In this document: piece by piece, positions 1 to 64,000 of the stretch
Position numbering within the stretch: the stretch's first letter is position 1
Layout of the letters: each line of letters begins with the position of its first letter
Sequence record: OK040907
Strand: one strand, 5' to 3'
Length of the DNA: 64,000 bases
DNA from: Enterobacteria phage Ac3
Made by a program: the position numbers and the translations under genes
Notes under the pieces: generated by a model
Seen by the model: the letters and a program-made list of their open reading frames with translations, nothing else
Database searches by the model: none
What the model was told of the DNA's origin: nothing

Positions 1-2178
1 TTAGGCCGCAAGGGCCTTCATAGTTTTAGCGATTTGGGAAACTTCATCATCACTTAAAGAGTTGCGATATCCGATGAAGTCGGAAACAATACGGAATTTC
101 TTGGTAAACTCAGCAACCATTTTATCACTATTTTTTGAAGCATTATTTGATAATACATCAAAAAGATTAGTTACTGTCCAGATATCATGACCGATGGTAT
201 CTTTTCCACCATTAAAATATACACCGCGCAATGAACTAACTATATTAGCGAGTCGTGTATATTCTTCAGAAACTTCATCTGTACTGAAGTACTTCATCAT
301 AAAATCTAGCTCAGGATACTTGATAATTTTATCAATATATCGTTGAGCTGAACTTGAATAACCTACATACTTATCATAATCTACATCATCAAAAGCATCT
401 ATATATAAATCACGCAAAGCTTCAAAAATACATTGGCACTGACCGAGTTCTTTTACCTTTTTCTGTAAAAGCGGACGAATAACATAAAATTCATTAATGC
501 CAATAAGATTAGCCATACGAATCAAAATATTCATAGATGGATGACAAAGAGATGTAGTACCATCCATAGAGAAAATATCAGAACGATGCATATACGCTAC
601 ATAACCAGTAATTTCATCTGCTTCTGACGTAAGTGTAAATAGTTCCTCTTTTTCCCATCGCCCATCTTTAATTTCAAATTTAAATGCTGTAGCAGCTTTA
701 GGACGAGGAGCTTTACTTTTAACTACCTTTGGAATATAGCTTTTAACTAAATTTTCAATTTCTGACAAATAATGAATGTTAACTTCATCACTTTCAAACA
801 TTGCCATAATATCAGGTAGTAAATCAATCTGCGATTCTACTTCCGGATTAATAAACAGAAGACGCTCATTGTGATGAATATTCAAAGTGTTATTAAATTC
901 ACTATCATCTAACGCGTGTGCTAATCCACGGACAATATTAACACGATTTTTAATATTATCAATAACGATATTAATTTTTGTTGTATTAATACCAAACAGA
1001 CGATAACTTGATGCAACGGCTGAAGTTTCATGACTTTGCTTAATGCGTTTCAGTCGAGGGTCAAGATTTACTTCATACACCACGCCTGCATTACATAACT
1101 TACTGTCAGGTTCAAACATGCTCTGCATCTTTTTATATGACAGATTTTTAGTCGTGAATTTGACTGAATTACTAATCATATAATCTCGAGCAGAATACCC
1201 CATCTTCATCAATTCACGATATGTGTGACGGGGAGATGTTGATTCTTTAAATCGTTTTACATCTTCATTAAATGCTTTCTCACTGAGTTCTTTAACTCGT
1301 TCAATAATATTTTTACGAGTACGATCATCCAGCGAAAGAGCCTCGCGAGATGGAGCAATATCAAGTGAACCCATTGGAAACTTAATGTAATTCACTTCAT
1401 TGCGAATGCTTAGCCAGTTACGGTCTCTAATAACACCATCGATAGGATAAACAATACCGCCATAGATAGCATATAATCCACCACGATCTGGCCAGTATCT
1501 TTCTGGATTTACGCCATAATAATCATCAAAATCCGGAAAATAATCAATTTCGCGGTCAAGACCATTAATGATAGCCAAATCTTTGAACGGTCGCATGATA
1601 TAAGAAACTTCATAAGCAAAGTTTCTAAAGTCTTTTTCTTCAACTGGAACTACGATTTCAATACCAGTTTTATCATCTGGACCCATTTCTTTTACGAATG
1701 TAGGTTTAATCTGTGGGCCATCACCATCCATGTAAGCTACATAACCACGAATTTCACCTTTATGATACGAAGTAATACTAAACGTATCAGTATAACTAAA
1801 CGGAGATTTAGAACCTAAACCAAATCCGCCAATGAAATCGTTAGATTCAGCTTTAGATGAACTGAAGTATGAATTATACAAACCAGGAGAATTATCATCA
1901 CCCTGAATATCAAAATCACTCATACCCGGACCAAAATCTCGGCAAACAAATCGTGGATCTAAACGTCCAGGAACTTGAATGATAAATTTTTCAGGATTTC
2001 CATTGAGAGCATGGGCATCAATCATGTTGGTAATCAATTCACGGACTACTGCGCGAATTTTGTTTGTATACAAATCAGACGACAGAATTTTAAATACTTT
2101 AGGAGATGCTGTGATGCTAAATGCTTTTGATTTAGAACCATTACCAAGAATTGTTTCTTTTTCAGTGGTGATAATCAT
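1..2178 (-). CDS. rIIA: rIIA protein (membrane-associated, GHKL-ATPase-like N-terminus)
   Basis: 725-aa ORF with stop at window position 1-3; size and position next to the topoisomerase gene match T4 rIIA; AT-rich native codon usage. Confidence 0.9.
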
Positions 2179-2188
2179 AATTTCCTCA

Positions 2189-2392
2189 TTAATTCATATT
2201 ACGCTTAATGACTTCAGCAACTTCTAGTAGTTCATCTTTAGTTGCGGTGTCGGATTGAATTTTATCTCTAATATCTTTAAAGCGGTTTTTAAATTCTTCG
2301 GCTTCTCCCATATCGAAAAAGCGTTGAATGATTCTATATTCTCGATGAACTGCTTTATCAAAAAGTTCTAAATTTACTCTATATGATTTCAT
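2189..2392 (-). CDS. small hypothetical protein in the rIIA.1 position
   Basis: 67-aa ORF directly downstream of early promoter 2418-2447 and upstream of rIIA. Confidence 0.55.
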
Positions 2393-2417
2393 TTCAATAT
2401 CCTCATTTGCCCAATTA

Positions 2418-2447
2418 ATTATACCACATCCTTGTGGTAAAGTAAAC
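2418..2447 (-). promoter_or_regulatory. T4-type early promoter (minus strand: GTTTAC - 18 nt - TATAAT)
   Basis: plus-strand attata at 2418-2423 and gtaaac at 2442-2447; 32 nt identical to 49441-49472. Confidence 0.6.
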
Positions 2448-4267
2448 TACTGGCTCATCCATTCTTTACGAAGGTCAGCATTATCTCCCATGAGCATTTC
2501 AAAAAGCTCTTTCCAGTTCTCAGGAAGTTTAACAACATCATATACTGGATTTTGAATCATCTCACGATATTCAGATTTTTCCAAAGAGCCAAGTCCCTTA
2601 ATATAACGGATACTATGTTTAGGTAGAGCATCTTTAGCACTCTCATATTCAGCGACTGTATAAAACCATTCTTGTTTTTTACCGACCTGAGCGATGATTA
2701 CAGGAGTTTTGACAAAGCGAATTCGTCCTTGCTCAAACAGTTCTGGCCAATTACTAAAAAATCCAAGAAGAGAAGGATAAATGCTTCCTAGACCATCATG
2801 GTCAGCATCAGTCATAATAGCAATATTGCGATAATTCAAGTTTTCAGCTTTTTCACCAAGAACTAGACCAGTGATTGCGCAAATATCAAATAGTTCTTTG
2901 TTTTTAAGCATATCGGCATATGACATACCCCAGCTATTAAGAACTTTACCGCGCAATGGATAACCACCATGAAGTTCTTTATCGCGAACATCAATAAGAT
3001 ATCCGATAGCTGAATCACCCTCAGTCAAGAACAATGTAGTGTCAGCATCTTTACCGCAAAGATTCGCTTTAATATGTTTATGAACCTTAGCTTTAGAAGC
3101 CTTTTTAGCTGCTTTAGTTTCTGCTGCTTTTTCTGCCGCCAATTTACGAGCCAAAGCAGCTTCAATAATCGGCATTAAAATTGCTTCATTATTTAGAATA
3201 GCGCGTGAAATCTTTTTAGCATCAAGCTGAATATGACTACGAATTTCGCCAAATGGAGAAGTCAAACGCTCTTTAGTTTGAGAATCAAATCGCATGTTTT
3301 TCATATCACGAACAAACATAACGATAGTCAAACATTCTTTGACACGTGCTTTAGTTACATCAATTTTGAATTTACGTTTGATTTGTGGAATAAGGTCTTC
3401 ACAAATATCATCCATAACGCAGTCAATGTGATGGCCACCATTCTTAGTGTGAATGTTATTCACGTAAGTTAATTGACGAAATCCATCCGGTGAACGACCA
3501 ACCGCAATAGAACAATTTTCTTGTTCTTGAACGATAGCATGTTCATCATACTGTCGTGCATATTTCTTAAAATTGCCCTGAACCTTTTTACCATTAAAGG
3601 TAAATTGAATATCAGGATAAACGACAGCAAGTGTCTGGAGACGATCCAGTGTAATGTCAAGATAAACCTGGGACAGCTCATTAGTTTCAAATGACATAAA
3701 ATCAGGAATGAAAGTAACACGAGTTCCTTTCCATTTTCCAGGAATAGTTTCCCAGGATTTATTTTCCATACCATTTGAACAACGAACTACAATATTATTT
3801 TGACCATCGCCAGTTTCACCAACAAACATCACAGAAAAAATGTTTGTCAAACTAGAACCAACGCCATTCATACCACCGGTGACGCGTTCTTTATCATCAC
3901 CGAAGTTACCACCTGCTTTTGGAATAGTCCAGGCAGCAACAGGACCAGGAATTTCTTCACCAGTAGGTGTTTTAACCATCGCTTGTGGAATACCACGACC
4001 GTTATCTTCAACTGTTACTTGATTGTTTTTGATAGTAACATTAATTTTATTTGCGAATTTAAACTTAGTACGAATACCTTCATCTACTGAGTTATCGATA
4101 ATTTCATCAATAAGCTTAACAAGACCAGGTACATACTGAACACTTTCCCATTTACCAAACAGAAAGCGCTCATGCATTTCATTAGCAGAAGAGCCAATAT
4201 ACATGCCGCTACGCTTTTTGATATGTTCAATATCGCTCAGAATTTTAATTTCATTCTTAATCATCAC
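2447..4267 (-). CDS. 39: DNA topoisomerase II large subunit, single fused ORF (GyrB-like ATPase plus C-terminal part)
   Basis: 606-aa ORF starting MMIKNEIKILSDIEHIKKRSGMYIGS; continuous ORF without the split gene 39/gene 60 arrangement. Confidence 0.9.
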   Translation of the reverse strand: MMIKNEIKILSDIEHIKKRSGMYIGSSANEMHERFLFGKWESVQYVPGLVKLIDEIIDNSVDEGIRTKFKFANKINVTIKNNQVTVEDNGRGIPQAMVKTPTGEEIPGPVAAWTIPKAGGNFGDDKERVTGGMNGVGSSLTNIFSVMFVGETGDGQNNIVVRCSNGMENKSWETIPGKWKGTRVTFIPDFMSFETNELSQVYLDITLDRLQTLAVVYPDIQFTFNGKKVQGNFKKYARQYDEHAIVQEQENCSIAVGRSPDGFRQLTYVNNIHTKNGGHHIDCVMDDICEDLIPQIKRKFKIDVTKARVKECLTIVMFVRDMKNMRFDSQTKERLTSPFGEIRSHIQLDAKKISRAILNNEAILMPIIEAALARKLAAEKAAETKAAKKASKAKVHKHIKANLCGKDADTTLFLTEGDSAIGYLIDVRDKELHGGYPLRGKVLNSWGMSYADMLKNKELFDICAITGLVLGEKAENLNYRNIAIMTDADHDGLGSIYPSLLGFFSNWPELFEQGRIRFVKTPVIIAQVGKKQEWFYTVAEYESAKDALPKHSIRYIKGLGSLEKSEYREMIQNPVYDVVKLPENWKELFEMLMGDNADLRKEWMSQ

Positions 4268-4316
4268 TTATCCTCGTTTGGTTTCGGGAATATTATACTC
4301 CGGCAATCATAAAGCT

Positions 4317-4334
4317 AAAGGCCCGAAGGCCTTT
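4317..4334 (-). terminator. stable hairpin, UUCG tetraloop on transcribed strand
   Basis: plus aaaggcc-cgaa-ggccttt between lipoprotein gene and gene 39. Confidence 0.45.
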
Positions 4335-4603
4335 TATTTAAAACGAATAGTTGAATCCTTAAAGAACAGCCCAGAACATACTGTTCCTTCTACTTTCTGC
4401 CCAGTAGGTCCAATAGCACGAAATCCAGTATGTTGGAAATCATTTTCAGAGCAACCGAACCAGTTATATCCAGTGATTTCAATATTCGTAAAACCACTTG
4501 ATGATAAAATTTTAGTTGCATTATCAGCATCAGTACATCCTACTAAAGATACTGCTAATACTAATGCTGCAATAGAACGATTAATATATTTCATAGTTTT
4601 CAC
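4334..4603 (-). CDS. small lipoprotein (signal peptide with lipobox LVGC)
   Basis: 89-aa ORF, N-terminal MKTMKYINRSIAALVLAVSLVGC. Confidence 0.6.
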   Translation of the reverse strand: MKTMKYINRSIAALVLAVSLVGCTDADNATKILSSSGFTNIEITGYNWFGCSENDFQHTGFRAIGPTGQKVEGTVCSGLFFKDSTIRFK

Positions 4604-4974
4604 TTAAATTTAATGGCTTGAAGGAGACTAATAATTCTCAAACGGCTTCTTTCATCTTTAACTGTAAAAGAAAGAGGGTCGCCAGATTTCATGGTAATAG
4701 TGCATTCAAAATCAAAATCTTCAGTGACTTCTTCGAAGAAGTCAAATTCTTCATCATAAATTAGAACACTACTTTGCAGACTGTGAAGAGTTTTTCCAGC
4801 ATTTCTGCTAACTGCTGTACTAATCATTGTAACATTATGACCTTTCATATCTTCGACGATAAATTCACTAGTCAATATTACAGCATTAATAGAACTATTC
4901 CTATTACTAGCAGAAAGTAGAAATTTCTGTTCTTCACCTTCACGAATACGATATTTCTTACCAATTTTAAACAT
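4600..4974 (-). CDS. hypothetical protein
   Basis: 124-aa ORF, 4-nt overlap with downstream gene, native codon usage. Confidence 0.55.
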   Translation of the reverse strand: MFKIGKKYRIREGEEQKFLLSASNRNSSINAVILTSEFIVEDMKGHNVTMISTAVSRNAGKTLHSLQSSVLIYDEEFDFFEEVTEDFDFECTITMKSGDPLSFTVKDERSRLRIISLLQAIKFK

Positions 4975-4976
4975 AA

Positions 4977-5153
4977 TTATCCCTTAAGTAAGTCGTAAAA
5001 TCCACCATTCACATGCTTAGGAGCAGAAGGCCGACGAGTAGACAAACGATGACATTTAGGACAAACATCATTTTCTCGTTCAGAAATCTTTTTAATTTTT
5101 TCATATTCATGCCCGCAATCTTTAGATTGGCATTTATAATCATACATCGGCAT
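4977..5153 (-). CDS. small zinc-ribbon protein (CxxC...CxxC)
   Basis: 58-aa ORF below the ORF-track cutoff: MPMYDYKCQSKDCGHEYE...CPKCHR; stop 2 nt before next start. Confidence 0.45.
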   Translation of the reverse strand: MPMYDYKCQSKDCGHEYEKIKKISERENDVCPKCHRLSTRRPSAPKHVNGGFYDLLKG

Positions 5154-5155
5154 AA

Positions 5156-5599
5156 TTATTCCTTAAAATGTGCTTTCAACATCTGATACAAGGACCATGC
5201 CTGTTCATTATTTTCAATAGTAACTTTCATGACTGGAAATTCTGTGAAATCTTCTATTTGTTCTTGCTCTTTCTCTTCCTGCTCTTGCTCTTCAGCTGCC
5301 TGGTATGGATTTTCCACTTCATCAAAGAACACAGCTTCACTCGTTGAAAGCCAGATAAAATCTTCATCCAAAATATCTTTACCAGAAGATAACGCCAATT
5401 TTCCACTAGATGTCACAAGTTTAGTAGGACGACCAAGATAGTCAATATCTGTAACTCTAAAAGGTTCCATACCAAGACGTCGTGCATAAATTCCGTTTTC
5501 AGTATGGTCCTTGATAAAATCTTCTTGAGCTTGTTTATTTTTAAATTGATACCATTTATTAACTTCAAATTTAATAGCCATTAATAAGTTTCCTTCCAA
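5156..5599 (-). CDS. hypothetical acidic protein
   Basis: 147-aa ORF with [12 protein letters not shown] acidic tract. Confidence 0.55.
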
Positions 5600-5796
5600 T
5601 AAGTTGTACCATCTTCAGTAATTTCGCGAAACACACCATAAATTGGTTGTTTATCACCAACTTTTTCGTACACATAAACCGAAGTCAAGTGAGTAAACTT
5701 ATTAGTATGTTCCTTTTGAACTACTACCAGATTTGGATCAAATAATACATCTTCAAATTCGTCATTAGTGCAATTCTGAACAATTTTACGTTTCAT
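5581..5796 (-). CDS. hypothetical protein
   Basis: 71-aa ORF in operon context. Confidence 0.45.
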
Positions 5797-5809
5797 TACA
5801 ATTTCCTCA

Positions 5810-6091
5810 TTAATTGAACAGTGGAGCGATGCGTTTCAGAAGAGTAGCAGCACCTTTAGCGAATTTTACATCATGAAAAACAGTTTCTTCTTCCGTTACA
5901 ACACGAACTTTAATGTTTTCACAATCCCAATTTTTACGAACAATCTTCAAAAGCTGCAGTAAATCTTTACATTCAGCAATATCGATAACACATCCACGAG
6001 AATCTTCCATTATCGCACGATAACCGTAAGCCATACCATAATCGTTGAAAGATTGCTCGATGATAATTAAGTTTTCCATTTTATTCTCCAA
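5810..6091 (-). CDS. hypothetical protein
   Basis: 93-aa ORF. Confidence 0.5.
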   Translation of the reverse strand: MENKMENLIIIEQSFNDYGMAYGYRAIMEDSRGCVIDIAECKDLLQLLKIVRKNWDCENIKVRVVTEEETVFHDVKFAKGAATLLKRIAPLFN

Positions 6092-6186
6092 GTTATTTTC
6101 TGTATCAGTAGTTGATATTGATATAGTACCATAATCAACTACTGATGTATATAGTTTTATGAAAAAATTTTAAACTTTATGCAAAT

Positions 6187-6606
6187 TTATGCTAAAGCTG
6201 CTTCGCACCATTTTTTAATTTGGAATTCAGGAACTACCATGAACTGGCCTGCAAAAACAATATTGTAGAGCTTGACACCATCTTCTACCCAACGGTCCGA
6301 AATAAAACCAGCGACTTGATTCGTTGTCCATGGAGTTCCATCTGTTGCCGCCGCAATTGTGAATTTATGGTCTTTTACAACTAAAACTGAAGAACAAAGT
6401 TTCCATTTAAATGCGCTTTCTTCTGGCTCAATGAACTGACTTGAGACATAGCCAATGTTACCATCAGCGTCACGAACTTTAACCTCGTTACGACCAAAAA
6501 CTGGATCACTTACAGAAAGAACTTCAACCAGCTTTCCTGCAACTTTAGAACGAGAAGCAACGGATACATATACGTAATCACCAGTAGAGAGATTTACAAT
6601 ATTCAT
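6187..6606 (-). CDS. hypothetical protein, member 1 of a tandem paralog triplet
   Basis: 139 aa; shares N-terminal S.ASRSK.AG.LVEV motif and C-terminal W.EDG.KLYN.VF.G.F.VV motif with 6616-7089 and 7162-7671. Confidence 0.6.
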   Translation of the reverse strand: MNIVNLSTGDYVYVSVASRSKVAGKLVEVLSVSDPVFGRNEVKVRDADGNIGYVSSQFIEPEESAFKWKLCSSVLVVKDHKFTIAAATDGTPWTTNQVAGFISDRWVEDGVKLYNIVFAGQFMVVPEFQIKKWCEAALA

Positions 6607-6615
6607 AATAATTCC

Positions 6616-7089
6616 TTAAGCTTTACGAGGAGAAGCATAACGAGTGATTTCAGATTCTTCAACAACCCGGAAGTCACCTAAGAATACGATATTGTAGAGC
6701 TTTTCACCATCTTCAACCCATTGGTCTGTGATGAAGCCACACATCCTATCAGTTTTACTTGGACCAGCGAAATCATCAATATAATCGAATTCTTCATCAG
6801 TTACAAATTCAACGCCTTTACACAACGCCCATTTAAATTGTGCATTAGACTCAGTGGATTCAACTTCTTCAACAGAAGTAAAATGAGAGCTAACACGAGT
6901 TTCCAGAAATTTAGGACTTACGTAAGCGTACTGAGTTTCAGTTTTTCCAGAACTAGGAATGATTCGAACTTTAACTTCTTTAACACGACCAGTACCATTA
7001 GTACGAAGTCCTACCACTTCAACTAGACGACCTGCAGCTTTAGAACGAGATGCAGACGATACACGCTTAATTTCACCGATAGTAATCAT
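6616..7089 (-). CDS. hypothetical protein, member 2 of the tandem paralog triplet
   Basis: 157 aa; same shared motifs. Confidence 0.6.
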   Translation of the reverse strand: MITIGEIKRVSSASRSKAAGRLVEVVGLRTNGTGRVKEVKVRIIPSSGKTETQYAYVSPKFLETRVSSHFTSVEEVESTESNAQFKWALCKGVEFVTDEEFDYIDDFAGPSKTDRMCGFITDQWVEDGEKLYNIVFLGDFRVVEESEITRYASPRKA

Positions 7090-7126
7090 AATTTTTCTCT
7101 CTTTGTTGTTAAGATTTATTCTCCAT

Positions 7127-7149
7127 GAGAGCCATTATAACAGGCTCTC
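7127..7149 (-). terminator. intergenic hairpin (7-bp stem, 9-nt loop)
   Basis: gagagcc-attataaca-ggctctc between paralog genes. Confidence 0.3.
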
Positions 7150-7161
7150 TATAAAGTAAAC

Positions 7162-7671
7162 TTAATTAAGGATATTAATTACTGCACTGCGTGGAACTAC
7201 ACTAAAATCACCTGCATGAACAACGTTCAGAAGTTCAACACCATCTTCAAGCCACTGGTCAGTTACCCAACCACTTACTGGACCAGCAAATGGTCGACGA
7301 ATTGAAACAGCTTTACACAACAAGTCAGTAGGCTCGATAGGCTTAACCAGAGTACCGTACATACAAGCAATGTCCATATCAAAGTGGAGACCAGTGCTAA
7401 CAGGTGCTTCTTCAATCAACAATTCGAAATCTTGTTCTGTAATATAGACCGTAGATATTGTACCATATAAGTTTTTAATTCTTAAGAATGATACAGATGA
7501 AGCTGTGGCAGTTGATGCAAAAATAGGACCAGCATTTACAATAGTGAAACCTTTACCTTGGGTAACACCAATAAGCTCGCAAAACTTACTATAAGAACCA
7601 TTATTTGCTTCAAACCAGTTTACTTGCTTTTCGTCTTTCAGGATGTAAGTAGCTGTAGTACTGATATTCAT
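7162..7671 (-). CDS. hypothetical protein, member 3 of the tandem paralog triplet
   Basis: 169 aa; C-terminal WLEDGVELLNVVHAGDFSVVP. Confidence 0.6.
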   Translation of the reverse strand: MNISTTATYILKDEKQVNWFEANNGSYSKFCELIGVTQGKGFTIVNAGPIFASTATASSVSFLRIKNLYGTISTVYITEQDFELLIEEAPVSTGLHFDMDIACMYGTLVKPIEPTDLLCKAVSIRRPFAGPVSGWVTDQWLEDGVELLNVVHAGDFSVVPRSAVINILN

Positions 7672-7683
7672 GATGTTTTCCCC

Positions 7684-8187
7684 TTAATCTAAGGTAATAA
7701 AGCCTTTTAATTCGGCATGTGACTTGCGGAACATTACTTGATGACCGCCAATGATAACTTGGTCATCAGGTACTTCGTATACAGCGAGATAAAATCCTTT
7801 AGAAGCTAATTCTTCGCGCTCTTCTCGTGTGAACCATCTCATCATATCATATTCGCTAGCGAAAGCAAAATGATAAAGAGCTATAAACCATCCTGGAATA
7901 TAGTGATCTACGCCTACATATTCTTCTTTCTCAAAATTAGTATTAATTGCTATATTAGCATTTTTAACTAATAATTTGTCTTCATGCGGCACAGGAATTC
8001 TTTTATTATCATTACTATGATGCATAAAATTGGGTCTGTCATAACCTACGCGTAATAACCACTCTTCGCTCCATGAATCTATTATACTCCTGTATGGCGT
8101 TATTTGAACACAAAGATCTCGACGTATTGTTATAGCATCTTCATAATTAAGAATACTAAATGATGATTCAACACGATAAATTTTCAT
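7684..8187 (-). CDS. hypothetical protein
   Basis: start moved to internal Met (MKIYRVESS) which has GAGGA RBS; the longer ORF start would lie inside promoter 8215-8244. Confidence 0.5.
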   Translation of the reverse strand: MKIYRVESSFSILNYEDAITIRRDLCVQITPYRSIIDSWSEEWLLRVGYDRPNFMHHSNDNKRIPVPHEDKLLVKNANIAINTNFEKEEYVGVDHYIPGWFIALYHFAFASEYDMMRWFTREEREELASKGFYLAVYEVPDDQVIIGGHQVMFRKSHAELKGFITLD

Positions 8188-8214
8188 TTTATTATCCTCA
8201 GTAGCTATGGTGTT

Positions 8215-8244
8215 ATAATACCACAACTAACCGAGGAAGTAAAT
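8215..8244 (-). promoter_or_regulatory. early-type promoter (ATTTAC - 18 nt - TATTAT)
   Basis: plus ataata 8215-8220, gtaaat 8239-8244. Confidence 0.45.
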
Positions 8245-8250
8245 AACTTT

Positions 8251-8934
8251 TTATCGTTTTGTTGGAAGAGATAGAGGATCGCATTCTTCCTCTGATGGAG
8301 CGTCTTCAAGACCCATAGCATAGCGCAAAGCATACTTCATCATCAGGATGTCTTTCGCACAGTCATGAATAGAATCATGCGCAACGAATCCATCTAAAGT
8401 TCCTTTTGGAAGAGGACACGTGGTCATATCACGAACAAGGAGAAGTGCTTCAATTCTGGTACGAATATCACGCTGATTCCAGAATTTACATGGTTCTAAC
8501 TTAAATGTGTCAAGCTCATTCTCGGAAACGCCGTTAAGACGTTGAATATCGCGAATGAGATCGACTAAAATTGGAAAATCAAACGACATTCCACGGCACC
8601 AGCCTTGAGATTTCCAAGGATCGATATTATGCGCATTGATGTAATCATTAAATTTTGCAATACCATCGATAGTGCTTACATCTTCATCTGATGGCGCAAT
8701 ATTTTTTCGAGCTTCAGGAGATTGATTCTTCCACCATTCGATAGTGCTTTTAGTAAAAAGACGATGTCCTTTTTGGCTTTTTAAATCAAATTTGATTTTA
8801 ATGCCACGTGAAACTAATTCATCAAATGTTTCAACGACTTCTGGATTAGGGTCAAAAGCAATTACAGCCAAATCAATAACAGCTGCTTTTTCACCGCTTC
8901 CCATTGTTTCAAAATCTATAATAAAATCAAACAT
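8251..8934 (-). CDS. dexA: exonuclease A (DnaQ-like 3'-5' exonuclease)
   Basis: 227-aa ORF MFDFIIDFETMGSG...; size and position before dda match T4 dexA. Confidence 0.85.
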   Translation of the reverse strand: MFDFIIDFETMGSGEKAAVIDLAVIAFDPNPEVVETFDELVSRGIKIKFDLKSQKGHRLFTKSTIEWWKNQSPEARKNIAPSDEDVSTIDGIAKFNDYINAHNIDPWKSQGWCRGMSFDFPILVDLIRDIQRLNGVSENELDTFKLEPCKFWNQRDIRTRIEALLLVRDMTTCPLPKGTLDGFVAHDSIHDCAKDILMMKYALRYAMGLEDAPSEEECDPLSLPTKR

Positions 8935-9176
8935 TAAATTTTGCGAGCCAGATCACGGATCTGACCAACAGTGTAGTCCTGGATGTACACTTTGTTGATC
9001 GGTTCATCGATGAATTTTGCCATGCTTTCGATATCCTTTTGGATCTCTTCCAGAGAGTAAACAATTTTCAGCGCTTTTTCGCGAATCGTAACGTTGTCCG
9101 GACCCGGGTTCTCCTGGATTACTGCTTTAACGTTCGTCATCAGAGATTTGAACTGATACCAAGACAGCTCAATCAT
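8934..9176 (-). CDS. small hypothetical protein in the dexA.1 position, with E. coli-optimised-looking codon usage
   Basis: 80 aa from internal Met MIELSWYQF; ctg/ccg/cgt-rich codons unlike neighbours; paralog pattern with 9169-9429; ATGATTGA overlap upstream and TAATG overlap with dexA. Confidence 0.55.
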   Translation of the reverse strand: MIELSWYQFKSLMTNVKAVIQENPGPDNVTIREKALKIVYSLEEIQKDIESMAKFIDEPINKVYIQDYTVGQIRDLARKI

Positions 9177-9429
9177 TAATAATCGCCTCATAAAGATAGC
9201 TAATTTCGCCTAAAACGTAATCATTGATTGTAACAGTTTTCACTTCACCACAAAAGAATTCTAACGCAATTAAATCTCGTTCAATTTCTTCTAATTGAAG
9301 CATCAACTTACTAGATTCAATTTTTACAGTTTCACGATTTTTACCATGAGCAATTTCATAAATTTCGCTCACTTTATCTTGAAGCAGATAAAACTGGTCT
9401 TTAGTTATTTCCACGAATAGCTTCCTCAA
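9169..9429 (-). CDS. small hypothetical protein (paralog of 8934-9176)
   Basis: 86-aa ORF, native AT-rich codons, shared LEEI...DY..G.I pattern. Confidence 0.55.
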   Translation of the reverse strand: MRKLFVEITKDQFYLLQDKVSEIYEIAHGKNRETVKIESSKLMLQLEEIERDLIALEFFCGEVKTVTINDYVLGEISYLYEAIIND

Positions 9430-9661
9430 ATTTAATTAGTAATTTACAGACACTTTCATCTAGTGTAATTACCGTATCTGTATTACTGTGATATGATTGT
9501 TTTTCAATTCGTTTAATTGCTAATATAGTATCACTTATAAGATAAAGCTTATGAAGGAGCTCAGCTCCTGTTACCATAACATCGAGATTATCTTGCTTAT
9601 TAGTATGCTTCCTTATACCATCTATTAGACGATTTAAATATTTTGAATTGATGTTAATCAT
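9401..9661 (-). CDS. small hypothetical protein
   Basis: 86-aa ORF upstream in same operon. Confidence 0.5.
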   Translation of the reverse strand: MININSKYLNRLIDGIRKHTNKQDNLDVMVTGAELLHKLYLISDTILAIKRIEKQSYHSNTDTVITLDESVCKLLIKFEEAIRGNN

Positions 9662-9667
9662 ATAGCC

Positions 9668-10987
9668 TCACACATAAAACACATCATAACGACCACGTGT
9701 TACACCAACATAAAGAAGCTGCTGAGCTAGTTCAGCATCTGCATAATGAATACAAGGCGTATAAATGAAAGCACGGTCTACAGACATACCCTGAGCTTTA
9801 TGGAATGTTGATGCAGGAAGTGCTTTCACTTTACTAAACTGTGATTTAGCATCCCAAAAATCACTCCACGGAGCCTTTCCGCCTTTATTCCAATTTTTAT
9901 AAGTTTCTGCTGTTTTACCTAAAAACAGGTTAAACTTATATAGCTCTTCATCAGATGAAATTATTTTAATCTTTTCACGATAATATTCATCATCGCCGTA
10001 AGTTTCTACTGTTAAATCCCAATGACGAATTAAGTATTCTCCAGGAACACCACGAGCTTTAACAAACGTCGATGTATACTCTGCTTCTATAATACGAACT
10101 AATTGTCCATTATTAAAAATAATTTCTGATACAGGCTTTCCATCAATTTTATATGTTTTAATTAACGGTTCTTGCATTACAATAATTTCACCGACAATAA
10201 AGTCTTTATCAGTTTCAAAAATCTTTTTACGAATAATGCTATTTAACTTGTCAACAGATTTATTCGTAAATGCCATTACGCGATTTTCAAACAAATCATC
10301 TAGTGATTTGACGATTGAAAAATAATTTACCATAAAATCGCGTAAAGCGGTATCACCAGTAAATCCACGTACTCCATGCCCATCAACAACTTTATCATAA
10401 ATCCATTTACCGTTGCGAACATCAGTAGCTACATCAATAATAGGAGCATTACTGCGTTTAACTTCAGTAAGTTCACACTGATAAAAATCTTTGTGTGTAA
10501 AGAATGGACTGATATAAGCAGTATTTTCTCCTGGGTCAACAGGTCTAATTTGCTTATTATCGCCTATTCCAATTATAGTACACCACGGTGGGATAGTTGA
10601 AAGCAAAATTTTGAAGAGCTTTCTATCATACATTGACACTTCGTCGCAGATTAATACCCTGCATTTAGCTAAATCTGGTACTTCTTTTTGTTCAAAAAGA
10701 ACGTTTTCTTCATATGTTACTGGGTTAATTTTAAGAATACTGTGAATAGTACTCGCTTCTTTCCCCGACAGTTTTGAAAGAATCTTTTTAGCTGCATGTG
10801 TAGGAGCTGCCAAAATGATACCAGTTTCACCCGTAGATATTAAAGCTTCAATGATGAACTTAGTAAGAGTAGTCTTACCAGTACCAGCAGGTCCATTAAT
10901 AGTTACATGATGTTTCTTTTCTTTAATAGCCCTCATAGCGATGTTAAAGGCGTTTTTCTGGCCTTCTGTCAAATCATCAAATGTCAT
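9668..10987 (-). CDS. dda: Dda DNA helicase (SF1B)
   Basis: 439-aa ORF with Walker A GPAGTGKTT; matches T4 Dda length and N-terminus MTFDDLTEGQKNAF. Confidence 0.9.
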   Translation of the reverse strand: MTFDDLTEGQKNAFNIAMRAIKEKKHHVTINGPAGTGKTTLTKFIIEALISTGETGIILAAPTHAAKKILSKLSGKEASTIHSILKINPVTYEENVLFEQKEVPDLAKCRVLICDEVSMYDRKLFKILLSTIPPWCTIIGIGDNKQIRPVDPGENTAYISPFFTHKDFYQCELTEVKRSNAPIIDVATDVRNGKWIYDKVVDGHGVRGFTGDTALRDFMVNYFSIVKSLDDLFENRVMAFTNKSVDKLNSIIRKKIFETDKDFIVGEIIVMQEPLIKTYKIDGKPVSEIIFNNGQLVRIIEAEYTSTFVKARGVPGEYLIRHWDLTVETYGDDEYYREKIKIISSDEELYKFNLFLGKTAETYKNWNKGGKAPWSDFWDAKSQFSKVKALPASTFHKAQGMSVDRAFIYTPCIHYADAELAQQLLYVGVTRGRYDVFYV

Positions 10988-11295
10988 CGGAAAGTCCCTG
11001 CAATTGGAATACTAACAATACGCCCAGTATCTAGAATTCGTTGATATAATCTTTGTGTATCTACATCAGGCTTAACATGTTTAACTTCTATTTTATTAAA
11101 CCAAAACTTGCGTGGAGTCTCAACTAGTCTTGGAATTCCCATACCTAAAGCTAGTTTATATTGGTCTTTGAGAGTAGTAAAAACTCTATCAGCAATCTCT
11201 CTTTCAAAAAACACAGCAGGACGATGTTCATCAAGTGGAACTGGCGCCGTAAATCCGTCTTTGTCTCGGTAAACTATCGCATATACATAAACCAT
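10984..11295 (-). CDS. hypothetical protein in the dda.1 position
   Basis: 103-aa ORF overlapping dda start by 4 nt. Confidence 0.55.
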   Translation of the reverse strand: MVYVYAIVYRDKDGFTAPVPLDEHRPAVFFEREIADRVFTTLKDQYKLALGMGIPRLVETPRKFWFNKIEVKHVKPDVDTQRLYQRILDTGRIVSIPIAGTFR

Positions 11296-11296
11296 A

Positions 11297-12043
11297 TTAT
11301 CCTCGGATAAGTTTAAAAATTGAACAATTTAGCGGGTATCCTCTTTTCAGTTTAAGTTTATCAATAAAAGACAAGTTTTGATACCGCTCTACACCTTGAA
11401 TAATTTTATCACACATATCATATTGCATTTCTGCTTCTGACAACTTTTTCACAATTTTCCAATCCGAGCCTTTAAGAAGAACGTTCAGTTTAACAACTTC
11501 AGCGCCTTCTGCTATGCGAGAACCATCAATACGAGCTTTAAGTGCTATAATCCTTAGCTTAATGTCAGAGGTCTGTTTTGATTTAGAAAGCTGAGAAATG
11601 TGTTCAATTCGATTTTCACGCTTTTTCTGTATAGCTTTAATTTGATTATAAGTCTTTTTGATTTTAGCCCATTTCTTTTCATCTAAATTTAGTTTATGAA
11701 CTTTTTTCGCAGATGAACGACCAATTCGCAAAGCAAATAAATCCCGTTTTTCAATCAACTCTTCTAAAGTATAATCAGAACGAAATGTATTATACTTTTT
11801 CTTTACTGCAATAACATTCCCTTTAATGTATCCAATGTTATTATCAAAACGTTCTAATGATAATTTCTCTCCTTCAATACGATTATCAAAAGGTTCTCCT
11901 GAATAGGCACAAACTTTTTGATCTAAAATGTTCTTAATGTAATTGAAGTCTAAGTTAAAATCTTTAGAACGTCTTTTTGCAGATGCCTGAGTGTGCTCTA
12001 AACGACGTTTAATTTTACGAATTTGATTATTAGACAGTTTCAT
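11297..12043 (-). CDS. hypothetical basic protein, possibly Srd
   Basis: 248-aa ORF between dda.1 and modA positions; assignment is positional only. Confidence 0.45.
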   Translation of the reverse strand: MKLSNNQIRKIKRRLEHTQASAKRRSKDFNLDFNYIKNILDQKVCAYSGEPFDNRIEGEKLSLERFDNNIGYIKGNVIAVKKKYNTFRSDYTLEELIEKRDLFALRIGRSSAKKVHKLNLDEKKWAKIKKTYNQIKAIQKKRENRIEHISQLSKSKQTSDIKLRIIALKARIDGSRIAEGAEVVKLNVLLKGSDWKIVKKLSEAEMQYDMCDKIIQGVERYQNLSFIDKLKLKRGYPLNCSIFKLIRG

Positions 12044-12078
12044 ATTTTTCTCACATCTTACGGACGATTGACTACTAT

Positions 12079-12108
12079 ACTATAACATTTTTACCTTAGC
12101 TTGTAAAC
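12079..12108 (-). promoter_or_regulatory. early promoter (GTTTAC - 18 nt - TATAGT)
   Basis: plus actata 12079-12084, gtaaac 12103-12108, upstream of 11297-12043. Confidence 0.5.
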
Positions 12109-12165
12109 AACTTTATGTAAAAATGCTTTAAAAATTTCATGGTATAATGAATCTAAGTCCTTCCA

Positions 12166-12768
12166 TTATAGATTAAATCCTTCAAAATCAAGAGTATAGA
12201 TAGTGTATGTTGAATACTTTTTATACTCATATCTATCCGCAATTCTAAATACACTTCCAGCTGGTATCATTACTTCTTGTTCATCTGAAACTAATTCCAT
12301 ATTACGATAACGATGGCTATCCGGAAACTTAAAGTTTGGATTGTATTCTTTACAGCGTAGAGCTTTTATAGCATACTCCTGGAAATTGAATACCATAGGA
12401 GCTTTGAATTCAAAAATAACCTGTGTGTTATACTCTAAACCGGAAGCAAAATGTAGAGCTATATTTTTATCATATGAAGCTGATACTACTTTATCAAATG
12501 TAATAATATCAATTCCTTGATTTAACACTTGCTTAGTCTCGACTGGAACACCTCTCCAAAGAGGTTTATCGTTTGGAACCAAACGAGATTTGATTATTTC
12601 ATTTAACCAAGAATGGTCATCTGGTTTGTTGGTAATACAATGAATTAAAAGTTCAATTTCAGATAAATTAAACCCTTCAGAAAGCAATTCTTCACGAATA
12701 GAAGCACGCACCGATGCATCCATTGATTTTATTTTAAAATCTTTTAGTTGCATTACTGAGTATTTCAT
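12166..12768 (-). CDS. modA: ADP-ribosyltransferase ModA
   Basis: 200-aa ORF; size and order (srd-modA-modB) match T4. Confidence 0.7.
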   Translation of the reverse strand: MKYSVMQLKDFKIKSMDASVRASIREELLSEGFNLSEIELLIHCITNKPDDHSWLNEIIKSRLVPNDKPLWRGVPVETKQVLNQGIDIITFDKVVSASYDKNIALHFASGLEYNTQVIFEFKAPMVFNFQEYAIKALRCKEYNPNFKFPDSHRYRNMELVSDEQEVMIPAGSVFRIADRYEYKKYSTYTIYTLDFEGFNL

Positions 12769-13388
12769 TCAACTACCTCAATATCATAAACTTTAAATGT
12801 TCCAAATGAATCGTGTAATTTTTCTTTTGAAATAGAATTTATTTTATACTTTCCAATTGGAATCATCCATTCTTGTTCATGTACAATCATCATTAAGTTA
12901 TCAGTTCTTTCTGAATCTAACCCATCAGTATCTTCATACGTGTACTTAAACTCAGTATTAGGAGAAGAAAGTATAATATCGCTGATATGGTCAGAATAAT
13001 TAAAAGCTTTATCAGTTTTTAAACGAAGTATTGTTTCAGTGAAATATTCAGCATAAGAAAAAGAACACGCTGTATGCAAACTAGTAGTAAATGAATCTAC
13101 CCTGTTCGTTGAAAACACTTCTCCAACCTGTAAATCTTTAATAAGTTCTTTTGTCGATTTTGATATACCACGATATAATTGATAAGGCGATTTAGTTAAA
13201 TGCTTTTTAATGATTTTATTCAACTGTCTGTGAAGAGCTTCATTCTTTTTGGCTTCCATACATTGCCAAAGAACAGACTGCTCAAAGTCAGTAAATTTTT
13301 CACAGACTTTTTTATACATATCATATTGAAAATCAACGCTTTCAGCTTTTATAGATAACTGTTCAACATCTGCAGGATTAATAATCAT
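12765..13388 (-). CDS. modB: ADP-ribosyltransferase ModB
   Basis: 207-aa ORF overlapping modA start by 4 nt. Confidence 0.7.
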   Translation of the reverse strand: MIINPADVEQLSIKAESVDFQYDMYKKVCEKFTDFEQSVLWQCMEAKKNEALHRQLNKIIKKHLTKSPYQLYRGISKSTKELIKDLQVGEVFSTNRVDSFTTSLHTACSFSYAEYFTETILRLKTDKAFNYSDHISDIILSSPNTEFKYTYEDTDGLDSERTDNLMMIVHEQEWMIPIGKYKINSISKEKLHDSFGTFKVYDIEVVE

Positions 13389-13414
13389 GATAGCCTCCGT
13401 ATACTTCAGAAGCT

Positions 13415-13444
13415 ATCATATCATCGTTAGAAAGGAAAGTAAAC
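13415..13444 (-). promoter_or_regulatory. early promoter (GTTTAC - 18 nt - TATGAT)
   Basis: plus atcata 13415-13420, gtaaac 13439-13444. Confidence 0.45.
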
Positions 13445-13455
13445 AACTTTTTGAA

Positions 13456-13638
13456 TTATTTTGCCCAGGGAGCCCAAGGCGGAGGGTCAAGATGGTATGA
13501 AGCTAGTTCTTCTAGAAGAGCATCTGGGGCTTCAATTCCATAATTCTGTAATACTATACGGTACTCTTTCTTATAATCACTAGAATCATTCTGGATATTC
13601 GTAGAATGATTATCTTCTAACATCTCAAATAAATCCAT
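13456..13638 (-). CDS. small hypothetical protein
   Basis: 60-aa ORF. Confidence 0.4.
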   Translation of the reverse strand: MDLFEMLEDNHSTNIQNDSSDYKKEYRIVLQNYGIEAPDALLEELASYHLDPPPWAPWAK

Positions 13639-13646
13639 ATTAATTC

Positions 13647-14129
13647 CTAGCGATAAAAACCAAATTGACGATTAGCTTCAATAATCTTTCTTTCTTCTTC
13701 GGACATTCTCCAGCGTAGTCCAACATCAAAATGAGCCCAGACCATCTTAACAAATGCATTTATATCTTTAATATCTTCAATAATGAATGTTTTACTTTTA
13801 GAAGGTTGACCTGCTAAATTAAGTGCTAATTTAACGTTATCATCTTCAAACAAGTCAAAAAGACCATATTCATGAGCTCTTTTATAGCCTTTAATAGTTA
13901 AAGCTTCGGAAGAAGAAAACGGTGAATCAGTATTCTGTAAAATATCTTCAGTATGCTTTATAATTAGAATAACATTTTCTGGATATTTTCTTTCTTTTAT
14001 ATCTTTAATTAAAAAATCCGGATTTTCTGCTAAAGGAATAATTAATGAGCATTTTTTATCAAGTGTATTTACTGATTTACCTTCTTTGGACATAAATTCT
14101 ATTGAATAATGTTTTGCTACTTCAATCAT
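13647..14129 (-). CDS. hypothetical protein
   Basis: 160-aa ORF. Confidence 0.5.
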
Positions 14130-14286
14130 GTGATTTCCTTTTGCCTACTAATGGACCGTCAGGAATTTTATTTTCCTGGATATACTTCTCATTTTCTTCC
14201 ATCATTTTACTGCCAATTTTAAGAAGCAAATCCAAGGCTTCATTTGCTTTAGCCTTTGCCTCTTCTAACGTCATATCTTTGGTCAT
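14122..14286 (-). CDS. small hypothetical protein
   Basis: 54-aa ORF below track cutoff ([21 protein letters not shown]...); ATGA overlaps at both ends. Confidence 0.4.
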
Positions 14287-14486
14287 GATTTATCACCATA
14301 GATGTCTCTCATCAATTTAAGCGCTGAGCGTTCTAATTTCTTTTCTTTCTCAGCACTAATCATTGATTTCATCCATTCTTCCGATTCGTTCTGCATTTCT
14401 TTATTTGCTTGTTCAACCCAACCATCATCAATATACATTGAGTTTGGTCTATTGAACCATTCAAGAATCTTCTTGAGAGCTTTCAT
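14283..14486 (-). CDS. small hypothetical protein
   Basis: 67-aa ORF. Confidence 0.45.
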
Positions 14487-14958
14487 TTATTTTACCTAAA
14501 ACAATAGTATGGACACCGTCAAATTCATGAATTTTTAGCAAATTTGGATTTAAATTATTCCATAAAGAAGTAATAAAATATGATAACGCACTTTCGTCCG
14601 TAATTATAAATTTATTTCCTTTATCTATTTTCCAATCATATATTGAATCATATGAATAGAAGGATAACGGTTTATTATTATAATATGCTTCAGCAACATC
14701 AATATAGTTAGATTTAGTAAATGCTTGAATTGCCATAAATGGAGAATTTTGTACAGTTTCAATAATTCCGATCTTTTTAAGTTTTATTTCAACATCTTCT
14801 GGAACTGGCATTGAAATAAAATCTTCTACTAGATACATGTTATTGTCATATCTTTTGTCAATCATTACTGCTACGGTAATTGGAACATCCTTGACAAACG
14901 CCATACTAATACTATTGATAGACATTTCAAACAAAATCGCTTCCATAATTTTCCTCAA
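14461..14958 (-). CDS. hypothetical protein
   Basis: 165-aa ORF. Confidence 0.5.
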
Positions 14959-15299
14959 TCACAAGATGTAGATGAACAACTAGAATCACAAGAACTTCCA
15001 CATGAATCGCCCGTCCATACATGAACAGGAACATTAGTATCATATGAATCAGAACTAGATTGTGTATTCTGTGTGTTAGATGATGTAGTAGGTGTTGACC
15101 AGCGCCAAGGATTTTTATAATATTCTTGGGCTTCTTCATAAGTCATAGTAACTGCTTCTACTGTTCCATCTCCCATATAAACATACTCAACTACAGTTAA
15201 AGGAAGGTAGTTATTTGAAATAGGAACTACACCTTCCCCAGGAGTCGTAGAGAAAAAATCCGTAAAGAATCTTTTAAACCATTTAAAGATAAACATCAC
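14955..15299 (-). CDS. hypothetical protein with Ser/Cys-rich C-terminal tail
   Basis: 114-aa ORF ending [18 protein letters not shown]. Confidence 0.5.
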
Positions 15300-15508
15300 A
15301 AAAATCCTCTTTGAAATTCGACTCTTTGAAATCCATCCCAGTCAGTATATCGCATTTCAGCATTGAACTCGACTGAACCATCCGCATGCATCATGAATGA
15401 ATGCGTGACAACATCACAATCCCAGCTTTTCATACCCCATTTATCAGAGATAGCTTTATCAAGAACCTTCTGAAGGTCTTCATTTGGTTTAATCCAACGA
15501 TTTAACAT
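15296..15508 (-). CDS. small hypothetical protein
   Basis: 70-aa ORF downstream of promoter 15535-15564. Confidence 0.45.
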   Translation of the reverse strand: MLNRWIKPNEDLQKVLDKAISDKWGMKSWDCDVVTHSFMMHADGSVEFNAEMRYTDWDGFQRVEFQRGFL

Positions 15509-15534
15509 AGTGTTCTCCTCTATAAGATATTTTT

Positions 15535-15564
15535 ATTATACCACACTCATTTTGACATGTAAAC
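15535..15564 (-). promoter_or_regulatory. early promoter (GTTTAC - 18 nt - TATAAT)
   Basis: plus attata 15535-15540, gtaaac 15559-15564. Confidence 0.55.
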
Positions 15565-15579
15565 CATAAAATGAAAAAA

Positions 15580-15597
15580 GGAATCCCGAAGGATTCC
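15580..15597 (-). terminator. hairpin with UUCG tetraloop just 3' of soc
   Basis: plus ggaatcc-cgaa-ggattcc. Confidence 0.5.
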
Positions 15598-15606
15598 TTA
15601 AATTAT

Positions 15607-15864
15607 TTAACCACCTACACCTGGTGTAGGTGTAACAGTCCAAAGACCTTCATTAGCAGTGATCCATTCAGTACGCTGATTTTCTTCATATACTGTAGAA
15701 TATGCTGCTTTTTCAGAAGGGAATGTCTGATAATGAGCACCAGAAATTTTGTGAACATCAGAATAAAGAGGGAAAGCTACAGAAATTTCTTTACCCTGAA
15801 TTGTACCACCATCAACTGTTTGGTCAAATGTTTTAATATTAACATAACCGCGAGTACTAGCCAT
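15607..15864 (-). CDS. soc: small outer capsid protein Soc
   Basis: 85-aa ORF MASTRGYVNIKTF...EGKEISVAFPLYSDVHKISGAHYQTFPSEKAAYSTVYEENQRTEWI; late promoter upstream. Confidence 0.85.
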   Translation of the reverse strand: MASTRGYVNIKTFDQTVDGGTIQGKEISVAFPLYSDVHKISGAHYQTFPSEKAAYSTVYEENQRTEWITANEGLWTVTPTPGVGG

Positions 15865-15894
15865 GTAATTCTCCTTTTATTTAAATTACATGAT

Positions 15895-15902
15895 TATTTA
15901 TA
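15895..15902 (-). promoter_or_regulatory. late promoter TATAAATA for soc
   Basis: plus tatttata, about 30 nt upstream of soc ATG. Confidence 0.55.
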
Positions 15903-15932
15903 ATAAATTCTCGCGGCTTTTAAGACGAGCTG

Positions 15933-16451
15933 TTAATAACCTCGGTCTTGACGTGCGAAATTTTCAGCATTTTTCAGGTAATAAAGTTTAAAGATTTCTT
16001 CAGCTGTAAGACCAAGACCCTGGAACATATTCAGAACGAAATGGAGAATATCAATCATTTCAAATTTAATTTCCAATTGGTCTTGTGGAGACAAATCAGT
16101 AATCAGAGTTTCACGGCGTTCACCATGCTGCGACTTCCAAGGCTTCCATACAGCAGATGCATCTTTTTCACCATTGCTCATACCACCAAGAGAAGTCAGA
16201 AGTTCGCGGAATTCATCATCAATATAATCTTTCTGATTACGCAGCCAATCAACAACTTCACCTGCGGTAGCCAAATCATCAGGATGACGGTTATATTCAG
16301 GTTTATCTTTAGCTAAACGAACCTGTAGAGATTTCTGCATATCAAGCATAACCTGCAGCGGGTCTTTTTCATCACCAAGAATATCCCAGTATTCATTTTG
16401 AGCTTTATCAGCGCCTTCAATCAGTTGTGAACATTCGTTAAAGTAAGCCAT
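15933..16451 (-). CDS. 56: dCTP pyrophosphatase (dCTPase/dUTPase)
   Basis: 171 aa from internal Met MAYFNECSQLIEG with AGGAAA RBS; the longer 203-aa ORF has a hydrophobic N-terminal extension judged spurious. Confidence 0.8.
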   Translation of the reverse strand: MAYFNECSQLIEGADKAQNEYWDILGDEKDPLQVMLDMQKSLQVRLAKDKPEYNRHPDDLATAGEVVDWLRNQKDYIDDEFRELLTSLGGMSNGEKDASAVWKPWKSQHGERRETLITDLSPQDQLEIKFEMIDILHFVLNMFQGLGLTAEEIFKLYYLKNAENFARQDRGY

Positions 16452-16522
16452 TATTTTTCCTTTCAATTCATGGGTTAGTAGATTAATTATACAATAAATA
16501 TATAAAGCAATAAGGAGGACAT

Positions 16523-16723
16523 ATGGTACAAAAATTAATGGCACTTGTTAATGCCATCAAAGGTAATAAAAAGCGTATAGCTTTTACTATTTCTGCTATG
16601 GTAGGAATTTTACTCTGGAACTTTATTTTATCACCAATTGCAATTGCGCATGGTGTTAATATTCCAGTAGTTACTCTTGATACATTTGTAGATTTAGCAT
16701 TTGCTTTAGTTGGGTTAATTTAA
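16523..16723 (+). CDS. small hydrophobic membrane peptide (plus strand)
   Basis: 66-aa ORF with strong RBS taaggaggacatATG; convergent with primase gene; only plus-strand native-composition gene seen. Confidence 0.5.
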   Translation: MVQKLMALVNAIKGNKKRIAFTISAMVGILLWNFILSPIAIAHGVNIPVVTLDTFVDLAFALVGLI

Positions 16724-17748
16724 ATCTTAGCATATTTAGATAACCGCATTTTAGCCATCAACCCCTGTGCAATATTATTTTTCATATATTCCATAATTTG
16801 TTCAGGGGTTGCACCTTCCTTTCTAATCATATCATTAACATCTTTTGATTTCCAGGGAGATTTATCCCAAAACATAACCCTTTCTCCTGCATCAACTAAT
16901 TTAGTCATTCGTTTGATAGTGTCAGGGTGACGAGGTTCATTATCTAAAACCCACACACGTCTATCTTTAAATGGAACAACTTCTAGGTCTAATTGACCAC
17001 CTGTAATAGCTATACCATTTTCAATAAAAAGTGAATCTATAGGTCCTTCTAGAACATATACATCACCATCTTTAACTCGTTCGACTCCATAGATTTTTGT
17101 TGCTTCAGGATAAGCTTTGATAGTGATATATTTTTGGGGAGCATCTTTCTTTAATGCACGTCCTTGAAAAGACTCGGCTTTTCCATTAGCATTATAAATT
17201 GGAATAACAAGACGAGGCTCAGAAATTTCCTTTTTGTATGTTCCCGGTGCTATGCTATTAACTAATTTAGGCCATTCAGTTGTAAACCAAAGATATTTCC
17301 ATTTATCCTTTGGAATACAACGAGCTTTTACATATTTTATAATTGGATGGTCTTCCGCCAGTTTATCTAATCTAACACATGACGGAAGAGATTTAATCAT
17401 TTTCTTCTCAGGTTGTTTAGGAAGTTCTTTAGGTTTTTCTACTGGACGACTTTTACCTTTTTCTTTTCTTATTTCAAAGATATACTCACGATATAAATCA
17501 GGTTCAAACTCCTTTAAATATATTCCGATTGGTGCATGATAGTTACAGTTATAACAATGAATATTTCCTTCATTATTATCACCATAATACCATCCACGAG
17601 CTTTATTCTGGTCGGTTTTTGAATCTCCGCAAACAGGGCATCTAAACCGTAATTTAAAAGTTGAACTATTATTTACTTGTGTGAATTTAGGTAAATGAGC
17701 CAATGCACGATACGCAAACTCATTATCAATCCAAGGTATTGATGACAT
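16720..17748 (-). CDS. 61: DNA primase
   Basis: 342-aa ORF with N-terminal zinc-ribbon CPVCGDS...CYNCNYH; matches T4 gp61 length. Confidence 0.9.
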   Translation of the reverse strand: MSSIPWIDNEFAYRALAHLPKFTQVNNSSTFKLRFRCPVCGDSKTDQNKARGWYYGDNNEGNIHCYNCNYHAPIGIYLKEFEPDLYREYIFEIRKEKGKSRPVEKPKELPKQPEKKMIKSLPSCVRLDKLAEDHPIIKYVKARCIPKDKWKYLWFTTEWPKLVNSIAPGTYKKEISEPRLVIPIYNANGKAESFQGRALKKDAPQKYITIKAYPEATKIYGVERVKDGDVYVLEGPIDSLFIENGIAITGGQLDLEVVPFKDRRVWVLDNEPRHPDTIKRMTKLVDAGERVMFWDKSPWKSKDVNDMIRKEGATPEQIMEYMKNNIAQGLMAKMRLSKYAKI

Positions 17749-17750
17749 TT

Positions 17751-17915
17751 TTACTCTTCTTTTTCTTTAGATTCCTCTTTTTTCTTTTTAGGAATCTGTT
17801 CAGGACCTTTATTTACTACAGCACCTGATGTTGTTCCAGTAGAGATATTTTCAGGATTACCACCTGAATCTCCAGCTACCATATCTTCTTTAATAAATTC
17901 TTTATATGTTTTCAT
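17751..17915 (-). CDS. small hypothetical protein
   Basis: 54-aa ORF below track cutoff, stop immediately before gene 61 start. Confidence 0.4.
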   Translation of the reverse strand: MKTYKEFIKEDMVAGDSGGNPENISTGTTSGAVVNKGPEQIPKKKKEESKEKEE

Positions 17916-17916
17916 A

Positions 17917-18273
17917 TTAACCTCTATTCATAAAAGCATTAAAAATTTGGTCATCAATAGATGGAATAGCAACCTTTTCGGCATCATTTAGCAAATCATT
18001 AATTTCATCAGATAACATAACACATGTGCCTTTATTTCCTGTAATTGTTACTGCACAATTACGAACGTTTTCTTTATCAAATTTTAGGTTAATATTTTCG
18101 TAGTGAAAATCCTTTAATGCCGAATATATCTTTAAAATGAAATTGTCTTTTACTACAATAAACCCAACCTCACTATTAAAACATGGTTCATGGAAACTGT
18201 AATAAACCTTTTCATCTATAAAATCGTATGAAATTTTTTCCATTTTTAAATATGAAAATTCAGAACTATACAT
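17917..18273 (-). CDS. hypothetical protein sharing a C-terminal tail with 18275-18907
   Basis: 118 aa ending SIDDQIFNAFMNRG; native codons. Confidence 0.5.
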   Translation of the reverse strand: MYSSEFSYLKMEKISYDFIDEKVYYSFHEPCFNSEVGFIVVKDNFILKIYSALKDFHYENINLKFDKENVRNCAVTITGNKGTCVMLSDEINDLLNDAEKVAIPSIDDQIFNAFMNRG

Positions 18274-18274
18274 A

Positions 18275-18907
18275 TTAACCTTTGTTCATAAAAGCGTTGA
18301 AAATTTGGTCATCGATGGAAACGTTCACTTTAGACTGTTCCTCGAACGGCAGTTCGTAACCGCAAATAACGATTTTATGGTCGATACCGAAATAGACAGA
18401 GGCAATGTGGTTAATGTTATTTTCCGTGAAATCCAGGTCCACATCAATGTCTTTCTGGGAAACAGACAGCGGGTAGTTAATACGAATGATACGGTTATCC
18501 TTAACGAAGATGCCACCAACGTACTCGGTGTTACGTTTGAAGTTGACACGTTTACGGAAAGAGAAATATTCCGGTTCTTTGTGTGCACGGCTCATCGGGC
18601 ACAGGGAGTAGCTAGAGTAGCTAATGTCGAAACCTACACCTTCAATATGCGCGAGGGTGTCATGGTTAAACCAGTTGTAATCATAAGCCAGGTCCATGAT
18701 ATTGTAATAAGTAAACGGTACTGGGTTCACATCGTGGGTAGTACCTTTGAAGTCAGCCCATGCAACGATTTCGTTATCTTTTACGATCACAAAAATCGTA
18801 CCGATGAGGTAGCCACGGTTATTTTCGTCTGGAGTGATGTTATAACACTGAGCATCCGGGAATTTACCGTACTTGAACGGTGGGTTTTTATGCATGTAAT
18901 AGATCAT
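18275..18907 (-). CDS. hypothetical protein with E. coli-optimised-looking codon usage
   Basis: 210 aa from ATG at 18907 (MIYYMHKNPPF...), ending SIDDQIFNAFMNKG; ctg/ccg/cgt-rich; starts 1 nt after sp stop. Confidence 0.55.
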   Translation of the reverse strand: MIYYMHKNPPFKYGKFPDAQCYNITPDENNRGYLIGTIFVIVKDNEIVAWADFKGTTHDVNPVPFTYYNIMDLAYDYNWFNHDTLAHIEGVGFDISYSSYSLCPMSRAHKEPEYFSFRKRVNFKRNTEYVGGIFVKDNRIIRINYPLSVSQKDIDVDLDFTENNINHIASVYFGIDHKIVICGYELPFEEQSKVNVSIDDQIFNAFMNKG

Positions 18908-18908
18908 A

Positions 18909-19202
18909 TTATTCACCTGTGATTTCGGTTACGATATTTTTGTTATTAAAGTTTTTATCGCAATACAGAACATAATTATACTGCATTACACCACCAGACT
19001 TAAGTTGTTTTTGCACTTCAGCTTTCATTTTAGGACGATCGCGCTCAACAATATTCATAATATCCGCTTCAATTTGAGTTTCAACTTCAGTCTGATCTGC
19101 AGTCATAGACCATTCACACAAGTCTTTATCATATCCTGCCATAGCAGGCTGAGCAGCACAAGAAGCCAAAGTAAAAATTGTAGCAAAAATAAATTTTTTC
19201 AT
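18909..19202 (-). CDS. sp: Spackle periplasmic protein
   Basis: 97-aa ORF with signal peptide MKKFIFATIFTLASCAAQPAMA; size and position match T4 sp. Confidence 0.8.
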   Translation of the reverse strand: MKKFIFATIFTLASCAAQPAMAGYDKDLCEWSMTADQTEVETQIEADIMNIVERDRPKMKAEVQKQLKSGGVMQYNYVLYCDKNFNNKNIVTEITGE

Positions 19203-19262
19203 GATAATCTCCTCAGTAGTTTATGTTTATATAGTATCTCAATTTCCAACAAAAGTAAACAG

Positions 19263-19562
19263 CTATTTTAAAACTTCTGCGTAATCACATGTTACAAACT
19301 GTTTCTCTAGCTTAACGATTTTACGAAAATACCTTTTATACTGACGAATCTGCCTCTTCGTAGGACGTACAGCAAACTTAATAAATTCCACTCGACCAAA
19401 TGGAGGACTTTCTTCTGCTGGAATATCTAACACCAATTCCCATGTATCCGCAATAAGTGCTTTGAATTGAGTATTTTTCCTGACGTTATACGGAGTAGGT
19501 TTAAATAAAACAATATGCATATTATCCTCGGCAATCCACTTCGCACACTTTCTTGTCATCAA
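19263..19562 (-). CDS. hypothetical protein
   Basis: 99-aa ORF between dmd and sp. Confidence 0.5.
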   Translation of the reverse strand: MMTRKCAKWIAEDNMHIVLFKPTPYNVRKNTQFKALIADTWELVLDIPAEESPPFGRVEFIKFAVRPTKRQIRQYKRYFRKIVKLEKQFVTCDYAEVLK

Positions 19563-19704
19563 TGAAAGCTTTAACTAATGCTTTATTAACTTCAGCATAT
19601 TGAGTAGTAGCCCATTGAACGTCATCTTTCATCATTGTGATTTCTTTAGTAAACATGCTTTCATTCTTAAACCACCCCATAAAAACTACCTTTACCAATT
19701 CCAT
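19522..19704 (-). CDS. dmd: Dmd antitoxin (inhibitor of RnlA/LsoA)
   Basis: 60-aa ORF MELVKVVFMGWFKNESMFTKEITMMKDD...; first gene after promoter 19734-19763. Confidence 0.75.
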   Translation of the reverse strand: MELVKVVFMGWFKNESMFTKEITMMKDDVQWATTQYAEVNKALVKAFIDDKKVCEVDCRG

Positions 19705-19733
19705 AACAATCTCCTCATTTAACCAACAAGACT

Positions 19734-19763
19734 ACTATACCATAGTCTTGTCAGCTTGTAAAC
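19734..19763 (-). promoter_or_regulatory. early promoter (GTTTAC - 18 nt - TATAGT)
   Basis: plus actata 19734-19739, gtaaac 19758-19763. Confidence 0.55.
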
Positions 19764-21190
19764 TAAAATTTTAATTCATTTGCCAAAGCATCTAACTGAG
19801 CTCGAGCTGATTCATTTCTTTGATAGCGATTCTGTTCAGCCTGAATCTGTTGTGAACCTGCTACTTCACTCACTTCGGTTGGAGTAGAATCTTGTTCAAT
19901 TTCTACCCATTTTTGATTTCCTTTTTGAACACCCATCAAAAACTTATTCCACTTATTCTTATCACCATATCGTGATTTGATTTGCTTAATAAGTTGTTGT
20001 TCAGCAGCTGCTAGCTCCTCGGTTTCAATGACCGCAAGCATAAAATCAGCTGTTGCTGGAAGACCAGCAGATTCTGCAATATCGCTCATGTTAACATCGG
20101 AAGAGTCCCAAGCTTGTTTACCGACCTGTGCTGCAGTCCAAAGAACAGTTTCGGTTTCAACAGCCAGAGCACGCAATTCCTCTGCGATAGCTTTAACAGT
20201 TGTGTAACTATTTTCTGAATAAACTCTAATGCGGCAAGATTTACAAATACCTAGATAGTCGACAATAATGATTGTTGGAACAAAATTCTTTTTGAGCTTT
20301 AATTCATTTAAAAGTGATCGAAATGTATTAGCGTCTGCTCCACCAGTAGGATATTGCTTAACGATTAAACGACCAAGGGTAGATTTCTCACGCCATTTTT
20401 CCATTTTTCCTTTATATTCAGCGTAAGAAATATGCCCATCATCAATGTCATCAAGAGAAACATCAAGCATGTTAGCGTCAATACGCTTAGCACAGACTTC
20501 TTCTGCCATTTCCATGGAAATGTAAAGAACATTATGTCCGAGCTGTAAATAATCTGCTGCTAATGAACACAATCCTAATGATTTACCAACGTTAACGCCA
20601 GCCATTAAAACGTTCAGTGTTCCAGTTTCAGCTCCGCCTTTCGTAATTTTGTTTAGAATTCTGAGTTTAAATGGAACTTTACGAGCTTTATTCATATAAG
20701 ATAGCCAGCGTGCTTCGTAGTCATCCATCCAATCATGACCAACGTAGCTATCAAATGAAATTGATAATGCTTGACGCATGATGTCAGGAATAGCACCAAC
20801 ATCCGGCATTTTCTTATTTCGTTTTTCCGGAGGAAGCTCAGCATTAGTTTGAATTTCGATTATTTTAGACGTAGCATTAAACATCGCCCTTTGCTGAACA
20901 TATTTTTCTGTTTCTTTTACTAACCAGCTGTGGTCTTCTGGAGAATCGGCTAGTTTTGAAATAAGTGTTTTTACACCAGAATATTCCGTTTCAGTAAATG
21001 AACTATTTTCTAATGCAACATTTAACGCATTAATAGATGGAACGCTATGATACTCATTAACATGAGATTTAATTAATTTGAACGTATTTTTAGCTGGACC
21101 ACTTTCAAAATATTCTGAATCCATATATGGCCAAACTTTTGAAAAATAAGCTTGATCAAATATAAGATGAGAAAGAATAATTTCTACCAC
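19763..21190 (-). CDS. 41: replicative DNA helicase (DnaB-like)
   Basis: 475-aa ORF, Walker A GVNVGKS; matches T4 gp41 length. Confidence 0.9.
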   Translation of the reverse strand: MVEIILSHLIFDQAYFSKVWPYMDSEYFESGPAKNTFKLIKSHVNEYHSVPSINALNVALENSSFTETEYSGVKTLISKLADSPEDHSWLVKETEKYVQQRAMFNATSKIIEIQTNAELPPEKRNKKMPDVGAIPDIMRQALSISFDSYVGHDWMDDYEARWLSYMNKARKVPFKLRILNKITKGGAETGTLNVLMAGVNVGKSLGLCSLAADYLQLGHNVLYISMEMAEEVCAKRIDANMLDVSLDDIDDGHISYAEYKGKMEKWREKSTLGRLIVKQYPTGGADANTFRSLLNELKLKKNFVPTIIIVDYLGICKSCRIRVYSENSYTTVKAIAEELRALAVETETVLWTAAQVGKQAWDSSDVNMSDIAESAGLPATADFMLAVIETEELAAAEQQLIKQIKSRYGDKNKWNKFLMGVQKGNQKWVEIEQDSTPTEVSEVAGSQQIQAEQNRYQRNESARAQLDALANELKF

Positions 21191-21199
21191 ACTTACTCC

Positions 21200-21562
21200 T
21201 TAAAAGAATTTAAACTTTTTCTTTGACCTTTTATTAAATGCATCTTGTAGTTGCATTGTAATACATTTTTCTACATGAGGAGCTAACTCAGCTTTTCTTT
21301 CTTGGTCAAGAACAGCAAAGTCCATTACGACTTTTCCATCAACCCAATCTAATTTTGTCACATACACAATGTGTGTAGAACCATCTTCTAGTTTAATGAC
21401 AATCTCCTGGATAACATTTTCCATGGCAGATTTAATTATCTTAAGAGATTCATTAAAAAGACGTTCTTTTCTTTCTTCTTCCCCCTCCGAAGAGGGGGAT
21501 TCATCGATAATTTCTAGATCTAAATCTAAATCATCTTTATTCATTAAATTCTTCCATATCAC
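21200..21562 (-). CDS. hypothetical protein in the gene 40 position
   Basis: 120-aa ORF between 41 and uvsX. Confidence 0.5.
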   Translation of the reverse strand: MIWKNLMNKDDLDLDLEIIDESPSSEGEEERKERLFNESLKIIKSAMENVIQEIVIKLEDGSTHIVYVTKLDWVDGKVVMDFAVLDQERKAELAPHVEKCITMQLQDAFNKRSKKKFKFF

Positions 21563-22718
21563 TTAACTGCTCGAGGTCAGTTTCTAAATCAGCAGCTGAT
21601 TTACTTTTACTTTCTGGAGATTTAAATTTTTCAACCTTTGAGTTAATCAATTCATCAACTTCAGCTTCAACAATTTCATTACTATCAATAGCACCTAACT
21701 GATAAGCACGTTTAATAGCATCTCGGAATGGTTGATGCTTAAATAAAGGACCCCAGAATGTGGTGCAGTTGGTATCTTTTGCACGCCAAGATTTTTCTTC
21801 GCGAATCATCTCACCGGTTTCTTCATCAAGAAATTCACGAGCATACCAACCATTTTTAGGTTTTACCACGAATCCTAATTCTAGAGCCATATCTAACAAT
21901 CCAGAATAAGGATCGATACCGCCGTCAAATTTAACATCAATAAAGAATTTACTTTTTTCTTTAACGGTACGAGATTTTTCTACATTTAGAACAAATTGAT
22001 ACCCTTGAAGATCAGAACCATCTTTAATCTGACGTTTACCGATAATGAATACGGTATCAGCCGAATACATTACGCCTGTACCACCTGTCATCACGGTTTT
22101 ACTAAACATTTCAATTGTTTCAATTGTATGGTTAACCGCAACACATGGAATATTTTTAATGCTAAAGTAAGGAGTAACAATACGGAATAATGACTTCAGT
22201 GATTTAGCACGAGTCATATCTGCCACAGATTTTTCATTCAAGGCATCTTCCGTTTCTTTCTTAGAAGCCATATTACCAATTGAGTCGATGAATACAATAA
22301 CCTTTTCACCACGCTCAATAGCTTCAAGCTGGTTCACCATATCAATTTTCAGCTGTTCAACTGACTGAATCGGCGTATGAATTACTCGTTCCGGGTCAAC
22401 TCCCATGGATCGCAAATAAGCTGGAGTAATACCAAATTCACTATCATAGAATAGACAAACCGCGTCAGGATATTTGTTCAAATATGCCGCAACCATAGTC
22501 AAAGACATATTTGATTTAAAGTGTTTAGAAGGCCCTGCGAAAATAGTTAAACCAGACTGCATGCCGCCATCAATCGCACCAGAAATAGCAATATTAAGCA
22601 TTGGAATTTTTGTACGAATTACATCCTTTTCATTAAAGAATTTAGATGTAGTCAGTTCAGCAGTCATTTTAGAAGTGGAAGCTTTAATCAAACGGGATTT
22701 TAAATCTGCAATAGACAT
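21537..22718 (-). CDS. uvsX: UvsX recombinase (RecA-like)
   Basis: 393-aa ORF MSIADLKSRLIKASTSK...; RecA fold motifs. Confidence 0.9.
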   Translation of the reverse strand: MSIADLKSRLIKASTSKMTAELTTSKFFNEKDVIRTKIPMLNIAISGAIDGGMQSGLTIFAGPSKHFKSNMSLTMVAAYLNKYPDAVCLFYDSEFGITPAYLRSMGVDPERVIHTPIQSVEQLKIDMVNQLEAIERGEKVIVFIDSIGNMASKKETEDALNEKSVADMTRAKSLKSLFRIVTPYFSIKNIPCVAVNHTIETIEMFSKTVMTGGTGVMYSADTVFIIGKRQIKDGSDLQGYQFVLNVEKSRTVKEKSKFFIDVKFDGGIDPYSGLLDMALELGFVVKPKNGWYAREFLDEETGEMIREEKSWRAKDTNCTTFWGPLFKHQPFRDAIKRAYQLGAIDSNEIVEAEVDELINSKVEKFKSPESKSKSAADLETDLEQLSDMEEFNE

Positions 22719-22795
22719 TCATTTTTTCCATAGGCATCATTATATTTTCCTCACTGGTTAAAGATAGAGTAATTATAACACAATAAATTTAGGCA

Positions 22796-23644
22796 TTAAT
22801 CAACTGCTATTGGATGAATAGCATTAAACTTATGAAATGCTTCTGATTTTTCTTTACGTGAAACGCACATGCGAAGAACCTTTAATGGTTCGTCTTCTTC
22901 ACCCAACGATTTTCGTTTTTCAATATTAGAAGTTTTCCAACGAGCTTGCTCTGGAAACTCTCTATTAATCTGCTCAAGCGCTCTATTATGTTTAGAATTA
23001 CTACGAATTGAACTGCACCCGCCAGGAGCTTGTGCTTTTCCAGATACAACTAGATATTTGAACAAGGCCAAATGCGGATAACCTTGATTAATTAAATTGA
23101 GAAATGCATACATATCTTCGCATAAATCAATTTTTCCATACCCAATTTGTTCTGTCGTAAGTTTTCCGAGGTCATACCATGTATTCGTGAATCCATATGA
23201 ATTTTCACGATAATTACCCCAAGATGAAGTAATTTTAAAAATAGGTAGACGAGCATGGCCATGATAATACCCGCAATCCATGGCATCCTCAACATATTGA
23301 ATCAATTCATAGAACTGTTCACGAGTCAATTGATTGACTTTATCTACGCAACGACGATCATCTCTTTTTCGCATTGAACTCATACGAATAGTAGTATCAT
23401 CGTCAATCATCCAGATTCGTTGACCTGCATACATATCGGTAATTGCTTTACGAGTACCGGCAATTCCGTTTACATCATCAGGAATAGTTATAATTTTAGC
23501 TCTAGACCCATAAGCGTCATGATAAGCTTTTTCTTCATGTTCACGCACTACAATATGCGGTTCATAATCAGTCGGAAACATATCAAGGGCAGAAACTGCC
23601 CTGACACGCTGATAACTTGGAATTACGAATTGAATCATTTCCAC
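22796..23644 (-). CDS. glycosyltransferase (DxD motif) in the beta-gt position; possibly a T2/T6-type beta-alpha glucosyltransferase
   Basis: 282-aa ORF with IWMIDDDTTI; T4 beta-gt is about 351 aa and unrelated in sequence. Confidence 0.55.
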   Translation of the reverse strand: MEMIQFVIPSYQRVRAVSALDMFPTDYEPHIVVREHEEKAYHDAYGSRAKIITIPDDVNGIAGTRKAITDMYAGQRIWMIDDDTTIRMSSMRKRDDRRCVDKVNQLTREQFYELIQYVEDAMDCGYYHGHARLPIFKITSSWGNYRENSYGFTNTWYDLGKLTTEQIGYGKIDLCEDMYAFLNLINQGYPHLALFKYLVVSGKAQAPGGCSSIRSNSKHNRALEQINREFPEQARWKTSNIEKRKSLGEEDEPLKVLRMCVSRKEKSEAFHKFNAIHPIAVD

Positions 23645-24375
23645 TCACCTTTATAGTCTTTTTTCACAATATGAGTTTCGCCAGTATTCCACCAATGATC
23701 AACCAAGTAAAAATGACGAGAATATACATGAAGACTTCCGACATTCCATATAATAGAACCTGCTTTATACTGACGAGATGAATCGCCGGCATTCAAATCA
23801 GATACTAATTTATCTAATACGTATTTTTGCCATGCATAATCATTACGGAATCCGAAGACCACGTCATTTGAGCGCATGCTTACTACTGCATTGACTTTCT
23901 TATCACGAATCAGGTACTGTACTGTATTAGTACACATGAAATCTGACATACCATCTTTATTGTAGTCAAATTGCATGGATGGACGAGTATAAATCATGAT
24001 ACCACGTCGAGAATCAGGATTTTGACCAAGTTCAGCTAAACACATATCATACTGGGCATAGTTATCTTCTGACCAAATAGCCCAACCATAATTCGAGTTA
24101 ATTTCGCCTTTAGAAGATGCTACCTGCTGCCAAATCTTTGGTGTTTCACCTGGAATATCTTTAACAAACAAGCTCTTAGATTTATACCATTCAAGTTCAC
24201 GTTGAATGTATTCATCATTAAGAGCGCCAAAAATAAACGGTTCATCTGCTACAAATGATGCGCCAATAATTTCAATAGTTTTAACACCAGTTTTATCAAC
24301 TACGAAATCTTTTTCTTTTAATGCAAGCCCCAAATGAAGACGGATTTCTTCAACTGTCATAGAGTCACTAATCAT
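23635..24375 (-). CDS. 42: dCMP hydroxymethylase
   Basis: 246-aa ORF, thymidylate-synthase-like; matches T4 gp42 length. Confidence 0.9.
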   Translation of the reverse strand: MISDSMTVEEIRLHLGLALKEKDFVVDKTGVKTIEIIGASFVADEPFIFGALNDEYIQRELEWYKSKSLFVKDIPGETPKIWQQVASSKGEINSNYGWAIWSEDNYAQYDMCLAELGQNPDSRRGIMIYTRPSMQFDYNKDGMSDFMCTNTVQYLIRDKKVNAVVSMRSNDVVFGFRNDYAWQKYVLDKLVSDLNAGDSSRQYKAGSIIWNVGSLHVYSRHFYLVDHWWNTGETHIVKKDYKGEWK

Positions 24376-24528
24376 TTAAACCTCAATTGATACATTCATA
24401 TTTAACTTGTAACAGTAATAAACCCCAACCTAAAATAATAGTTGGAATCATAAGAGGAACCGTTACACTATAGTATATACTTATTATAATCATCAAGATT
24501 AAAAGCAACACTGTTATAATTTTGCTTT

Positions 24529-24780
24529 TCATTCCTTCTCTCTGATGATAATTACCTGATTTGGTTGTGCAGACTTTTTAGTTTCACCCGCAATTGACCA
24601 AATAAATGTAATAAACCAACCAATAATTGACCAGTTAAACAGTAAAGATGTGAAAAAGATTCCTACTGTCGATTTTGACCCACGCATCAAGGCGATAAAC
24701 CATGGAAGCATGTATATAATAATAGCCAACACACCTGAAACTAAAACCATAAAAATTGAACCTGCTACTAAAGTTTCCAT
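24529..24780 (-). CDS. imm: immunity (superinfection exclusion) membrane protein
   Basis: 83-aa ORF with two hydrophobic helices; position between 42 and 43. Confidence 0.7.
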   Translation of the reverse strand: METLVAGSIFMVLVSGVLAIIIYMLPWFIALMRGSKSTVGIFFTSLLFNWSIIGWFITFIWSIAGETKKSAQPNQVIIIREKE

Positions 24781-24787
24781 GTTTTCC

Positions 24788-25168
24788 TCACTTAGTCAAA
24801 TTTTTTACGCATGAATTATAAGAATTCACTACATACTCCATCGGAGCATTTTTACCAGTACGCCATTGGTAATTATTAGCCCAATTAGCCCAAAGCTCGG
24901 CGCAGTAATTTTCAATTTTTTCTTCGCGTGTAATTACATCCGAATTACGATATGCTTGAGCAGATTCATCTGGACGAATAGCTTCGTCAAAATTCGCCTG
25001 CATTTGTTCTACTGTTTGCTTTGGAGCTTCTTTATAACACTTGACATTAGGATTATAAAATTTGCTTGAACAGTTTACAATTTTTCCTACATCAGACTGA
25101 TTTACTACCGGTCCTTGAGCTACACAACCAGTAAGACCTAATGCAATAACCAAAATAGCGATTTTCAT
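24788..25168 (-). CDS. lipoprotein
   Basis: 126-aa ORF, MKIAILVIALGLTGC lipobox. Confidence 0.55.
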   Translation of the reverse strand: MKIAILVIALGLTGCVAQGPVVNQSDVGKIVNCSSKFYNPNVKCYKEAPKQTVEQMQANFDEAIRPDESAQAYRNSDVITREEKIENYCAELWANWANNYQWRTGKNAPMEYVVNSYNSCVKNLTK

Positions 25169-25180
25169 AATAATTTCCTC

Positions 25181-25432
25181 TTAAAACTTAACAAATAACT
25201 TTAAAGCATCTTCAATTTTAATTCCTTTTCTTACACCCATAACAGAAATTGGCTGTGACTGAAATTTTCCTTTACCATTATAAATTTCTAATCCAGTCAC
25301 CATTCCATTTTGTTCTATAATACCGTAAGTGTTGCCTTCATTTTCAAATTCTTTAACTTTAAAGAGTTTATTAGCTTTTTCTGCGTTAATAACTTTTAAA
25401 TTTTGAATAAAATTAGTTTGAATATTTTTCAT
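25181..25432 (-). CDS. small hypothetical protein
   Basis: 83-aa ORF with GGAGG RBS and conserved leader downstream of promoter 25461-25490. Confidence 0.5.
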   Translation of the reverse strand: MKNIQTNFIQNLKVINAEKANKLFKVKEFENEGNTYGIIEQNGMVTGLEIYNGKGKFQSQPISVMGVRKGIKIEDALKLFVKF

Positions 25433-25460
25433 TTTCGGTTCCTCCGTAGTTGATAGTTGT

Positions 25461-25490
25461 ATAGTACCATGGAAGAACAGTCTCGTAAAC
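25461..25490 (-). promoter_or_regulatory. early promoter (GTTTAC - 18 nt - TACTAT) with conserved leader
   Basis: plus atagta 25461-25466, gtaaac 25485-25490; leader gttgatagttgtatagta repeated at three other loci. Confidence 0.55.
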
Positions 25491-25577
25491 AGTTTTGTGA
25501 AAATTTTTTAGGGAATTCTAAAGGTCCAGAATCATCTGTTTTTCATAAGTATAGATTTATATTACTTGTATGAAAAG

Positions 25578-25593
25578 GGGACCCGGAGGTCCC
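25578..25593 (-). terminator. hairpin 3' of gene 43
   Basis: plus gggacc-cgga-ggtccc. Confidence 0.45.
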
Positions 25594-25606
25594 TAGATTT
25601 ATTCTA

Positions 25607-28303
25607 TCAGCCAAACAGGAAGTCTAACGAAGCTTTTTCTTCATAGTCCATACCAGCCGATTCACACATGCCTGCAAGCGGTTTAACAAACGATTTTTGG
25701 AACAAAGTTGAGTAGTCAATCCAAGACAATACGTCAGAACGAATTTCTTTTGGAAGTTCTGTGCCCGACGGCCAAGCAATGCACTTGTCACCAAATGGAT
25801 TTCCTTCACGCAATGGAAGAACCATTACTTTATTTCCATCCAAAATTGGAGCTACACCCAGACCACTAACAGCTCGACGATAAGTTAGCACACCACGAAT
25901 ATGGAACGGACATTTAAATCCTGGCCAACCTTTATCATCATATTTCGCTATATCGTTCGCAGTTTTTACTTCAGCAATAACTTTATAGTCAAGTTGACGA
26001 TATTCTTTCTCAAAGTTCTTATAATATTCTTGAACAGACTCTTCGCCTTCTTGAAGAATACGACGAATACTTTCTTCAAGAGCTTCTTGAACTGCTTTAG
26101 GCGTTGAACTTTGCTGAGTTTCCATACCCATGATTTTTAGATGCGGTTCAGCAAAACGCTTATCTTCCATATCATATACGTTCAGAGCATAACGCTTTTT
26201 CGCTTTCCAAAATCCACCAACGCCCTTTGAACCAAGTGGAGGGCAAGAAATAGCTTCACGGTCCATATGCATCAGATGCTCGCGGTTATTCATATAATCA
26301 CATAACTCACGATATGCAACATCAATCATAGGTTCCATCTTTTTCTTACCGAACTGATTCATGAATTCAACTAAATCGTTCTGCTCTTTGAATCGGTCAA
26401 GACCAACTTTTTCAATAACTTTATCTACACAAACATATACCGAATCAGTATCACCTGCTGCAATGAAATCTTCGCCATTAGTTCCGCACACTTTATTCAG
26501 ATACTCATTAATTTTACGAGCAATCCACTGAATACCAACTTGGCCGAAAATTGTGATAGCAGTAGCATTTCGCAAATCATAGTAACGGAAATGAATATTA
26601 CCAAGAGCACCGTAAAGGCTGTTAATAAGAATTTTACGGTTCAGCTGATTTGTATTAGCAAGTGTAGCCGCTTTTTCACATTCTTCAATCAAACTATTGA
26701 GAACAGATTCAGTATAATTCGATAGTTCATTTAAGAAATCATCACTGAACTTAACATATCGTTCAACTTCAGGTTTAGTTGAACAAGACCCTGCGCCTTT
26801 CATAATAATCTTTTTAATAGCTTCGGCATTCATTTCTTCAGCGAACATTTTCTTTTTCCAATCTTTACGCTGGAAAAATACTTTAGCGATTTCCTTTGGA
26901 ATGATACCTTCTTGATGCTTATCGTACATCCATCCATTCGGAGAACAAGAATATTCATCACTCGGTTTAGGAGCTGTTCCTGCGATATATTCATGAATTG
27001 GATGAACTTTAAACTGACCACGAATAGTCTCAGGACTAATGTTAACCTGACGAATAATGCTCGGATACAGAGACGTCAAGTCAAAACTCATAATATATCG
27101 ACGAGCAATTGGTTTAGGTTCAAATACAAATGCACCCGGAAAACTCTGTTTAACATGCGAACCTTGTTGAGGAATAACCTTGTGTTCACCTTTCAATGAG
27201 TTAAAAATAATAGCATCCCAGGTTTTAATAGGACTCATTACACCAGAAAAAGGCATTTTAGCGTAATAAGACATACTTAAAACTAGATCGATAAACCCGC
27301 GAATTTTATCAATTGCTTGAACTGATTCTACGTCAATGATGTTATAACTAATGTATCGTTGATGATTAGTCTCACGAAGTTTATTAATAGGACCGTCGTA
27401 TGGTAATTTACCTTTTTTGGTTTCATGCTGAGCAACTGATTCCAAAGAGAATGACGGCAAATTAGTAAATGCGAATTTCTTATACAAATCTAAATAATCA
27501 AGAATAGATACGCCATCAATAGAATAAATTTCTTTGCTACCGTACATATTTTGGATAAGTTTAGATTTTACTCGACCGATTGGAGAGAAGCGTTTCATAC
27601 TACGTTCACCGAGAACCATTTTAACGCGATTCATGATATACGGAACGTCAAATCCCTCAATATTCCAACCAGTAAAAATAGCAGGTCGTTTCTGTTCCCA
27701 GAGATTGATATATTCCATGAGCATATCACGCTCATTATCGAATGGCATATAAATTACTCGGTCAAGAATTTCTTGAGGAACTTCATCACCACCTTCACAG
27801 TCAAGCTTAGCAGCTAACTTTGCATCCCATTTTGATACTGAACCATACATTGAATTCAAAAGGTCGAAAACATAAAAACGATCATCAATTGAATCGTAAT
27901 GAGTGATAGCATCAATTTCATATTCAGCTTTCATTGGGTCAGGAAATTTATCACCAGTAACCTCAATGTCACAGTTAGCTACACGAACAAATTTTCGGTC
28001 ATAAACAATTTCTGAACCGTATGTATCACTGATATAAGCGAGTTTAAAATCGTTCATACCGAGAGCTTCGAGACCGATGTCTTCCATTCGTTTCATCCAA
28101 TCTCGAGCATCTTTCATTGATGGAAATTTTTGAGGAGCGCAGTTTTTACCATAGATGTCTTTGTATTTTGACTCTTCCTTACAATGCCTAAACATAGTCG
28201 GAAGATATTCTACTTCACGAGTACGTTCCTTTCCGTTTTCATCAATATAACGTTCAACAATGTTATTTCCAACTGTTTCGATAGAGATATAAAATTCTTT
28301 CAT
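25607..28303 (-). CDS. 43: DNA polymerase (family B)
   Basis: 898-aa ORF with exonuclease and polymerase motifs (YGDTDS); matches T4 gp43 length. Confidence 0.95.
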   Translation of the reverse strand: MKEFYISIETVGNNIVERYIDENGKERTREVEYLPTMFRHCKEESKYKDIYGKNCAPQKFPSMKDARDWMKRMEDIGLEALGMNDFKLAYISDTYGSEIVYDRKFVRVANCDIEVTGDKFPDPMKAEYEIDAITHYDSIDDRFYVFDLLNSMYGSVSKWDAKLAAKLDCEGGDEVPQEILDRVIYMPFDNERDMLMEYINLWEQKRPAIFTGWNIEGFDVPYIMNRVKMVLGERSMKRFSPIGRVKSKLIQNMYGSKEIYSIDGVSILDYLDLYKKFAFTNLPSFSLESVAQHETKKGKLPYDGPINKLRETNHQRYISYNIIDVESVQAIDKIRGFIDLVLSMSYYAKMPFSGVMSPIKTWDAIIFNSLKGEHKVIPQQGSHVKQSFPGAFVFEPKPIARRYIMSFDLTSLYPSIIRQVNISPETIRGQFKVHPIHEYIAGTAPKPSDEYSCSPNGWMYDKHQEGIIPKEIAKVFFQRKDWKKKMFAEEMNAEAIKKIIMKGAGSCSTKPEVERYVKFSDDFLNELSNYTESVLNSLIEECEKAATLANTNQLNRKILINSLYGALGNIHFRYYDLRNATAITIFGQVGIQWIARKINEYLNKVCGTNGEDFIAAGDTDSVYVCVDKVIEKVGLDRFKEQNDLVEFMNQFGKKKMEPMIDVAYRELCDYMNNREHLMHMDREAISCPPLGSKGVGGFWKAKKRYALNVYDMEDKRFAEPHLKIMGMETQQSSTPKAVQEALEESIRRILQEGEESVQEYYKNFEKEYRQLDYKVIAEVKTANDIAKYDDKGWPGFKCPFHIRGVLTYRRAVSGLGVAPILDGNKVMVLPLREGNPFGDKCIAWPSGTELPKEIRSDVLSWIDYSTLFQKSFVKPLAGMCESAGMDYEEKASLDFLFG

Positions 28304-28361
28304 AGATATTCCTTAGTTTATAGCCCGAGTTATTAGGCTCTTGATATATTATACTCCAAAT

Positions 28362-28379
28362 AAGGGGCCGAAGCCCCTT
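28362..28379 (-). terminator. hairpin with UUCG tetraloop upstream of gene 43
   Basis: plus aaggggc-cgaa-gcccctt. Confidence 0.45.
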
Positions 28380-28383
28380 TGCT

Positions 28384-28620
28384 TTAAATTTCTATTGTAC
28401 AACGCGATATAACGGACTTGCCATCTTTATTTGTGGTTTTGATAATCGCATGAAATGCGCGTTGGCGTGGGTAAACTAATCGTTGGAATTCTTTTTGGAA
28501 TTCTATTTGTTTATCTTCCGGGAGGTCAAAAACCAGTTGGGTAGAAGACAGACCATATGTTTGTTTTAGATTTTCGAATATTAGAAAAGCTTCGGTAAAC
28601 TGAATCTCTGATTGTGTCAT
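28384..28620 (-). CDS. small hypothetical protein
   Basis: 78 aa from Met MTQSEIQF with AAGG RBS, 10 nt after regA stop. Confidence 0.4.
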   Translation of the reverse strand: MTQSEIQFTEAFLIFENLKQTYGLSSTQLVFDLPEDKQIEFQKEFQRLVYPRQRAFHAIIKTTNKDGKSVISRCTIEI

Positions 28621-28630
28621 ATAATTTACC

Positions 28631-28999
28631 TTAATTACCAATCGTATATTTAGGAACGAGTTTCCATTCATGTTTTTGTTTAAAAGAAATAACTCGGAAG
28701 TTATTAGTTAAATCTTTCATAAAAGTTCTTTGACCAGGAACGATTTCAATCAGTCCCCAATCTTCTAACAGCCATGCAATCGAATCACGACGAACTTCAT
28801 CTTCTTCTGTCATTTCAACTTGACGGCCATCCATACGAAGCATTTCTTTAAAATGAACGATATAGTATAGTCCTTTTTTCTGAAGAATATGACAGGACTG
28901 ATACAGAACTTTATCTTTATTATTAGCAATTCCCATACGAGTCAAAGTTTCTTTTACTTTCAGAAAATCTTCAGGTTTTTTAAGAGTAATTTCAATCAT
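28631..28999 (-). CDS. regA: translational repressor RegA
   Basis: 122-aa ORF MIEITLKKPEDFLKVKETLTRMGIANN...; downstream of gene 62. Confidence 0.85.
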   Translation of the reverse strand: MIEITLKKPEDFLKVKETLTRMGIANNKDKVLYQSCHILQKKGLYYIVHFKEMLRMDGRQVEMTEEDEVRRDSIAWLLEDWGLIEIVPGQRTFMKDLTNNFRVISFKQKHEWKLVPKYTIGN

Positions 29000-29000
29000 T

Positions 29001-29564
29001 TTACCATTCCAATGCTAGTTTTTTGAGTTGTTTCTGTTCTTTTACGTTCTTAGTCACTTCTTTCAAAAAATCATCCGTGACTAATCCTTTAAGTTCTTTT
29101 AATACTAAAGGTAGTTTTCCATTTTTAGTAAGAATTGATTTATAGTTAATTGCATCATTTGTGTTAACTTGATACCGCTTAGCAAGTAACTTAATAATCA
29201 ATACTTCGGTGGAATCTTCAACTAGTTTTGCCCATTTACCATATCTTTTACCACGAGGAACTGCAGCCATCAGATAATTAAAATGGGCTTCATCGCTTAA
29301 ACCTGATCCAATTAAATTCATAGCATATACAGCTGGCATGCACTCCGGAAATTGTGATAATGCATTTTCAACCATGAATTTTGAATAATCTTTTTGAGCA
29401 ATAGAGCATTTAGTTTTATTATTAATAGCTCCAATTATTTCAAAAAACTCATTTTCAGCTTTTTCTTTAAAAGAATCAGCAGCGGATTGGACAGCTGTCC
29501 AATCTTTTGAATACCAAGCAACTTGATGCTCGTTTAATTGAATATCATCTTCAAATAAGCTCAT
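29001..29564 (-). CDS. 62: clamp loader small subunit
   Basis: 187 aa from Met MSLFEDDIQ; start 1 nt after gene 44 stop. Confidence 0.8.
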
Positions 29565-29565
29565 A

Positions 29566-30540
29566 TCACTTCCACTGCATTTCACATGCTAACTGAATGA
29601 AAAGATAAGCTAAATGCAATTCAGTATTAGCTGCAATACCATGATACTGATTATTTTCGCCGACAATTTCGTACATACGAATAATACTCTGTGGAGTTAC
29701 ACGTGAATAGATTTCTTCGGCAAGTTTACCCACGAACCACGAATAATCGGCTGCATATTTTGGTGCTAAAGCTCTGAGTTGTTTAACATCTTTATTTTTG
29801 AGAGACTCAAGAACATCATCAATAGCACCACGATCGTTAGTAACCAGTGATAAAATACCAGCATCCAAAACACCTTTAGATGAATAACTATCGAGCTCGC
29901 CAATAGTTTTACGAAAATCAGGAAAATTCTTTTTAACCAAAGCTGCTACAACTTTCATATCAGCTATAGCAATTCCTTCATGCTTGCAGATTTCAGTCAA
30001 TCGACGAATCATCTGCTTCATCATTTCAATTTTATCTTCATCGGTCGGTTGACCGAACGTAATAACTCGGCAGCGTGACTGAAGCGGTTTAATAATACCA
30101 TCAATATTGTTAGCAGTAATAATAATACTACAGTTTGAACTATAAGCTTCCATAAAGGAACGAAGATGTCGCTGAGACTCTGCTAATCCTGAGCGGTCAA
30201 ATTCATCAATAACGATTACTTTTTGACGACCATCAAATGAAGCGGCGCTGGCAAAATTAGTCAAAGGACCACGAACGAAATCAATTTTACAGTCTGATCC
30301 ATTCACAAACATCATATCAGCATTTACATCATGACACAATGCTTTTGCTACAGTTGTTTTACCTGTTCCTGGAGAAGGAGAATGAAGAATAATATGTGGA
30401 ATCTTACCTTTACTTGTAATAGATTTAAAGGTTTCTTTATCAAAGGCGGGAAGAATACATTCATCGATAGTAGATGGACGATATTTCTGTTCAAGAATGT
30501 GTTCTTTTTCATTTACGGTAATCATAATTTCCTCATTCAA
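29566..30540 (-). CDS. 44: clamp loader large subunit (AAA+)
   Basis: 324-aa ORF, Walker A GTGKTT. Confidence 0.9.
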
Positions 30541-30559
30541 GTTTTAGTGTAAATTATAA

Positions 30560-30573
30560 AGGGCCGAAGCCCT
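30560..30573 (-). terminator. hairpin with UUCG tetraloop between genes 45 and 44
   Basis: plus agggc-cgaa-gccct. Confidence 0.45.
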
Positions 30574-30576
30574 CTA

Positions 30577-31263
30577 TTAAAAATCGTGGGTAGAATCAGC
30601 TTCAAGAGCTACTACATAATTCGCGTGTTCACCTTCAAATTTAGCAGCGCCTTGTTTACCTTTTGCCCAGAGCAGAAGTTTATAATTTCCTGGTTGCATT
30701 TTCATATTTGCCATATTGATAATGAAATTAAATGTATTTTCACCATCATAATCACCAAGAGTCAAAGAATATTTAACACGGGTAAGAGCAGAATCTTCTA
30801 CTTTATTAAAACCATTAATTACGATTTTACCTTCTTTTACCGTGATAGCAATTGTATCAATTTGCAGACCACGAGATACACGCAACAGTTGTTGAAGGTC
30901 TTCAGCTTTAATTTCAGTAACAACAGATGCTACCGGGAATGGAATTGGTTTATTAGGAGCAACTACTGTACTCGGATCGGCTGCTGGCCAAAAAATTGTT
31001 GAGCGGGCATCAGCAATTTTAATATTTCCATCTTCTGACTGGGAAATTTCTGCATCATCATTAACTAGAGACAGAATACCGAGAAAACCGTTCAAATCGT
31101 AAATTGCTACATCAAAATCAATAACGTCAGAAATATTTGCTTCCGCGTAAGTTGTACCATTAACTGCGCGAGTCATAATAAATTGACCGGATTTAAGCAT
31201 AATGCCAGAGTTAATAGTAGCGAAATTTTTAAGCAGAGCAGTAGTATCTTTAGACAGTTTCAT
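30577..31263 (-). CDS. 45: sliding clamp
   Basis: 228-aa ORF; matches T4 gp45 length and order 45-44-62-regA-43. Confidence 0.85.
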   Translation of the reverse strand: MKLSKDTTALLKNFATINSGIMLKSGQFIMTRAVNGTTYAEANISDVIDFDVAIYDLNGFLGILSLVNDDAEISQSEDGNIKIADARSTIFWPAADPSTVVAPNKPIPFPVASVVTEIKAEDLQQLLRVSRGLQIDTIAITVKEGKIVINGFNKVEDSALTRVKYSLTLGDYDGENTFNFIINMANMKMQPGNYKLLLWAKGKQGAAKFEGEHANYVVALEADSTHDF

Positions 31264-31318
31264 GTAATTTCCTTCAATTCAAATGAGATTTAATTTTATA
31301 ACTAATTTAATAAAGCAA

Positions 31319-31708
31319 TTAACGATTAAAATCAGTTGCGATTGTTTCGGCAACAATTTGTGCAGCAACAATTAGACGTTCATCTGCATTACCGCAATAA
31401 TCATCTTCAAGGCGTTCACCACATGAAGTCATAATAAATTTAGCACCGGCGTTTAGGGATTCTGTAGTATGTTTGCGCATTAGTTCAATCCATTTATTAC
31501 TTACTTCACGATCGATAGCTTCATAATACGCATGACGAGCAGGTGCAGATTTAATTTTGTTCTGAATAACTTCCATTGCGTTATCAGAAAGAGACAAAAC
31601 CCATGCGCGACGAATTTTATTTTGGTTTTGTGGATTTGATTCAGAACGCACGTGTTTTGGCTGAATATCTTTTACATCAACAGTATAATTCACAGTAATT
31701 TTAGTCAT
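31319..31708 (-). CDS. rpbA: RNA polymerase binding protein RpbA
   Basis: 129-aa ORF next to gene 45; size-based assignment. Confidence 0.6.
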
Positions 31709-31717
31709 AATACACCT

Positions 31718-31909
31718 TTAGTCATAATAATCAGTAACAGTCCAAGCTTCATTTCTATTGGACATTATTTTTGTATATTCTGCTTTAAATGCATTCCTAA
31801 GCATAGATTCAGTAACTATATGCTCTTCATTAGAAAAATTATTTCTCAGAATATATCGTTTTATTTCAGGAAAAGTTAATAAATGCTGTCCAGTTGAATA
31901 TTCTGCCAC
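31718..31909 (-). CDS. small hypothetical protein
   Basis: 63-aa ORF (GTG start in track). Confidence 0.4.
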   Translation of the reverse strand: MAEYSTGQHLLTFPEIKRYILRNNFSNEEHIVTESMLRNAFKAEYTKIMSNRNEAWTVTDYYD

Positions 31910-31960
31910 AGTTCCTCCGTATAAATATGTTTATCACTCGCTGTATCAAAAGGATATGTT

Positions 31961-32674
31961 ATGAACTATAAACTGATCTACGAAAAACTGATCAGCAACG
32001 CCAAATCCCGTAAACTGGACTGTTACACCGAGTCTCATCACATTATCCCGCGCTGCCTGAATGGCTCCGATGACGCGAGCAACCTGGTAGACCTGACCCC
32101 TGAGGAACATTACGTTGCACACCAGCTCCTGGTTAAAATTTATCCGTCCGAGCCAAAACTGATTTACGCTGCCAACATGATGACTGTATCCACTAAATAT
32201 GCTAAACGCAATAACAAAACGTTCGGTTGGATCCGTCGCAAACTGTGGGAAATCGAAAAAAACAAAGAATTCTCTCAGGAAACCCGTAAGAAAATGTCCG
32301 ATGCGGTTGCCAACAAGGCGCGCCTGACCTGCCCGCACTGTGGTAAATCTGGCCTGTCTGGTAACATGAATCGTTGGCACTTCGATAATTGCCCGAACCA
32401 CCCGAATCCGAAAGTGCGTCCTCCGATGTCTAAAGAACACCGTAATAACATCAGCAACGGTCTGAAAGCAATTATCCTGGAGGAAACCTCTTGCGAATTC
32501 TGCGGTATGATCGGCAAGAAATGCGTGATTGCAGCTCACCGTAACTTCTGTAAGAAAAACCCGAACGGCCGTAAGAAAACCGAGAAAACCGGTACTTGCG
32601 TGCACTGCGGTAAAGTTACGACCTTTGGCAACCTGAGCCGTTGGCACAACGACAACTGCAAGCACAAACACTAA
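31961..32674 (+). CDS. HNH homing-endonuclease-like protein with C-terminal Cys-rich zinc-finger repeats; codon-optimised-looking
   Basis: 237-aa plus-strand ORF with ESHHIIPRCLNGSDDASNLVDLTPEEHYVAH motif; ctg/ccg/cgt codons; stop overlaps gene 46 stop (convergent). Confidence 0.65.
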   Translation: MNYKLIYEKLISNAKSRKLDCYTESHHIIPRCLNGSDDASNLVDLTPEEHYVAHQLLVKIYPSEPKLIYAANMMTVSTKYAKRNNKTFGWIRRKLWEIEKNKEFSQETRKKMSDAVANKARLTCPHCGKSGLSGNMNRWHFDNCPNHPNPKVRPPMSKEHRNNISNGLKAIILEETSCEFCGMIGKKCVIAAHRNFCKKNPNGRKKTEKTGTCVHCGKVTTFGNLSRWHNDNCKHKH

Positions 32675-34359
32675 TTGATCGTAGCAACGGAGAAACGACC
32701 CACTTTCTCCATTTTGATGTGCTGACCGTAGTCCTGTGGGTCGTGGTCTTTGTGGCTGATAATGAAAAAGTTAGTATCTTTCAGGCCATCGAGAATTTTA
32801 GCGACGTTTTTGATACCTTCGGCGTCGAACGCGCCATCGTACACTTCATCCAGGAACAGGCAAGAGATTTTTACACCAGAGACTTTTTCGGCGATGTCAC
32901 GCCAGGTGAACAGGAGGGCGATATCGATACGTGCCTTTTCGCCTTGGGAGAAGGATGCATAAGAGAAATCTTCGCGGCCGCGGGATTTGATAGTTTCGTT
33001 GAATTCCTCGTCCAGGGTGAAAACATAGTCCGCCTCCATAATTTTCAGATAATGGTTGATCTGTTTGTTGAACAGCGGGATGTATTTCTTAATGATCGCG
33101 CCCTTGATGCCGCTGTCTTTCAGCATGTCGGTCAGGATGCCACGGTGGTATTTTTCCATCACCAGGTTGGTTTTAGTCTTCACGATCTTATCCAGCTCTT
33201 CCTGCAGGAGGGCAATTTCGTCCGCGTGGTCAATGAATTCAGAGGAAGCTTTTTCAATGGCAGCTTTAACTTTCTTAGCTTTGTCAACCGTGGTAATCAG
33301 GGACTGTTTCTTGTTACGAATATCGTTCGCCAGAGACTGTTGGGTCTTAATGTTATCACGATATTCGTCCACCAGGACTTTCAGGTTATCGCGGTGGGTG
33401 GACAGTTGTTCAAAAGAGTGGGTGCATTCGCTCACCTTATCTTTAATTTTGCTCACAACTTTATCACCGCTGGACAGTTGAGACAGGCAGGTCGGACACA
33501 GACCGCCCTCGTGGTACATGTTGATAACTTTGTTGTAGCTATCGATTTTGGATTTAATCAGCACGGCCTCCTGGCCAATTTTGTTAAAAGCATCAGTAGG
33601 GTCTTCGTCCAGCACGATGTTGACCAGACGTTCATTCGCTTCCTCGATTTCGCTTTTCAGGGTACGAGCTTCTTTAGCCAGATCGTCGTACATGTTCTGC
33701 AGGCGCGTCAGGTTGTCACCGGTCAGTTTCTTCTGACGTTCTACGTTGTCGTTGTAGATCTTGATCTGTTGGATAATAGAGTCTTTCTTCACATCCAGTA
33801 CCTGGTTCTGAGAGTTCAGTTCACGGATCAGTGCTTTGTTCAGTTTGTCCATCTCCGCCAGGGTGCCAACCTCCAGGAGGTCTTCGACCAGCTTACGGCG
33901 TGCTGGAGTGCTCAGGCCCATGAACGGAGTGTAACCCGCAGTGCCGAGCACAACAATCTGCTTGAAGCTAGCGTAAGACATACCGATCAGCTGTTCGAAC
34001 TCGGCCTGAAAATCTTTGGAAGAGGCAGATTCGTTCAGACGGGTGCCGTTCACAGTGATTTCAAAGACGTTTGGTTTTTGACCGCGTTTGATGTAATATT
34101 TCTTTTCGTCATATTCCATCCACAGTTCTACCAGGAGTTCTTTCTTATTGGTGCTGTTGATCAGCTGGCCTTTCTTAACGTCGCGGAACGGTTTACCGAA
34201 GAGGCCGAAGGTAATAGCCTCCAGCATGGTAGATTTACCGCCACCGTTACGACCAGTGATCAGGGTTTTCTGAACTTTGTCCAGCTGGATATCAACGCCG
34301 TTCTGGCCTACGCTCATAATGTTCTTGTATTTAACACGGTTCAGTTTAAAGGATTTCAT
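32671..34359 (-). CDS. 46: recombination endonuclease subunit (SbcC/Rad50-like ATPase)
   Basis: 562-aa ORF, Walker A GRNGGGKST, coiled coil; protein is gp46-like but DNA is E. coli-optimised-looking. Confidence 0.85.
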   Translation of the reverse strand: MKSFKLNRVKYKNIMSVGQNGVDIQLDKVQKTLITGRNGGGKSTMLEAITFGLFGKPFRDVKKGQLINSTNKKELLVELWMEYDEKKYYIKRGQKPNVFEITVNGTRLNESASSKDFQAEFEQLIGMSYASFKQIVVLGTAGYTPFMGLSTPARRKLVEDLLEVGTLAEMDKLNKALIRELNSQNQVLDVKKDSIIQQIKIYNDNVERQKKLTGDNLTRLQNMYDDLAKEARTLKSEIEEANERLVNIVLDEDPTDAFNKIGQEAVLIKSKIDSYNKVINMYHEGGLCPTCLSQLSSGDKVVSKIKDKVSECTHSFEQLSTHRDNLKVLVDEYRDNIKTQQSLANDIRNKKQSLITTVDKAKKVKAAIEKASSEFIDHADEIALLQEELDKIVKTKTNLVMEKYHRGILTDMLKDSGIKGAIIKKYIPLFNKQINHYLKIMEADYVFTLDEEFNETIKSRGREDFSYASFSQGEKARIDIALLFTWRDIAEKVSGVKISCLFLDEVYDGAFDAEGIKNVAKILDGLKDTNFFIISHKDHDPQDYGQHIKMEKVGRFSVATIN

Positions 34360-34374
34360 TTTGTATCCAATTGT

Positions 34375-35225
34375 TTAGAGGCTAGAGAATTCTTTTACCA
34401 GGGCTTGCAGGCTAGCTTCGATCGGATAACCATTTTTCACCAGCATTTTACGGAACATCACGTGTTTAGGACGGTTATAGCTGATCCACAGTTCGTACAG
34501 TTTGTCTTTGTTGTCCCAGTGGTAACCTTTGCGACGGCTGGCAATGTGAGCCTTACGAATCTCCGGATTTTTCCAGCTTGCAGCGACAGAGTTGGAAATC
34601 GGCTTTTGATATTTTGAGACGGGCACAGCGGAGCGAAAGGCTTACGAGTGTTGAGTTTGGTGCGTTTCATGGTCAGACCGTTTGCCAGATGCCACTGGAA
34701 TTTCTGTTTAGTTTTGAAGTTATTCAGACGTTCTTTGTTATCCTTACGGTTTTTCGCTACGGAGAAGTATTTCAGTGCGCGTTCACGAGCTGCATTACGG
34801 TTCTGTGGGTTGGAGTAATACTGTTGCAGGCGTTTAGAAATGGTATCGGAAACATCCTGTTTGATAAAAGAGTATTCTGCCGCAATCAGATCAACTTCTG
34901 CCAGGCTGAGGTTTTTATAGGTTTTGCCAGACATCATACGATTCAGCGCGTTCAGCATTTTACCGTTTTTACCTTTTGCCAGGAGGAAGTGTGCTTTAAA
35001 GTGGTTAAAGTGGCTGAGGTTCACCAGGTTCCAGGTAGATTTGAGATATTCCGGGAAGATAGATTTCGGCAGCACGTGATGTGCTTCGGTCTTGCCCGGA
35101 GTCTTAACGGTGCTGTTAACGCTAATGAAGTTGATATAGGACTTAGCGTCTTCCTCAGACAGCGCCAGTTTTTCCACCAGTTCTTTGATCAGGAATTCAT
35201 CGTTGATGTCCAGTTTGAAGTTTTT
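34375..35225 (-). pseudogene. HNH endonuclease-like gene, disrupted (frameshift, no canonical start); codon-optimised-looking
   Basis: EAHHVLPKSIFPEY HNH motif in one frame (to about 34640); C-terminal part continues in another frame (34375-34626) after an in-frame TAA; no ATG upstream of the recoded N-terminal segment. Confidence 0.45.
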
Positions 35226-35440
35226 AACAAAAGATTCCTTTTAATGTATCTTTTAGACCATTCTATCATATCATCATAATCTAAAAAGTATTCATCAAAT
35301 TCAGCCATGCAAACAACGCCTTGTGCTGTTTTTGATGTAATATAAATTATTCCAACATATCTAGAATCTTCTTCGGTATAATCAATATTTGCTATAAATT
35401 CATCATTAATGTCAAATGTCGAAAACTTCACAGTATGCAT
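35189..35440 (-). CDS. hypothetical protein, 3' end uncertain
   Basis: native-composition ORF from Met MHTVKFSTFDINDEF; its reading frame runs into the recoded block; contains a motif (FDINDEF) repeated at the start of 34375-35225. Confidence 0.3.
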   Translation of the reverse strand: MHTVKFSTFDINDEFIANIDYTEEDSRYVGIIYITSKTAQGVVCMAEFDEYFLDYDDMIEWSKRYIKRNLLLKTSNWTSTMNS

Positions 35441-35675
35441 CCTTAATACAAGATACAGCCATATCTCGTAATGATTTAGGTGTGTCATTATCTAAAATGT
35501 TGAAGTTAAAAGATACAGCCCAGTCAGTGCAGACCGTAACCTTTTTAATACAATTATCTTCAACCTCTAACGGTTCAAACCAATATTCAATAATTTCTTT
35601 ATGCCCAATATCATCTTTTACTTCGCATTCAAAATGCTGACTCATCATAACATTTTTAAATTCATCAAAAGTCAT
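35412..35675 (-). CDS. hypothetical protein
   Basis: 87-aa ORF overlapping gene 47 stop by 4 nt. Confidence 0.5.
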   Translation of the reverse strand: MTFDEFKNVMMSQHFECEVKDDIGHKEIIEYWFEPLEVEDNCIKKVTVCTDWAVSFNFNILDNDTPKSLRDMAVSCIKDAYCEVFDI

Positions 35676-36691
35676 TGTGTTGCCTCTACATATAACTGAT
35701 TTGCATATTGAATAAGTGCTTCGCGGTCAGAATCAGTGATGTCTGGAATTGCATTAATGTATTCTTCCATCAACGTCTGAAGAGATTGAACTTCAACTTC
35801 TTCGCTTTCATCTGACTCGACAGAGTTATCAATTTTTGACACAACTCGTAATGAATGCACAACTTTTTCTAGTTCAGATTCGAACTTCGTCAGATTTTTG
35901 TCTACCTCAGTTACTATAACACGTACTGATAGATTTGTAAAATCTTTATAGTCAATTTTTCCTTTAAATGGATAATGAATTCTACGATGCCAGGTAGTAT
36001 TGTTTGGAATAAATTCCATTCGTTCTGTTTCTGTATCAAACATCCAGAACCCGCGAGGGTCATTCTCGTCACCTGCAGTTAGTGTCCATGGTGTCCCAAT
36101 ATATCTGACGTTTGCAGCCTCAGAAATAGTATGGAAGTGACCAGACCACACTTCTTTATAAGTCTTAAGGAAATCAGGTTCAAGACCGTGAGATTTCATT
36201 CCTTTATAAAAATAAAATCCATTCAGTTCCCAGTGACCAACACAAAAAGAAGCAGATGAAGTTTTTATGTGCTCGAGAATTTCACCAGTATTTTCTTCAC
36301 ACATCCAAGGAATTAAATCAATTAAACATCCGTCAAAATCTACTGTAGTAGGCTTATCATATACTTTAACATTAGGATATTTAGCCAAAAGCTCAGTAGA
36401 GGCATTTGGAGTTAAAGTATTTTTAAAGTGCATATCATGGTTTCCTACAACAGTATGTAGGGTAATACCAGCATCATCAAGCATTTGAACTATTTCACGA
36501 GCGAACTCCATAGTTTTATGCGTGATTGCTTTTCGCACATCAAAAATATCGCCATATTGAATCCAGGTAGTAATTCCATTTTTCTTAGAATATTCTATTG
36601 CTTGTTTAATTCCATCCAACTGAATGGATTGAACCCACTCGTCATCGGCTTTAACGCCTAAATGCCAATCACCTAAATTTAAAATTTTCAT
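35672..36691 (-). CDS. 47: recombination endonuclease subunit (Mre11/SbcD-like phosphoesterase)
   Basis: 339-aa ORF with metallophosphatase motifs DWHLG...GDIFD...GNHD; matches T4 gp47 length. Confidence 0.9.
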   Translation of the reverse strand: MKILNLGDWHLGVKADDEWVQSIQLDGIKQAIEYSKKNGITTWIQYGDIFDVRKAITHKTMEFAREIVQMLDDAGITLHTVVGNHDMHFKNTLTPNASTELLAKYPNVKVYDKPTTVDFDGCLIDLIPWMCEENTGEILEHIKTSSASFCVGHWELNGFYFYKGMKSHGLEPDFLKTYKEVWSGHFHTISEAANVRYIGTPWTLTAGDENDPRGFWMFDTETERMEFIPNNTTWHRRIHYPFKGKIDYKDFTNLSVRVIVTEVDKNLTKFESELEKVVHSLRVVSKIDNSVESDESEEVEVQSLQTLMEEYINAIPDITDSDREALIQYANQLYVEATQ

Positions 36692-36828
36692 ATATCAAGA
36701 ACCGTCATTGAAATGCAAAATAAAATTATTGAAATAAACCCATCTGGTGTGCTAAAGAACCCAATCCAACATGCTCTAGTGAATAGATAAAATGCAAGAA
36801 AAAGTATCACATATCCAAGAAATATCAT
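36688..36828 (-). CDS. small hydrophobic peptide, translationally coupled to gene 47
   Basis: 46-aa ORF below track cutoff; ATGA overlap with gene 47 start. Confidence 0.4.
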   Translation of the reverse strand: MIFLGYVILFLAFYLFTRACWIGFFSTPDGFISIILFCISMTVLDI

Positions 36829-36851
36829 TATATCAAACTCCGTATAAAGCT

Positions 36852-36869
36852 AAAGGGCCGAAGCCCTTT
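36852..36869 (-). terminator. hairpin with UUCG tetraloop 3' of alpha-gt
   Basis: plus aaagggc-cgaa-gcccttt. Confidence 0.45.
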
Positions 36870-38070
36870 ATTTTGTAATAATGTCAAACTGTTCTTTAAA
36901 GCAGAAGCTTGAATCTTGATGCTGATACAAAAATTCATAAGCTTTTTCGCGTTCGCGGTCATAAAGAGTTCGGTCAGATGACAGTTCTTTAATACGTTCA
37001 AATGTTGATTCCATGTCATTTTCATCAAACCAAATGATACCGCTATCATGCGAGGTCAAAGGAGTATTATCAACACGGAATTTTAAATTTTCGCCAGTAG
37101 ATTTCCAAAATACCGGAATTGTTCCACATGCACCAAGCTCGAGATGAGTATATTCTAAAGAACGTTGTAGATATTTTTTATCCAACTTACTCAACTGATA
37201 ACCAAAACCGGATTTACTCATACGTTCAAGCATTTCGCTATTTACATAACGGTCAAGAATTTGCGTTGGCAAATTAGGAGCAATTTTAATTTGGTCTACT
37301 TGATGAAGACGATAATACTCGTATGGAATTCCTTTTTCTTTAATAGGAATGAACGCTGGAGAACGTTCCAGACCTTCCATAATAGTACTTAGTCCTGCAG
37401 GTTTAAGATGTTTTTCGTGAAAATCAAACATCTGATAAAAACCTTTCCATGTAGTCGTACGACCAATCCAACGGTTGATATTCATGTTAATTTCAGAAAC
37501 ATCTTTCCAGTAAGTTGACCGAACCTTCGCAATATCCATAGGAGGCTGAAAGTTATATACGGTCGGTGCTTCTTCAATATCATCAAACAGAGAAACAGTT
37601 TCTGGATACCACTCTTTCATCAGAACTTTATTAAAATCACCATTATCAGAATGGCTAAAAATAACATCAGCTCGACGAACAGTTTCTTCTAATCCCAAAT
37701 TTCGACGCAAAGAAAGAGAAGAATGGTCATGCTGATAAACTACAACACGAACAGAAGGTTTAATATTATCAATAATTTTTTTATAGTTATTAATAGTGTC
37801 TTCTTCAACCGAAGTAGCAGGAACTGAATTGATAATTAGAATATCACAATCATTTACCAGCTTAAGTGTTTTATCGTATTCTTTTGCCAATAAAACCGGA
37901 ATTGAAAATGATTTATAATCATGCGCGCAATTACGAGTAAATGATTTATCTTTAGCATAAACCAAAGTCACTTCATGACCATTTTTAATAAACCAATCAC
38001 GTTGCTCGAGTGAGAATTTTGTTACACCACAACCTTCAAGACCTCGAGCCATAAAAATACATACTTTCAT
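36868..38070 (-). CDS. a-gt: alpha-glucosyltransferase
   Basis: 400-aa ORF MKVCIFMARGLEGCGVTKF...; matches T4 alpha-gt length and position. Confidence 0.85.
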   Translation of the reverse strand: MKVCIFMARGLEGCGVTKFSLEQRDWFIKNGHEVTLVYAKDKSFTRNCAHDYKSFSIPVLLAKEYDKTLKLVNDCDILIINSVPATSVEEDTINNYKKIIDNIKPSVRVVVYQHDHSSLSLRRNLGLEETVRRADVIFSHSDNGDFNKVLMKEWYPETVSLFDDIEEAPTVYNFQPPMDIAKVRSTYWKDVSEINMNINRWIGRTTTWKGFYQMFDFHEKHLKPAGLSTIMEGLERSPAFIPIKEKGIPYEYYRLHQVDQIKIAPNLPTQILDRYVNSEMLERMSKSGFGYQLSKLDKKYLQRSLEYTHLELGACGTIPVFWKSTGENLKFRVDNTPLTSHDSGIIWFDENDMESTFERIKELSSDRTLYDREREKAYEFLYQHQDSSFCFKEQFDIITK

Positions 38071-38120
38071 TTAATATCCTCTTTGTTTTGGTTTATTTTA
38101 CCAAAAATTTATAAAGCAAT

Positions 38121-38140
38121 ATAGGAGCCGAAGCTCCTAT
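38121..38140 (-). terminator. hairpin with UUCG tetraloop
   Basis: plus ataggagc-cgaa-gctcctat. Confidence 0.45.
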
Positions 38141-38310
38141 CCACATAATACGCCATACAGAGGCTCATTAGAACTTTTAAATTTTATACGCTTATATGTT
38201 ATAGTTCCTTCTGCTTTAGCTTTATCATGAGACTCTTTAAAGCGTCTCATCATTTCCTCTTTAGAGGAACGAATTTTATTATAATCTATTTCAGAAGTCT
38301 GGATGTTCAT
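38137..38310 (-). CDS. small hypothetical protein
   Basis: 57-aa ORF below track cutoff. Confidence 0.35.
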   Translation of the reverse strand: MNIQTSEIDYNKIRSSKEEMMRRFKESHDKAKAEGTITYKRIKFKSSNEPLYGVLCG

Positions 38311-38313
38311 CTT

Positions 38314-38520
38314 TCATAACTGCCACCATTTTTTGACTTGATAAGAATCAACCCACACTTTCATATTAGGGTCTGCTCTTACAATAGGAGGATTAACTTC
38401 TTTAATTGAACTATCATGGTATTCTTTTTCAGAAATTTTCACACAAAGATGACCATTCAAAGATTCAGTAAATCCTGCATTAATTTTAAGACGCTTGAAT
38501 TTTACGTGTGTAAGCATCAA
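38314..38520 (-). CDS. small hypothetical protein
   Basis: 68-aa ORF. Confidence 0.4.
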   Translation of the reverse strand: MMLTHVKFKRLKINAGFTESLNGHLCVKISEKEYHDSSIKEVNPPIVRADPNMKVWVDSYQVKKWWQL

Positions 38521-38803
38521 TCATATCCTCAATCTGCGATCTAGTAGTCTTCCAAAGAATACTGATAAGTTCATCGTTATATGGCTGTTTTAGAATATCC
38601 CGACTTTTCTTGATAGCATATTCGTATTGAGCAAAATTATTATTTTCAGCCGCAATCTGAGCATGCTTATAAAGACGATTCAGTTCGCGTTTGTTTTTAG
38701 ACAATAACTTATTTGCTTTTCTTTCTGCTTCAAGACGGTTCTTTTCTTCAATAGAAGAAATAAGCTTTTCCACTTCATCATTAATTTCGGGTTTATCAGT
38801 CAT
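38486..38803 (-). CDS. hypothetical protein
   Basis: 105-aa ORF. Confidence 0.5.
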   Translation of the reverse strand: MTDKPEINDEVEKLISSIEEKNRLEAERKANKLLSKNKRELNRLYKHAQIAAENNNFAQYEYAIKKSRDILKQPYNDELISILWKTTRSQIEDMIDAYTRKIQAS

Positions 38804-38804
38804 A

Positions 38805-39023
38805 TTATTTCTCTAATATAAAATAAAAATCATCATCTGTTAAATGATACCGATAGTTTAATTCTACACCATTAGATTTAAAAGCGGTATCATACGGATT
38901 TTCTGGATCAATATCAATGTCAAGAGCTAAAACTTCCCTGAGATACATTTTAAGTAAATAGGGAATAGCTTCAACTTCAGGTATTTCTTCCAAGAATCCG
39001 GAGAGGTTAATCGTTAGCCTCAT
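38805..39023 (-). CDS. small hypothetical protein
   Basis: 72-aa ORF. Confidence 0.45.
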
Positions 39024-39570
39024 ATAAAAAATCCAAACTAGGAGAATCGTCTACAACACTTTTCTTTTCAGCCCCCGGTGTTCTATAGGTTGATTCTTCG
39101 TAATGCGTCATTTTATCATAGATGTCTTGAATAAAAGTTTCATCTACTAACGCAACCATATCGTCGTCACGACTGTCATAGACATTGTGAACGAAGTAAC
39201 TATATTTCTTTGCAACTTCCTTACGTTCTTTTTTAATACGTTGGACGAATGCATTAAAACAAGCTTGAGTTATATACGCATGTGGGTTTTTATATTTCGT
39301 TTCATCAAAATTGTGAAGCCCCTTAATAGAAGCTTCTATACCATCTGCAATCATTTCTTGTTTCCAAGACTGGGTGTATCCTGAAAAGTTGAAACGTTTA
39401 GATAAGCCTTCTGCAATAAGCATAATGGCTAATCCGATAGTATCATTCTGACGAACTACTTTATTTGGGTCTTTATTATTTGCTAATTCTGTTTTCCAAT
39501 CAATAATAGCTTGTAAAAGCTCTTTATTGTTTACGTAATTATATTTAGGCTTAGTTTCTGACATTTTCAC
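39007..39570 (-). CDS. 55: late-transcription sigma factor
   Basis: 187-aa [29 protein letters not shown]; sigma region-2-like. Confidence 0.85.
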
Positions 39571-39642
39571 CTCTTAGCTCAATTCATAGATCTATTATAT
39601 CATAATATTTGAAGATCTATCTTAAAGCATAGAGGATATCAG

Positions 39643-39912
39643 TTATCTAAGTAAACAGTATGCTTGGAACACTTTCTCCATCATCTTTTTAAATTCATGA
39701 ATATCTATGTAATGACTAGTTAGTTCAGCATGATATAAAAAGTCTAAAAACTTTTCATGTGTACTAACATATTCACTTTCATTTAATTCAGAAACATGGC
39801 TTTCCCAGTATCCAACACCAGTCTTATTTGGGAAAAATGAAATTTTCATGTATTGGTCAACATAGAAAATGCCATAATTTTCAATAGTAATAGAAATATT
39901 AATAAATTTCAT
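39643..39912 (-). CDS. hypothetical protein
   Basis: 89-aa ORF. Confidence 0.45.
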   Translation of the reverse strand: MKFINISITIENYGIFYVDQYMKISFFPNKTGVGYWESHVSELNESEYVSTHEKFLDFLYHAELTSHYIDIHEFKKMMEKVFQAYCLLR

Positions 39913-40124
39913 ACATTCATCAACTTAGCCGCTTCAAGAGCTGCATCTAGTGAATCAAATTGGTCAACGTATTCAATCAATTCGCCGTAATTGGCATATA
40001 ACCACCATTGGCTAAATTCATACTCAAGGATGAATCCATTTCCTTCAATTTGAGTTAAACCATTGCCGTTTGTATTTACTTCATATCCGGCAAGACGCAA
40101 ATCGTTAATAAGAGCTTCGTTCAT
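39909..40124 (-). CDS. small hypothetical protein
   Basis: 71-aa ORF. Confidence 0.45.
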   Translation of the reverse strand: MNEALINDLRLAGYEVNTNGNGLTQIEGNGFILEYEFSQWWLYANYGELIEYVDQFDSLDAALEAAKLMNV

Positions 40125-40126
40125 AA

Positions 40127-40453
40127 TTATACCTTAGTAATTTTCAGGTCTGCAAATTTTTTCTTGCGTTGATTTTTCATGCGACGAATAGTTTTATCGG
40201 AAATTTCATGCTTTTGATAAGCTTTAGATTCTACACCAAAAGCTTTAACATCAAATTCTGACAAGATATATTGAACCAACAATTCACGGACAGTATTGCG
40301 TCCAATTTTCTGATCATTCTGTTTCATCGTCTGATGAAGTTCTTTTTCCCATTTATCCAAAATTTGAGGAGTTACAATATCGCCTTTTTCTAGCAAAGAA
40401 ACTACTTTATCATATGCATAAGAATTAATGACGTTTTTAATCTGAATAGTCAT
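40127..40453 (-). CDS. hypothetical protein
   Basis: 108-aa ORF. Confidence 0.5.
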   Translation of the reverse strand: MTIQIKNVINSYAYDKVVSLLEKGDIVTPQILDKWEKELHQTMKQNDQKIGRNTVRELLVQYILSEFDVKAFGVESKAYQKHEISDKTIRRMKNQRKKKFADLKITKV

Positions 40454-40490
40454 ACATTATCCTCAATTACGTTAAAATTTTATTATCCAA

Positions 40491-40506
40491 AAAGGGCCGA
40501 AGCCCT
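40491..40506 (-). terminator. hairpin with UUCG tetraloop
   Basis: plus aagggc-cgaa-gccctt. Confidence 0.45.
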
Positions 40507-40706
40507 TAGCTAAACTTTTTGGCACCCTTCCAGCCTTCATACATCATTGCGGCTGATATTAATATTGCTCCTGAGCAACTTGAATATTTGTGATTCCAAA
40601 ACCAGTTTAGAAAAACTTCGTCATCAATACCTTGGGCTATCATATTTTCAAAGAACTGACGACGAGCTTCGGCAATTCGCTGCGATAATTTAGATTCAGG
40701 ATTCAT
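40506..40706 (-). CDS. small hypothetical protein
   Basis: 66-aa ORF. Confidence 0.45.
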   Translation of the reverse strand: MNPESKLSQRIAEARRQFFENMIAQGIDDEVFLNWFWNHKYSSCSGAILISAAMMYEGWKGAKKFS

Positions 40707-40838
40707 TTAAATTTCCCAATTGCCATTTTCATCAATAAATTTAATCCAGTCATTTACTGACCACTTAGTTGTATCGCCTTTTGGAGTAACATTTAAAGTG
40801 TATAACCCCTGCTTAAAAAGCATTCGTTTAATATTCAT
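40707..40838 (-). CDS. small hypothetical protein
   Basis: 43 aa from internal Met MNIKRMLF with GAGGA RBS; the longer ORF would overlap the upstream gene. Confidence 0.4.
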   Translation of the reverse strand: MNIKRMLFKQGLYTLNVTPKGDTTKWSVNDWIKFIDENGNWEI

Positions 40839-40845
40839 ATTTTCC

Positions 40846-41139
40846 TCAGCTGTAACGATAACATTCGTTTGATTTGCGCTTAGCAACTCGTTGAGATGTA
40901 TTATAATCAAAATCATCGTCAATGTAAACTGATTTTTTCAACTTTCTTACTTCACCACGCAGTTGACGATTCAATTCATTCTTAACCTCTGAATCAACAC
41001 CTCGCATACGTCGCCATTTATCTGAACGAAAAATGTTTTCAACCATATCTTTATGACTTACCCCATCAGGAGCTTTACGCTTTCCGAAATAGTCATAATC
41101 ACGAACTTTCAAGTCTTTACGACGATACGTTTTACCCAT
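40846..41139 (-). CDS. hypothetical basic protein
   Basis: 97 aa from Met MGKTYRRKDLK with AAGGA RBS. Confidence 0.45.
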   Translation of the reverse strand: MGKTYRRKDLKVRDYDYFGKRKAPDGVSHKDMVENIFRSDKWRRMRGVDSEVKNELNRQLRGEVRKLKKSVYIDDDFDYNTSQRVAKRKSNECYRYS

Positions 41140-41314
41140 GGAGTTTAATTTCCTTAGCAACTGAACTAAATACAGCACGATCACAAATCATGTGTTTATG
41201 TAACTTAAGTATAAGATAATAAACATCATAACCATTTACGTAAGTAACACGAACAACATTACCATTAATAAAATAATATTGTCCCTTTTTAATTTCTTTA
41301 TCAATCATAACCAT
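41132..41314 (-). CDS. small hypothetical protein
   Basis: 60-aa ORF downstream of promoter 41345-41374. Confidence 0.45.
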   Translation of the reverse strand: MVMIDKEIKKGQYYFINGNVVRVTYVNGYDVYYLILKLHKHMICDRAVFSSVAKEIKLHG

Positions 41315-41344
41315 ATCAATTCCTCAAAGGCAATTCATGTGTTA

Positions 41345-41374
41345 ATAATACCACAGTTTGAGCTTGTTGTAAAC
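41345..41374 (-). promoter_or_regulatory. early promoter (GTTTAC - 18 nt - TATTAT)
   Basis: plus ataata 41345-41350, gtaaac 41369-41374. Confidence 0.5.
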
Positions 41375-41454
41375 AACTTTGTGAAAATTATTTTAGGGAA
41401 TGATAAGAAGGGAACGATAGCTTAGAATGGTAATATACAGAATGTGAGAAAGAA

Positions 41455-41469
41455 AGGCCCAGAGGGCCC
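41455..41469 (-). terminator. short GC hairpin
   Basis: plus ggccc-aga-gggcc. Confidence 0.35.
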
Positions 41470-41472
41470 GTC

Positions 41473-41796
41473 TTAGTCTTCTATGATATCTCTATCATAT
41501 CCAAGTGAAATGAGAGTTTCTTTGAAGTGTTTAATGTTCTTTTGTCTAGAATCATTAATGAAAATGACTGGATAACGAATGTTAAGAGATGTGAATCCAG
41601 CGCGTTTAGCAAGAGATACAATCAGTGGGCGATCATACTCAATCTTACCATTATTTGTAAGAACTTTATAGAAAGTAAAAGGAGCATTAAGCTCCTTTAG
41701 AAGTTTTGTAACTGATTGACATCCAGGACAACGACCTACTTCATCTGGAATTCCATAGACTTCAATCTTATTCTTTAAGTTCGAGTTTTGTTCCAC
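41473..41796 (-). CDS. glutaredoxin-like protein (NrdH-like), start uncertain (possible GTG)
   Basis: CPGC redox motif; the annotated long ORF overlaps the upstream gene so real start is likely internal. Confidence 0.45.
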   Translation of the reverse strand: MEQNSNLKNKIEVYGIPDEVGRCPGCQSVTKLLKELNAPFTFYKVLTNNGKIEYDRPLIVSLAKRAGFTSLNIRYPVIFINDSRQKNIKHFKETLISLGYDRDIIED

Positions 41797-42079
41797 GAGA
41801 AATAATTCCTTGGTAAGCCCAATAAGGAGGATTAACAGAATCCTCACCAGAGTTTTCTTCAGGAAAATAAACCTGGATAACGAAGCCGGATTCATCAAAG
41901 GTGAAATAAGTAGTAGGCAGTTCACCTAACAAATCGGCACGAGCGTTGATTTCTTCGAGGTCTTGTTCACGTCCAGCCCAGAAGCTTGGGTTCAGACTAC
42001 ATTCATAGAAATAATAGTCATTACCGAACATATCAAAACCATTCCAACTCTCTACTACATACCGCTCAAAACTAATCAT
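41768..42079 (-). CDS. hypothetical protein
   Basis: 103-aa ORF. Confidence 0.5.
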   Translation of the reverse strand: MISFERYVVESWNGFDMFGNDYYFYECSLNPSFWAGREQDLEEINARADLLGELPTTYFTFDESGFVIQVYFPEENSGEDSVNPPYWAYQGIISRGTKLELKE

Positions 42080-42081
42080 AA

Positions 42082-42297
42082 TTAAGCCTTTTTATCAAGA
42101 ACAGCATTCAGCTTGTTAGTAATTTTATCCAGACGCTTATTGAACTCACTAGAAGATAAGCCCTTTTCTGGAGAAATTAAACTAATCACGAAAAATATAG
42201 CAATAAAAGGAATAAGGAAAATAGCTCCAACTGCCATAAACAGAAAGAATGTTACAGTTGTAAGAAAATCAGCTAAACCTTTACGAAATTTATACAT
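42082..42297 (-). CDS. small membrane protein
   Basis: 71-aa ORF with one long hydrophobic helix. Confidence 0.5.
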   Translation of the reverse strand: MYKFRKGLADFLTTVTFFLFMAVGAIFLIPFIAIFFVISLISPEKGLSSSEFNKRLDKITNKLNAVLDKKA

Positions 42298-42306
42298 ATT
42301 TTACCC

Positions 42307-42420
42307 TTAATTGATTAACCAAGCATTGATAAGCACTAAACTATATTGCGAATAAAATTCTGGACCAAAATGAAAAATCATATCATTTATAGTATCCATA
42401 ATGTAATTCAATTTAATCAT
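42307..42420 (-). CDS. small hypothetical peptide
   Basis: 37 aa from Met MIKLNYIMD, start 2 nt after nrdG stop. Confidence 0.3.
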   Translation of the reverse strand: MIKLNYIMDTINDMIFHFGPEFYSQYSLVLINAWLIN

Positions 42421-42883
42421 GTGTCCACACCCCATCGGTATTTGACCAAAGTCGCTGATTATCTGATCCTCGCCACAGCTTTTTGGTCGGAAGATTTTTC
42501 TCATACTTCCCATCAATAATAACATCAACATATTTAAGCATTTCTAGTTGTTTAATATCTTCAAACTTATATCCTGTCCACAACCAAATGCTTTTATTGG
42601 GATAAAGATTTTTAATAGTTTGAACCACAGAGTGAATCACGTCTCTGTTATCAGGATAAAGAGGGTCACCTCCGGTTATAGTTAATCCTTCTATATAATC
42701 ATTATTCAAACATTCAATCAATTGTTCTAGTGTTTCACCAGTGAATGGAATACCATTTCTAGCATTCCATGTTGATTTATTATAACACCCTTCGCATTTA
42801 TGCAAACAACCTGTAACGAAAAGAACGACCCTGCATCCAGGGCCATTCACAAAATCACAGGGATAAAATCTATCGTAATTCAT
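42413..42883 (-). CDS. nrdG: anaerobic ribonucleotide reductase activating protein (radical SAM)
   Basis: 156-aa ORF with CLHKCEGC cluster motif; matches T4 NrdG length. Confidence 0.85.
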   Translation of the reverse strand: MNYDRFYPCDFVNGPGCRVVLFVTGCLHKCEGCYNKSTWNARNGIPFTGETLEQLIECLNNDYIEGLTITGGDPLYPDNRDVIHSVVQTIKNLYPNKSIWLWTGYKFEDIKQLEMLKYVDVIIDGKYEKNLPTKKLWRGSDNQRLWSNTDGVWTHD

Positions 42884-44697
42884 TGGTGTTTAACCCTATG
42901 CATGATTTCTTTATTTTTACCGAGATTAAATCCGCGCTCGTTCGGATTTCCCAAATAACCACATGTTCTTCTTATTGTGTTCATCTTTTTAGGATCAGTT
43001 TCTCCACAAATAGAACAAACAAATCCGTTTTCAGTAGGAGTCATTTCATGGGTACTTCCACATGTAAAACATTTATCTACTGGCATATTAACACCAAAAT
43101 AATCTAAATGTTGTGCGGCATAATCCCATACAGCCTCAAGACCTTTTAAGTTATTTTTCATATCAGGAAGTTCAACATAAGAAATGTGACCACCTGTCGC
43201 AATGAAATGATATGGCGCTTCACGAGAAATCTTTTCAAACGGAGTAACATTTTCTTCTACTGAAACGTGGAAACTGTTAGTGTACCAGCCTTTATCAGTA
43301 ACATCCTTTACACTTCCATATTTTTCTGTATCAAGTTTACAGAAGCGATAGCAAAGGTTTTCAGCAGGAGTAGAATACAAACTAAAAGCAAACCCAGTTC
43401 TTTCAGTCCACTGTTTAAGATGAGCATTCATTTTAGTTAAAATTTCTTGTCCAATATCACGACCGATAAGAATATTCAATTCGTGAATACCAATGTATCC
43501 TAAAGACACTGAACTTCTACCGTTTTTAAATAACTCAATTATATCGTCATCGGGTTTAAGACGAACCCCGAATGCACCTTCTTGGTAAAGAATAGGAGCA
43601 ACAGTAGCTTTAACTCCTTTTAAGGAACTAATTCTACACATCAAAGCTTCAAAACATAAATCCATTCGTTCATTGAACAATTCGATAAATTTCTGTTCAT
43701 TGAGCTGTGTTCCAATATAAGAATCTAATGCGATACGAGGAAGATTCAGTGTTACAACACCGAGATTATTACGTCCATCAAGAATTTCATTGCCAGTCGA
43801 ATCTTTCCATACGCTCAAGAAACTACGACAACCCATTGGAGAAACAGGAACAGATGAACCAGTGATAGCTTTATTGTTCTTAGCTGAAATAATATCAGGA
43901 TACATCCTTTTGCTTGCACACTCTAAAGCAAGCTGCTTAATATCATAGTTCGGATCGTCTTTATAAAGATTAACACCTTCTTCAACAAACATAACAAGCT
44001 TAGGGAAAATAGGAGTTATCCCATCACGACCAAGACCTTTAATACGATTTTTCAGAATTGCTTTCTGAATCATTCGTTCAGTCCAGTCAGTTCCTGTACC
44101 AAATGTAATTGTTACAAAAGGTGTTTGTCCGTTTGAACTAAAGAGAGTATTTACTTCATATTCATAAGCTTGGAATGCATCGTATACATCTTTTTCTGTT
44201 TTAGATTGAGCATAATTTAACGCATCAGCGATTTGCCATTTTTCTGCATCCTCAATATGTTTTGCATAGGTGCGTTTAACATAAGGAGAAAGTACTTTAT
44301 CTACATTAGCAAAAGTCGTTCCGCCGTATTGATGGGAAGCAACCTGTGCAGTAATTTGTGCCATAATTGCAGTAGCAACACCGATTGATTTAGGAGTTTC
44401 AATCTGTGCATTACCAAGCTTAAATCCGTTCTCAAGCATTCCTTTTAAATCTACTAAACAACAATTAGTAAATGGAAGAGCAGGGGAATAATCAATATCA
44501 TGGAAATGAATAATTCCGCTTTCATGCGCTTTCATAATAAAAGACGGGACCATATTTTTGGCAATGTGTTTAGACACAATACCAGCCATAAGGTCCCGTT
44601 GAGTTGGAAAAACACGAGAATCTTTATTAGCATTCTCGTTTAAAAGGTCTTTATTAGTTTTATGAATCAATCCTTCAATTTCTTTTTCAATTGTCAT
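42880..44697 (-). CDS. nrdD: anaerobic ribonucleoside-triphosphate reductase, intron-less
   Basis: 605-aa continuous ORF; C-terminal glycyl-radical motif and Zn-ribbon CFTCGSTHEM...CSICG. Confidence 0.9.
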   Translation of the reverse strand: MTIEKEIEGLIHKTNKDLLNENANKDSRVFPTQRDLMAGIVSKHIAKNMVPSFIMKAHESGIIHFHDIDYSPALPFTNCCLVDLKGMLENGFKLGNAQIETPKSIGVATAIMAQITAQVASHQYGGTTFANVDKVLSPYVKRTYAKHIEDAEKWQIADALNYAQSKTEKDVYDAFQAYEYEVNTLFSSNGQTPFVTITFGTGTDWTERMIQKAILKNRIKGLGRDGITPIFPKLVMFVEEGVNLYKDDPNYDIKQLALECASKRMYPDIISAKNNKAITGSSVPVSPMGCRSFLSVWKDSTGNEILDGRNNLGVVTLNLPRIALDSYIGTQLNEQKFIELFNERMDLCFEALMCRISSLKGVKATVAPILYQEGAFGVRLKPDDDIIELFKNGRSSVSLGYIGIHELNILIGRDIGQEILTKMNAHLKQWTERTGFAFSLYSTPAENLCYRFCKLDTEKYGSVKDVTDKGWYTNSFHVSVEENVTPFEKISREAPYHFIATGGHISYVELPDMKNNLKGLEAVWDYAAQHLDYFGVNMPVDKCFTCGSTHEMTPTENGFVCSICGETDPKKMNTIRRTCGYLGNPNERGFNLGKNKEIMHRVKHQ

Positions 44698-45167
44698 TTT
44701 AAACTCTTTCTAAGCTGCTTCTTAAATGAAGCTATTAATTGTGTTTTAGTGTCAGATTCATTATATTCAAATCCTCTTTGAAGCATCTCAGCCATCATTT
44801 CCTCTTTTCCTAAACGAGAAAATTCCTTTGATTTATCTCCAACAAAGTTAGGGTGAATATTATTTTGGGTGTAATCGGATTTTAAATAAGTAAGTAAATT
44901 TTCTAACCATTCAAGATAATCAACACCCTGTCCCTTTAAGCCAGAACGATTAAATTTATGCTTCATTTGACCTTCTGCGGCATTGCAGAGATTACAAAGC
45001 AATCCACGTACCTTTCCTGCTTTTGGTCCATTTAATTCATGGTCATGATCAAGATGATTAGCTTGAACATCAGGATTTAGTTCTCGTTGGCAAATTAAAC
45101 ATTTACCATTTTGTGCATCATAAAATTTCTGTTTTTCTTCTTTATATAATTTGCCAGTCAATAACAT
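44694..45167 (-). CDS. 49: endonuclease VII (Holliday junction resolvase)
   Basis: 157-aa ORF MLLTGKLYKEEKQKFYDAQNGKCLICQRELN... Confidence 0.9.
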   Translation of the reverse strand: MLLTGKLYKEEKQKFYDAQNGKCLICQRELNPDVQANHLDHDHELNGPKAGKVRGLLCNLCNAAEGQMKHKFNRSGLKGQGVDYLEWLENLLTYLKSDYTQNNIHPNFVGDKSKEFSRLGKEEMMAEMLQRGFEYNESDTKTQLIASFKKQLRKSLK

Positions 45168-45208
45168 AATAAACCCTTACCTTAAATAGATAAGGGTATT
45201 TATTATTT

Positions 45209-45694
45209 TCAAGTATTGTAAAACATTTGATTCAATCGCTTATATTGCCGAATCTTTTGGTCAGAAAAAGAAATTTGGGTTTCAAGCCATTCAATATATT
45301 CTGCCGCAGCTTGCATCAAATTTCCTTCATAGCCATCGTTATTTTCTTGTGCAGCTAATTTAGCTAATGCGTATGAAATACGTTCACCTTGAAAATCAGC
45401 TTTAGGCTTCTGAACAACTTGATTAGTTCTCTCTACAACTTCTTCAATTTCGCCATTTTCTACTGATTCAGTATTCCACAAGCACCAATACGTAATTGGC
45501 TTATCGTAGATGTTAATAATCTTTCCATCAGAAAGTTCAATTTCAATAATTCCAGTATCAGGCTCTATATCATCTTCACATTCTTTTGCAAGTTCACGAA
45601 CTTTAAAGACAGTACCTGCACTAAGTTCCGGCCAGTAATTACACAGCCCTATATCAGCACGATTAATTCTAAACCACTTATCTACTGTAATCAT
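45209..45694 (-). CDS. hypothetical protein, possibly Pin (protease inhibitor)
   Basis: 161 aa from Met MITVDKW; positional and size-based guess only. Confidence 0.4.
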   Translation of the reverse strand: MITVDKWFRINRADIGLCNYWPELSAGTVFKVRELAKECEDDIEPDTGIIEIELSDGKIINIYDKPITYWCLWNTESVENGEIEEVVERTNQVVQKPKADFQGERISYALAKLAAQENNDGYEGNLMQAAAEYIEWLETQISFSDQKIRQYKRLNQMFYNT

Positions 45695-45817
45695 GTCCCA
45701 TCTCCATATCAATTAAGTCATTTATCGTCGGTTCATTATATATTGTTTCTTCATCAGTGTAAACCGGTTCTTCCGGCTCTGGCTCTACAGTTTCCCATCT
45801 AGCCGCCCACCAAGGTT

Positions 45818-46138
45818 TTATAGCGTAATCCATTCTCGTACTGTCTGAGTTACTACACGTTCATGGGGCTCGACTAGTTCAACAGTCGGAACTGCATAAT
45901 ACCAGTCAGAATGATAAGAACCTGACCGAGATTCATTTACCGCTACATGTACATTATGTTTTGGACTAAAGTAAACACACTGACGATATTGACATTTACC
46001 ATCTTGCACCCAGTCTTCTATTTCGACAGGTTTAAGATAATCGGAAAAATCGAAATCATAGTTTTCCGAAAATGCATCATGGTCTTCAATGATTTCGCTC
46101 AGAACTGCATCAACATCTAATTTATTTTCAATAGTCAT
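45818..46138 (-). CDS. hypothetical protein
   Basis: 106-aa ORF. Confidence 0.5.
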   Translation of the reverse strand: MTIENKLDVDAVLSEIIEDHDAFSENYDFDFSDYLKPVEIEDWVQDGKCQYRQCVYFSPKHNVHVAVNESRSGSYHSDWYYAVPTVELVEPHERVVTQTVREWITL

Positions 46139-46148
46139 TTTTCACCAA

Positions 46149-46319
46149 TTAGTTGCGCAGCTTATTCAGTTCCTCGTCATCGATCCAAGACTCCAGACCG
46201 GACGGCAGAGCACATTCGATCTCCCACAGGAGTTCCTCAATTTTCTGCAGGCGATCCAGTTCCTCAGCCGGGATGGTCACCATGGACGGTGCACGGCTTA
46301 CGTTAATGTCATAGATCAT
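46149..46319 (-). CDS. small acidic protein with E. coli-optimised-looking codon usage
   Basis: 56-aa ORF below track cutoff (MIYDINVSRAPSMVTIPAEELDRLQKIEELLWEIECALPSGLESWIDDEELNKLRN); GC-rich island bounded by native genes. Confidence 0.5.
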   Translation of the reverse strand: MIYDINVSRAPSMVTIPAEELDRLQKIEELLWEIECALPSGLESWIDDEELNKLRN

Positions 46320-46321
46320 AT

Positions 46322-46537
46322 TTACCCCAATTTAACCATACAATCGCCGTATTTCCACTTAGAAATAGACTTTTCACCATTAGAATAATAAACTTCGAGT
46401 TTAGCACGATTATTTTTAATTTGAATAACCTTGGCTGTCATCAAAGTTCCATACCCATAATAAACTGCAACTTCATCACCTACATATACCGCGCTTCCGC
46501 GGTAATCATGAATATAGTCAGTTCCTTCGAGCATCAT
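46322..46537 (-). CDS. small hypothetical protein
   Basis: 71-aa ORF. Confidence 0.5.
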   Translation of the reverse strand: MMLEGTDYIHDYRGSAVYVGDEVAVYYGYGTLMTAKVIQIKNNRAKLEVYYSNGEKSISKWKYGDCMVKLG

Positions 46538-46797
46538 TTAAAATATTCTCGCAGTTGGTCAAATCCACCAATATGACTTCCATCAGGAGCAAATACCTGG
46601 GGCATTGTCAAGCCGATTTGAGTATCACGACCTAGTTTAGTCAGAAGCTCAGCGATTTTCTCATCATCAAAAACACCTTTTTCCGGCATAATGTTGATAA
46701 ATTCAAACGGCTGTTTCTTCACGGTCAAAAGACGTTTTGCATTATCGCAATACACACATTTATGAATGTTGCTATCATAACCATATACTTTAAACAT
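46534..46797 (-). CDS. nrdC: glutaredoxin/thioredoxin
   Basis: 87-aa ORF with CVYC active site; matches T4 NrdC. Confidence 0.85.
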   Translation of the reverse strand: MFKVYGYDSNIHKCVYCDNAKRLLTVKKQPFEFINIMPEKGVFDDEKIAELLTKLGRDTQIGLTMPQVFAPDGSHIGGFDQLREYFK

Positions 46798-46798
46798 A

Positions 46799-47041
46799 TT
46801 ATTCCTTAATTCCTAGTACTTGTTTAAAAGTCTCGTCGTAATCAAGACTTTGGCCTGTTTGTTCTTTATGTTTGTATATAATATCACTTACTTCTGATAG
46901 CATATTTTTATATGAACGAGTTAAAGCAGATTTAAGTACGCTGTACCTATCAGGAAATTTACCATGTTCATTATAATAAGCTATTGCTAATTCACGGACT
47001 GCCTTTTCAGCAGCCTCCATATATTCTTTACGCTTGGTCAT
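46799..47041 (-). CDS. small hypothetical protein
   Basis: 80-aa ORF. Confidence 0.5.
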
Positions 47042-47043
47042 TT

Positions 47044-47433
47044 TTAATCCAAAATATTATTAGGCATTGGTTGAACACTCACAAGTTCTTTAAAGAACTC
47101 AGTAGAGTCAGGCAATTTAACCATTTCCGGAGCATGCTTACTGAATTTATGTTTACATTGACGGCATTTATATTCAAGCTCTGGTTTACGCCAGTTAATC
47201 AATTGAACTTGTTCAGTACCGCATTCAGGGCAATTAGGAACGTTTTTAGAAGCTCTTTCACGTCGTTCAACCATAGCCATAATAGCATCCCATGCTGGAG
47301 GTTTAAAATCTAAATCGTCGCAGCCGTGAATCTTTCCACGCATTTCCAAATCGTCTTCTTCACCAGCCATAATAATTTTAATTAGACTAGAATTACTTGA
47401 AGCTGCAATGTCTTCTAATAAACGCTTTTTCAT
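47044..47433 (-). CDS. zinc-finger protein
   Basis: 129-aa ORF with CPECG...CRQCKH. Confidence 0.5.
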
Positions 47434-48356
47434 TTCAATACCTCAATAGCATTACGTAAACCATTTGCTTTGGCGGTTAAAGCCTTAAGAACTTTAGTAT
47501 GCTCTTCAATCTGTTTTTCAACTTCAATCAAACGGGCACTGAGATATTCGCGTTCTTCTTTCATAGTATCATTTCCATGATTGGATTTTGGTGTAGGTTT
47601 AAATTCACTAGGGTCCTTTAATTTAATAACAAATTTAGTTTCAAACAGTGAAAGACCATAATTCGTATTATCATCAAAGGATTTGACTACATCCATATCA
47701 GATAATAACACGCGCAAATTATAAGCCAAAGAACTAATAGTTTCATTGTGTTTATTAGCTTCGCGTGGTTTCATATACGGAAGATTTTTATATATCTCAT
47801 GCGGAGCGCAAACGATAATTGACAATTCAAATTGTCCATTCTGGGACGATGGAGTGAATTTAGCCGTAACCCAGTCTTTTACATTCACATTAATAGTACG
47901 GTTATCACCATGACAAAACAGTCTACGAGAATGCTTAAAAAGCATATTCACGTTATTATTGAATTCGTGTGAAAATTCACTAGCAAATTTTTCTTTACTA
48001 TCTTTAGAAAACCATTCTTCTAAATAAGTTCTTTTCACGTCGTTAATAATATTAAATGTAACAACACTAGCATTTGATACATTAGTCTCAATGTAGCTTG
48101 GATACATAAATTTTTTAATATTATTAACAGCTATCACAGAAGATAGTAATCGGGAACGTTTGAACCACTCGAGCAAAGAACCAAGAGAATGTGAATACGC
48201 ATTTTGTGTATCTTTACAAATATGGTTTTCCCATCCAATATAGTCTAAAAAATCACGAAGAATATTATTGATTACTTCTCTATGTCCTTTCTGATAATCA
48301 CGATGTTTAGTAATAAGACTGTCAAAATAATCAATATAATGTTTACGAGTTTTCAT
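47430..48356 (-). CDS. hypothetical protein with C-terminal coiled coil (array member 1)
   Basis: 308 aa; one of four adjacent 300-340-aa ORFs each ending in a coiled-coil tail. Confidence 0.55.
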   Translation of the reverse strand: MKTRKHYIDYFDSLITKHRDYQKGHREVINNILRDFLDYIGWENHICKDTQNAYSHSLGSLLEWFKRSRLLSSVIAVNNIKKFMYPSYIETNVSNASVVTFNIINDVKRTYLEEWFSKDSKEKFASEFSHEFNNNVNMLFKHSRRLFCHGDNRTINVNVKDWVTAKFTPSSQNGQFELSIIVCAPHEIYKNLPYMKPREANKHNETISSLAYNLRVLLSDMDVVKSFDDNTNYGLSLFETKFVIKLKDPSEFKPTPKSNHGNDTMKEEREYLSARLIEVEKQIEEHTKVLKALTAKANGLRNAIEVLK

Positions 48357-48389
48357 GTTCTTCTCACTTGGTTAATGATTTATACTCCG

Positions 48390-48403
48390 AGCCATCCTTG
48401 GCT
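48390..48403 (-). terminator. hairpin
   Basis: plus agcca-tcct-tggct. Confidence 0.35.
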
Positions 48404-48410
48404 TTAAATT

Positions 48411-49412
48411 TTACTTAATTAACTGTAAAGCTTGTTCCAGACGATCAAGACGATTAACAGATTCTTCCCAAATCCTTTTAGCCTGCTCATATTCTTTCTG
48501 TGCTTTATTAGAAATTTCTAGAACTTCTTTATAAGCTTTTTCTAGTGCAATAACTTCTGGACGAATTTCTATCGGTTCAGGTGAATCATCAAGATTATCC
48601 ATTAGTTCCTCAAGGGTAGTTTCTTCTTTAGGAGTATTCACAATTTCATCACATTTTTGTTGATAAATTTCTTTATCAGTAGGTGAGTACGCGCACTTTA
48701 CTTCACGAAGACTAATTACAATTTTATATCCTTCCCAACCACCCATATTTTTGAAAGGATATGTATGAATACTTTTTACAGTTTCCATACAATCCAAAGC
48801 CGTCTCTAATTGATGAGTTATAGTGCTAGCAATTGAGAAAAATTTATTAATATTCTTTTGGTTAGCTTCTGGTGTAAAAAATTCGTAATTCACAAAAATA
48901 GCTACTTTATTTTTATCAAGCTCATATTCTTTTACGATAATCATATCAGAAGCCAAAGGATGAATTTGACGATAATCGCCATAACATAATTTAGAAGCTG
49001 ATTTTAGAATTTGTCCTTTAAAAAGTCTGAAATTGCTAATCCAACGACGAGTAAAAATATTCTTAGGGTCTTCTTTGATATTAAGATGATAAGAATTAAC
49101 ATCACCGAACCAATTGTATCCTATTACACCTTTAGTTCGTTTAATTTCTTTCCCAAAATTACCAAGAATATCCCGATTAACCAAATATGAAAGAAGACGA
49201 GACCCTTTAAAGATTATCTTAATATCATCTTTATCTACACGGCTAGAAATTTCACGAACTTCATGAATAAATTTACTGGAAGAAACAATACTTGCATCAA
49301 TACTGCTGAGCCATTGATTGATAATAGAAAGAACAGCGTTCTGACTAGACATGGGTTTAACTTTATCATCAATAACACTATTGAATGATTTGATATATTC
49401 GTTACGAGTCAT
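48411..49412 (-). CDS. hypothetical protein with C-terminal coiled coil (array member 2)
   Basis: 333 aa from Met MTRNEYIKSF with GAGGAG RBS; the longer ORF start lies inside promoter 49441-49470. Confidence 0.55.
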   Translation of the reverse strand: MTRNEYIKSFNSVIDDKVKPMSSQNAVLSIINQWLSSIDASIVSSSKFIHEVREISSRVDKDDIKIIFKGSRLLSYLVNRDILGNFGKEIKRTKGVIGYNWFGDVNSYHLNIKEDPKNIFTRRWISNFRLFKGQILKSASKLCYGDYRQIHPLASDMIIVKEYELDKNKVAIFVNYEFFTPEANQKNINKFFSIASTITHQLETALDCMETVKSIHTYPFKNMGGWEGYKIVISLREVKCAYSPTDKEIYQQKCDEIVNTPKEETTLEELMDNLDDSPEPIEIRPEVIALEKAYKEVLEISNKAQKEYEQAKRIWEESVNRLDRLEQALQLIK

Positions 49413-49440
49413 AATAATCTCCTCAGTAGAAAGTAAGAAC

Positions 49441-49470
49441 ATTATACCACATCCTTGTGGTAAAGTAAAC
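49441..49470 (-). promoter_or_regulatory. early promoter (GTTTAC - 18 nt - TATAAT), 32-nt identical copy of the one at 2418-2449
   Basis: plus attataccacatccttgtggtaaagtaaac. Confidence 0.6.
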
Positions 49471-50495
49471 TAGTTCAGTGCATTTAATGCATTGTTCAGT
49501 TTAGAACGTTGCTTCGTGAGATTTTTGACTTTTTCTTGTGCTTTTTCTAGCATCTTTTCAGCTTCTAACACTTCATTGGTCGCTTTAACGAGTTCATCAT
49601 CTACTGCCTTGATAGACTTCTCAATCGCATCCGCGTGCCATTTTTCAACAGGTTTAAGACTCGGATTTTCAATAGGAAGAAAATTCACTTTATTGAATTT
49701 CCATGCATCCTTATTACCTGAACTATACATCCAAAATTTAGGATCGTTTGATGAGTAATTGGATAAATTTAAATTTAAGTTATCTTGCACTTCCTGCTTC
49801 TTCTCTTGCGTGACTTCGTCCTTTCTCAAAAAATCATATTTAAATGAAACAATCATATCAAGTTCATATGTTGTTGTGTCTAATTTAAATCGTTCGAAAT
49901 GCTGTGAAATCTTAGACCGAACAGCGGCAACAACATCCATATACTTAAATGCTTCTGTCAACTGTGATTTAAGGCATTCACAAATTGAAAGAGAATTTTT
50001 TGTATTAGGTTTAAAGCTAATTCGTGCAGTTCTATTATTTTCTTTTAATGGTCTTACTTCCATCTGAAGAGTATAACCATCAAATTTCAAGTTCTTTAAG
50101 TTAATATCAGAACCTTTTAATCGACTAGCAGTTGATAAAATTTGCTTTAATTGTCTACGGAACAGAGCAATAAATCTCCATTCAATACGATAATGATTTG
50201 GATTGAAAAATCCAGATGATAAATCGACCTTACTCTGACCAACACCTTGAACAAATAGAGGATTTTTATAATCAATAGTTTTACAGAAATCGGTGAGCTG
50301 CTCACGAGCAGTCATTTGTGTAATATATCCCGCTTTACTAAAATGACGTAACCATTCACTGCTATTCATATACTTAAAGTGAATGGAACTATTAACTCTA
50401 TCAGGGTCTAAATTATTTTGGCACAAAAATGTCATAACATCACGAGTATAGCTGGCATTACGAACCATATCTTCAATTTGAGAACGAGTTTTCAT
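49470..50495 (-). CDS. hypothetical protein with C-terminal coiled coil (array member 3)
   Basis: 341-aa ORF. Confidence 0.55.
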   Translation of the reverse strand: MKTRSQIEDMVRNASYTRDVMTFLCQNNLDPDRVNSSIHFKYMNSSEWLRHFSKAGYITQMTAREQLTDFCKTIDYKNPLFVQGVGQSKVDLSSGFFNPNHYRIEWRFIALFRRQLKQILSTASRLKGSDINLKNLKFDGYTLQMEVRPLKENNRTARISFKPNTKNSLSICECLKSQLTEAFKYMDVVAAVRSKISQHFERFKLDTTTYELDMIVSFKYDFLRKDEVTQEKKQEVQDNLNLNLSNYSSNDPKFWMYSSGNKDAWKFNKVNFLPIENPSLKPVEKWHADAIEKSIKAVDDELVKATNEVLEAEKMLEKAQEKVKNLTKQRSKLNNALNALN

Positions 50496-50503
50496 AGTGT
50501 TCC

Positions 50504-51409
50504 TTAAGATTTAAGTAAATCAACAATTTTAATTAATTTTTCACGCTCAGATTTAGCTTTATTACTCAATCCAGATAGTCTGAAAATTTCATCGTCATAC
50601 TGTTGAATAGAAATATTCAGCTCTTCAATTTGCTTATTAAAATAATCAATTTGCTCAGAATGTTTTTCGTTACTACGAACTGGTACAGGGTTTGTAGGCA
50701 ATTTAGTTAAACTGGATTCATCCGGGCGATAAATTAAAATGCAATTTGAACCAATCGGGCATTTAGCACCAGATGAATATTCTAACGTTCCAGCTTCTTT
50801 TAAAACTTCAAAAGCTAAACAGAGATGATGCCCCATATTAACATAATCTGTAGAGTGAGCTCTGACGTAATAATCATCTCCACGAGTACTAAATTTAAAG
50901 CATTTAAGGTCTTCTGTATTATTAGTTTTAAAAATCATTTGTTTATCTAGACCTTTAGCCAATCGAGCACCTAATGCTAATAATCGTCGTTGATTTTCCC
51001 ACAAATCCGCAATCATTTGATCGAATGACAATTTCGGCATTAGTCGACCATAAAGGTCATATCCTTTATTATAATTGCGAAGAATTTCACTCGCGTTAAT
51101 GCGAGACAATGCTCCAATTTTATTAAGGGCTTTCATGATGCGATTAGATAAACTCATTCCAGACCCATTTGTTCGCTGTAAATGTTTTTCTAATCCAAAC
51201 CCAATATCAACTTTAAATTTATCTAAAATTTCAGCATGAACATCTCTGTCAATAACATTCAAATCCAAAGTTGGGTTAAATCTATGAAAAAATTTATCTG
51301 GCTCTCCACGACGAAATACAGTCCATTCATTCATCATTTTTTTATTAACTAAAGATTTAATTACTGCATTGACATTATTAATTACTACTGACATATTTTT
51401 CTCACTCAA
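50504..51409 (-). CDS. hypothetical protein with C-terminal coiled coil (array member 4)
   Basis: 301-aa ORF. Confidence 0.55.
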   Translation of the reverse strand: MSEKNMSVVINNVNAVIKSLVNKKMMNEWTVFRRGEPDKFFHRFNPTLDLNVIDRDVHAEILDKFKVDIGFGLEKHLQRTNGSGMSLSNRIMKALNKIGALSRINASEILRNYNKGYDLYGRLMPKLSFDQMIADLWENQRRLLALGARLAKGLDKQMIFKTNNTEDLKCFKFSTRGDDYYVRAHSTDYVNMGHHLCLAFEVLKEAGTLEYSSGAKCPIGSNCILIYRPDESSLTKLPTNPVPVRSNEKHSEQIDYFNKQIEELNISIQQYDDEIFRLSGLSNKAKSEREKLIKIVDLLKS

Positions 51410-51810
51410 TTTTCAATTTTACTAAATACACAGAATATGATGGAAAAGACTATATAAGCACCGCACACAGATTGAACTAATACCATTCCAAAGAACCAAA
51501 TAATATTATCAAACAGTGTCTGTTTTACGTCGAAAGGACGTAAACTTACAGTAATATTATCACCTTTTTCTATTGAAGAATACATCTCTGGTGAAATATA
51601 TTCACTAAATCTATAACCGTCTTTGAGTTCATATACAGCAATAAACGATAAACTAGACCCCTTTCCTTGAGTTCCTGTAAGGGTATTAACTACAGTAACA
51701 TCATAATCTTTATAATGCATATAATCATTAATTGCGTAATAACCATATGCAACTACTACACATAAACAACATATCAATAAATTCAATCTTTTAATTATCA
51801 ACTGTTTCAT
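51406..51810 (-). CDS. membrane protein
   Basis: 134-aa ORF with N- and C-terminal hydrophobic helices. Confidence 0.5.
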   Translation of the reverse strand: MKQLIIKRLNLLICCLCVVVAYGYYAINDYMHYKDYDVTVVNTLTGTQGKGSSLSFIAVYELKDGYRFSEYISPEMYSSIEKGDNITVSLRPFDVKQTLFDNIIWFFGMVLVQSVCGAYIVFSIIFCVFSKIEN

Positions 51811-51840
51811 AATAATCTCAATTAAAAGGGCTTAGAACCA

Positions 51841-51860
51841 TTATACCATCCTTGGTATAA
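51841..51860 (-). terminator. hairpin (8-bp stem)
   Basis: plus ttatacca-tcct-tggtataa. Confidence 0.4.
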
Positions 51861-51865
51861 AGCGG

Positions 51866-52393
51866 TTATGCGAGTACCGTCTTTAACCGTTCTTCAAACT
51901 TCCGAAGAGTATTCTGGCGTTCAGCTCTTTGCTTTTTGTAAGTTTCAATACGCTCTGAAATGAGATTGTATCGTTCATTTACTGTTTCTTTCATAAAATC
52001 AGGAATTTCACGAGAAGCTTTAATCTCGTCAAATTTATCAATAACAGCTTGCTCTTCAGCAATTAAGTTATCATACATCAAAATATCTTTCTTGATGAAC
52101 TCAATATCTTCTTGAGTTACACGAGATAACTTAGATGCTTTATCCTTTTTGTACTGTTCGTTAGTATCACGAGACCAGTGTAATGTACGATTTTTATTCG
52201 TATTCTTGTAAATTTCTACAATACCAATCTCATCGATAATAACGATCCAATTCCAACGGGATTTGTAAATTTGTCCTCCATCAACAGTGATTTCACCACC
52301 GATTGAGACATCATTAAAGAACTTGCTTTGAGCTTCAGATTTAAATTTACCATCATTGTAGTTTACCAAGTTGAAAATATCTTTAGCATTCAT
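51866..52393 (-). CDS. hypothetical protein
   Basis: 175-aa ORF with GGAGG RBS and conserved leader. Confidence 0.5.
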   Translation of the reverse strand: MNAKDIFNLVNYNDGKFKSEAQSKFFNDVSIGGEITVDGGQIYKSRWNWIVIIDEIGIVEIYKNTNKNRTLHWSRDTNEQYKKDKASKLSRVTQEDIEFIKKDILMYDNLIAEEQAVIDKFDEIKASREIPDFMKETVNERYNLISERIETYKKQRAERQNTLRKFEERLKTVLA

Positions 52394-52421
52394 TTTCTGT
52401 TCCTCCGTAGTTGATAGTTGT

Positions 52422-52451
52422 ATAGTATCACAGAGGAACAGTCTTGTAAAC
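52422..52451 (-). promoter_or_regulatory. early promoter (GTTTAC - 18 nt - TACTAT) with conserved leader
   Basis: plus atagta 52422-52427, gtaaac 52446-52451. Confidence 0.55.
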
Positions 52452-52453
52452 CA

Positions 52454-52768
52454 CTAAAAGAAACTTCTTTCACAATTTTTTCCACTGAACCACGCGCTCA
52501 CTGCTTTCTTAGTCTCAGGAGCAGTGTTATCCATAAACCATTCAAAGGCAGCCTTTTTATGATTCTGGAGGGCTTCTCGGGCTTTAATCTGCTCACGGTC
52601 TATTAACACTAACATATGAGCCTTTCTTGTCACCAGGGGCTTCTTATGATTTTTTGAATATTCCCAATCATTTGTCCATCGCATTGTTGTTGCGAACTGA
52701 AATACTGCTTCTTTAATTTTAGTTTCATAAATTTCACGAGCCTTTGAGTATAACATCATTACCTCCAT
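52454..52768 (-). CDS. hypothetical protein
   Basis: 104-aa ORF. Confidence 0.45.
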   Translation of the reverse strand: MEVMMLYSKAREIYETKIKEAVFQFATTMRWTNDWEYSKNHKKPLVTRKAHMLVLIDREQIKAREALQNHKKAAFEWFMDNTAPETKKAVSAWFSGKNCERSFF

Positions 52769-52838
52769 TTACCAGTTTAATTCTAGTCATCTTTTTGATG
52801 GCAGTCCATATAATCTATTTCTGAACTGCCTTTTTGTC

Positions 52839-53558
52839 TTAGGATTCTTCTAAATGTCTTTTCTGAAAAGTTGATACCATACTACGATACGGTTCATTTG
52901 GATATCCGTGTTTTATAGCTTCCTTTGTAAATTTTCTCCATCCATATTTAGTTTCTTTCCAAAGCTCGAATAATTCATCTTCATATTGCCATATAGTTAA
53001 ATGAGAACGCTTTGCAGCTTTAATTCCATTAATATGCTTTTCTTTTACTACAGGATTGCTTAGTTTCTTTTTAATAATATTACTAACTTTTCTAACAAAA
53101 ACTGGGTCCTTATATCGTTGCGAAGTTTTTATTGAAGTGTTTAATTTAGCTTCCGGCGTGGATGTGACCTCTTTCATCTTTTTCTTCATATGCTGTATAT
53201 GATTAGGATTTTTCCATAAATTTATAGAATGCTTTTTGCATTTTATCCTAGTTTCATCTGCAACCTTTCCTCCTTCACCCCCGTATGACAGGTTAACACA
53301 GTTTTTTCCATATTTCAATTTACCTGCCATGATATATAATATTTCAGCTTGTACCATTTTATCATAATTATCAAAAACTTCTAAAACCGTTTTTGATAAT
53401 ATGTGGTCATTTGACACTTTTACACGTTCTATATAATTTCCACTACCAACATACGAATCATTGATGTTATTAGTTATATGTCGACCATAATAGTATTTCT
53501 TAATACCTGTCTTTAAATTTAATATTTCAGTTTTATAGATAGTAAAATATTTTTTCAT
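52839..53558 (-). CDS. putative GIY-YIG (Seg-like) homing endonuclease
   Basis: 239-aa ORF with N-terminal YYYGRH...SYVGSG motif and basic C-terminal half. Confidence 0.5.
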   Translation of the reverse strand: MKKYFTIYKTEILNLKTGIKKYYYGRHITNNINDSYVGSGNYIERVKVSNDHILSKTVLEVFDNYDKMVQAEILYIMAGKLKYGKNCVNLSYGGEGGKVADETRIKCKKHSINLWKNPNHIQHMKKKMKEVTSTPEAKLNTSIKTSQRYKDPVFVRKVSNIIKKKLSNPVVKEKHINGIKAAKRSHLTIWQYEDELFELWKETKYGWRKFTKEAIKHGYPNEPYRSMVSTFQKRHLEES

Positions 53559-54523
53559 TTTAATAATACCGTTTCAGCGATTTCTTCCCAACCGTTTTTG
53601 TCGGTCATAATAAAGTCAGCAAGATAAAGTGCAGTACGCAGTGAAACATTACGTAAACGATTAACATTGACTTTCATCCATGATAATGCTTTATAAGTTT
53701 CTTCATCAGAAAGACCGCGCTTTTGCATCATGTCGGTTGAAAGAATAACATCTTCAACCCTGACCATAATTTCTTCATTAGTGTGAACACCCAAATCCAA
53801 ATAAACTGAGCGGGACACTAATGCTTGTAAATGTGGAGCAAGTTTAGTACCACGGTCTAATTCGCGGTCAATGTCAACGTTTGTGATAAAAACAATCGTT
53901 CCTTTAAATTCAAACTCACGCTCAATGCCTTTTTCTTCTAAGTAAGAAGATGCGGTGCTCCAGCAGACTTTACGGGTCTCTCCAGTGTCCAGAGCAGCTT
54001 TCAGAAGATTAAGAATGTCCATATCAGAGAAAACATCCACATCATCAATCAAAAGGACAGAATTCTCTTCACGATTATTCCAAAGCTGTTCATAAAGACC
54101 AATACCAGAGATTTTACCATTAATGCTTTTATACTCAATGTATCCAATATCATTTGCTTTATTTAAAGCTTTATCTAAAGAATACGTTTTACCAATACCT
54201 GCTGCTCCCGAGATAATTAATGAACGAATGTTTCCGTTAATAATACCATTCGTCATCATTCCCATAACATTAAATCTTTTATTAATGCGGGTTTTCATAT
54301 CTTCATACGATTCTTTAACTTCTTCAACTTTTACACCATCATATGAAATGTCTGATTTGTAAACCCAAACACCGCGACGCTTACCGTCAATTTCAACAAA
54401 AACTTTACCATCTCCTTGTGCATCTACCGGAGCATTATCTGGGAACCATTCGCCTAAGAGCTCAAAAGTTCCAGAGATTTCTTTACCGAAGTAGATACCC
54501 TTATTGATAGTTACAGTTTTCAT
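53555..54523 (-). CDS. P-loop NTPase
   Basis: 322 aa from Met MKTVTINKG; Walker A GAAGIGKT and Walker B LLIDDVD. Confidence 0.55.
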   Translation of the reverse strand: MKTVTINKGIYFGKEISGTFELLGEWFPDNAPVDAQGDGKVFVEIDGKRRGVWVYKSDISYDGVKVEEVKESYEDMKTRINKRFNVMGMMTNGIINGNIRSLIISGAAGIGKTYSLDKALNKANDIGYIEYKSINGKISGIGLYEQLWNNREENSVLLIDDVDVFSDMDILNLLKAALDTGETRKVCWSTASSYLEEKGIEREFEFKGTIVFITNVDIDRELDRGTKLAPHLQALVSRSVYLDLGVHTNEEIMVRVEDVILSTDMMQKRGLSDEETYKALSWMKVNVNRLRNVSLRTALYLADFIMTDKNGWEEIAETVLLK

Positions 54524-54557
54524 TTTATTCTCCAAATCTGTATCAGTTGATAGTTGT

Positions 54558-54587
54558 ATAGTACCATAAAGCTTTATGCTTGTAAAC
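54558..54587 (-). promoter_or_regulatory. early promoter (GTTTAC - 18 nt - TACTAT) with conserved leader
   Basis: plus atagta 54558-54563, gtaaac 54582-54587. Confidence 0.55.
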
Positions 54588-54616
54588 AACTTTGTGAAAA
54601 ATTTTTGAAATAAAAA

Positions 54617-54636
54617 AGGGAGCCCGAAGGCTCCCT
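54617..54636 (-). terminator. hairpin with UUCG tetraloop 3' of the nucleotidyltransferase gene
   Basis: plus agggagcc-cgaa-ggctccct. Confidence 0.5.
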
Positions 54637-54637
54637 A

Positions 54638-55648
54638 TTACTTATAGTAGGAGCGGTGGTTCTCCAGGTAAACTTTTTCCAGAAAGTCATCCCAGAAACC
54701 CATGTCAACCTTTTGCTGCATGCCATTCTTGGATGCTTCCGTGCTCGCAGCCTCCACCTGATCAACTACGTCCTCGAGGAATTCCTGCACGGTTTTGAAC
54801 GGGTGCTTGCCCAGTTTGACATCCAGGATAAACGGCGCATCCTGCAGTGGGTAGATCAGGTCGCCGGTTTTGTAAATTTCCAGGAGCTGCAGGCCACCGC
54901 GGCATGCATGGGACAGAGCTTTCCAGTCGATGCCTTCGTTTGCCTCTGCTTTGCGGGCGCGTTCGCCGTATTCAGCATCCAGTTTATTCAGGGATTGTTT
55001 CAGTTCGATCAGGCTCAGGGTAGTCTGATATTTACGACCCAGCACCGTATAGAAAGTTTGCGGGCCGGTTTTTTCGTGGTTGTGAAACACCCATTCACAG
55101 AATTCGTTTTCCGGCAGGCGGTGTTTGATATCTTCGATTTTGGTACGGCGTTGACCCTGAGTGCCGTCTTCGCGATAAACGTTGCGCTGGTCCGGGATCT
55201 GATTCACGACTTTCAGGACGTCGCGCAGAGCGGCCAGACGGGAGCCCTTAACACCATATTTAGAGGCTTGTTTGCGTACATAGCCCAGGTAAGATTTCAT
55301 ATTGGTAGTGTAGAAGCGGCTGCGGTTGTCCTGAATGAATTTCCAAACGTCAGGCAGATCGCTCTTAACCACCAGTTCTGGCGGCGTATGCAGCATGTCG
55401 AGTGCCACGGTCTCACCGTCCGCAGCCAGTTTGAAAAAATACTTGAGGCTATACAGTTCGTGGTCGATGTCATCTTTGGTATTCTTGCTAGAGGTATTGT
55501 TGGTGTTTTTAGACATGTGTTCTTTCACGTTGCCGATCAGAATGTCACGTGCCGGTGGCACGAAGATCTCTTTGAAGTCGACATCGCTTTCCGGGGTGGA
55601 AGTGCCGTACAGGTGGCTGCCAAAGTAGGATTTCATCACAGTCTTCAT
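54638..55648 (-). CDS. Pol-beta-superfamily nucleotidyltransferase-like protein; codon-optimised-looking
   Basis: 336-aa ORF with N-terminal GS-x11-DVD motif (YFGSHLYGTSTPESDVDF) and candidate third acidic residue in ALDMLH; ctg/ccg/cgt-rich DNA. Confidence 0.55.
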   Translation of the reverse strand: MKTVMKSYFGSHLYGTSTPESDVDFKEIFVPPARDILIGNVKEHMSKNTNNTSSKNTKDDIDHELYSLKYFFKLAADGETVALDMLHTPPELVVKSDLPDVWKFIQDNRSRFYTTNMKSYLGYVRKQASKYGVKGSRLAALRDVLKVVNQIPDQRNVYREDGTQGQRRTKIEDIKHRLPENEFCEWVFHNHEKTGPQTFYTVLGRKYQTTLSLIELKQSLNKLDAEYGERARKAEANEGIDWKALSHACRGGLQLLEIYKTGDLIYPLQDAPFILDVKLGKHPFKTVQEFLEDVVDQVEAASTEASKNGMQQKVDMGFWDDFLEKVYLENHRSYYK

Positions 55649-56109
55649 TATTCAGCTTTGTATTCGATCACCGGACACACTTTCGCTTTGCGCGCTTTCA
55701 GGAACTCAACAATGATAGATTTCTTCGGTTGGATTGGCGGCAGGCCTTTGTAAGCGCGATCGATGTTTTCAACGTGCAGCGCGTAATCTTTCTTCCATTT
55801 GTAGTCTTTGTATTTCTCACGCAGGTGCGCCGGAATCACGAAGGAGCCGATAATCAGGAGAACCACCAGGAGTGCCAGAATGAACGCGGATGGCAGGAGG
55901 GTCCACAGGCTACCGAAGATCAGCCAGCGCTGCAGGGATTCAGCACAGATAATAGTCAGACCAACCAGGATGGCACAACCGAAGATGGAAACGAAAAACG
56001 TCGGGATGGCGATAGACCAGAAGTACGCGCACAGGGTTTTAGGGCGCTGCCACTCGTCGTTAAACAGTTTGAACAGCTTATAGTGCCAAGAGTTTTCATT
56101 AATGATCAT
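55648..56109 (-). CDS. two-transmembrane-helix membrane protein; codon-optimised-looking
   Basis: 153-aa ORF with two long hydrophobic segments; TAATG overlap with the nucleotidyltransferase gene; native RBS upstream. Confidence 0.55.
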   Translation of the reverse strand: MIINENSWHYKLFKLFNDEWQRPKTLCAYFWSIAIPTFFVSIFGCAILVGLTIICAESLQRWLIFGSLWTLLPSAFILALLVVLLIIGSFVIPAHLREKYKDYKWKKDYALHVENIDRAYKGLPPIQPKKSIIVEFLKARKAKVCPVIEYKAE

Positions 56110-56111
56110 AA

Positions 56112-56633
56112 TTATCCTTTCATTGAAGGCGTAACGGTTGTTAAATACTTAATCATAGCTTCAGCTTCTGATTTTGATAATGAAATTTCTCCATTGCTTT
56201 GACGAATAGAAATAAAATCCGGATGACGGTCACCACCAGCTTTTAAAACACACATATAAGTATCAACTTCGCCTTCAATATTTGAAATGATTGAAGCAGT
56301 TCCACATGAATGCGGTTTTTGATAAATCAATACAGCTTTTCTTCCACCATTTGACTGTTCATAGGCTTTTAATACATCAAACAAATCAGTTCTTTTATCA
56401 ATAGCTAAAATGTTATTTTCATCTTCAATGTTAAATCCTTCGGATACTTCATAAAGCGTTACCCATAAATCACCGATGTCAATAACAGCATTTACTTTTC
56501 CACAGCTTTCAAGAGTATGACAAATTTTCTTGATTTCGTCATAACTCATTTTAATAATATCATCTCCTTGGCTAAGAAAGATGTCATTTTTAAATTCAAC
56601 ACGAATTAAACCACTTCCACTTGAAATAAACAT
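56112..56633 (-). CDS. hypothetical protein (paralog pair with 56640-57185)
   Basis: 173-aa ORF; similar C-terminal pattern EA.A.IKYL..V.P.M. Confidence 0.5.
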   Translation of the reverse strand: MFISSGSGLIRVEFKNDIFLSQGDDIIKMSYDEIKKICHTLESCGKVNAVIDIGDLWVTLYEVSEGFNIEDENNILAIDKRTDLFDVLKAYEQSNGGRKAVLIYQKPHSCGTASIISNIEGEVDTYMCVLKAGGDRHPDFISIRQSNGEISLSKSEAEAMIKYLTTVTPSMKG

Positions 56634-56639
56634 ATTTCC

Positions 56640-57185
56640 TCACTTTGAAATCATAGTTGGAATAACAGAATCAAGATAAGTCTTTAGTGCAATAGCTTCG
56701 TCTTTGGTAAATGTAATGATATGTGATCGAAAATCGTCAATTTGACGAATAGATACTACATCTCCCTCTTCATAGCATTTTGACACATTTAAAATAGTTT
56801 CATCATTCTGATTGCAAGCGTTAGTAATAATAGCATTGCAATTTTTAAACCATTTTAAACTATGTTTTCTTTCATTAGAATAATAAAAATATTTAATCTT
56901 ATCTATAAAACTATCCCAATGGATAACTGATAAGCATATTGACTCGCTTTCAATATTAAATCCTGGGCATGAAGAATAAAAATGAATTTTATGCTCATCA
57001 TTAATGCTTACAATTTTATCAGTATAAGGATTTTCAATTTTGGTTAAATGAATGATTTCACTAGGCGTAAAATACAGCATATCGTCTTCTTGTGTCAAAC
57101 GATACATATTATTTACTTTTTCTATAGCCAATTCACCAAAAAGTGAACTAACTTCTAATACTAATCGTTTCGCCTCGCTCATCAT
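56640..57185 (-). CDS. hypothetical protein (paralog pair with 56112-56633)
   Basis: 181-aa ORF. Confidence 0.5.
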   Translation of the reverse strand: MMSEAKRLVLEVSSLFGELAIEKVNNMYRLTQEDDMLYFTPSEIIHLTKIENPYTDKIVSINDEHKIHFYSSCPGFNIESESICLSVIHWDSFIDKIKYFYYSNERKHSLKWFKNCNAIITNACNQNDETILNVSKCYEEGDVVSIRQIDDFRSHIITFTKDEAIALKTYLDSVIPTMISK

Positions 57186-57317
57186 TACATACTCCTTTGA
57201 ACCATATCAATAATGTTATTCACCAGATTATAAGTAAACATTGGGTAATTATATTGAATCATCACATACACAACAAACAAAACTTTCATTCTCTTCTCCT
57301 TGGCAGTTGACAAGATT

Positions 57318-57347
57318 ACTATACCATAACCTTGCCAACTTGTAAAC
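57318..57347 (-). promoter_or_regulatory. early promoter (GTTTAC - 18 nt - TATAGT)
   Basis: plus actata 57318-57323, gtaaac 57342-57347. Confidence 0.5.
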
Positions 57348-57349
57348 CA

Positions 57350-57523
57350 TTAAATGGCGTTTTCAATAAAATTCTGAAGCTTTGTGTGAGCATCAACCAT
57401 GATTTTCATTTCTTCTTTGGCGAAAGCTGTACCTCTTTCCCGAGAAGAACATTCATAGTCAGAAACTGCATTAGCATATTCTTCGATTAGTTTCATTAAA
57501 AACATCTGTTTTTCAGTTTTCAT
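57350..57523 (-). CDS. small hypothetical protein
   Basis: 57-aa ORF below track cutoff (MKTEKQMFLMKLIEEYANAVSDYECSS...). Confidence 0.35.
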   Translation of the reverse strand: MKTEKQMFLMKLIEEYANAVSDYECSSRERGTAFAKEEMKIMVDAHTKLQNFIENAI

Positions 57524-57707
57524 TATTCCACCTAATCATTTCAAGATATTGAACTAACTTAGCTTTAGATTTATCCAAATCCTTTTTAGCTGCTTCTATA
57601 CCGTCGTATGAATATCCTTCACAATGCTCAACTGCTAATTGATATGAATCTATTTCAATATCACGTGCTAATTTAATGATTTTTTCAAACTGTTCGCGTG
57701 TTAGCAT
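57513..57707 (-). CDS. small hypothetical protein
   Basis: 64-aa ORF. Confidence 0.4.
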   Translation of the reverse strand: MLTREQFEKIIKLARDIEIDSYQLAVEHCEGYSYDGIEAAKKDLDKSKAKLVQYLEMIRWNNEN

Positions 57708-57709
57708 AC

Positions 57710-57913
57710 TTACACTCTCGTATTATGATCGATAATTTCATCAAGAAACATATCTAACGCTTCTATAGCATTATCCACTTTAGTTTCAAAGTCTTTAATG
57801 CCTTTATTCGAAATACCCGATGAATACCAAGCAAAGTCAATCAGCTCTTCATCTGCTTTACGAATTGAAGCCACTAATTCCTTGATTTTATCTGCTTGCT
57901 CTATACTAATCAT
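57710..57913 (-). CDS. small hypothetical protein
   Basis: 67 aa from internal Met [11 protein letters not shown]; ATGA overlap with upstream gene. Confidence 0.4.
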   Translation of the reverse strand: MISIEQADKIKELVASIRKADEELIDFAWYSSGISNKGIKDFETKVDNAIEALDMFLDEIIDHNTRV

Positions 57914-58101
57914 TATTCCACCACATATGACAGAGAGAATATTGCACACGCCATGTGAGTTGCAACTTCATCACACATATTATAACGTTTCTTAAGAAGT
58001 TCTACAAGTTCTTCACTAGTAACTTCATCCATGTCGACGAAAAAATCACCATTAATGATGACGTAGATATTTCCTTCTTGATTGAGTGCTTCAATTTTCA
58101 T
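57913..58101 (-). CDS. small hypothetical protein
   Basis: 62 aa from Met [10 protein letters not shown] with AAGAGGAG RBS; downstream of promoter 58130-58159. Confidence 0.4.
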
Positions 58102-58129
58102 GATGTTCTCCTCTTTATCTGATAGTTGT

Positions 58130-58159
58130 ATAGTATCACAGCTCAAACGGAAAGTAAAC
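58130..58159 (-). promoter_or_regulatory. early promoter (GTTTAC - 18 nt - TACTAT) with conserved leader
   Basis: plus atagta 58130-58135, gtaaac 58154-58159. Confidence 0.55.
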
Positions 58160-58174
58160 CGGTAAAATGAAAAA

Positions 58175-58192
58175 AGTCTCCCGAAGGAGACT
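58175..58192 (-). terminator. hairpin with UUCG tetraloop
   Basis: plus agtctcc-cgaa-ggagact. Confidence 0.5.
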
Positions 58193-58196
58193 AATG

Positions 58197-58583
58197 TTAT
58201 TCGAGGGAAAGAAGATACTTACTCTGGTAAAACATTCCAGTAATATCATCTATCGTGCTTTGAATGGCTGGAGGCATTTCTTTATAAATGCTGTTAGATT
58301 GGTCTAGTATGCGATCAATCATTTTAATTGTGTCGGTAGGAAGTTTACTGGCATCTGGAATTGAAGGTGTGTATTTTCTACCAGAATACCCCAAATATTG
58401 CTCACCAAATTTATCAATCAAATCTGGCAACTCGGAGAAAATAAAATCGTATGCTTTGTGTCTAGCATAACTTTTAGTTTCAAAATGTGCAGAATGAAAA
58501 TAAGCTTGTGCAGCCATTAATAAACCTAAGTATTCATCTGCCTTTGAAGGTTTTCCACTTTGTGAAAAGTCGCTGAATTTCAT
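58197..58583 (-). CDS. hypothetical protein in the rI.1 position
   Basis: 128-aa ORF overlapping rI stop. Confidence 0.5.
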
Positions 58584-58873
58584 TCAGTCTCCAATTTAAT
58601 GTTCATAATTCTAGCGTATGATTGTGCCATCTCCGCGCCTCGTTCTATACATTCAAAATCAGAAGAGCACGGGTCATTTTTATAGGTCGTTCTCATAAAA
58701 CTATAGAACTGTTCAGATGATTCTACGCTTTTATTTTCAAAAAGCATATAAACATGTCTAATACCAGATTCCATAAATTTATCAAAATGAGGATCGACAT
58801 TCGCTTCAATTGGTGGAGATAAAGCAAATGACAATCCTAGCATGGCAAAAAGTGCCGTTGCTTTTAAGGCCAT
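58580..58873 (-). CDS. rI: lysis inhibition regulator RI (antiholin)
   Basis: 97-aa ORF with signal peptide MALKATALFAMLGLSFALSPPIEA and periplasmic domain. Confidence 0.8.
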   Translation of the reverse strand: MALKATALFAMLGLSFALSPPIEANVDPHFDKFMESGIRHVYMLFENKSVESSEQFYSFMRTTYKNDPCSSDFECIERGAEMAQSYARIMNIKLETE

Positions 58874-58885
58874 AAAGGCCTCCTA

Positions 58886-59098
58886 TCATTTTTGTCCTGT
58901 ATTTACTTTATGCCGATGCACGGCCTTAACTTTATCAAGGTATTTTTCAAAATTTCGCAATCTAGTATAGTCTGCCGGAGATTGGTTGAGTGATACTTCT
59001 CGACGCAAAGCTGAAATGATATTTCCAACTTCCCTACGAATTTCATCTAATTGAAGCACAGTAAGATTGCGAAGTTGCTTTTCAGTTAATTGTAGCAT
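58886..59098 (-). CDS. small hypothetical protein
   Basis: 70-aa ORF. Confidence 0.45.
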
Positions 59099-59140
59099 AT
59101 ATACCCCTTTAGTTAGATAAACCTATTTATAACTTTTGCA

Positions 59141-59722
59141 CTAACCGAGCTTTTTAGTTAATTCATTCCAATGTTTTCTACACAAAGAAACATAAATTTC
59201 ATCACCAATACAGATTTGATTACCTTCTTTAACTGGTGTTCCATCTTCCATTAATCGAGCTGTCATAATCGCTTTTTTGCCGCAATGACAAACTGCCTTT
59301 AGTTCAATAAGTTTATCTGCAATCGCTAAAAGTTCTTTAGAACCTTCAAACAATTTTCCAGCGAAATCAGTCCTTAATCCATAAGCCATAACAGGAACAT
59401 TATATGTATCAACAATTCGGCTCAATTGATGCACTTGTTCAGTTTTTAAAAACTGAGCTTCATCTACAAATACACAATGAATATCTTTTTGTGCTTCAGC
59501 CCATTTATAGAACTCGAAAATATCCATATCATCTGTAATAATATTCGCTTCCTGTTTAATTCCAATGCGAGAAACAACTTCACAGACAGAATCGCGAGTA
59601 TCAATAGCAGGCTTAAGAACTAATACACTCATTCCACGTTCTTTATAATTATGTGCAGCAGTCAAAAGAGAAGCAGATTTTCCAGCATTCATTGCTGCAT
59701 AAGTAAAAATTAAACTCGCCAT
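59141..59722 (-). CDS. tk: thymidine kinase
   Basis: 193-aa ORF MASLIFTYAAMNAGKSASLL (P-loop) with C-terminal zinc knuckle. Confidence 0.9.
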   Translation of the reverse strand: MASLIFTYAAMNAGKSASLLTAAHNYKERGMSVLVLKPAIDTRDSVCEVVSRIGIKQEANIITDDMDIFEFYKWAEAQKDIHCVFVDEAQFLKTEQVHQLSRIVDTYNVPVMAYGLRTDFAGKLFEGSKELLAIADKLIELKAVCHCGKKAIMTARLMEDGTPVKEGNQICIGDEIYVSLCRKHWNELTKKLG

Positions 59723-59731
59723 ATCACCTTC

Positions 59732-59917
59732 TTAAAGCGTATTCACATAAGCTATTAATTCATTTTCTTTCTTATCAAACCGATCAGCAAATTCTTCCTG
59801 CTGTTCAGGAGATAGCGGGCCGTATTCATCATAAAAGGTGTTTGCTTCTGTATGCTCATCTAGAAGTTCATGGATAAGCTCAAACAATTTATCTTTTTGT
59901 TCTTTACTCAGACTCAT
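59732..59917 (-). CDS. small acidic hypothetical protein
   Basis: 61-aa ORF. Confidence 0.45.
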   Translation of the reverse strand: MSLSKEQKDKLFELIHELLDEHTEANTFYDEYGPLSPEQQEEFADRFDKKENELIAYVNTL

Positions 59918-60080
59918 ATATTAATTTCCAGGAGTTTTAAAATAATTCGCTTTTGCTTAAATATTTCCATAGTTAAATGACTAGTATCTTTTTGACCGAT
60001 TCCAATGGCAAAACCTTTATTAACAGCGAGTTCAATTAAATTATCAAGCTCACGTAACACTTCGTATTGTAACTCAAAAC
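59914..60080 (-). pseudogene. 5'-truncated remnant of a native gene
   Basis: native-composition ORF tail of about 55 codons with no start codon; its upstream boundary is the edge of the recoded island 60084-60963. Confidence 0.35.
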
Positions 60081-60083
60081 TAT

Positions 60084-60514
60084 TTATTTCGGTTTACCTT
60101 CCTTCACGAAGTCTGGGTACGGATAAAAGCCAGAGTAGAAACCTTCGCCTTTGTGGTTGATACAACCTTTGTTGGAACAATAGCACCAGTAATCGAAATC
60201 GCAAGCCATTTCGTCGTTGCACAGGGCGAAAACGACCGGCCATTTACATTTTTCACAGTGCGCGTTTTTCAGGATGGAAGTCTGGGATACCGCCAGGTGA
60301 CTTTCAGGCAGTATTCCTCCACATGCTGTTTGCGACCTTTCTTGTCGATGAAGGTGTATTCAACGAAGGTACCGATGTAATCTTTATCCACGTCGTGCGG
60401 AGAGTTGATCGGGCACTTAGTACGGCAGATGCGTTCCCACTGACGAATGATTACAGCCTTGTTTTTCGGGTCGAACGGGTGTGGATAATGTACTTTTACA
60501 GCAGCGGCTCCCAA
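60084..60514 (-). pseudogene. Cys-rich protein gene split across two reading frames; codon-optimised-looking
   Basis: frame A (TTG start in track) has protein-like sequence to about 60300; frame B continues with HCEKCKWPVVFALCNDEMACDFDYWCYCSNKGCINHKGEG... to a TAA at 60084-60086; no ATG. Confidence 0.4.
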
Positions 60515-60963
60515 TCAACGATTACGATTTCCAGTTTGGAAGAATAGGTGTCCAGGATACCTTCAATGATGTCCCAGTTGCCTTTACCGATGCCGGCGCC
60601 GATGCGCGGCATGTAGATGGTTGGTTTGATCAGTTTGTTTTCACCGAATTCGTTCAGCTCCAGCATACAATTCATCAGCGCAGAATATTCAAAGTTTGGG
60701 CCCGGCTGGAACTGAGTGTACAGGTTAAAACAGTACGCTTTGTGGGTGCGAAAGTACTTTTCATACACGGAGTAGCTACCCAGTTTAGTCACGTCGCCCC
60801 ATTCGGTCTGCAGCTTGTCAGCTTCCAGGATTTTCGGAAACGCTTTGGTCAGCTGACCGGCTACACCCGCTTTCATGGTATGGAAGCAGTTACAGCCGTG
60901 AGCGATGTTTTTACCTTCGGCAAACAGCGCTACGATATCGCCTTTGATGTATTTGACAATCAT
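60496..60963 (-). CDS. macro-domain protein (Poa1p-like ADP-ribose-1''-phosphate phosphatase family); codon-optimised-looking
   Basis: 155-aa ORF with IAHGCNCFHTMKAGVAGQL and YMPRIGAGIGKGNWD motifs resembling Poa1p; ATGA overlap with upstream native gene. Confidence 0.55.
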   Translation of the reverse strand: MIVKYIKGDIVALFAEGKNIAHGCNCFHTMKAGVAGQLTKAFPKILEADKLQTEWGDVTKLGSYSVYEKYFRTHKAYCFNLYTQFQPGPNFEYSALMNCMLELNEFGENKLIKPTIYMPRIGAGIGKGNWDIIEGILDTYSSKLEIVIVDWEPLL

Positions 60964-61301
60964 CTAGTACTCAATCCTCGATTATAAGAATCTACCAAAC
61001 GGTCAACCATTGAATGACAAGCGGCTTTATCTTTCTCCTCCGCAACTGAACATTCTAAAGTATTCCACTTTTTAGCATATCGTTTTAATAATGTATCGTT
61101 TTTGTATCTGCTTGATTTATCTCTTTCTCCGTCTTTGTATGCATATATTAATTTCTGTGCAAATTCAGCTTGGCATGCTTTATTTTTCCCACAATAATCT
61201 GCCGCAGTGCGGTTTACATACTCTCTAATTTCAGTATATGATGTATCTGCTAACGCAGAAAATGAAATTAATCCTATACATAAAACCAAAATTTTAGTCA
61301 T
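60960..61301 (-). CDS. secreted hypothetical protein
   Basis: 113-aa ORF with signal peptide MTKILVLCIGLISFSALA and four Cys. Confidence 0.5.
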   Translation of the reverse strand: MTKILVLCIGLISFSALADTSYTEIREYVNRTAADYCGKNKACQAEFAQKLIYAYKDGERDKSSRYKNDTLLKRYAKKWNTLECSVAEEKDKAACHSMVDRLVDSYNRGLSTR

Positions 61302-61839
61302 TTACTATTTCCAAAAGTTTATTATTTTTAAGGTAATTAGCCTTTTCTAGGACTTCAGAAGCATATTTAGAACCTGCTTTAACATTCCATCCCGAATTAT
61401 AAGAGGATATTGCTTTTCTTATATCGCCCTTATGTATATTTAACCAATAAGAAAGTTCAATGTACGCCCAGGAAGCTGAATTGGACCGTTTATTCAACAT
61501 TCTTTTTATTTCAGCATCGGTCATATTATAACCAAGTTCCTTAACTCTTGCTCGCATAGTAGGCAAATAATTTTGGAACATTCCATAAGCGTGATGCTTT
61601 GGTTTAGATTTTAAATTAACTCCGCCAGAGCTTTCTTGCCATAAAATAGCAGCCATTATATGACCTAATCCACTCTTGTGGATGTTTTTGTGTGTTTTAT
61701 ATTTTCCATCCTTAGAAAATTGTTCCCCGAATTGATACGCGTAACGCATGTTATCGAGTTGGACATTACTGAAAGTATGCTCGGAGCTATGTGCCATCAT
61801 TGAAATGGCCAATAGACCAGCGAGTAGTGCTTTTCTCAT
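61294..61839 (-). CDS. lytic transglycosylase-like protein (SLT domain)
   Basis: 181-aa ORF with signal peptide and WQESSGG...AYGMFQ motif. Confidence 0.6.
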   Translation of the reverse strand: MRKALLAGLLAISMMAHSSEHTFSNVQLDNMRYAYQFGEQFSKDGKYKTHKNIHKSGLGHIMAAILWQESSGGVNLKSKPKHHAYGMFQNYLPTMRARVKELGYNMTDAEIKRMLNKRSNSASWAYIELSYWLNIHKGDIRKAISSYNSGWNVKAGSKYASEVLEKANYLKNNKLLEIVND

Positions 61840-61846
61840 GCTTACC

Positions 61847-62308
61847 TCATTGAGTTTTAATTACTGCTTTAGAAGCCTTTCCTGGTAAACGACGACTGTT
61901 AATAATTGCCATCCTACATTGGAGTGACGGGTCTTTGAACTTCTCATTAGGTTTACAAACCGTAAATCCAAGCCAAAGATTTCCATCTGTGATTTCTAAA
62001 CGTCCAGGACGATATTCAACCCCATCAATAAAATCCTCGTCAATGTCAGGACGCGGAGGCATACTCAGAAATTCATTAACTTCTAAAACATGGTCTTTTA
62101 TTTTATGGAATAATTCAAAAACGTATGTCTCATCAATCTCCCGTTGAATTGCGCGATCAAGAAGATGCTGAGAATATTTTAGATGAAACGATGAGACCCC
62201 TGCTGCTTTTGATGCCTCACGAATCTCATTGTTAATTTGACGAAACTCCGACTCAAAGTGACGACGAAGCTTATTTCGACGGATAAAAACTTCTGTATTG
62301 ATAGTCAT
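61847..62308 (-). CDS. regB: sequence-specific endoribonuclease RegB
   Basis: 153-aa ORF MTINTEVFIRRNKLRRHFESEFRQ...; promoter 62335-62364 upstream. Confidence 0.85.
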   Translation of the reverse strand: MTINTEVFIRRNKLRRHFESEFRQINNEIREASKAAGVSSFHLKYSQHLLDRAIQREIDETYVFELFHKIKDHVLEVNEFLSMPPRPDIDEDFIDGVEYRPGRLEITDGNLWLGFTVCKPNEKFKDPSLQCRMAIINSRRLPGKASKAVIKTQ

Positions 62309-62334
62309 GTTATTCTCCTCTTAACTGATAGAAA

Positions 62335-62364
62335 AATTATACCACAGTCAAGAGGAAAAGTAAA
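62335..62364 (-). promoter_or_regulatory. early promoter (GTTTAC - 18 nt - TATAAT)
   Basis: plus attata 62335-62340, gtaaac 62359-62364. Confidence 0.55.
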
Positions 62365-62367
62365 CAG

Positions 62368-62688
62368 TTATTCTTTAAATCTAATCAATTTATTCATAGA
62401 CTTTGAAACTTCTGCACGAACCTCATGTAAGTTTTTAAGCTGTTCAAGACGCTGCGTATAGTAAGCAATTTCATCTTCTTCGAGACAGTCCTGTGAATCT
62501 TCTTTAAGATAACGCGCATAGTCCTGGAAAGCTTTACGGACTACTTCCTGGAAGTCATCAAGACTTTGAATTTTCTTAGGAGCGGCAGATACACGACGAG
62601 GTGCAGTATAATACTCATAACCAAACCCTGCGCTTAATTGAGCCATTAGTATTTTTCCTCTGGTTGGAACACTGCGCGACAAGCCCAC
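62368..62688 (-). CDS. hypothetical protein
   Basis: 106-aa ORF. Confidence 0.5.
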
Positions 62689-62963
62689 ATACTAGCTTCT
62701 TTGAGTTTAGACTTGGCCTTTTGAATGCAGTCAATAGAATTCATAGCTTCATCTAACTTAGAGTCTGACACTTCTTCATTTCCACCTAATGTGCTGTAGA
62801 TTTCAATATACTCGTCTTCTAAAGCCTTTAAAATAAGTCCTAAACGAACTTCAGCGTCTTTGATAGCATTCACTTTACCGATTTTCTCTTCAGTATGCGG
62901 CTTATAACCTTTAATGTCTTCAATCATATTTGACTTCCTCACCAGTACATAAATCATATTCAA
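62646..62963 (-). CDS. hypothetical protein
   Basis: 105-aa ORF. Confidence 0.5.
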
Positions 62964-63141
62964 CTAAACGAATAGGTTCATGAATGCCATATCCTTGAAC
63001 AGAAATTTCTGTCGTAGGATAAATTCCATCAATATCACCCATATTCCAGGCTTCATTAAATTGCTGTTCGCCTGAATTACTAAACCACTCGGCGAAAGCA
63101 TTTAGCACATCTTTAGAACCTTCAATAATTATCTTTGCCAT
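62920..63141 (-). CDS. small hypothetical protein
   Basis: 73-aa ORF. Confidence 0.45.
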   Translation of the reverse strand: MAKIIIEGSKDVLNAFAEWFSNSGEQQFNEAWNMGDIDGIYPTTEISVQGYGIHEPIRLVEYDLCTGEEVKYD

Positions 63142-63503
63142 TACAAACTCTCAGTAAAGGTACGAGCGATAACGTCGCGCTGCTGTTCCGGAGTCAGAGA
63201 GTTAAAGCGAACTGCATAACCGGATACACGGATGGTCAGCTGCGGATATTTTTCCGGATGCTTAACTGCATCTTCCAGAGTTTCACGACGCAGAACGTTA
63301 ACGTTCAGGTGTTGACCACCTTCAATTTTAACTGTAGGTTGTGTTTCAATTTCAATTTCACGGGCATGCAAACCGTAGAAAATTTCTGGGTCTACAAAAG
63401 AGTCCTCTTTAAAGGTTTTAGAGACAATAATTCGTGCTTGAATACCATCTTCAAAATAAATAGTACCTTTATGTGTGCCTTCAAGAATTTGATATGCTTT
63501 CAT
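63141..63503 (-). CDS. autonomous glycyl radical cofactor (GrcA/YfiD-like)
   Basis: 120-aa ORF; C-terminal [61 protein letters not shown] matches E. coli GrcA from memory, with E. coli-like codons; N-terminal half is AT-rich. Confidence 0.75.
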
Positions 63504-63510
63504 ATAAACC

Positions 63511-63840
63511 TCAATTAGAAAATAAATTTATCCAAGATTGTTCTTTAATTAAAAATGGCTCAGAATCATATGCCATTAAACTTTGGGTGATTAGTCCTTT
63601 AAAAGGTCCATCAATAAATTCCATGGTAAAATATGGAATTTTATTCATTAACTGCGCGTTAGGAGCAGTGCACAAAACTCTGCATCCTTTGAATACGCCT
63701 TTTTGTAATTTGTATTGCTTGGGATAAAATTCGCTCAAAATGTTATTATTTGCCAAAATTTCAAAATGATTCACCAATTTATTTTTAATAGTTTTTGGCG
63801 AAAAATAAAGATATTCGAAAAGCTGTGTGTCTGTCATCAT
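63511..63840 (-). CDS. hypothetical protein
   Basis: 109-aa ORF. Confidence 0.5.
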
Positions 63841-64000
63841 TGCATTCCAATCACAAAAAATTGAGGACGAACTGTTTCACCTGTTTCAGCATTATAGCTT
63901 CGACAACAGTGTTGTACCGTTTTAATATGGATATTGTAAATCTTATCCATATCAGGAGCTTTAATAGGTTCGTCAATTATGTACAAGATACGAGAAAGCG
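63835..64000 (-). CDS. hypothetical protein, C-terminal fragment (5' end beyond window)
   Basis: open frame to window edge ending ...[10 protein letters not shown]; ATGA overlap with next gene. Confidence 0.35.

Follow-up and report, generated by a model that had tools for sequence, protein, structure and literature searches.

The window analysed here, a 64,000 nucleotide stretch of the Enterobacteria phage Ac3 genome (record OK040907), contains a run of minus-strand genes which includes dmd and gene 41 (ORF listing) as well as those given in Table 1. Two adjoining ORFs of this region, for proteins of 210 and 118 amino acids, had been singled out in an earlier reading of the sequence alone, and both were confirmed to be present on the minus strand. 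The larger of the two, adfA, comes immediately after sp, ahead of 61.1 and the primase gene 61, with its ORF (18275–18916) encoding 213 amino acids when read from a GTG codon and 210 from the annotated ATG at 18907. Gene order in the annotated RB51 genome follows that of the window from sp to the primase gene, and the same layout was found in T4, p000v, JS98 and VR25, with 61.1 being annotated in T4, JS98 and VR25. In all five of the loci inspected, the genes carrying the C-terminal tail described below are located between sp and 61.1/61.

Table 1. Features of the adfA region and their coordinates in the window.
Feature	Coordinates	Strand	Basis or remark
gp56 ORF	15933-16544	minus	ORF listing
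Primase gp61 ORF	16720-17748	minus	ORF listing
61.1 ORF	17751-17915	minus	ORF listing
Single-domain AdfA paralogue (RB51ORF035 / RB32ORF033c family), 118 aa, native codons	17917..18273	(-)	BLASTP, Pfam, phrog_4122, hhalign, RB51 record
Paralogue tail codons SIDDQIFNAFMNRG, residues 105-118	17920..17961	(-)	Codon listing
Junction AAA GGT TAA T ATG, AdfA end/paralogue start	18271..18283	(-)	Sequence
adfA (T4-type gene 61.2), anti-DarT factor A, 210 aa	18275..18907	(-)	Pfam PF23813; RB51 gene 61.2 at same coordinates
AdfA tail codons SIDDQIFNAFMNKG, residues 197-210	18278..18319	(-)	Codon listing; 7/42 bases changed by recoding
Synonymous recoding span	18284..18902	(-)	Codon 2 to codon 208; ungapped comparison with NC_012635.1
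His167 codon	18407..18409	(-)	Aligned with RB69 AdfA position 164
Spackle (sp) ORF	18909-19202	minus	ORF listing

The 210-aa protein is a full-length member of the AdfA family (T4 gp61.2/RB69 AdfA), matching Pfam PF23813 over profile positions 1–210 of 211 (E 8.5e-138, 457 bits against a gathering score of 27 bits) and also phrog_3781. It is 100% identical to gp61.2 of RB51 and RB68, and to a further homolog (P0006). No match was obtained in NCBIfam, and a PDB sequence search with the AdfA family profile returned nothing. AdfA was discovered through RB69 escape mutants on DarTG1. It consists of two domains and is reported to neutralise, by binding, DarT1, the DNA ADP-ribosyltransferase toxin of the DarTG1 defence system (PMC11257639 / PMC11825919; PMC11481870). 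With the substitution R164H, RB69 AdfA gains two-hybrid association with the DarT1 ADP-ribosyltransferase and neutralises DarT1, His at this position representing the DarT1-binding allele and Arg the non-binding allele (PMC11257639). Gene 61.2 of T4 is an "active" His allele, and T4 without adfA shows no DarTG1 phenotype (PMC11257639 / PMC11825919). His167 of the window AdfA was found to align with an Arg of the RB69-type p000v protein, this Arg having the number 164 if the count begins at MHKN. Judged by this alignment, the window AdfA has the His allele at the position that decides specificity (RB69 164).

A comparison of the N-terminal and C-terminal halves of AdfA by hhalign gave a probability of 12% over only 11 columns, located around a VKDN-E/R-I motif. 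The two halves share VKDNEI/VKDNRI and a similar predicted secondary structure (a strand meander followed by a helix), and the N-terminal half may have arisen as another, more diverged copy of the C-terminal domain, although the profile evidence is weak. AdfB (ICP1 Gp145) and the C-terminal domain of DarG resemble AdfA in their proposed action, that of a small protein which binds and blocks DarT, and in AdfB, too, active and inactive alleles are set apart by one residue (G62D). However, they show no sequence similarity to AdfA (<15% per PMC11481870) and do not share its tail motif.

At the DNA level, the whole window corresponds to phage RB51 (NC_012635.1) position for position, except for 1614 mismatches in seven clusters (8943–9168, 18284–18902, 31966–35226, 46152–46314, a single base at 49918, 54639–56104 and 60085–60955). 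Within gene 61.2 (18275–18907), 126 bases differ from RB51, 113 of these at third codon positions, altering 116 of the 211 codons without any amino acid change, and the translation is identical to that of RB51 gp61.2. The impression gained from the sequence alone, that the 210-aa gene had optimised-looking codons and was a recoded copy, is borne out by these 126 synonymous and zero non-synonymous differences. Between 14700 and 22300, every mismatch to NC_012635.1 in an ungapped comparison is confined to 18284–18902, with approximately 3.3 kb on each side being identical. The six further clusters show the same pattern, all changes being synonymous in each annotated gene checked.

The GC content at third codon positions is 0.53 for the recoded gene, 0.22 for the RB51 version and 0.28 for the median of the window ORFs, with overall GC values of 0.42 for the recoded gene and 0.31 for that of RB51. 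Along the DNA, GC reaches 0.43–0.45 over 18300–18900 against ~0.26–0.35 in the flanks. All seven Arg codons of the recoded gene are CGT and all seven Leu codons are CTG or CTC, with ATA, GGA and ACA being absent after recoding and AAC, TTC, TAC and ATC being dominant. The codons favoured by the recoding are those preferred in highly expressed E. coli genes. A megablast search with 17700–19300 found RB51 and RB68 at identical coordinates with only 92.1% identity, and the DNA of the recoded gene itself gave 485 matches among 50,697 phage records, all of them at most 80% identical and the best being RB51 (79.9%). This DNA had no match in 72,556 plasmids, and a 38-mer taken from it had no exact match in IMG/VR.

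It could be proposed that the codon usage of 18275–18907 is natural, arising from horizontal acquisition or from selection for high expression, as T-even genomes do have GC-rich islands and GC is raised here to the extent given above. This was rejected and is given next to no chance, since all 126 differences from RB51 are synonymous, the edges at codons 2 and 208 are sharp, the flanks across 14700–22300 are 100% identical, six more blocks of the window are alike and each of the 485 natural homologs is no more than 80% identical. A set of changes that numbers in the hundreds, is synonymous throughout, stops at gene edges and is surrounded by identical DNA cannot arise naturally. Comparison with its natural parent shows that gene 61.2 was recoded on purpose, with synonymous codons preferred by E. 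coli, in an RB51 backbone, as were several other genes of the window. Synonymous-only differences confined to the ORF, with identical flanks, are what was found, and the likeness to codon-optimised or refactored synthetic genes extends to the codons chosen (CGT, CTG, GGT, ATC, AAC, TTC, TAC), to boundaries that match the gene and to the appearance of a long antisense ORF (205 aa). The difference is that the recoding is embedded here in an otherwise native phage genome. The recoding of gene 61.2 is a design artefact and not biology, with the window copy differing from adfA of RB51 in DNA only, and the "recoded" signal was produced by engineering or in silico and is not evidence of horizontal transfer or expression tuning. 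It should also be noted that the 205-aa antisense ORF, at 18305–18922, stands where the native RB51 antisense ORF is 91 aa in length, and is a by-product of the recoding.

The DNA of the 118-aa gene (17917–18273) is identical to RB51ORF035, and its product is an exact member of the RB32ORF033c/RB51ORF035 family (phrog_4122, E 2.1e-72) with 99% identity to a protein of phage wV7. The two window proteins had been described as dissimilar apart from their tails, which proved to be wrong. BLASTP aligned residues 21–118 of the 118-aa protein with residues 111–210 of AdfA (numbered from the annotated ATG; 114–213 from the GTG) at 38% identity over 106 columns (E 2e-10), the Pfam AdfA profile was matched with 33.2 bits (cut-off 27) at positions 129–211 only, and hhalign of the AdfA C-terminal halves against the short family gave a probability of 98.5% (E 2.6e-15). 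The RB51 record already labels the gene as "similar to gp61.2". On the basis of these alignments, the 118-aa gene is a natural tandem paralogue, consisting of the AdfA C-terminal-half domain, a linker and the tail. The family differs from AdfA in having one domain instead of two and in having Asn in the column of AdfA His167, the DarT1-neutralising His feature being absent. The adjoining two-gene arrangement is also found in RB51, RB68, AR1, wV7 and many other independent genomes. Both window proteins are already present in public databases at 99–100% identity and the genes are known, with no function reported for the 118-aa paralogue family in the literature searched.

The stop codon of adfA and the start codon of the paralogue are separated by one base, with the final two AdfA codons forming a Shine-Dalgarno-like AAGG(T) located 5–6 bases ahead of the paralogue ATG. 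A junction of the same layout, AGA GGT TAA T ATG, precedes gene 61.1 at 17913–17925. The AdfA/paralogue junction is kept across genera in the DNA alignment and was untouched by the recoding, and the two genes may be translationally coupled, to judge by its sequence. Promoter and terminator scans of the native and the recoded DNA gave nothing beyond shuffled expectation.

The tails of AdfA (SIDDQIFNAFMNKG) and of the 118-aa paralogue (SIDDQIFNAFMNRG) are identical at 13 of 14 residues, compared with 25 of 96 (26%) in the remaining aligned columns (binomial P 2.7e-7), and the shared ending SIDDQIFNAFMN(K/R)G on which the sequence-only reading was built is thus real. Its remark that the tail DNA is similar with shifts at third positions also agrees with the codon comparison, in which 36 of 42 bases are identical in the window (39 of 42 in native RB51) and five of the six differences fall at third codon positions, the sixth being the second position of the K/R codon. 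In addition to the IFNAFMN(K/R)G ending of the window AdfA, the RB69 primer sequence in PMC11257639 ends with ...IFNAFMNRG. The pattern of the tail is [ST][IV]DDQIFNAFM[NK][RK][GD], with the protein always ending three residues after the Met. The stretch DDQIFNAFM is invariant in AdfA of T4, RB51 and p000v and in metagenomic AdfAs at 60–75% identity, in the 118-aa family down to 73% identity, in the divergent short forms P0023, P0025 and P0028 (33–49% identical overall) and in a third architecture of ~145 aa (JS98, VR25). The exceptions are two short fragments, P0026 (DVQ) and P0031 (ends FL). The tail was invariant across homologs in other T-even genera, so that the absence which would have told against the sequence-only reading was not what was found.

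A tblastn search of 50,697 phage genomes with the tail located it at 838 places in 679 records, all of T-even-type phages and, among the records listed, with none having more than two tail sites. With this number of sites and with two-copy genomes being common, a local assembly duplication was rejected as the source of the similarity. Degenerate back-translation of DDQIFNAFM identified 16 loci with 19 sites in 2.9 million viral contigs (IMG/VR), mostly on contigs of 116–172 kb (L015 and L020 being on shorter ones of 6.7 and 51 kb). All 19 sites lie three residues ahead of a stop codon, and they belong to only three body types, namely AdfA, proteins of 117–119 aa and proteins of ~145 aa. When 1.84 billion representative proteins were searched exhaustively with a profile, 10 matches were obtained, each of them a member or a fragment of the AdfA family. 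A profile built from the final 47–59 residues returned only seven short fragments, and a PDB search with the tail profile found no chain with a similar motif. The tail is an invariant C-terminal hallmark of a small T-even phage family, being unchanged in nearly all of the full-length AdfA family members examined while their domains diverge to 17–45% identity. This family-wide invariance of a motif of 9–12 residues across three architectures, set against a remainder that has diverged almost past recognition, is not described in the AdfA literature searched and, together with the tethered-helix signature of the tail given below, seems modestly new.

The ~145-aa proteins, JS98 orf30 and VR25 gp038, represent a family (phrog_8539) which is absent from the window. 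They have the invariant tail in common with AdfA and are encoded directly downstream of sp, the slot of adfA in RB51, T4 and p000v (loci inspected), and in VR25 a 119-aa short paralogue follows gp038. In contrast to the tail, the body does not resemble AdfA significantly in sequence, as BLASTP aligned the tail only (13/14, E 2e-6; next segment E 0.12) and the Pfam AdfA profile was matched at positions 197–211 only. A BFVD model of the ~145-aa protein did resemble the model of the 118-aa protein (Foldseek E 1.2e-4, TM 0.56 / 0.47), and on these models the three tail-bearing body types probably belong to one fold family. Since JS98 orf30 and VR25 gp038 share only the tail with AdfA at a significant sequence level, the tail might be regarded as a portable C-terminal peptide which shuffling of domains or peptides had attached to two proteins with no other relationship. 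This is distinctly unlikely, as the window proteins are homologous over ~100 residues, the 145-aa family has both the fold match and the gene position just mentioned, and the tail occurs on no other body type in the phage genomes or viral contigs searched. Of the modular interaction or targeting peptide that had been proposed from the sequence, what stands is a discrete and exceptionally conserved C-terminal element; its carriers are tandem AdfA paralogues with only three body types, and "targeting" or "interaction" would be putative roles of it.

In a DNA alignment of seven natural tails, eight codons showed synonymous variation (TCT/TCA, GAT/GAC, CAA/CAG, ATT/ATA, GCT/GCA/GCC, TTT/TTC, AAT/AAC and AGA/CGA) with no amino acid change in DDQIFNAFM. 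As synonymous sites of the tail vary without the amino acids changing, it follows that selection acts on the peptide. A constraint on the DNA itself, in the form of a ribosome-binding or coupling signal, a promoter or gene conversion between adjacent copies, would be in keeping with the conserved (A/C)GAGGT-TAA-T-ATG junction formed from the last two codons and the stop, with the 39/42 identity of the native RB51 tails and with the tendency of paralogues in the same genome to share their Ala codon (GCT in RB51, GCC in VR25). It is very unlikely to be what keeps the tail, however, given the eight variable codons, the retention of the peptide in the single-copy genomes of T4, JS98 and p000v, and the outcome of the promoter scan, and its reach would not go beyond the last two or three codons. 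At the nucleotide level, the junction probably adds a constraint which is limited to the final residues.

The AF2 model of the 118-aa protein has a mean pLDDT of 81.6, with ten-residue blocks over 11–90 averaging 85–94, residues 101–104 falling below 50 and a tail helix at 106–115 scoring ~51–54. The same pattern was seen in the AdfA model, with a tail helix at 198–207 (pLDDT ~54–60). The models were built on shallow alignments (17–19 sequences) and the low pLDDT could simply reflect this depth. It had been suggested that structure prediction might reveal a docking helix; a short helix was indeed predicted in both proteins, but only with low confidence (pLDDT ~51–60). Its hydrophobic moment of 0.44 was reached by 15% of shuffles, making it modestly amphipathic but not statistically notable. 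Indels are most frequent in the part of the alignment that immediately precedes the tail, with insertions of 6–10 residues in P0018, P0021 and P0025. The combination of a confidently modelled domain, a linker of variable length and a short, unchanging helix modelled with low confidence suggests that the tail is most likely a tethered binding or docking motif, as far as can be inferred from the models.

The tail could instead be an integral C-terminal helix which packs on the sheet of the AdfA-type domain and is kept for folding or stability. It is predicted to be helical in both models, contains four hydrophobic residues (I, F, F, M) and is at the very C-terminus of every family member, and packing on the core is possible, the invariant tail columns being without covariation signal. 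A role of this kind is nevertheless rather unlikely, because structural helices normally tolerate conservative changes, whereas nine consecutive residues, the polar D, D, Q and N included, are invariant here with the core down to 17–45% identity. The variable-length linker of low confidence between core and tail and the AF2 scores of the helix also argue against it.

A binding partner among the replication proteins was also considered, namely the gp45 sliding clamp, to which the tail would attach in the manner of the C-termini of gp43 and gp55, recruiting the AdfA family to replication forks as the site of ssDNA modification by DarT. The locus lies between the genes for primase (61) and helicase (41), and DarT targets ssDNA (PMC11481870). 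The tail is C-terminal, short, acidic and aromatic, and begins with S-I-D where gp43 and gp55 have S-L-D. However, the gp43 (SLDFLFG) and gp55 tails of the window align with SIDDQIFNAFMNKG only at S-[LI]-D, and the AdfA tail does not have the S-L-D-F-L-[FY] clamp-binding C-terminal motif. By inspection, we also take it to fit neither the PIP-box nor the beta-clamp consensus. Together with the lack of a PDB chain with a similar motif, this makes attachment to the clamp extremely unlikely.

Taken as a whole, it is quite likely that the locus consists of a recoded adfA which encodes an unchanged His-allele AdfA, followed by a natural one-domain tandem paralogue, with both proteins bearing a selected hallmark tail that forms a putative docking helix. 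As to how such a docking motif might work, the tail would be a short helix on a flexible linker of variable length, docking onto a conserved surface which is most likely situated on the toxin target or on a common partner. Which toxin variant is recognised would then depend on the variable globular domain, position 164 included, and the 118-aa paralogue would act as another inhibitor, minimal in form and directed at a DarT-like variant of a different kind. That the tail docks all three AdfA-type architectures to one conserved partner, be it a conserved surface of DarT-like ADP-ribosyltransferases or a conserved protein of phage or host, with the fast-evolving domains providing specificity in an "anchor plus variable head" family of inhibitors, can be put forward as a tentative possibility.

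Some published observations limit the docking of the tail onto DarT1. Wild-type RB69 AdfA, in which the tail is intact, shows no two-hybrid association with DarT1 (PMC11257639), and the tail alone is therefore insufficient for DarT1 binding. In the construct that was positive in the two-hybrid assay, T18 appears to be fused after the tail (pUT18 layout), in which case a free C-terminus is not required. A docking role is further limited by the modest amphipathicity of the helix, by the lack of a similar motif in the PDB and by the mismatch with the gp43 and gp55 tails. Asn in place of His167 in the paralogue and the DarTG1 result for T4 without adfA also count against the overall reading.

For the T-even phages, the locus represents a known anti-DarTG counter-defence gene, adfA, together with an uncharacterised single-domain paralogue. 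If the proposed arrangement of anchor and variable head is true, the 118-aa protein and other members with one domain would be anti-defence factors, as yet uncharacterised, which act against further variants of the toxin. If the tail docks, it would provide a simple experimental handle on the neutralisation of DarT by AdfA, and could help to explain the roles of the "inactive" alleles and of the short paralogues.

Hints of an internal duplication were found within AdfA (anti-DarT factor A, the product of gene 61.2 at 18275-18907), with both halves carrying a VKDN(E/R)I strand motif (residues 38-51 versus 131-146) and being predicted to have a similar strand-meander-plus-helix layout. Profile comparison of one half with the other gave a weak match (12% probability).

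A third architecture bearing the shared C-terminal tail (core DDQIFNAFM) was found in Dhakavirus and Gaprivervirus phages, as represented by JS98 orf30 and VR25 gp038. These proteins of about 145 aa belong to phrog_8539 and their gene lies immediately 3' of the spackle gene (sp), the slot taken by adfA in RB51. The protein body is not recognisably AdfA-like in sequence; its predicted fold is similar. In VR25 this gene adjoins that of a 119-aa short paralogue, the single-domain relative of AdfA represented by ORF035 in RB51. It should also be noted that in some T-even genomes the ORF called for the short paralogue comprises no more than its final 33 residues (MLSDEINDLLNDAEKVAIPSIDDQIFNAFMNRG), as in three 33-aa proteins (P0032, P0033, and P0035) from phage contigs of 135-168 kb. 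This suggests that such ORFs are disrupted copies of the short paralogue retaining the tail-coding end.

Synonymous recoding relative to RB51 was also detected outside gene 61.2, in six further blocks of the window, taking in dexA.1, a mobB-like homing endonuclease, gene 46 with the stretch to 35226, RB32ORF081c ("antitoxin"), nrdC.11, RB32ORF096c, and RB32ORF111c/tk.3/tk.4. No amino acid change from RB51 was present in any annotated gene checked within these blocks, and GC3 rose from 0.19-0.31 to 0.53-0.65 in the genes for which both values were computed. The final base of the 31966-35226 block alters one residue of 46.1, and an isolated C-for-T substitution relative to RB51, at position 49918, alters one residue of nrdC.5. 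The two long antisense ORFs within recoded genes are by-products of the GC3-rich recoding and not genes, because the antisense ORF in the native RB51 61.2 is only 91 aa.

Coordinates of features in the window and in the JS98 and VR25 loci
Feature	Coordinates	Strand	Remark
sp/61.2 junction	18905-18917
61.2/ORF035 junction	18271-18283
ORF035/61.1 junction	17913-17925
Antisense ORF, 205 aa	18305-18922	+	within recoded gene
Antisense ORF, 521 aa	33052-34617	+	within recoded gene
46.1 CDS	35225-35431
Recoded blocks	8943-9168; 31966-35226; 46152-46314; 54639-56104; 60085-60955		comparison with RB51
JS98 orf30	L004 1111-1545		third tail-bearing architecture
VR25 gp038	L006 753-1190		third tail-bearing architecture

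The three consecutive junctions running from sp to 61.1 are all of the ...GGT(G/T)AA-TA(A)T-ATG stop-start type, with the last codons at each containing a Shine-Dalgarno-like GG(T/A)G. This arrangement is consistent with translational coupling along the early-gene string.

Follow-up and report, generated by a model that had tools for sequence, protein, structure and literature searches.

Probable artificial recoding of gene 46 and its flanking HNH endonuclease genes in an RB51-type phage sequence

Why should gene 46, which lies between two HNH endonuclease genes in a T4-type phage sequence, be written together with both of them in codons unlike those of native phage genes? A sequence-only reading of this locus had offered two answers, a footprint of homing with co-conversion or an engineered, cleavage-resistant allele of gene 46. 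We compared the window (the whole 64,000-nt stretch of DNA that was analysed) with phage RB51 (NC_012635), bases 1-64000 of which correspond to it at identical coordinates, with no indels or gaps. In our assessment, the 3.26-kb block around gene 46 is, with a probability of about 0.93, an artificial synonymous rewrite of the RB51 sequence, made by computer and possibly also synthesised. The gene arrangement beneath the recoding is the known, already annotated arrangement of RB51 and RB68. The features of the locus, with the two endonuclease genes designated HNH+ and HNH2, are as follows:

31920-31927, plus strand: TATAAATA, matching the T4 late-promoter consensus and lying 34 nt ahead of the HNH+ start codon, in the unrecoded spacer between 45.2 and HNH+
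31961-32674, plus strand: HNH+ (RB51ORF057 / RB32ORF054w), a putative mob-like free-standing HNH homing endonuclease gene, 237 aa, recoded synonymously from codon 2
32671-34359, minus strand: gene 46, Rad50/SbcC-like recombination nuclease subunit, 562 aa, recoded synonymously end to end
34360-34374, minus strand: 15-nt spacer with the ribosome-binding region of gene 46, 0 mismatches to RB51, flanked by recoded ORFs
34375-34695, minus strand: ORF of the HNH2 C-terminal fragment, recoded; the native peptide is encoded by 34375-34599 only
34602-34695, minus strand: 94-nt overlap of the HNH2 fragments, recoded once per frame, with both native frames lost
34696-35228, minus strand: HNH2 N-terminal fragment with the HH..P..N..H core, synonymously recoded, 110 of 177 codons changed and no amino-acid differences
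34701-34705, minus strand: native HNH2 frameshift site, five A in RB51 and RB68, six in Aplg8 and T6
35225-35227, minus strand: former TGA stop of gene 46.1, now TTA (GTGA changed to GTTA)
35228-35431, minus strand: gene 46.1 (DUF5487; Pfam match at 4.5e-50), native sequence

Extent and codon statistics of the recoding

The window differs from RB51 at 1614 positions, all of which are held by six ORF-bounded blocks and one SNP (at 49918, giving Q193R in nrdC.5, outside the codon-redraw pattern). The gene 46 block is one of the six: 836 of the 3261 bases at 31966-35226 are unlike RB51, and across exactly this interval the GC content is 0.47 instead of about 0.33. The other five recoded blocks, none of which has an endonuclease gene near it, cover the following genes:

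dexA.1
61.2
RB32ORF081c
nrdC.11 and ORF096c
ORF111c, tk.3 and tk.4

All six blocks remain inside ORF limits. Around and within the gene 46 block, mismatches to RB51 number 0 in the 51-nt spacer between 45.2 and HNH+ (31910-31960), in the 15-nt spacer at 34360-34374 and in 35229-35300, and gene 47 (35672-36691) retains its native sequence. The earlier description of a recoded gene 46 beside a native gene 47 was therefore accurate, including the gene identities.

Despite the 836 substitutions, there was no amino-acid change in the 1046 unambiguously framed codons of the block, a combination that is not due to chance. Protein identity to RB51 is 100% for HNH+ (237 aa), for gp46 (562 aa) and for the two HNH2 fragments outside their overlap, although 141 of 238 codons are changed in HNH+ and 370 of 563 in gene 46, which is left with 75% DNA identity to RB51 and with a TAG stop in place of TAA. 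For a natural comparison, gene 46 of T4 and that of RB51 share 95.4% of their DNA and 95.5% of their protein sequence. The changes in the block include switches between codon boxes (33 Ser, 54 Leu and 20 Arg), and all three positions were altered in 26 codons.

Using codon counts from real E. coli genes as the reference, we found that the within-amino-acid codon fractions of the block correlate with those of ribosomal-protein and elongation-factor genes at r=0.94, compared with 0.57 for the poorly expressed gsp genes, 0.23 for the same ORFs in RB51 and 0.23-0.26 for native phage genes. The correlation between the gene 46 block and the other five blocks is likewise 0.94, and the block lacks 15 rare codons altogether. 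Unchanged codons number 381, against 392.9 +/- 12.4 expected under a redraw independent of the original codon; the new codons were drawn independently of the native ones. The recoded block also contains long stop-free antisense frames, which arise because TTA, CTA and TCA codons have disappeared from the recoded ORFs. Unchanged protein, codon usage following a host table, memoryless codon choice and untouched spacers are thus all found together, as in artificial recoding.

The endonuclease genes and the damage at their overlaps

The plus-strand gene is as the sequence-only reading had described it, a 237-aa HNH gene with CxxC repeats that converges on gene 46, the stop codons overlapping in 32671-32674 (CTAA in the window, TTAA in RB51). 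Its reading frame is intact, and the protein carries an HH..P..N..H core followed by three C-terminal CxxC(x13-16)H(x3)C repeats beginning at residues 124, 178 and 213. Its PHROG matches are PHROG 655 'homing endonuclease' (2e-68) and, in common with HNH2, PHROG 12434 'HNH endonuclease'; the two proteins align with each other across the core. Searches of Pfam and NCBIfam with HNH+ gave only a sub-threshold HNH match (17 bits, under the Pfam cutoff of 21.4) and an IscB match far below cutoff, and a sequence search against solved structures gave nothing significant (best E-value 0.17). Gp46 itself matches Pfam AAA_23 and SMC_N. The TATAAATA motif upstream of HNH+ we take, from the T4 late-promoter consensus, to be a late promoter, and this putative promoter probably drives HNH+. 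Within the recoded ORFs, no late-promoter motif occurs in either the window or the native version, and the counts from sigma-70 promoter and terminator scans of both versions were within shuffle expectation. Middle or late promoters are used by free-standing endonuclease genes (PMC2988022).

HNH2, on the minus strand upstream of gene 46, is split over two frames, corresponding to native RB51 ORFs at 34602-35228 and 34375-34695, and, as had been claimed, it lacks a start codon in the window, where the native GTG (35228-35226) reads GTT. The split itself is not specific to the window but is present in both public records, RB51 and RB68. A one-base gap (alignment column 523), by which six A become five, is the sole difference between the HNH2 sequences of RB51 and Aplg8; in the window, the bases at this site have been recoded and the missing base has been inherited. 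An intact 284-aa homologue exists in Aplg8 and T6, that of Aplg8 matching PHROG 655 at 7.8e-45, and HNH2 had no match in Pfam or NCBIfam. The frame of HNH2 is therefore broken by the change from A6 to A5 in RB51, RB68 and the window, and only in the window is the start lost as well. RB51 and RB68, whose records were deposited separately, have this homopolymeric A5 run in common. The frameshift could be a sequencing error or a mutation shared by the stocks.

Further damage is found where the two HNH2 fragments overlap. Between 34602 and 34700, there are 45 substitutions, about twice the local density, of which 22 fall at third positions of frame 2 and 17 at third positions of frame 1. The C-terminal fragment is identical to RB51 in frame 1 from ISNSVAAS to the stop and scrambled upstream of ISNSVAAS, its native ATG (34695-34693) reading GTG, while the N-terminal fragment has lost its native stop (34602-34604), so that its ORF in the window extends to 34458. 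At the opposite end of HNH2, the stop of gene 46.1 was lost because the overlapping HNH2 start was recoded, and the 46.1 frame is extended by 12 codons, to 35189 (window ORF 35189-35488). Comparable damage occurs elsewhere in the window, at tk.3 (start and stop) and ORF111c (start), with start and stop codons corrupted at the ATGA overlaps 60287-60290 and 60496-60499.

The FDINDEF/LDINDEF resemblance between the beginnings of HNH2 and gene 46.1 had been put down to a duplication or to a junction artefact. Codons 6-12 of gene 46.1 (TTGACATTAATGATGAATTT) recur exactly at codons 6-12 of native HNH2, and the two motifs form a 20-nt exact direct repeat in native RB51, and the 46.1 of T4 and T6 bears the motif as well. 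The duplication is thus real and native, and the recoding did not create it.

The pseudogene also bears on whether the block could be a natural acquisition. With its GC content of 0.47 against 0.33 and its sharp boundaries, the block superficially resembles an island, as would be expected if the 45.2-46.1 interval had been acquired horizontally from a higher-GC relative and then been held by purifying selection. However, a DNA divergence of 25% has left every protein, that of the pseudogene included, 100% identical, the frameshift occupies its inherited position, no spacer has changed, each new codon is independent of the old one, and the closest homologue has less than 76% DNA identity. Selection is unable to keep the amino-acid sequence of a pseudogene, and the synonymous-only changes in the HNH2 fragments therefore refute this scenario, to which we attach a vanishingly small probability.

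Natural distribution and the native 3' tract of gene 46

Both HNH genes show sporadic presence and absence among close relatives and are inserted at the borders of conserved genes or between them. Both are missing from T4, T6 carries HNH2 only, and RB51, RB68 and Aplg8 carry the pair; close copies were found in 59 phage records for HNH+ (at least 97.9% identity) and in 71 for HNH2, against about 600 records matching the region. The native arrangement is annotated in RB51, RB68, Aplg8 and T6, and a published listing (Petrov et al. 2010, PMC2993671) credits RB51 with one mob-like HNH gene and one of the 'other HNH' type. Natural relatives accordingly carry the same HNH genes (RB51, RB68, Aplg8, T6 and about 60 others), but none carries the recoded gene 46 nucleotide sequence: among 1574 phage records that contain a homologue of gene 46, the best DNA identity to it was 75.8%, and no exact matches to recoded gene 46 strings were found in the IMG/VR and JGI metagenome contigs scanned. 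The exact gp46 protein was found only on RB51/RB68-type contigs, all with native DNA.

In the native arrangement, HNH+ is flanked by 45.2 and the gene 46 3' end. HNH2 is inserted after codon 6 of the ancestral gene 46, from which it borrows both the GTG start and the coupling of translation to 46.1, and a one-base deletion in the A run inactivates it in RB51 and RB68. Both genes resemble the free-standing mob-type HNH genes of T-even phages, of which T4 has mobA-mobE, with MobE characterised (PMC2790892; review PMC2988022). The likeness extends to the PHROG 655 matches of both, the HH..P..N..H core and the sporadic presence and, for HNH+, to the late-promoter-like TATAAATA and a divergent flank of an essential gene that travels with it. 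They differ from the known examples in that the Pfam HNH match is sub-threshold (HNH+) or missing (HNH2) and that HNH2 is a pseudogene in RB51 and RB68; homing activity of HNH+ and HNH2 is presumed.

The divergent flank is the last ~290 nt of gene 46, which in native RB51 is about 20% diverged from T4 and T6, with 20 amino-acid changes in 89 codons, and which occurs together with HNH+ in 59 of 59 records. This native tract is a real homing-type footprint linked to HNH+, although in the window it has been overwritten by the recoding. The linkage lends indirect support to the presumed homing of HNH+. It represents a clean natural case of a gene 46 3' variant, perfectly linked to the adjoining HNH gene, travelling jointly with it in an essential neighbour, and it marks the probable location of the HNH+ enzyme target.

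The existence of such a tract, and the fact that T-even free-standing endonuclease genes are known to drag flanking polymorphisms along (PMC2988022), favour the idea that repair after endonuclease cleavage copied a diverged donor gene 46. The natural tract, however, belongs to the RB51 reference and not to the changes that separate the window from it. Those changes are uniform (about 25% over 3.26 kb), purely synonymous and ORF-bounded, leave out the spacers and match the optimal codons of E. coli, with 0 amino-acid changes in 1046 recoded codons against the 20 in 89 of the natural tract. None of the 1574 gene 46-bearing phage records contains them, and no donor allele was recovered, RB51, RB68 and Aplg8 all having native DNA. 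Nor are the changes restricted to endonuclease flanks: they extend into the endonuclease genes, five unlinked blocks show the same signature, and nonsynonymous changes number zero. Co-conversion was therefore rejected as the source of the window-specific changes and is, in our view, extremely improbable; the footprint proposed by the sequence-only reading does not hold for the recoding, which has its borders at ORF ends.

A back-translation procedure and the possibility of a built phage

The observations are best accounted for by an artificial rewrite in which four consecutive frames (those of HNH+ and gene 46 and the two into which HNH2 is split by its frameshift) would have been taken from a presumed ORF list, each would have been back-translated separately from a table of highly expressed E. 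coli genes with rare codons excluded, and the rewritten frames would have been put back in place with overlaps and non-ATG starts disregarded. Such a procedure explains the GC jump, the identical proteins, the untouched spacers and the scrambled HNH2 overlap, as well as the lost HNH2 GTG start, the lost 46.1 stop and the extended antisense frames free of stop codons. The window's other five blocks would have been made in the same way. The identity of the recoding agent and its purpose we infer. The two recoded pseudogene fragments do not appear as CDS features in the RefSeq table.

The alternative that gene 46 and its neighbours were deliberately made cleavage-resistant or defence-evading in a physically built RB51 derivative shares the clearly man-made pattern, with its codon-table redraw and identical proteins, and the recoding would erase any nuclease or guide-RNA recognition sequence within gene 46. 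Yet the recoding extends to both endonuclease genes, one of them a dead pseudogene, the same signature appears in five unrelated blocks with no endonuclease nearby, and careless damage has been done to the start codons of HNH2, tk.3 and ORF111c, to the stop codons of 46.1 and tk.3, and to the doubly scrambled fragment overlap. Our literature search for a recoded T4-type phage or RB51 found no relevant paper, and no public copy of the DNA was found among the collections searched, which are large but non-exhaustive, such that a private or very recent synthetic-construct record is possible. We consider this alternative very unlikely, and very unlikely indeed that the window is a built RB51 derivative with six host-codon-optimised cassettes including gene 46 and both flanking endonuclease genes. 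Such a derivative, if real, would be a rare multi-locus recoded T4-type phage, and could have been built to test the effects of synonymous sequence on homing-endonuclease targeting, sequence-directed host defences or phage fitness. Of the earlier proposal of an engineered, cleavage-resistant gene 46, the human origin stands and the connection to the endonucleases falls, given the E. coli codons and the damaged starts and stops. Overall, the observation behind the sequence-only reading is confirmed and its biological interpretation is partly supported.

The biological import of the artificial rewrite is small, with the HNH genes around gene 46 already annotated in RB51, RB68, T6 and numerous other relatives, and the recoding being non-natural. 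Its practical import is that manipulation of a sequence is marked by a sharp island of GC content and codon usage in which the proteins are identical, the spacers are unaltered and the start and stop codons at overlaps are damaged, and that such islands should not be taken for horizontal transfer, homing or selection.

Among known sequences, the block is most similar to codon-optimised synthetic genes, with which it shares identical proteins, an independent redraw of codons, the host-like usage (r=0.94), the absence of the 15 rare codons, raised GC content and stop-free antisense frames. Unlike such genes, the window was recoded in place within a phage genome, pseudogene fragments included, and without any handling of overlaps, so that neighbouring start and stop codons were damaged; our searches turned up no design record for it. 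Codon deoptimisation of PhiX174 is likewise a large-scale synonymous substitution that keeps the viral protein (PMC7881332). Whole-gene recoding for virus attenuation consists of published, deliberate designs, usually of deoptimised structural genes, whereas the window has host-optimised codons, an arbitrary-looking choice of genes and damaged overlaps.

Synonymous recoding of RB51 genes

A megablast search with positions 31000-36500 recovered RB51 (FJ839693 / NC_012635) and RB68 in one ungapped match at the same coordinates, with only 85% identity. Base by base over all 64000 positions, the window differs from NC_012635 bases 1-64000 by 1614 substitutions and no indels; apart from one SNP, the substitutions all fall in six blocks, and the remainder of the window is identical to RB51.

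Differences between the window and RB51
8943-9168, recoded block: dexA.1
18284-18902, recoded block: 61.2
31966-35226, recoded block: HNH+ (the plus-strand, mob-like HNH gene), gene 46 and the fragments of HNH2 (the second, frameshifted HNH gene)
46152-46314, recoded block: RB32ORF081c
49918, SNP: nrdC.5
54639-56104, recoded block: nrdC.11 and RB32ORF096c
60085-60955, recoded block: RB32ORF111c, tk.3 and tk.4

In the block at 31966-35226, on which we focused, 836 of the 3261 bases are not those of RB51, and GC content goes up within precisely these limits, from about 0.33 to 0.47. The elements listed in the sequence-only reading are all present: HNH+, its convergence on gene 46, a split HNH2 and a native gene 47.

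Genes of the block
31961-32674, plus strand: HNH+ ORF, 237 aa; HH..P..N..H core, and CxxC...H...C repeated three times at the C-terminus
32671-34359, minus strand: gene 46, convergent with HNH+, the stop codons overlapping in 32671-32674
between gene 46 and 46.1, minus strand: HNH2, HNH-type, in two frames

Translations are identical to those of RB51 for HNH+ (237 aa), gp46 (562 aa) and the N- and C-terminal fragments of HNH2 (34696-35228 and 34375-34599), and there are no changes relative to RB51 in the spacers at 31910-31960 and 34360-34374 or anywhere above 35229. For gene 46, the window and RB51 are 75.0% identical in DNA and 100% in protein, whereas the natural contrast between T4 and RB51 gives 95.4% and 95.5%, respectively. 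Codon-box switches affect 33 Ser, 54 Leu and 20 Arg codons, and all three positions differ in 26 codons. The five further blocks are likewise ORF-bounded, synonymous relative to RB51 and raised in GC; a function common to their genes is not obvious. Separately, the lone T-to-C change at 49918, which distinguishes the window from both RB51 and RB68 and produces nrdC.5 Q193R, lies outside every recoded block and is absent from all 493 phage records matching that stretch.

The recoded gene 46 matches no natural allele in the collections searched: across the 1574 phage records that carry a gene 46 homologue, DNA identity to it peaks at 75.8%. No exact-string match to the recoded DNA was found in IMG/VR and JGI metagenome contigs, the exact gp46 protein is recorded only on RB51/RB68-type contigs, where the DNA is native, and the literature searched yielded no recoded T4-type phage or recoded RB51.

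Codon choice and damage at gene overlaps

Codon choice in the block, taken as fractions within each amino acid, correlates closely with that of 30 highly expressed E. coli K-12 genes for ribosomal proteins, rpoA and elongation factors (r=0.94) and equally with the five other recoded blocks (r = 0.94), compared with r = 0.57 for the poorly expressed gsp operon, 0.26 for unrecoded phage genes of the window and 0.23 for the same ORFs in RB51. Fifteen rare codons (TTA, TTG, CTT, CTA, AGA, AGG, CGA, CGG, AGT, TCA, TCG, GGA, GGG, ACA, ATA) are at zero, and 381 codons are unchanged, against 392.9 +/- 12.4 expected if each were redrawn independently of the original. The codon pattern is as expected from stochastic back-translation using a high-expression codon table and a cutoff against rare codons, a procedure that would have been applied to ORFs with their overlaps ignored.

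Damage at the overlaps is seen in both this block and the last. In 34602-34695, where the HNH2 fragment ORFs overlap in RB51, third positions of both frames are changed, at twice the local density, so that neither native HNH2 frame survives there; the N-fragment stop and the C-fragment ATG are both lost. The native HNH2 GTG start (35228-35226) is handled as an ordinary valine codon and becomes GTT which, within the GTGA overlap with the 46.1 TGA stop, turns that stop into TTA and extends the 46.1 frame by 12 codons. At 60287-60290 and 60496-60499, two ATGA overlaps are damaged likewise: RB32ORF111c and tk.3 have GTA in place of their ATG starts, and tk.3 has TAT in place of its TGA stop, so that in the window these genes lack a start or are read through.

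The recoded genes also face long antisense ORFs.

Antisense ORFs opposite the recoded genes
32641-34617, plus strand: 658 aa
31946-32671, minus strand: 241 aa
34578-35279, plus strand: 233 aa

Read antisense, gene 46 runs for 563 codons without a stop in the window, versus 173 in RB51. These ORFs are by-products of the recoding rather than genes, arising because TTA, CTA and TCA, the complements of stop codons, were all removed.

The recoding is artificial. We put at roughly 93% the probability that the block results from an automated codon-optimising procedure that overwrote annotated or predicted ORFs in the published RB51 genome. The rewritten sequence may have existed only in silico or have been synthesised as well; neither the gene arrangement nor this type of manipulation is new. 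The sequence-only reading recognized the recoding and counted engineering among its options, but its proposal of a homing or co-conversion footprint, or of a cleavage-resistant allele, finds no support in changes that are exclusively synonymous, ORF-bounded and E. coli-like in codon choice.

Native arrangement of the HNH genes

Beneath the recoding lies the known RB51/RB68 arrangement; one mob-like HNH gene and one other HNH gene have been reported for RB51 (Petrov et al. 2010, PMC2993671). Natural relatives carry these genes as well: HNH2 is intact (284 aa) in T6, which is without HNH+, and both genes are intact in Aplg8. T4 has neither; its genes 45.2, 46 and 46.1 follow one another directly, the gene 46 GTG start overlapping the 46.1 stop. 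Both HNH genes match PHROG 655 'homing endonuclease' (HNH+, 2e-68; HNH2, 7.8e-45). HNH+ occupies the 45.2/46 spacer on the opposite strand, with a TATAAATA motif 34 nt upstream of its start.

The insertion point of HNH2 is precisely behind codon 6 of the ancestral gene 46; HNH2 opens with 18 nt, GTGAAGAATTTTAAACTT, identical to the T4 gene 46 start. The non-canonical start noted earlier, although true of the window, is thus natively the GTG inherited from gene 46. Downstream, gene 46 restarts from a substitute start, ATGAAATCATTTAAACTT, preceded by a new ribosome-binding spacer, so that TTTAAACTT stands on both sides of the insert. The frameshift is inherited from the RB51 record: a single missing A (A5 at 34701-34705 versus A6) is the sole difference between the RB51 and Aplg8 HNH2 genes, and RB68 carries the same deletion.

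The FDINDEF/LDINDEF likeness, for which duplication or a junction artefact had been proposed, is real. In native RB51 HNH2 (35190-35228 versus 35393-35431), an exact 20-nt copy of 46.1 codons 6-12 directly follows the six borrowed gene 46 codons, and RB51 and T6 share this layout, with exact copies of 18-20 nt from 46.1 codons 6/7-12 (TTGACATTAATGATGAATTT). The motif is found in 46.1 of both T4 and T6, and in 46.1 only in T4, which is without HNH2. Given this copy, and with HNH2 relatives aligning only from about residue 24 onward, the N-terminus looks like a mosaic and seems to have been assembled from local sequence.

Annotation of the HNH2 pseudogene differs between the near-identical RB51 and RB68 genomes: RB51 locus tags skip from RB51ORF058 to RB51ORF061, with no CDS for 34375-35228, and RB68 annotates 34602-35228 plus a short ORF at 34375-34491.

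A divergent gene 46 tract linked to HNH+

Aligning native gene 46 from RB51, T4 and T6 gave 0-7 differences in most 100-nt windows. The last ~290 nt of the RB51 gene (32671-32960) show 18-26 differences per 100 nt versus both T4 and T6, a divergence of ~20%. Codons 467-555 (89 codons) hold 50 DNA and 20 amino-acid differences, compared with 22 and 3 in codons 34-466. At the 5' end, RB51 is identical to T6, both being HNH2 carriers; the first 100 nt hold 7 differences between them and T4.

HNH+ is present at an identity of at least 97.9% in 59 phage records, and the RB51-type 3' tract, at no less than 94.6%, in 60, comprising all 59 of these and OR539217.1, where no close HNH+ copy accompanies the tract. 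Other Tequatrovirus records carry a 3' allele about 80-82% identical to the RB51 type. Such linkage is the pattern expected of free-standing homing endonuclease genes that move with a variant, presumably uncleavable neighbour allele, a concept set out in PMC2988022 and PMC10055350. Because the recoding overwrites the 3' tract, this natural footprint is retained in the native sequence only and is erased in the window. Another free-standing homing endonuclease gene, the seg-like GIY-YIG gene RB32ORF093c (52839-53558), annotated in RB51 between nrdC.9 and nrdC.10, is native in the window.

Follow-up and report, generated by a model that had tools for sequence, protein, structure and literature searches.

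Is the short, GC-rich reading frame that lies on the minus strand at 46149..46319 of the window (the whole 64,000-nucleotide stretch of DNA analysed here) a true gene, and if it is, why does its composition stand so far apart from that of its surroundings, and what might its product do? The original prediction had proposed a recoded gene for an acidic protein of 56 residues, hidden between two native genes. The reading frame is indeed present on the minus strand, and its translation matches the residues quoted in that prediction exactly. In the ORF list it starts with ATG at 46319..46317 and ends with TAA at 46151..46149. Across the interval the list gives a single ORF that reaches 60 aa, and it is on the other strand, a frame of 99 aa at 46089..46388 (+). 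The explanation that we hold with high confidence is that the minus-strand frame is the phage gene RB51ORF088 and that its DNA has been artificially rewritten with synonymous codons; that its product would function as a binder is a much weaker proposal.

Identity and setting of the gene

The full 64 kb of the window is collinear with positions 1..64000 of phage RB51, with zero indels and 1,614 differences. A megablast search with 45700..46800 retrieved, at matching coordinates, RB51 (NC_012635.1 / FJ839693.1) and RB68, with an identity of only 96.5%. At 46149..46319 on the minus strand, the RB51 record (NC_012635.1) annotates RB51ORF088 (gene RB32ORF081c, protein YP_002854041.1), and the 56-aa product of the window is 100% identical to this protein, with the same coordinates and strand. 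The phrog_3402 profile matches the protein from end to end (E 2.7e-40; residues 1-56 on profile positions 1-56 of 56). RB51ORF088, RB32ORF081c and RB69ORF091c thus form one family, phrog_3402, which has sister groups in phrog_6250, 11244 and 14445; the RB51 record itself notes that RB51ORF088 is 'similar to RB69ORF091c', while RefSeq calls its product 'antitoxin from a toxin-antitoxin system'. By sequence comparison, then, and with the dN/dS of the family as described below, the ORF is shown to be RB51ORF088 (phrog_3402) of coliphage RB51, which is a real gene, accessory and conserved among the T4-like phages. The gene had been called hidden, and this is correct insofar as the 60-aa cutoff of the ORF listing missed it. 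It is not correct in the wider sense, since the gene is already annotated in RB51 and in hundreds of relatives; it is a known gene and no hidden discovery.

The genes of the region are ordered nrdC, RB32ORF082c, the 56-aa ORF, 49.2, 49.1, pin and 49, and every gene around the 56-aa ORF is carried on the minus strand. The upstream neighbour, RB32ORF082c (46322..46537, minus strand), encodes 71 aa and belongs to phrog_2112 by RB51 annotation and PHROG match; its stop codon TAA occupies 46324..46322. The downstream neighbour, 49.2 (45818..46138, minus strand), encodes 106 aa of the Pfam Phage_T4_Y04K family by RB51 annotation and Pfam match, and its ATG is at 46138. Both are unchanged with respect to RB51, in agreement with the predicted position between two native genes. 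RefSeq names the 106-aa 49.2 protein 'ribonucleotide reductase' (phrog_2294); its homologues in distant relatives match only Phage_T4_Y04K. The names 'ribonucleotide reductase' for 49.2 and 'antitoxin' for the 56-aa ORF look like uncritical PHROG transfers, and neither found support in our searches.

The genes are closely packed, with gaps of 2 nt from the RB32ORF082c stop to the ORF and 10 nt from the ORF to the start of 49.2. A Shine-Dalgarno-like GGGG (46325..46328, minus strand) is found 5 nt upstream of the ATG and within the 3' end of RB32ORF082c, where the minus strand reads AAATTGGGGTAAAT directly before the ATG. The same layout of GGGG before ATG is seen in three relatives (L006, L008 and L009). 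On the downstream side, the 10-nt spacer TTGGTGAAAA (46139..46148, minus strand) carries the ribosome-binding site of 49.2 and is identical to that of RB51; the minus strand across it reads TAATTGGTGAAAAATG. The regulatory parts at RB51ORF088, namely the upstream GGGG, the ATG, the TAA and the spacer with the 49.2 ribosome-binding site, are therefore all native. A scan of 45.0-47.5 kb found no consensus for a sigma-70-like promoter or an intrinsic terminator within the 56-aa ORF, and an Rfam scan of the same interval gave no meaningful match.

Synonymous recoding and the antisense frame

The identity to RB51 is perfect at the level of protein and not at the level of DNA. When compared base by base with NC_012635.1, the span 46152..46314 (minus strand) contains 39 substitutions that alter 37 of the 56 sense codons (52 of the 56 are neither Met nor Trp), and all codons from ATG to stop were eligible for recoding. 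All 39 differences from RB51 within 44200..48300 fall inside the RB51ORF088 CDS, with no amino-acid change, and every base of the flanks (44200..46151 and 46315..48300) agrees with RB51. Between the recoded and the native gene, the Nei-Gojobori pS is approximately 0.97-0.98, the protein being identical. The substitutions raise the GC content of the gene from 36.8% to 52.0% and its GC3 from 0.21 to 0.66. Native RB51 windows of 171 nt have a mean GC of 34.2% (sd 4.1), which places the ORF at z = 4.3, and 52% is reached by no native RB51 window of that size in 64 kb. A 150-nt composition scan gives the same picture, with a sharp peak of 55% at the ORF against about 30-40% on both sides. The prediction of a GC-rich and recoded gene is thus borne out on both counts. 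The gene appears GC-rich because its DNA has been rewritten with synonymous codons preferred in E. coli. The high GC is man-made and no biological property of the gene, and it is common to roughly eleven other CDS in the window.

The plus-strand ORF of 99 aa has its origin in the same change. In native RB51 its frame is interrupted by five stops inside RB51ORF088; the recoding, with its raised third-position GC, eliminated all five, and the frame is open in the window for this reason. That this ORF is the true gene and the minus-strand frame its shadow has practically no chance of being correct. Its length, greater than that of any other ORF over the interval in the window, is outweighed by the five stops of native RB51, by the neighbouring genes, all of which are on the minus strand, and by conservation across genera, which belongs to the minus-strand protein. 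The original prediction had dismissed the 99-aa frame as a spurious shadow, and the native sequence refutes it as a gene.

RB51ORF088 is not the only gene affected. The 1,614 differences from RB51 are grouped in seven clusters over the 64 kb: 8943-9168 (dexA.1), 18284-18902 (61.2), 31966-35226 (the mobB-like homing endonuclease RB32ORF054w, gene 46 and a frameshifted endonuclease pseudogene), 46152-46314 (RB51ORF088), 49918 (a single SNP), 54639-56104 (nrdC.11 and RB32ORF096c) and 60085-60955 (RB32ORF111c, tk.3 and tk.4). About twelve CDS in seven blocks have been handled alike. Each gains 11-17 GC points, and their proteins are unchanged except for a few overlap artefacts. When the recoded CDS are pooled, CTG accounts for 88% of Leu, Gly is encoded only by GGT and GGC, and Arg essentially only by CGT and CGC. 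Fifteen rare codons (ATA, CTA, CTT, TTA, TTG, AGA, AGG, CGA, GGA, GGG, AGT, TCA, TCG, ACA and CCC) have zero uses in about 1,900 recoded codons, and all of them are present in the native versions. This is the codon usage of highly expressed E. coli genes; that the rare codons are missing was counted directly. The single difference at 49918 (T in RB51, C in the window) is of another kind: it lies outside the recoded blocks and is non-synonymous, changing Gln to Arg in nrdC.5. It may reflect natural variation, a discrepancy between records or a deliberately introduced change.

How did the rewritten DNA arise? Acquisition of the gene by recent horizontal transfer from a donor of higher GC would explain a 52% GC gene within a 34% GC genome, but it is refuted by the pattern of the changes, which comprises no non-synonymous and near-saturated synonymous differences between base-identical flanks. 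Moreover, natural copies of the gene have 32-44% GC, the codons used are those that optimisation software would select, and the same pattern recurs in six other blocks of the window. Nor was the recoded DNA found in the phage, viral, metagenome and genome collections searched: the best DNA identity to the recoded ORF among phage records is 77.2%, which is that of the native gene, and a 48-nt stretch of it had zero exact matches in IMG/VR, JGI metagenome contigs and GTDB genome contigs. We regard natural transfer as extremely improbable. A physically built derivative of RB51, carrying codon-optimised synthetic genes, deserves more thought, since the recoding of RB51ORF088 is clean and retains the spacers, the ATG and the stop. 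Elsewhere, however, the recoding has been destructive. The stop of 46.1 is changed from TGA to TTA (35225-35227); tk.3 has its ATG changed to GTA and its stop lost as well; and the start codons of RB32ORF111c and RB32ORF110c become GTA and ATA, respectively (these further overlap sites are at 60287-60290, 60497-60499 and 60085-60087). The segment 34360-35225, a gap without RefSeq CDS in RB51, contains a homing-endonuclease-like gene that is frameshifted and spread over two frames, and both halves have been recoded, which indicates that the recoding used an annotation in which the halves were listed as separate CDS. Neither the broken starts and stops nor the recoding of such a pseudogene would be expected from someone designing a phage to be viable. 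With no literature on a recoded RB51 found, and no matching public sequence in the collections searched, a physical construct seems very unlikely. Because gene overlaps were ignored and neighbouring starts and stops broken, we infer that the recoding is artificial, was applied CDS by CDS and is most probably computational, rather than a product of evolution or part of a viable engineered phage. The GC-rich islands of the window accordingly mark RB51 CDS that have been synonymously rewritten, and long antisense ORFs over recoded spans are likely artefacts of the rewriting, not to be taken as foreign or new genes.

Conservation and architecture of the family

The natural history of the gene is to be read from its homologues, which the original prediction had proposed to look for in the 49-nrdC interval. 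A tblastn search with the 56-aa protein found 853 phage records, 17 of which are at least 99% identical, including RB51, RB68, RB3, RB5-7, RB9 and RB10. A scan of IMG/VR with the family motifs yielded 23 loci, and all 23 are in the nrdC-49 interval and co-oriented with their neighbours. The neighbours vary, and include RB32ORF082c-like genes, 49.3-like genes, 49.2 and 49.1. Two distant members in Logan contigs are syntenic also. One of them (P0035, 49 aa) lies between the genes of the Phage_T4_Y04L (49.3) and Phage_T4_Y04K (49.2) families, followed by pin and endonuclease VII; the other (P0036) adjoins the same pin/endonuclease VII block. The median pairwise dN/dS among 24 distinct natural core sequences is 0.29. 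The homologue check thus returned a syntenic family under purifying selection, and the prediction of a coding gene was upheld.

The family is small: when 1.84 billion representatives were searched exhaustively with HMMER, only 9 clusters were obtained. Two of these (P0032 and P0037) are repetitive and were rejected as spurious matches. The genuine-looking clusters are short phage-type proteins, and the two that were traced to contigs have a T4-like context. From these sequence searches, the family appears to be confined to T4-like phages. It is not universal among them: phage T4 has no copy. The slot between 49.2 and nrdC is variable, being occupied in T4 by 49.3 only (NC_000866, 47823-48131), in RB51 by RB32ORF081c and RB32ORF082c without 49.3 (46149-46537), and in several other genera by 49.3 together with an ORF088-like gene.

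The conserved part of the protein is a core with the consensus V-x-I-x-x-E-E-L-x-R-L-x-x-I-E-E-L-L-W-E-[IV]-E-x-x-LPSGLESW-I-D-x-E-E-L-x-K-L-R. Its central motif, L-L-W-E-[IV]-E-x-x-LPSGLESW, corresponds to residues 30-45 of the 56-aa protein. Among 16 diverse members LPSGL is invariant, and the E-S-W that follows reaches a conservation of at least 90%. By contrast, residues 1-12 vary, and some annotations start at an internal Met13. The protein was predicted to be acidic, and so it is: with a mass of 6.5 kDa, it has 13 D/E against 5 K/R, a net charge of -8 and a pI of 4.15. An AF2 model of the monomer, which is of moderate confidence and built on a shallow alignment, has a mean pLDDT of 75, rising above 90 in the central helix. 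In the model the N-terminus, with V-T-I-P, is extended; residues 18-37 form a long amphipathic helix, and after a turn at LPSG there are two shorter helices (42-45 and 48-55). A Foldseek search with this model against PDB and BFVD found no annotated structural neighbour and returned only a fused member of the family. PDB searches with the single protein sequence and with the family profile gave only chance-level matches (GINS Psf1 and ferritin). Across Pfam, NCBIfam, PDB and Foldseek there was no significant match, in sequence or fold, to a characterised protein.

In some relatives the core is not a free-standing protein. A segment of 44 aa recurs at the C-terminal end of larger ORFs, behind any of three or four unrelated N-terminal domains. 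It follows a 49.3-like domain in one locus (L017, 2680-3141), the RB32ORF082c protein in another (L007, 2782-3171, in frame), an unrelated domain some 70 aa long in two more (L013 and L015, 2779-3135) and likewise in P0030, and yet another domain in P0036. The fusion to RB32ORF082c comes from one extra G, GGGGG instead of GGGG, just before the RB32ORF082c stop, and it may be a homopolymer sequencing error. The fusions may be a Rosetta-stone hint of a protein that works with 49.3 or RB32ORF082c.

Candidate functions and known systems

The antitoxin name under which the protein stands in RefSeq calls for scrutiny. It would make the protein the antitoxin of a phage toxin-antitoxin pair, or else a mimic able to neutralise a toxin of the host. 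The name is the label of phrog_3402, copied into RefSeq records, and one of the 16 family members gives a Pfam PhdYeFM_antitox match, at E 0.049. The V-x-I-x-x-E-E-[LY]-x-R-L segment presumably resembles the strand-helix junction of Phd/YefM. A Phd/YefM antitoxin is, on the other hand, about twice as long as the 56-aa protein. The protein itself has no significant Pfam or NCBIfam antitoxin match. A toxin-like partner is also missing in the loci examined: in 26 of 26 the neighbours are nrdC, RB32ORF082c, 49.3, 49.2, 49.1, pin or gene 49, and in the PHROG search the families matched by RB32ORF082c and 49.2 carry no toxin annotation. The HMMER search of 1.84 billion representatives turned up no bacterial TA loci or homologues, and a literature search for the ORF names and the sequence motifs found no paper naming either. 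The label is therefore rejected on the grounds of no significant antitoxin family match and no adjacent toxin gene in the loci examined, and an antitoxin role is, in our estimate, very improbable. The RefSeq name 'antitoxin from a toxin-antitoxin system' is without support and should not be propagated.

A more specific idea is that the protein resembles gp5.9 of phage T7, which is reported, along with its structure, as a DNA-mimic inhibitor of RecBCD (PMC9836394). By analogy, the 56-aa protein would form an acidic dimer, each chain having a beta-strand at its N-terminus and a coiled helix, and would plug the DNA-binding channel of RecBCD or of another host DNA-handling enzyme. The two proteins are much alike in size and charge: 56 and 52 aa, each with 13 acidic and 5 basic residues and a net charge of -8, and with pI 4.15 and 4.08. 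A V-T-I-P motif near the N-terminus is common to both. Profile searches gave two weak matches over about residues 12/13-31: Pfam PF25708 scored 20.4 bits (E 4.8e-4), and phrog_6234, annotated as 'host RecBCD nuclease inhibitor', gave E 7.5e-4. The weak PF25708 match recurred in 7 of 16 diverse family members. The score of 20.4 bits is, however, below the Pfam gathering threshold of 24.5, and only 19 of the 46 profile positions (4-22) are matched. When relatives of gp5.9 were gathered, and both families aligned and compared, hhalign returned a family-to-family probability of 0.9% (E 0.062, 15 columns), and pairwise BLASTP produced no alignment. The family profile retrieves no gp5.9 chains from PDB at E <= 10, and the defining LPSGLESW motif is absent from gp5.9. 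T4-like phages, moreover, already protect DNA ends with gp2. Membership in the gp5.9 family is rejected on the sub-threshold PF25708 score, the hhalign probability and the failure of BLASTP to align the two. A mode of action like that of gp5.9 has a low prior and, as an analogy, seems to us quite unlikely to apply. A paper on a screen of phage accessory genes (PMC12373910) makes no mention of nrdC or gp5.9.

Returning to the reading of the protein as a binder, a tentative proposal can be made from the model and the pattern of conservation. The 56-aa protein would be an early product, transcribed from the nrdC-49 unit on the minus strand along with its other early genes, and would act stoichiometrically as a protein-binding module, either an inhibitor or an adaptor. 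The invariant LPSGLESW turn, together with two Trp residues, would form the contact surface. A portable docking or oligomerisation module of this kind would fit the occurrence of the 44-aa core as a tail on unrelated domains. We consider such a stoichiometric module, using the LPSGLESW turn, to be possible and put it forward with reserve. In more general terms, the product may plausibly be an acidic, helical protein that binds or inhibits a partner. The original prediction had suggested an inhibitor of host enzymes or defence proteins; the idea was drawn from small size and acidity and names a plausible candidate function. A stronger version, namely that RB32ORF081c/phrog_3402 represents a class of T-even accessory inhibitors in which an acidic strand-helix-turn module, with invariant LPSGLESW as its contact motif, would block an enzyme of host DNA processing or defence, perhaps after the fashion of gp5.9, appears unlikely to us. 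If it were true, the class may have gone unstudied because T4 itself is without the gene. The family, being small, acidic, strongly conserved and absent from T4, makes a sensible though unremarkable candidate for anti-host or adaptor activity.

The comparison with known systems can be made at two levels. At the level of the protein, type II antitoxins of the Phd/YefM family (PF02604) share with it a short strand-helix motif, V-x-I-x-x-E-E-Y/L-x-x-L, and the RefSeq product name, but the match is below threshold and limited to 1 of 16 members, and neither an adjacent toxin, in the loci examined, nor a bacterial homologue, in the HMMER search, was found. T7 gp5.9 is likewise a small early phage protein, in which an N-terminal V-T-I-P segment is followed by a long helix. 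It differs, however, in lacking the LPSGLESW turn and the C-terminal helices, and it comes from a different phage family and genomic context. At the level of the DNA, the gene is like codon-optimised synthetic genes designed with E. coli class-II or high-expression tables: the changes are synonymous only, rare codons are excluded and Leu is dominated by CTG. Unlike such genes, the optimised CDS here keeps its native genomic place in an otherwise wild-type phage sequence. The closest comparison is with the RB51ORF088 family itself, with which it shares an identical protein, a full-length HMM match and the same synteny. From native RB51ORF088 it differs in DNA alone, by 39 synonymous substitutions and a GC content of 52% as against 37%.

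Follow-up and report, generated by a model that had tools for sequence, protein, structure and literature searches.

An apparent macro-domain insertion in the Enterobacteria phage Ac3 sequence is very probably a block of native RB51 genes recoded in place

The window analysed here, a stretch of 64,000 nucleotides of Enterobacteria phage Ac3 DNA (record OK040907), carries between tk and vs a GC-rich segment in which a macro-domain gene is followed by reading frames that lack start codons. The question raised by this locus is whether horizontal transfer placed a foreign macro-domain cassette between the two genes, by insertion or replacement, and truncated a resident gene, as the first-pass annotation had proposed. 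Two features speak for such an event. The GC content of positions 60084–60963 was 0.478, compared with about 0.34 in the flanks, and start codons were missing from three ORFs. Native RB51 windows of 880 nt averaged 0.342 in GC content and reached at most 0.406, placing the segment at z = 5.8.

The window was compared position by position with phage RB51 (NC_012635.1) and corresponded to bases 1–64000 of that genome, with shared coordinates and 0 indels. The comparison gave 1,614 substitutions, all of which, except for one SNP, fell within six gene-bounded blocks. The block containing the macro-domain gene (tk.4-tk.3-ORF111c) extended over 60085–60955 on the minus strand and contained 196 substitutions and 0 indels relative to RB51, while its flanks, over the range from 56105 to 64000, contained 0 differences. 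The genes of the block and its neighbours are as follows.

60960–61301, minus strand: vs (valyl-tRNA synthetase modifier), upstream neighbour, identical to RB51.
60496–60963, minus strand: tk.4 (adfM), 155-aa macro-domain protein; 111 of 468 nt recoded, protein unchanged at 155/155 residues.
60287–60499, minus strand: tk.3, 70 aa, DUF7202 (Pfam PF23832, E = 1.3e-37); 45 nt recoded.
60287–60296, minus strand: overlap of tk.3 and ORF111c; seven substitutions at 60286–60296.
60084–60296, minus strand: RB32ORF111c, Cys-rich Phage_zn_bind protein (Pfam PF23895); recoded.
59914–60087, minus strand: RB32ORF110c, 57 aa, phrog_3452, unknown function; native composition, full length.
59141–59917, minus strand: tk and tk.2, downstream neighbours, both identical to RB51.

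The match to RB51 already refutes the proposed insertion or replacement, since the coordinates are identical and the encoded proteins are the native ones apart from the residues at the 4-nt gene overlaps. The gene order vs, tk.4, tk.3, zinc-binding ORF, 57–58-aa ORF, tk.2 and tk was found in 10/10 natural loci inspected, and the full gene block is present in about 270 records of T4-like phages. At the level of genes and proteins, gene content and order in the tk-vs interval are therefore shared by every relative inspected, and the downstream gene, which a cassette had been expected to truncate, is intact there. The ORF taken as the truncated remnant keeps all 57 codons. The closest phage record to the recoded DNA among 50,697 records searched in distant mode was only 78.5% identical, which also argues against a donor. 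Despite the composition and the missing starts, the foreign cassette is left with next to no likelihood. Plasmids and E. coli complete genomes contained no match to the recoded DNA, and an exact recoded 39-mer was absent from viral contigs; the searches covered phages, plasmids, E. coli genomes and viral contigs. An example of a recoded 30–40-mer from the block is GATGTCCCAGTTGCCTTTACCGATGCCGGCGCCGATGCG.

The character of the substitutions was examined against the native RB51 genes. Third codon positions took 167 of the 191 block substitutions lying outside gene overlaps, and by direction the 196 changes included 149 from AT to GC and 23 from GC to AT, raising the GC content of the block from 33.5% in RB51 to 47.8% and GC3 from roughly 0.24 to roughly 0.61. 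Adaptation to E. coli codon usage (codon adaptation index, CAI) increased from 0.25–0.36 in the native genes to 0.64–0.72 in the recoded genes, compared with 0.17–0.27 in the untouched neighbour genes; the weights follow the Sharp and Li table and the absolute values are approximate. Sixteen codons that highly expressed E. coli genes seldom use (ATA, AGA, AGG, CGA, CGG, GGA, GGG, TTA, TTG, CTA, CTT, CCC, TCA, TCG, AGT and ACA) dropped to zero across 1,930 recoded codons. The impression that the codons look optimised was borne out. The same signature was found in five further gene blocks of the window, and every block stopped at gene boundaries, with zero differences from RB51 in the adjacent kilobases. 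No amino acid was changed in tk.4 and seven other recoded genes, and in tk.3 and ORF111c changes occurred only at overlap codons. Most of the recoded genes are accessory and dispensable, and both anti-DarT factors, 61.2/adfA and tk.4/adfM, are among them. In other blocks the essential gene 46 is also recoded and the stop codon of 46.1 is lost.

Natural divergence was considered as a source of this pattern, whether by mutation, by codon selection towards the host or by gene conversion with a distant T-even relative as donor. The mosaic make-up of T-even genomes, whose segments are 70–90% identical, speaks for such an origin. The natural T4-RB51 tk.4 pair, however, has a pS of 0.14 and two amino-acid changes, whereas tk.4 of the window has about 110 synonymous and zero amino-acid changes relative to RB51. 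Natural loci with an identical Tk.4 protein differ from RB51 tk.4 at 0–13 nt, compared with 109–111 nt for the window. By the Nei-Gojobori method the window and RB51 tk.4 gave a pS above 1, which is read qualitatively as saturation, and a spurious Nd of 4 arose because multi-step synonymous changes such as TTA>CTG and AGT>TCC traverse non-synonymous intermediates. Natural processes would also have to account for substitutions that end abruptly at gene boundaries beside kilobases without differences, the complete elimination of sixteen little-used E. coli codons, the simultaneous loss of start codons from three conserved genes and the recurrence of the signature in five other blocks. An evolutionary origin is consequently of negligible probability. 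The pattern points to design software and not to evolution; the recoding is almost certainly artificial.

The block has features in common with refactored phage genomes and with synthetic genes that have been codon-optimised: the changes are exclusively synonymous and restricted to coding sequences, codons rare in the host disappear and stop codons are unified as TAA. The proposed course of events is that tk.4, tk.3 and ORF111c would have been rewritten synonymously in place with the codons of highly expressed E. coli genes, the agent being an artificial gene-by-gene codon optimisation performed by design software or as an in-silico edit. Each gene would have received its substitutions regardless of its neighbour, and the change of a stop from TGA to TAA, together with changes in adjacent codons, would have overwritten the ATG of the next gene. 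When the window and native RB51 were scanned for promoters and terminators, both gave counts equal to the shuffle expectation; a few weak consensus matches and a single non-coding-strand hairpin resembling a terminator had been erased by the recoding, and none of these was significant.

The state of each start and stop codon in the block is consistent with this course. The ATG and upstream ribosome-binding region of tk.4 are intact and its stop has changed from TGA to TAA. In tk.3 the start ATG has become GTA, Leu70 has become Arg and the stop TGA has become TAT, leaving the frame open to 60269; the encoded product is identical to T4 Tk.3 at 67/70 residues. RB32ORF111c is 68 aa long if read from 60290, or 70 aa long if read from the upstream ATG at 60296, and gene callers are split between the two lengths in natural loci, with the 70-aa call made in loci L013 and L014. 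Both of these ATGs have been lost (to GTA and CTG), and the earliest surviving in-frame ATG is codon 28 (60209). RB32ORF110c has lost its start (ATG to ATA) through a single substitution at 60085, with the rest of the gene native. This loss occurred because the change at 60085 is the TGA>TAA replacement of the upstream gene's stop inside an ATGA overlap. The starts of tk.3, ORF111c and ORF110c and the stop of tk.3 are therefore best explained as casualties of recoding ATGA-overlapping genes one by one.

These losses account for the unusual appearance of the region at 60084–60514, which had been described as a single Cys-rich ORF split over two frames by an indel. The lack of an ATG at the expected starts was confirmed, but the split ORF was not. 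The region comprises two native genes, tk.3 and RB32ORF111c, that naturally occupy different frames and meet in an ATGA overlap, with 0 indels relative to RB51. Similarly, the ORF at 59914–60087 does have native composition and no start codon (ATA), as noted previously, and the 5' truncation deduced from this is contradicted by the presence of all 57 codons. Both the start-less ORF in two frames and the apparently truncated tail arise because the starts and the stop in the overlaps have been overwritten. Synonymous recoding of overlapping genes alone can thus mimic a horizontal insertion with truncation, producing a sharp compositional island and start-less ORFs.

The junction between tk.3 and ORF111c gave the most detailed view of how the substitutions were combined. 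Alignment of the junction revealed that the seven substitutions at 60286–60296 are the union of two separately made synonymous lists, one for tk.3 (ACA>ACC, TTA>CTG and TGA>TAA) and one for ORF111c as called from 60296 (GTT>GTG and AGC>TCC). Sequential overwriting by whole recoded genes was also tried as an account of the junction, and neither write order yields the pattern at 60286–60296. Codon-optimised phage genes are commonly synthesised for expression screens, and such routine products provide the background for a further explanation, in which the assembly is a chimera of phage reads and reads from expression plasmids bearing codon-optimised versions of these genes. Separate inserts would not blend the substitutions of two frames at single-base resolution, the block edges lie exactly at gene ends without vector sequence, and six such accidents would be needed for the six blocks. 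An assembly chimera is accordingly highly improbable.

The reading that is preferred, and that we regard as very probable, is that native RB51 genes were artificially recoded in place and that the macro-domain protein is Tk.4/AdfM, likely to reverse the DNA modification made by DarT2. The sequence itself is silent on the author and the purpose of the recoding. One possibility is that the recoding extends beyond an edited sequence file and is physically present in an RB51 derivative that was built and sequenced, as in multi-locus refactoring. The predominance of dispensable accessory genes in the recoded set is compatible with such a derivative, as is the solitary non-synonymous SNP at 49918, which resembles a spontaneous laboratory mutation. 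Against this, a careful designer would have avoided corrupting the overlaps, which cost three start codons and the stops of tk.3 and 46.1, and the recoding extends to the essential gene 46. Deliberate refactoring normally separates or protects overlaps, whereas in the window they were overwritten. No matching record was found among phages, plasmids and E. coli genomes, and a literature search for recoded genomes of RB51 or T4-like phages yielded nothing relevant. A physically built derivative is thus considered unlikely. It is likewise doubtful that the window represents a real, propagated RB51 derivative with about a dozen codon-optimised genes in which tk.3, ORF111c and ORF110c were inactivated by accident. 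If it did, the window would show that a phage genome had been deliberately engineered at several loci and would offer a ready test of the effect of codon usage on the expression of early and anti-defence genes. RB68 was considered as an alternative base genome, but the SNP at 49918 is present in neither RB51 nor RB68; it would suit a propagated laboratory phage better than a purely in-silico edit.

With six blocks of artificial appearance the window cannot be taken as unaltered natural DNA, and other features of it that look foreign therefore need to be checked against RB51 first. The locus itself contains no new biology: it is a standard T4-like gene block and its macrodomain is already known as AdfM, a factor directed against DarTG2.

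The identification of the 155-aa ORF at 60496–60963 (minus strand) as a macro-domain protein was confirmed, with Tk.4 matching the Pfam Macro family (PF01661) at 25.0 bits, compared with a cut-off of 22, over residues 22–132. The AF2 model of Tk.4 had a pLDDT of 96.2 and a pTM of 0.91, and its top Foldseek matches were TARG1, Poa1p, BT1257 and DarG. The Foldseek probability was 1.00 for the matches to TARG1, Poa1p, DarG and viral macrodomains, which share the three-layer alpha/beta/alpha macro fold, and on the basis of the model Tk.4 can confidently be assigned a macrodomain fold of the TARG1/DarG class. In an alignment of 103 homologues G33, G122 and G124 were invariant and N25 nearly invariant, giving a conserved Asn and glycine-rich diphosphate-binding loops. 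Q84 was also invariant in the family and aligned to K84 of TARG1, and N25 and Q84 aligned to the N and Q of BT1257.

The closest known protein is Tk.4/AdfM of T4, which is identical to the window protein at 153/155 residues and shares its length, Macro domain and position between vs and tk.3, although the DNA of the window tk.4 differs by 23.7% from any natural tk.4 through synonymous recoding. In a transposon screen of T4 on a DarTG2 host tk.4 was the single significant hit, and a clean tk.4 knockout makes T4 sensitive to DarTG2; Tk.4 was published as AdfM, an anti-DarT factor (bioRxiv 10.1101/2025.11.20.689424). The removal of ADP-ribose by T4 Tk.4 is an inference of that preprint (bioRxiv 10.1101/2025.11.20.689424), while the PhiKZ macrodomain AdfM strips ADP-ribose from DarT2-modified DNA (PMC13309987). 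The earlier suggestion that the protein could reverse DarT-type ADP-ribosylation agrees with this published work on a 99% identical protein. The DarTG2 resistance phenotype was shown for T4; in RB51, Tk.4 most likely removes the ADP-ribose added by DarT2 to thymidines of single-stranded phage DNA; this de-ADP-ribosylation would restore replication.

Among solved structures the best sequence matches, obtained with the family profile, were BT1257 (PDB 2fg1/2afc, E = 3.9e-19) and SCO6735 (PDB 5e3b, E = 5.6e-15). Both are stand-alone ALC1-like macrodomains of the Gln type and resemble Tk.4 in the Gln, the partner Asn and the single domain, but they are only about 20–25% identical to Tk.4 and are bacterial housekeeping or stress proteins, whereas Tk.4 is a phage counter-defence gene product. 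In SCO6735 Gln85 is essential and occupies the position of DarG K80 and TARG1 K84, with an Asn positioning it (PMC9411070). The enzyme hydrolyses thymidine-linked ADP-ribose on DNA and guards against DarT, and also acts on protein substrates (PMC9411070). The invariant Gln of the Tk.4 family lies at the catalytic Lys position of DarG and TARG1, and an SCO6735-like mechanism is therefore predicted, in which Tk.4 would use a Gln-type site, with Q84 held by N25, where DarG and TARG1 employ a catalytic lysine. Judged from the alignment, the predicted Gln-type active site of Tk.4/AdfM is unlike the Lys-type DarG site that was used for comparison in the preprint naming the protein.

DarG of DarTG2 (PDB 5m3e, 5m3i and 7omu) shares the macrodomain fold (TM about 0.78) and presumably the substrate, and DarG HMMs matched Tk.4 weakly, the family model (NCBIfam NF048014) at 25.1 bits, compared with a cut-off of 250, over profile positions 2–146 of 338. 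Its catalytic Lys80 corresponds to Gln in Tk.4, and Tk.4, at 155 aa, is without the C-terminal DarT-binding domain. No darT lies beside tk.4, the neighbours of which are vs and tk.3. Human TARG1/OARD1 (PDB 4j5r and 4j5s) was the top Foldseek match (E = 7.8e-10), alignable over the whole length, but its K84/D125 catalytic dyad is missing from Tk.4, which has Q84 and G126 at the aligned positions.

Poa1p (PDB 6lfr and 6lfu) was among the best fold matches, with a TM of 0.80–0.81 and an E of about 2e-9, raising the alternative that Tk.4 is mainly a Poa1p-like ADP-ribose-1''-phosphate phosphatase, that it reverses ADP-ribosylation of protein or RNA by the phage's own Alt, ModA or ModB, or that it degrades immune signals derived from ADP-ribose. 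The RefSeq annotation of the tk.4 product as a phosphatase with an A1pp motif, the presence of modA and modB at 12166–13388 in the same genome and the action of SCO6735 on protein substrates point in this direction. Such a main function nevertheless appears improbable given that the sole significant hit on the DarTG2 host was tk.4, confirmed by knockout in T4, and that the Gln/Asn pair of the active site is that of the thymidine-ADP-ribose hydrolase SCO6735. The evidence favouring DarT2 reversal may be compatible throughout with a second substrate of Tk.4. The T4 protein differs from the window and native RB51 proteins at residues 31–32, which are G-S in T4 and K-A in the other two; this pair, K31/A32 in RB51 and G31/S32 in T4, belongs to the glycine-rich loop beside the ligand site.

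Every gene around the supposed cassette lies on the minus strand, at the following coordinates:

59141-59722 (-), tk
59732-59917 (-), ORF of 61 aa
60496-60963 (-), ORF of 155 aa
60960-61301 (-), vs
61294-61839 (-), vs.1

Only ORF fragments lacking proper ATG starts were found between 59914 and 60514. A Pfam search matched these fragments to DUF7202 and Phage_zn_bind, and matched the 155-aa protein to Macro above threshold, as the first-pass annotation had proposed. From roughly 60100 to 60950 the GC content stands at 0.47–0.52, up from approximately 0.33, and beyond this it drops again. This region had been read as a cassette inserted between tk and vs that truncated a native gene. The best megablast matches of 59000-62000 were Enterobacteria phages RB51 and RB68, a near-twin pair, which aligned in a single piece with identical coordinates (59000-62000) and 93.5% identity. 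The annotation of RB51 gives the following genes, then tk.2 and tk, with a 4-nt overlap between each successive pair of those listed:

60496-60963 (-), tk.4
60287-60499 (-), tk.3
60084-60290 (-), RB32ORF111c (ORF111c)
59914-60087 (-), RB32ORF110c (ORF110c)

A base-by-base comparison with RB51 revealed zero indels, including in 60084-60514 where one had been suspected, and 196 substitutions across the 6 kb of 57500-63500, every one of them inside 60085-60955. With coordinates matching RB51, and the same gene order in ten natural loci, the insertion and truncation reading was not supported.

The substitutions are overwhelmingly silent. In tk.4, 111 of 468 nt were changed while the protein was identical at 155/155 positions; tk.3 and ORF111c each contained 45 nt differences, with amino-acid changes at the gene ends only. 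When overlaps were excluded, 167 of 191 substitutions were at the third codon position, the others being first- or second-position changes required by switches between Leu, Arg and Ser codon families. The direction was biased (AT>GC 149, GC>AT 23), GC3 rising from ~0.24 to ~0.61, and the block GC of 0.478 exceeded the maximum of 0.406 among 880-nt windows across native RB51 (z = 5.8). The E. coli codon adaptation index rose from 0.25–0.36 to 0.64–0.72 in the recoded genes, compared to 0.17–0.27 in untouched neighbours, these values being approximate. In the 1,930 recoded codons pooled, sixteen codons that highly expressed E. coli genes seldom use fell to zero and the remainder occurred in proportions typical of such genes (Leu: CTG 135, CTC 18; Arg: CGT 39, CGC 35). 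The codons do look optimised, as had first been noted.

The missing start codons are explained by the gene overlaps. The native junctions read ATGA, the downstream ATG sharing bases with the upstream TGA, and the starts were lost because these overlaps were overwritten by synonymous changes in the neighbouring genes. At the tk.4/tk.3 junction TTA-TGA became CTG-TAA, so that the tk.3 ATG became GTA, while at ORF111c/ORF110c a single change (TGA>TAA at 60085) converted the ORF110c ATG to ATA. The seven substitutions at 60286-60296, the tk.3/ORF111c junction, are all accounted for exactly by merging two separately made lists of synonymous changes, one in the tk.3 frame (ACA>ACC, TTA>CTG, TGA>TAA) and one in the ORF111c frame (GTT>GTG, AGC>TCC), when ORF111c is started further upstream, at the in-frame ATG of 60296. 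The corresponding 70-aa ORF111c was predicted by automated gene callers in some natural loci (relatives' loci L013 and L014). Writing one whole recoded gene over its neighbour, in either order, failed to reproduce 60286-60296 when read from the junction alignment.

As a result tk.3 has lost its start and stop and acquired L70R, ORF111c has lost both candidate ATGs, and ORF110c retains 57/57 codons with ATA as the first. The first-pass observation was therefore partly confirmed: the GC jump and the absent ATGs are real, but what was taken for a single Cys-rich ORF broken across two frames is two genes, tk.3 and ORF111c, in their natural frames, and the truncated tail is full-length ORF110c with a single base changed. 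In a living phage Tk.3, ORF111c and ORF110c would be without normal initiation codons, the closest substitutes being TTG at 60514 for Tk.3 (81 aa, lengthened at both ends), Met28 for ORF111c (41 aa, without the N-terminal Cys pair) and GTG at 60060 for ORF110c (48 aa). Tk.4 should still be made, as neither its ATG nor the region upstream was altered and the first change comes at 60955.

Across the whole 64-kb window 1,614 substitutions separate the sequence from RB51, and all but one SNP fall within six gene-bounded blocks. The five further blocks have the same synonymous E. coli-optimised recoding, leaving all annotated proteins unaltered:

8943-9168, dexA.1
18284-18902, 61.2, matching Pfam AdfA (anti-DarT factor A, E = 8.5e-138)
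31966-35226, RB32ORF054w homing endonuclease, gene 46 and two ORFs unannotated in RefSeq
46152-46314, RB32ORF081c
54639-56104, nrdC.11 (RlaP nucleotidyltransferase) and RB32ORF096c

Any foreign island called inside these five intervals calls for the same check against RB51. The stop of gene 46.1 (35225-35431, -) was changed from TGA to TTA at 35226 by recoding of the adjoining unannotated ORF, an overlap damaged in the same way as those of the tk.4 block. Long antisense ORFs lie opposite recoded tk.4 (60481-60987, +, 168 aa) and gene 46 (32641-34617, +, 658 aa); both are presumed to be by-products of the raised GC, which removes opposite-strand stop codons, and not genes.

Ten of ten natural loci encoding the identical 155-aa Tk.4 contained vs, Macro, DUF7202, Phage_zn_bind, a 57–58-aa ORF, tk.2 and tk, some with tk.1 beside tk.2. 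Their tk.4 DNA was 0–13 nt from RB51 and 109–111 nt from the window. The native 1,050-bp block was found at ≥80% coverage in 274 phage records, 207 of these at ≥95% identity. The recoded block gave nothing above 78.5% identity among 50,697 phage records and no match among plasmids or E. coli genomes, and a 39-mer from it was absent from viral contigs. For tk.4 the natural pair T4–RB51 has a pS of ~0.14 with two amino-acid changes, whereas between the window and RB51 the synonymous sites are saturated and amino-acid changes are zero. The pattern is what weighted-sampling codon-optimisation software leaves when run on one gene at a time, and the anomaly was concluded to be artificial, man-made recoding. 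The careless treatment of the overlaps points to an unvalidated design or in-silico edit, and no publication on a recoded RB51 or T4-like genome was found. The sole hint of a propagated phage stock is the lone non-synonymous SNP, T>C at 49918 (nrdC.5 Q193R), which lies outside the recoded blocks, occurs in neither RB51 nor RB68, and might have arisen spontaneously or been introduced as a deliberate point edit.

The biology of the block is already known. T4 Tk.4 is identical to the window protein at 153/155 positions, and in a T4 transposon library on a DarTG2 host tk.4 was the single significant hit; a clean knockout makes T4 sensitive to DarTG2, and the gene was named adfM by the authors, who inferred that ADP-ribose is enzymatically removed from DNA (2025 preprint, bioRxiv 10.1101/2025.11.20.689424). 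The suggested reversal of DarT-type ADP-ribosylation is thus backed by literature on the T4 orthologue. An unrelated PhiKZ macrodomain, likewise named AdfM, was demonstrated biochemically to strip ADP-ribose from DarT2-modified TNTC DNA (PMC13309987).

The AlphaFold2 model of Tk.4 (103 homologues as input) had a pLDDT of 96.2, and the closest solved structures were the TARG1, Poa1p, BT1257 and DarG macrodomains. In the profile alignment Q84, invariant across the Tk.4 family, fell at the catalytic K84 of TARG1, and G126 at TARG1 D125; BT1257, the nearest solved sequence relative, likewise has Gln at the K84 position. In SCO6735, an enzyme that cuts off ADP-ribose linked to thymidine and confers protection against DarT, the essential Gln85 sits at the K84 (TARG1)/K80 (DarG) position and is positioned by Asn27 (PMC9411070); Gln85 and Asn27 are the equivalents of Tk.4 Q84 and N25. 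DarG HMMs gave weak matches to the N-terminal domain only (NCBIfam 25 bits, cut-off 250; PADLOC E = 1e-7). The action proposed for Tk.4 is like that of DarG, but Tk.4 is not a DarG family member, having no DarT-binding domain, catalytic Lys or adjacent darT. The best mechanistic statement, combining this fold and these residues with the DarTG2 phenotype from T4, is that Tk.4 would be a stand-alone, Gln-type, ALC1-like macrodomain removing DarT2-added ADP-ribose from thymidines of phage single-stranded DNA; we infer both this chemistry and its transfer to RB51. A second activity, as a Poa1p-like phosphatase or in reversing the phage's own ModA/ModB modifications, is a speculative possibility. 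Residues 31–32 (60868-60873), which lie in the glycine-rich loop that follows the conserved HGCNC motif, are Lys-Ala in the RB51 type and Gly-Ser in T4. The exact RB51-type protein is common, with 80 blocks of public assemblies encoding it.

At 1.7 kb from tk.4 and free of recoding, vs.4 (62646-62927, -) is the homologue of the anti-CBASS sponge Acb2, based on a Pfam match to the Acb2/Tad1 hairpin domain (E = 2.7e-16). The tk–tk.3 interval contains tk.1 and tk.2 in T4 (locus L004, 60346-60716) compared to tk.2, RB32ORF110c and RB32ORF111c in RB51 (window 59732-60290), while two relatives' loci (L007 and L011) have tk.1 together with both small ORFs. That T4 and RB51 carry different genes here is natural mosaicism, independent of the recoding.
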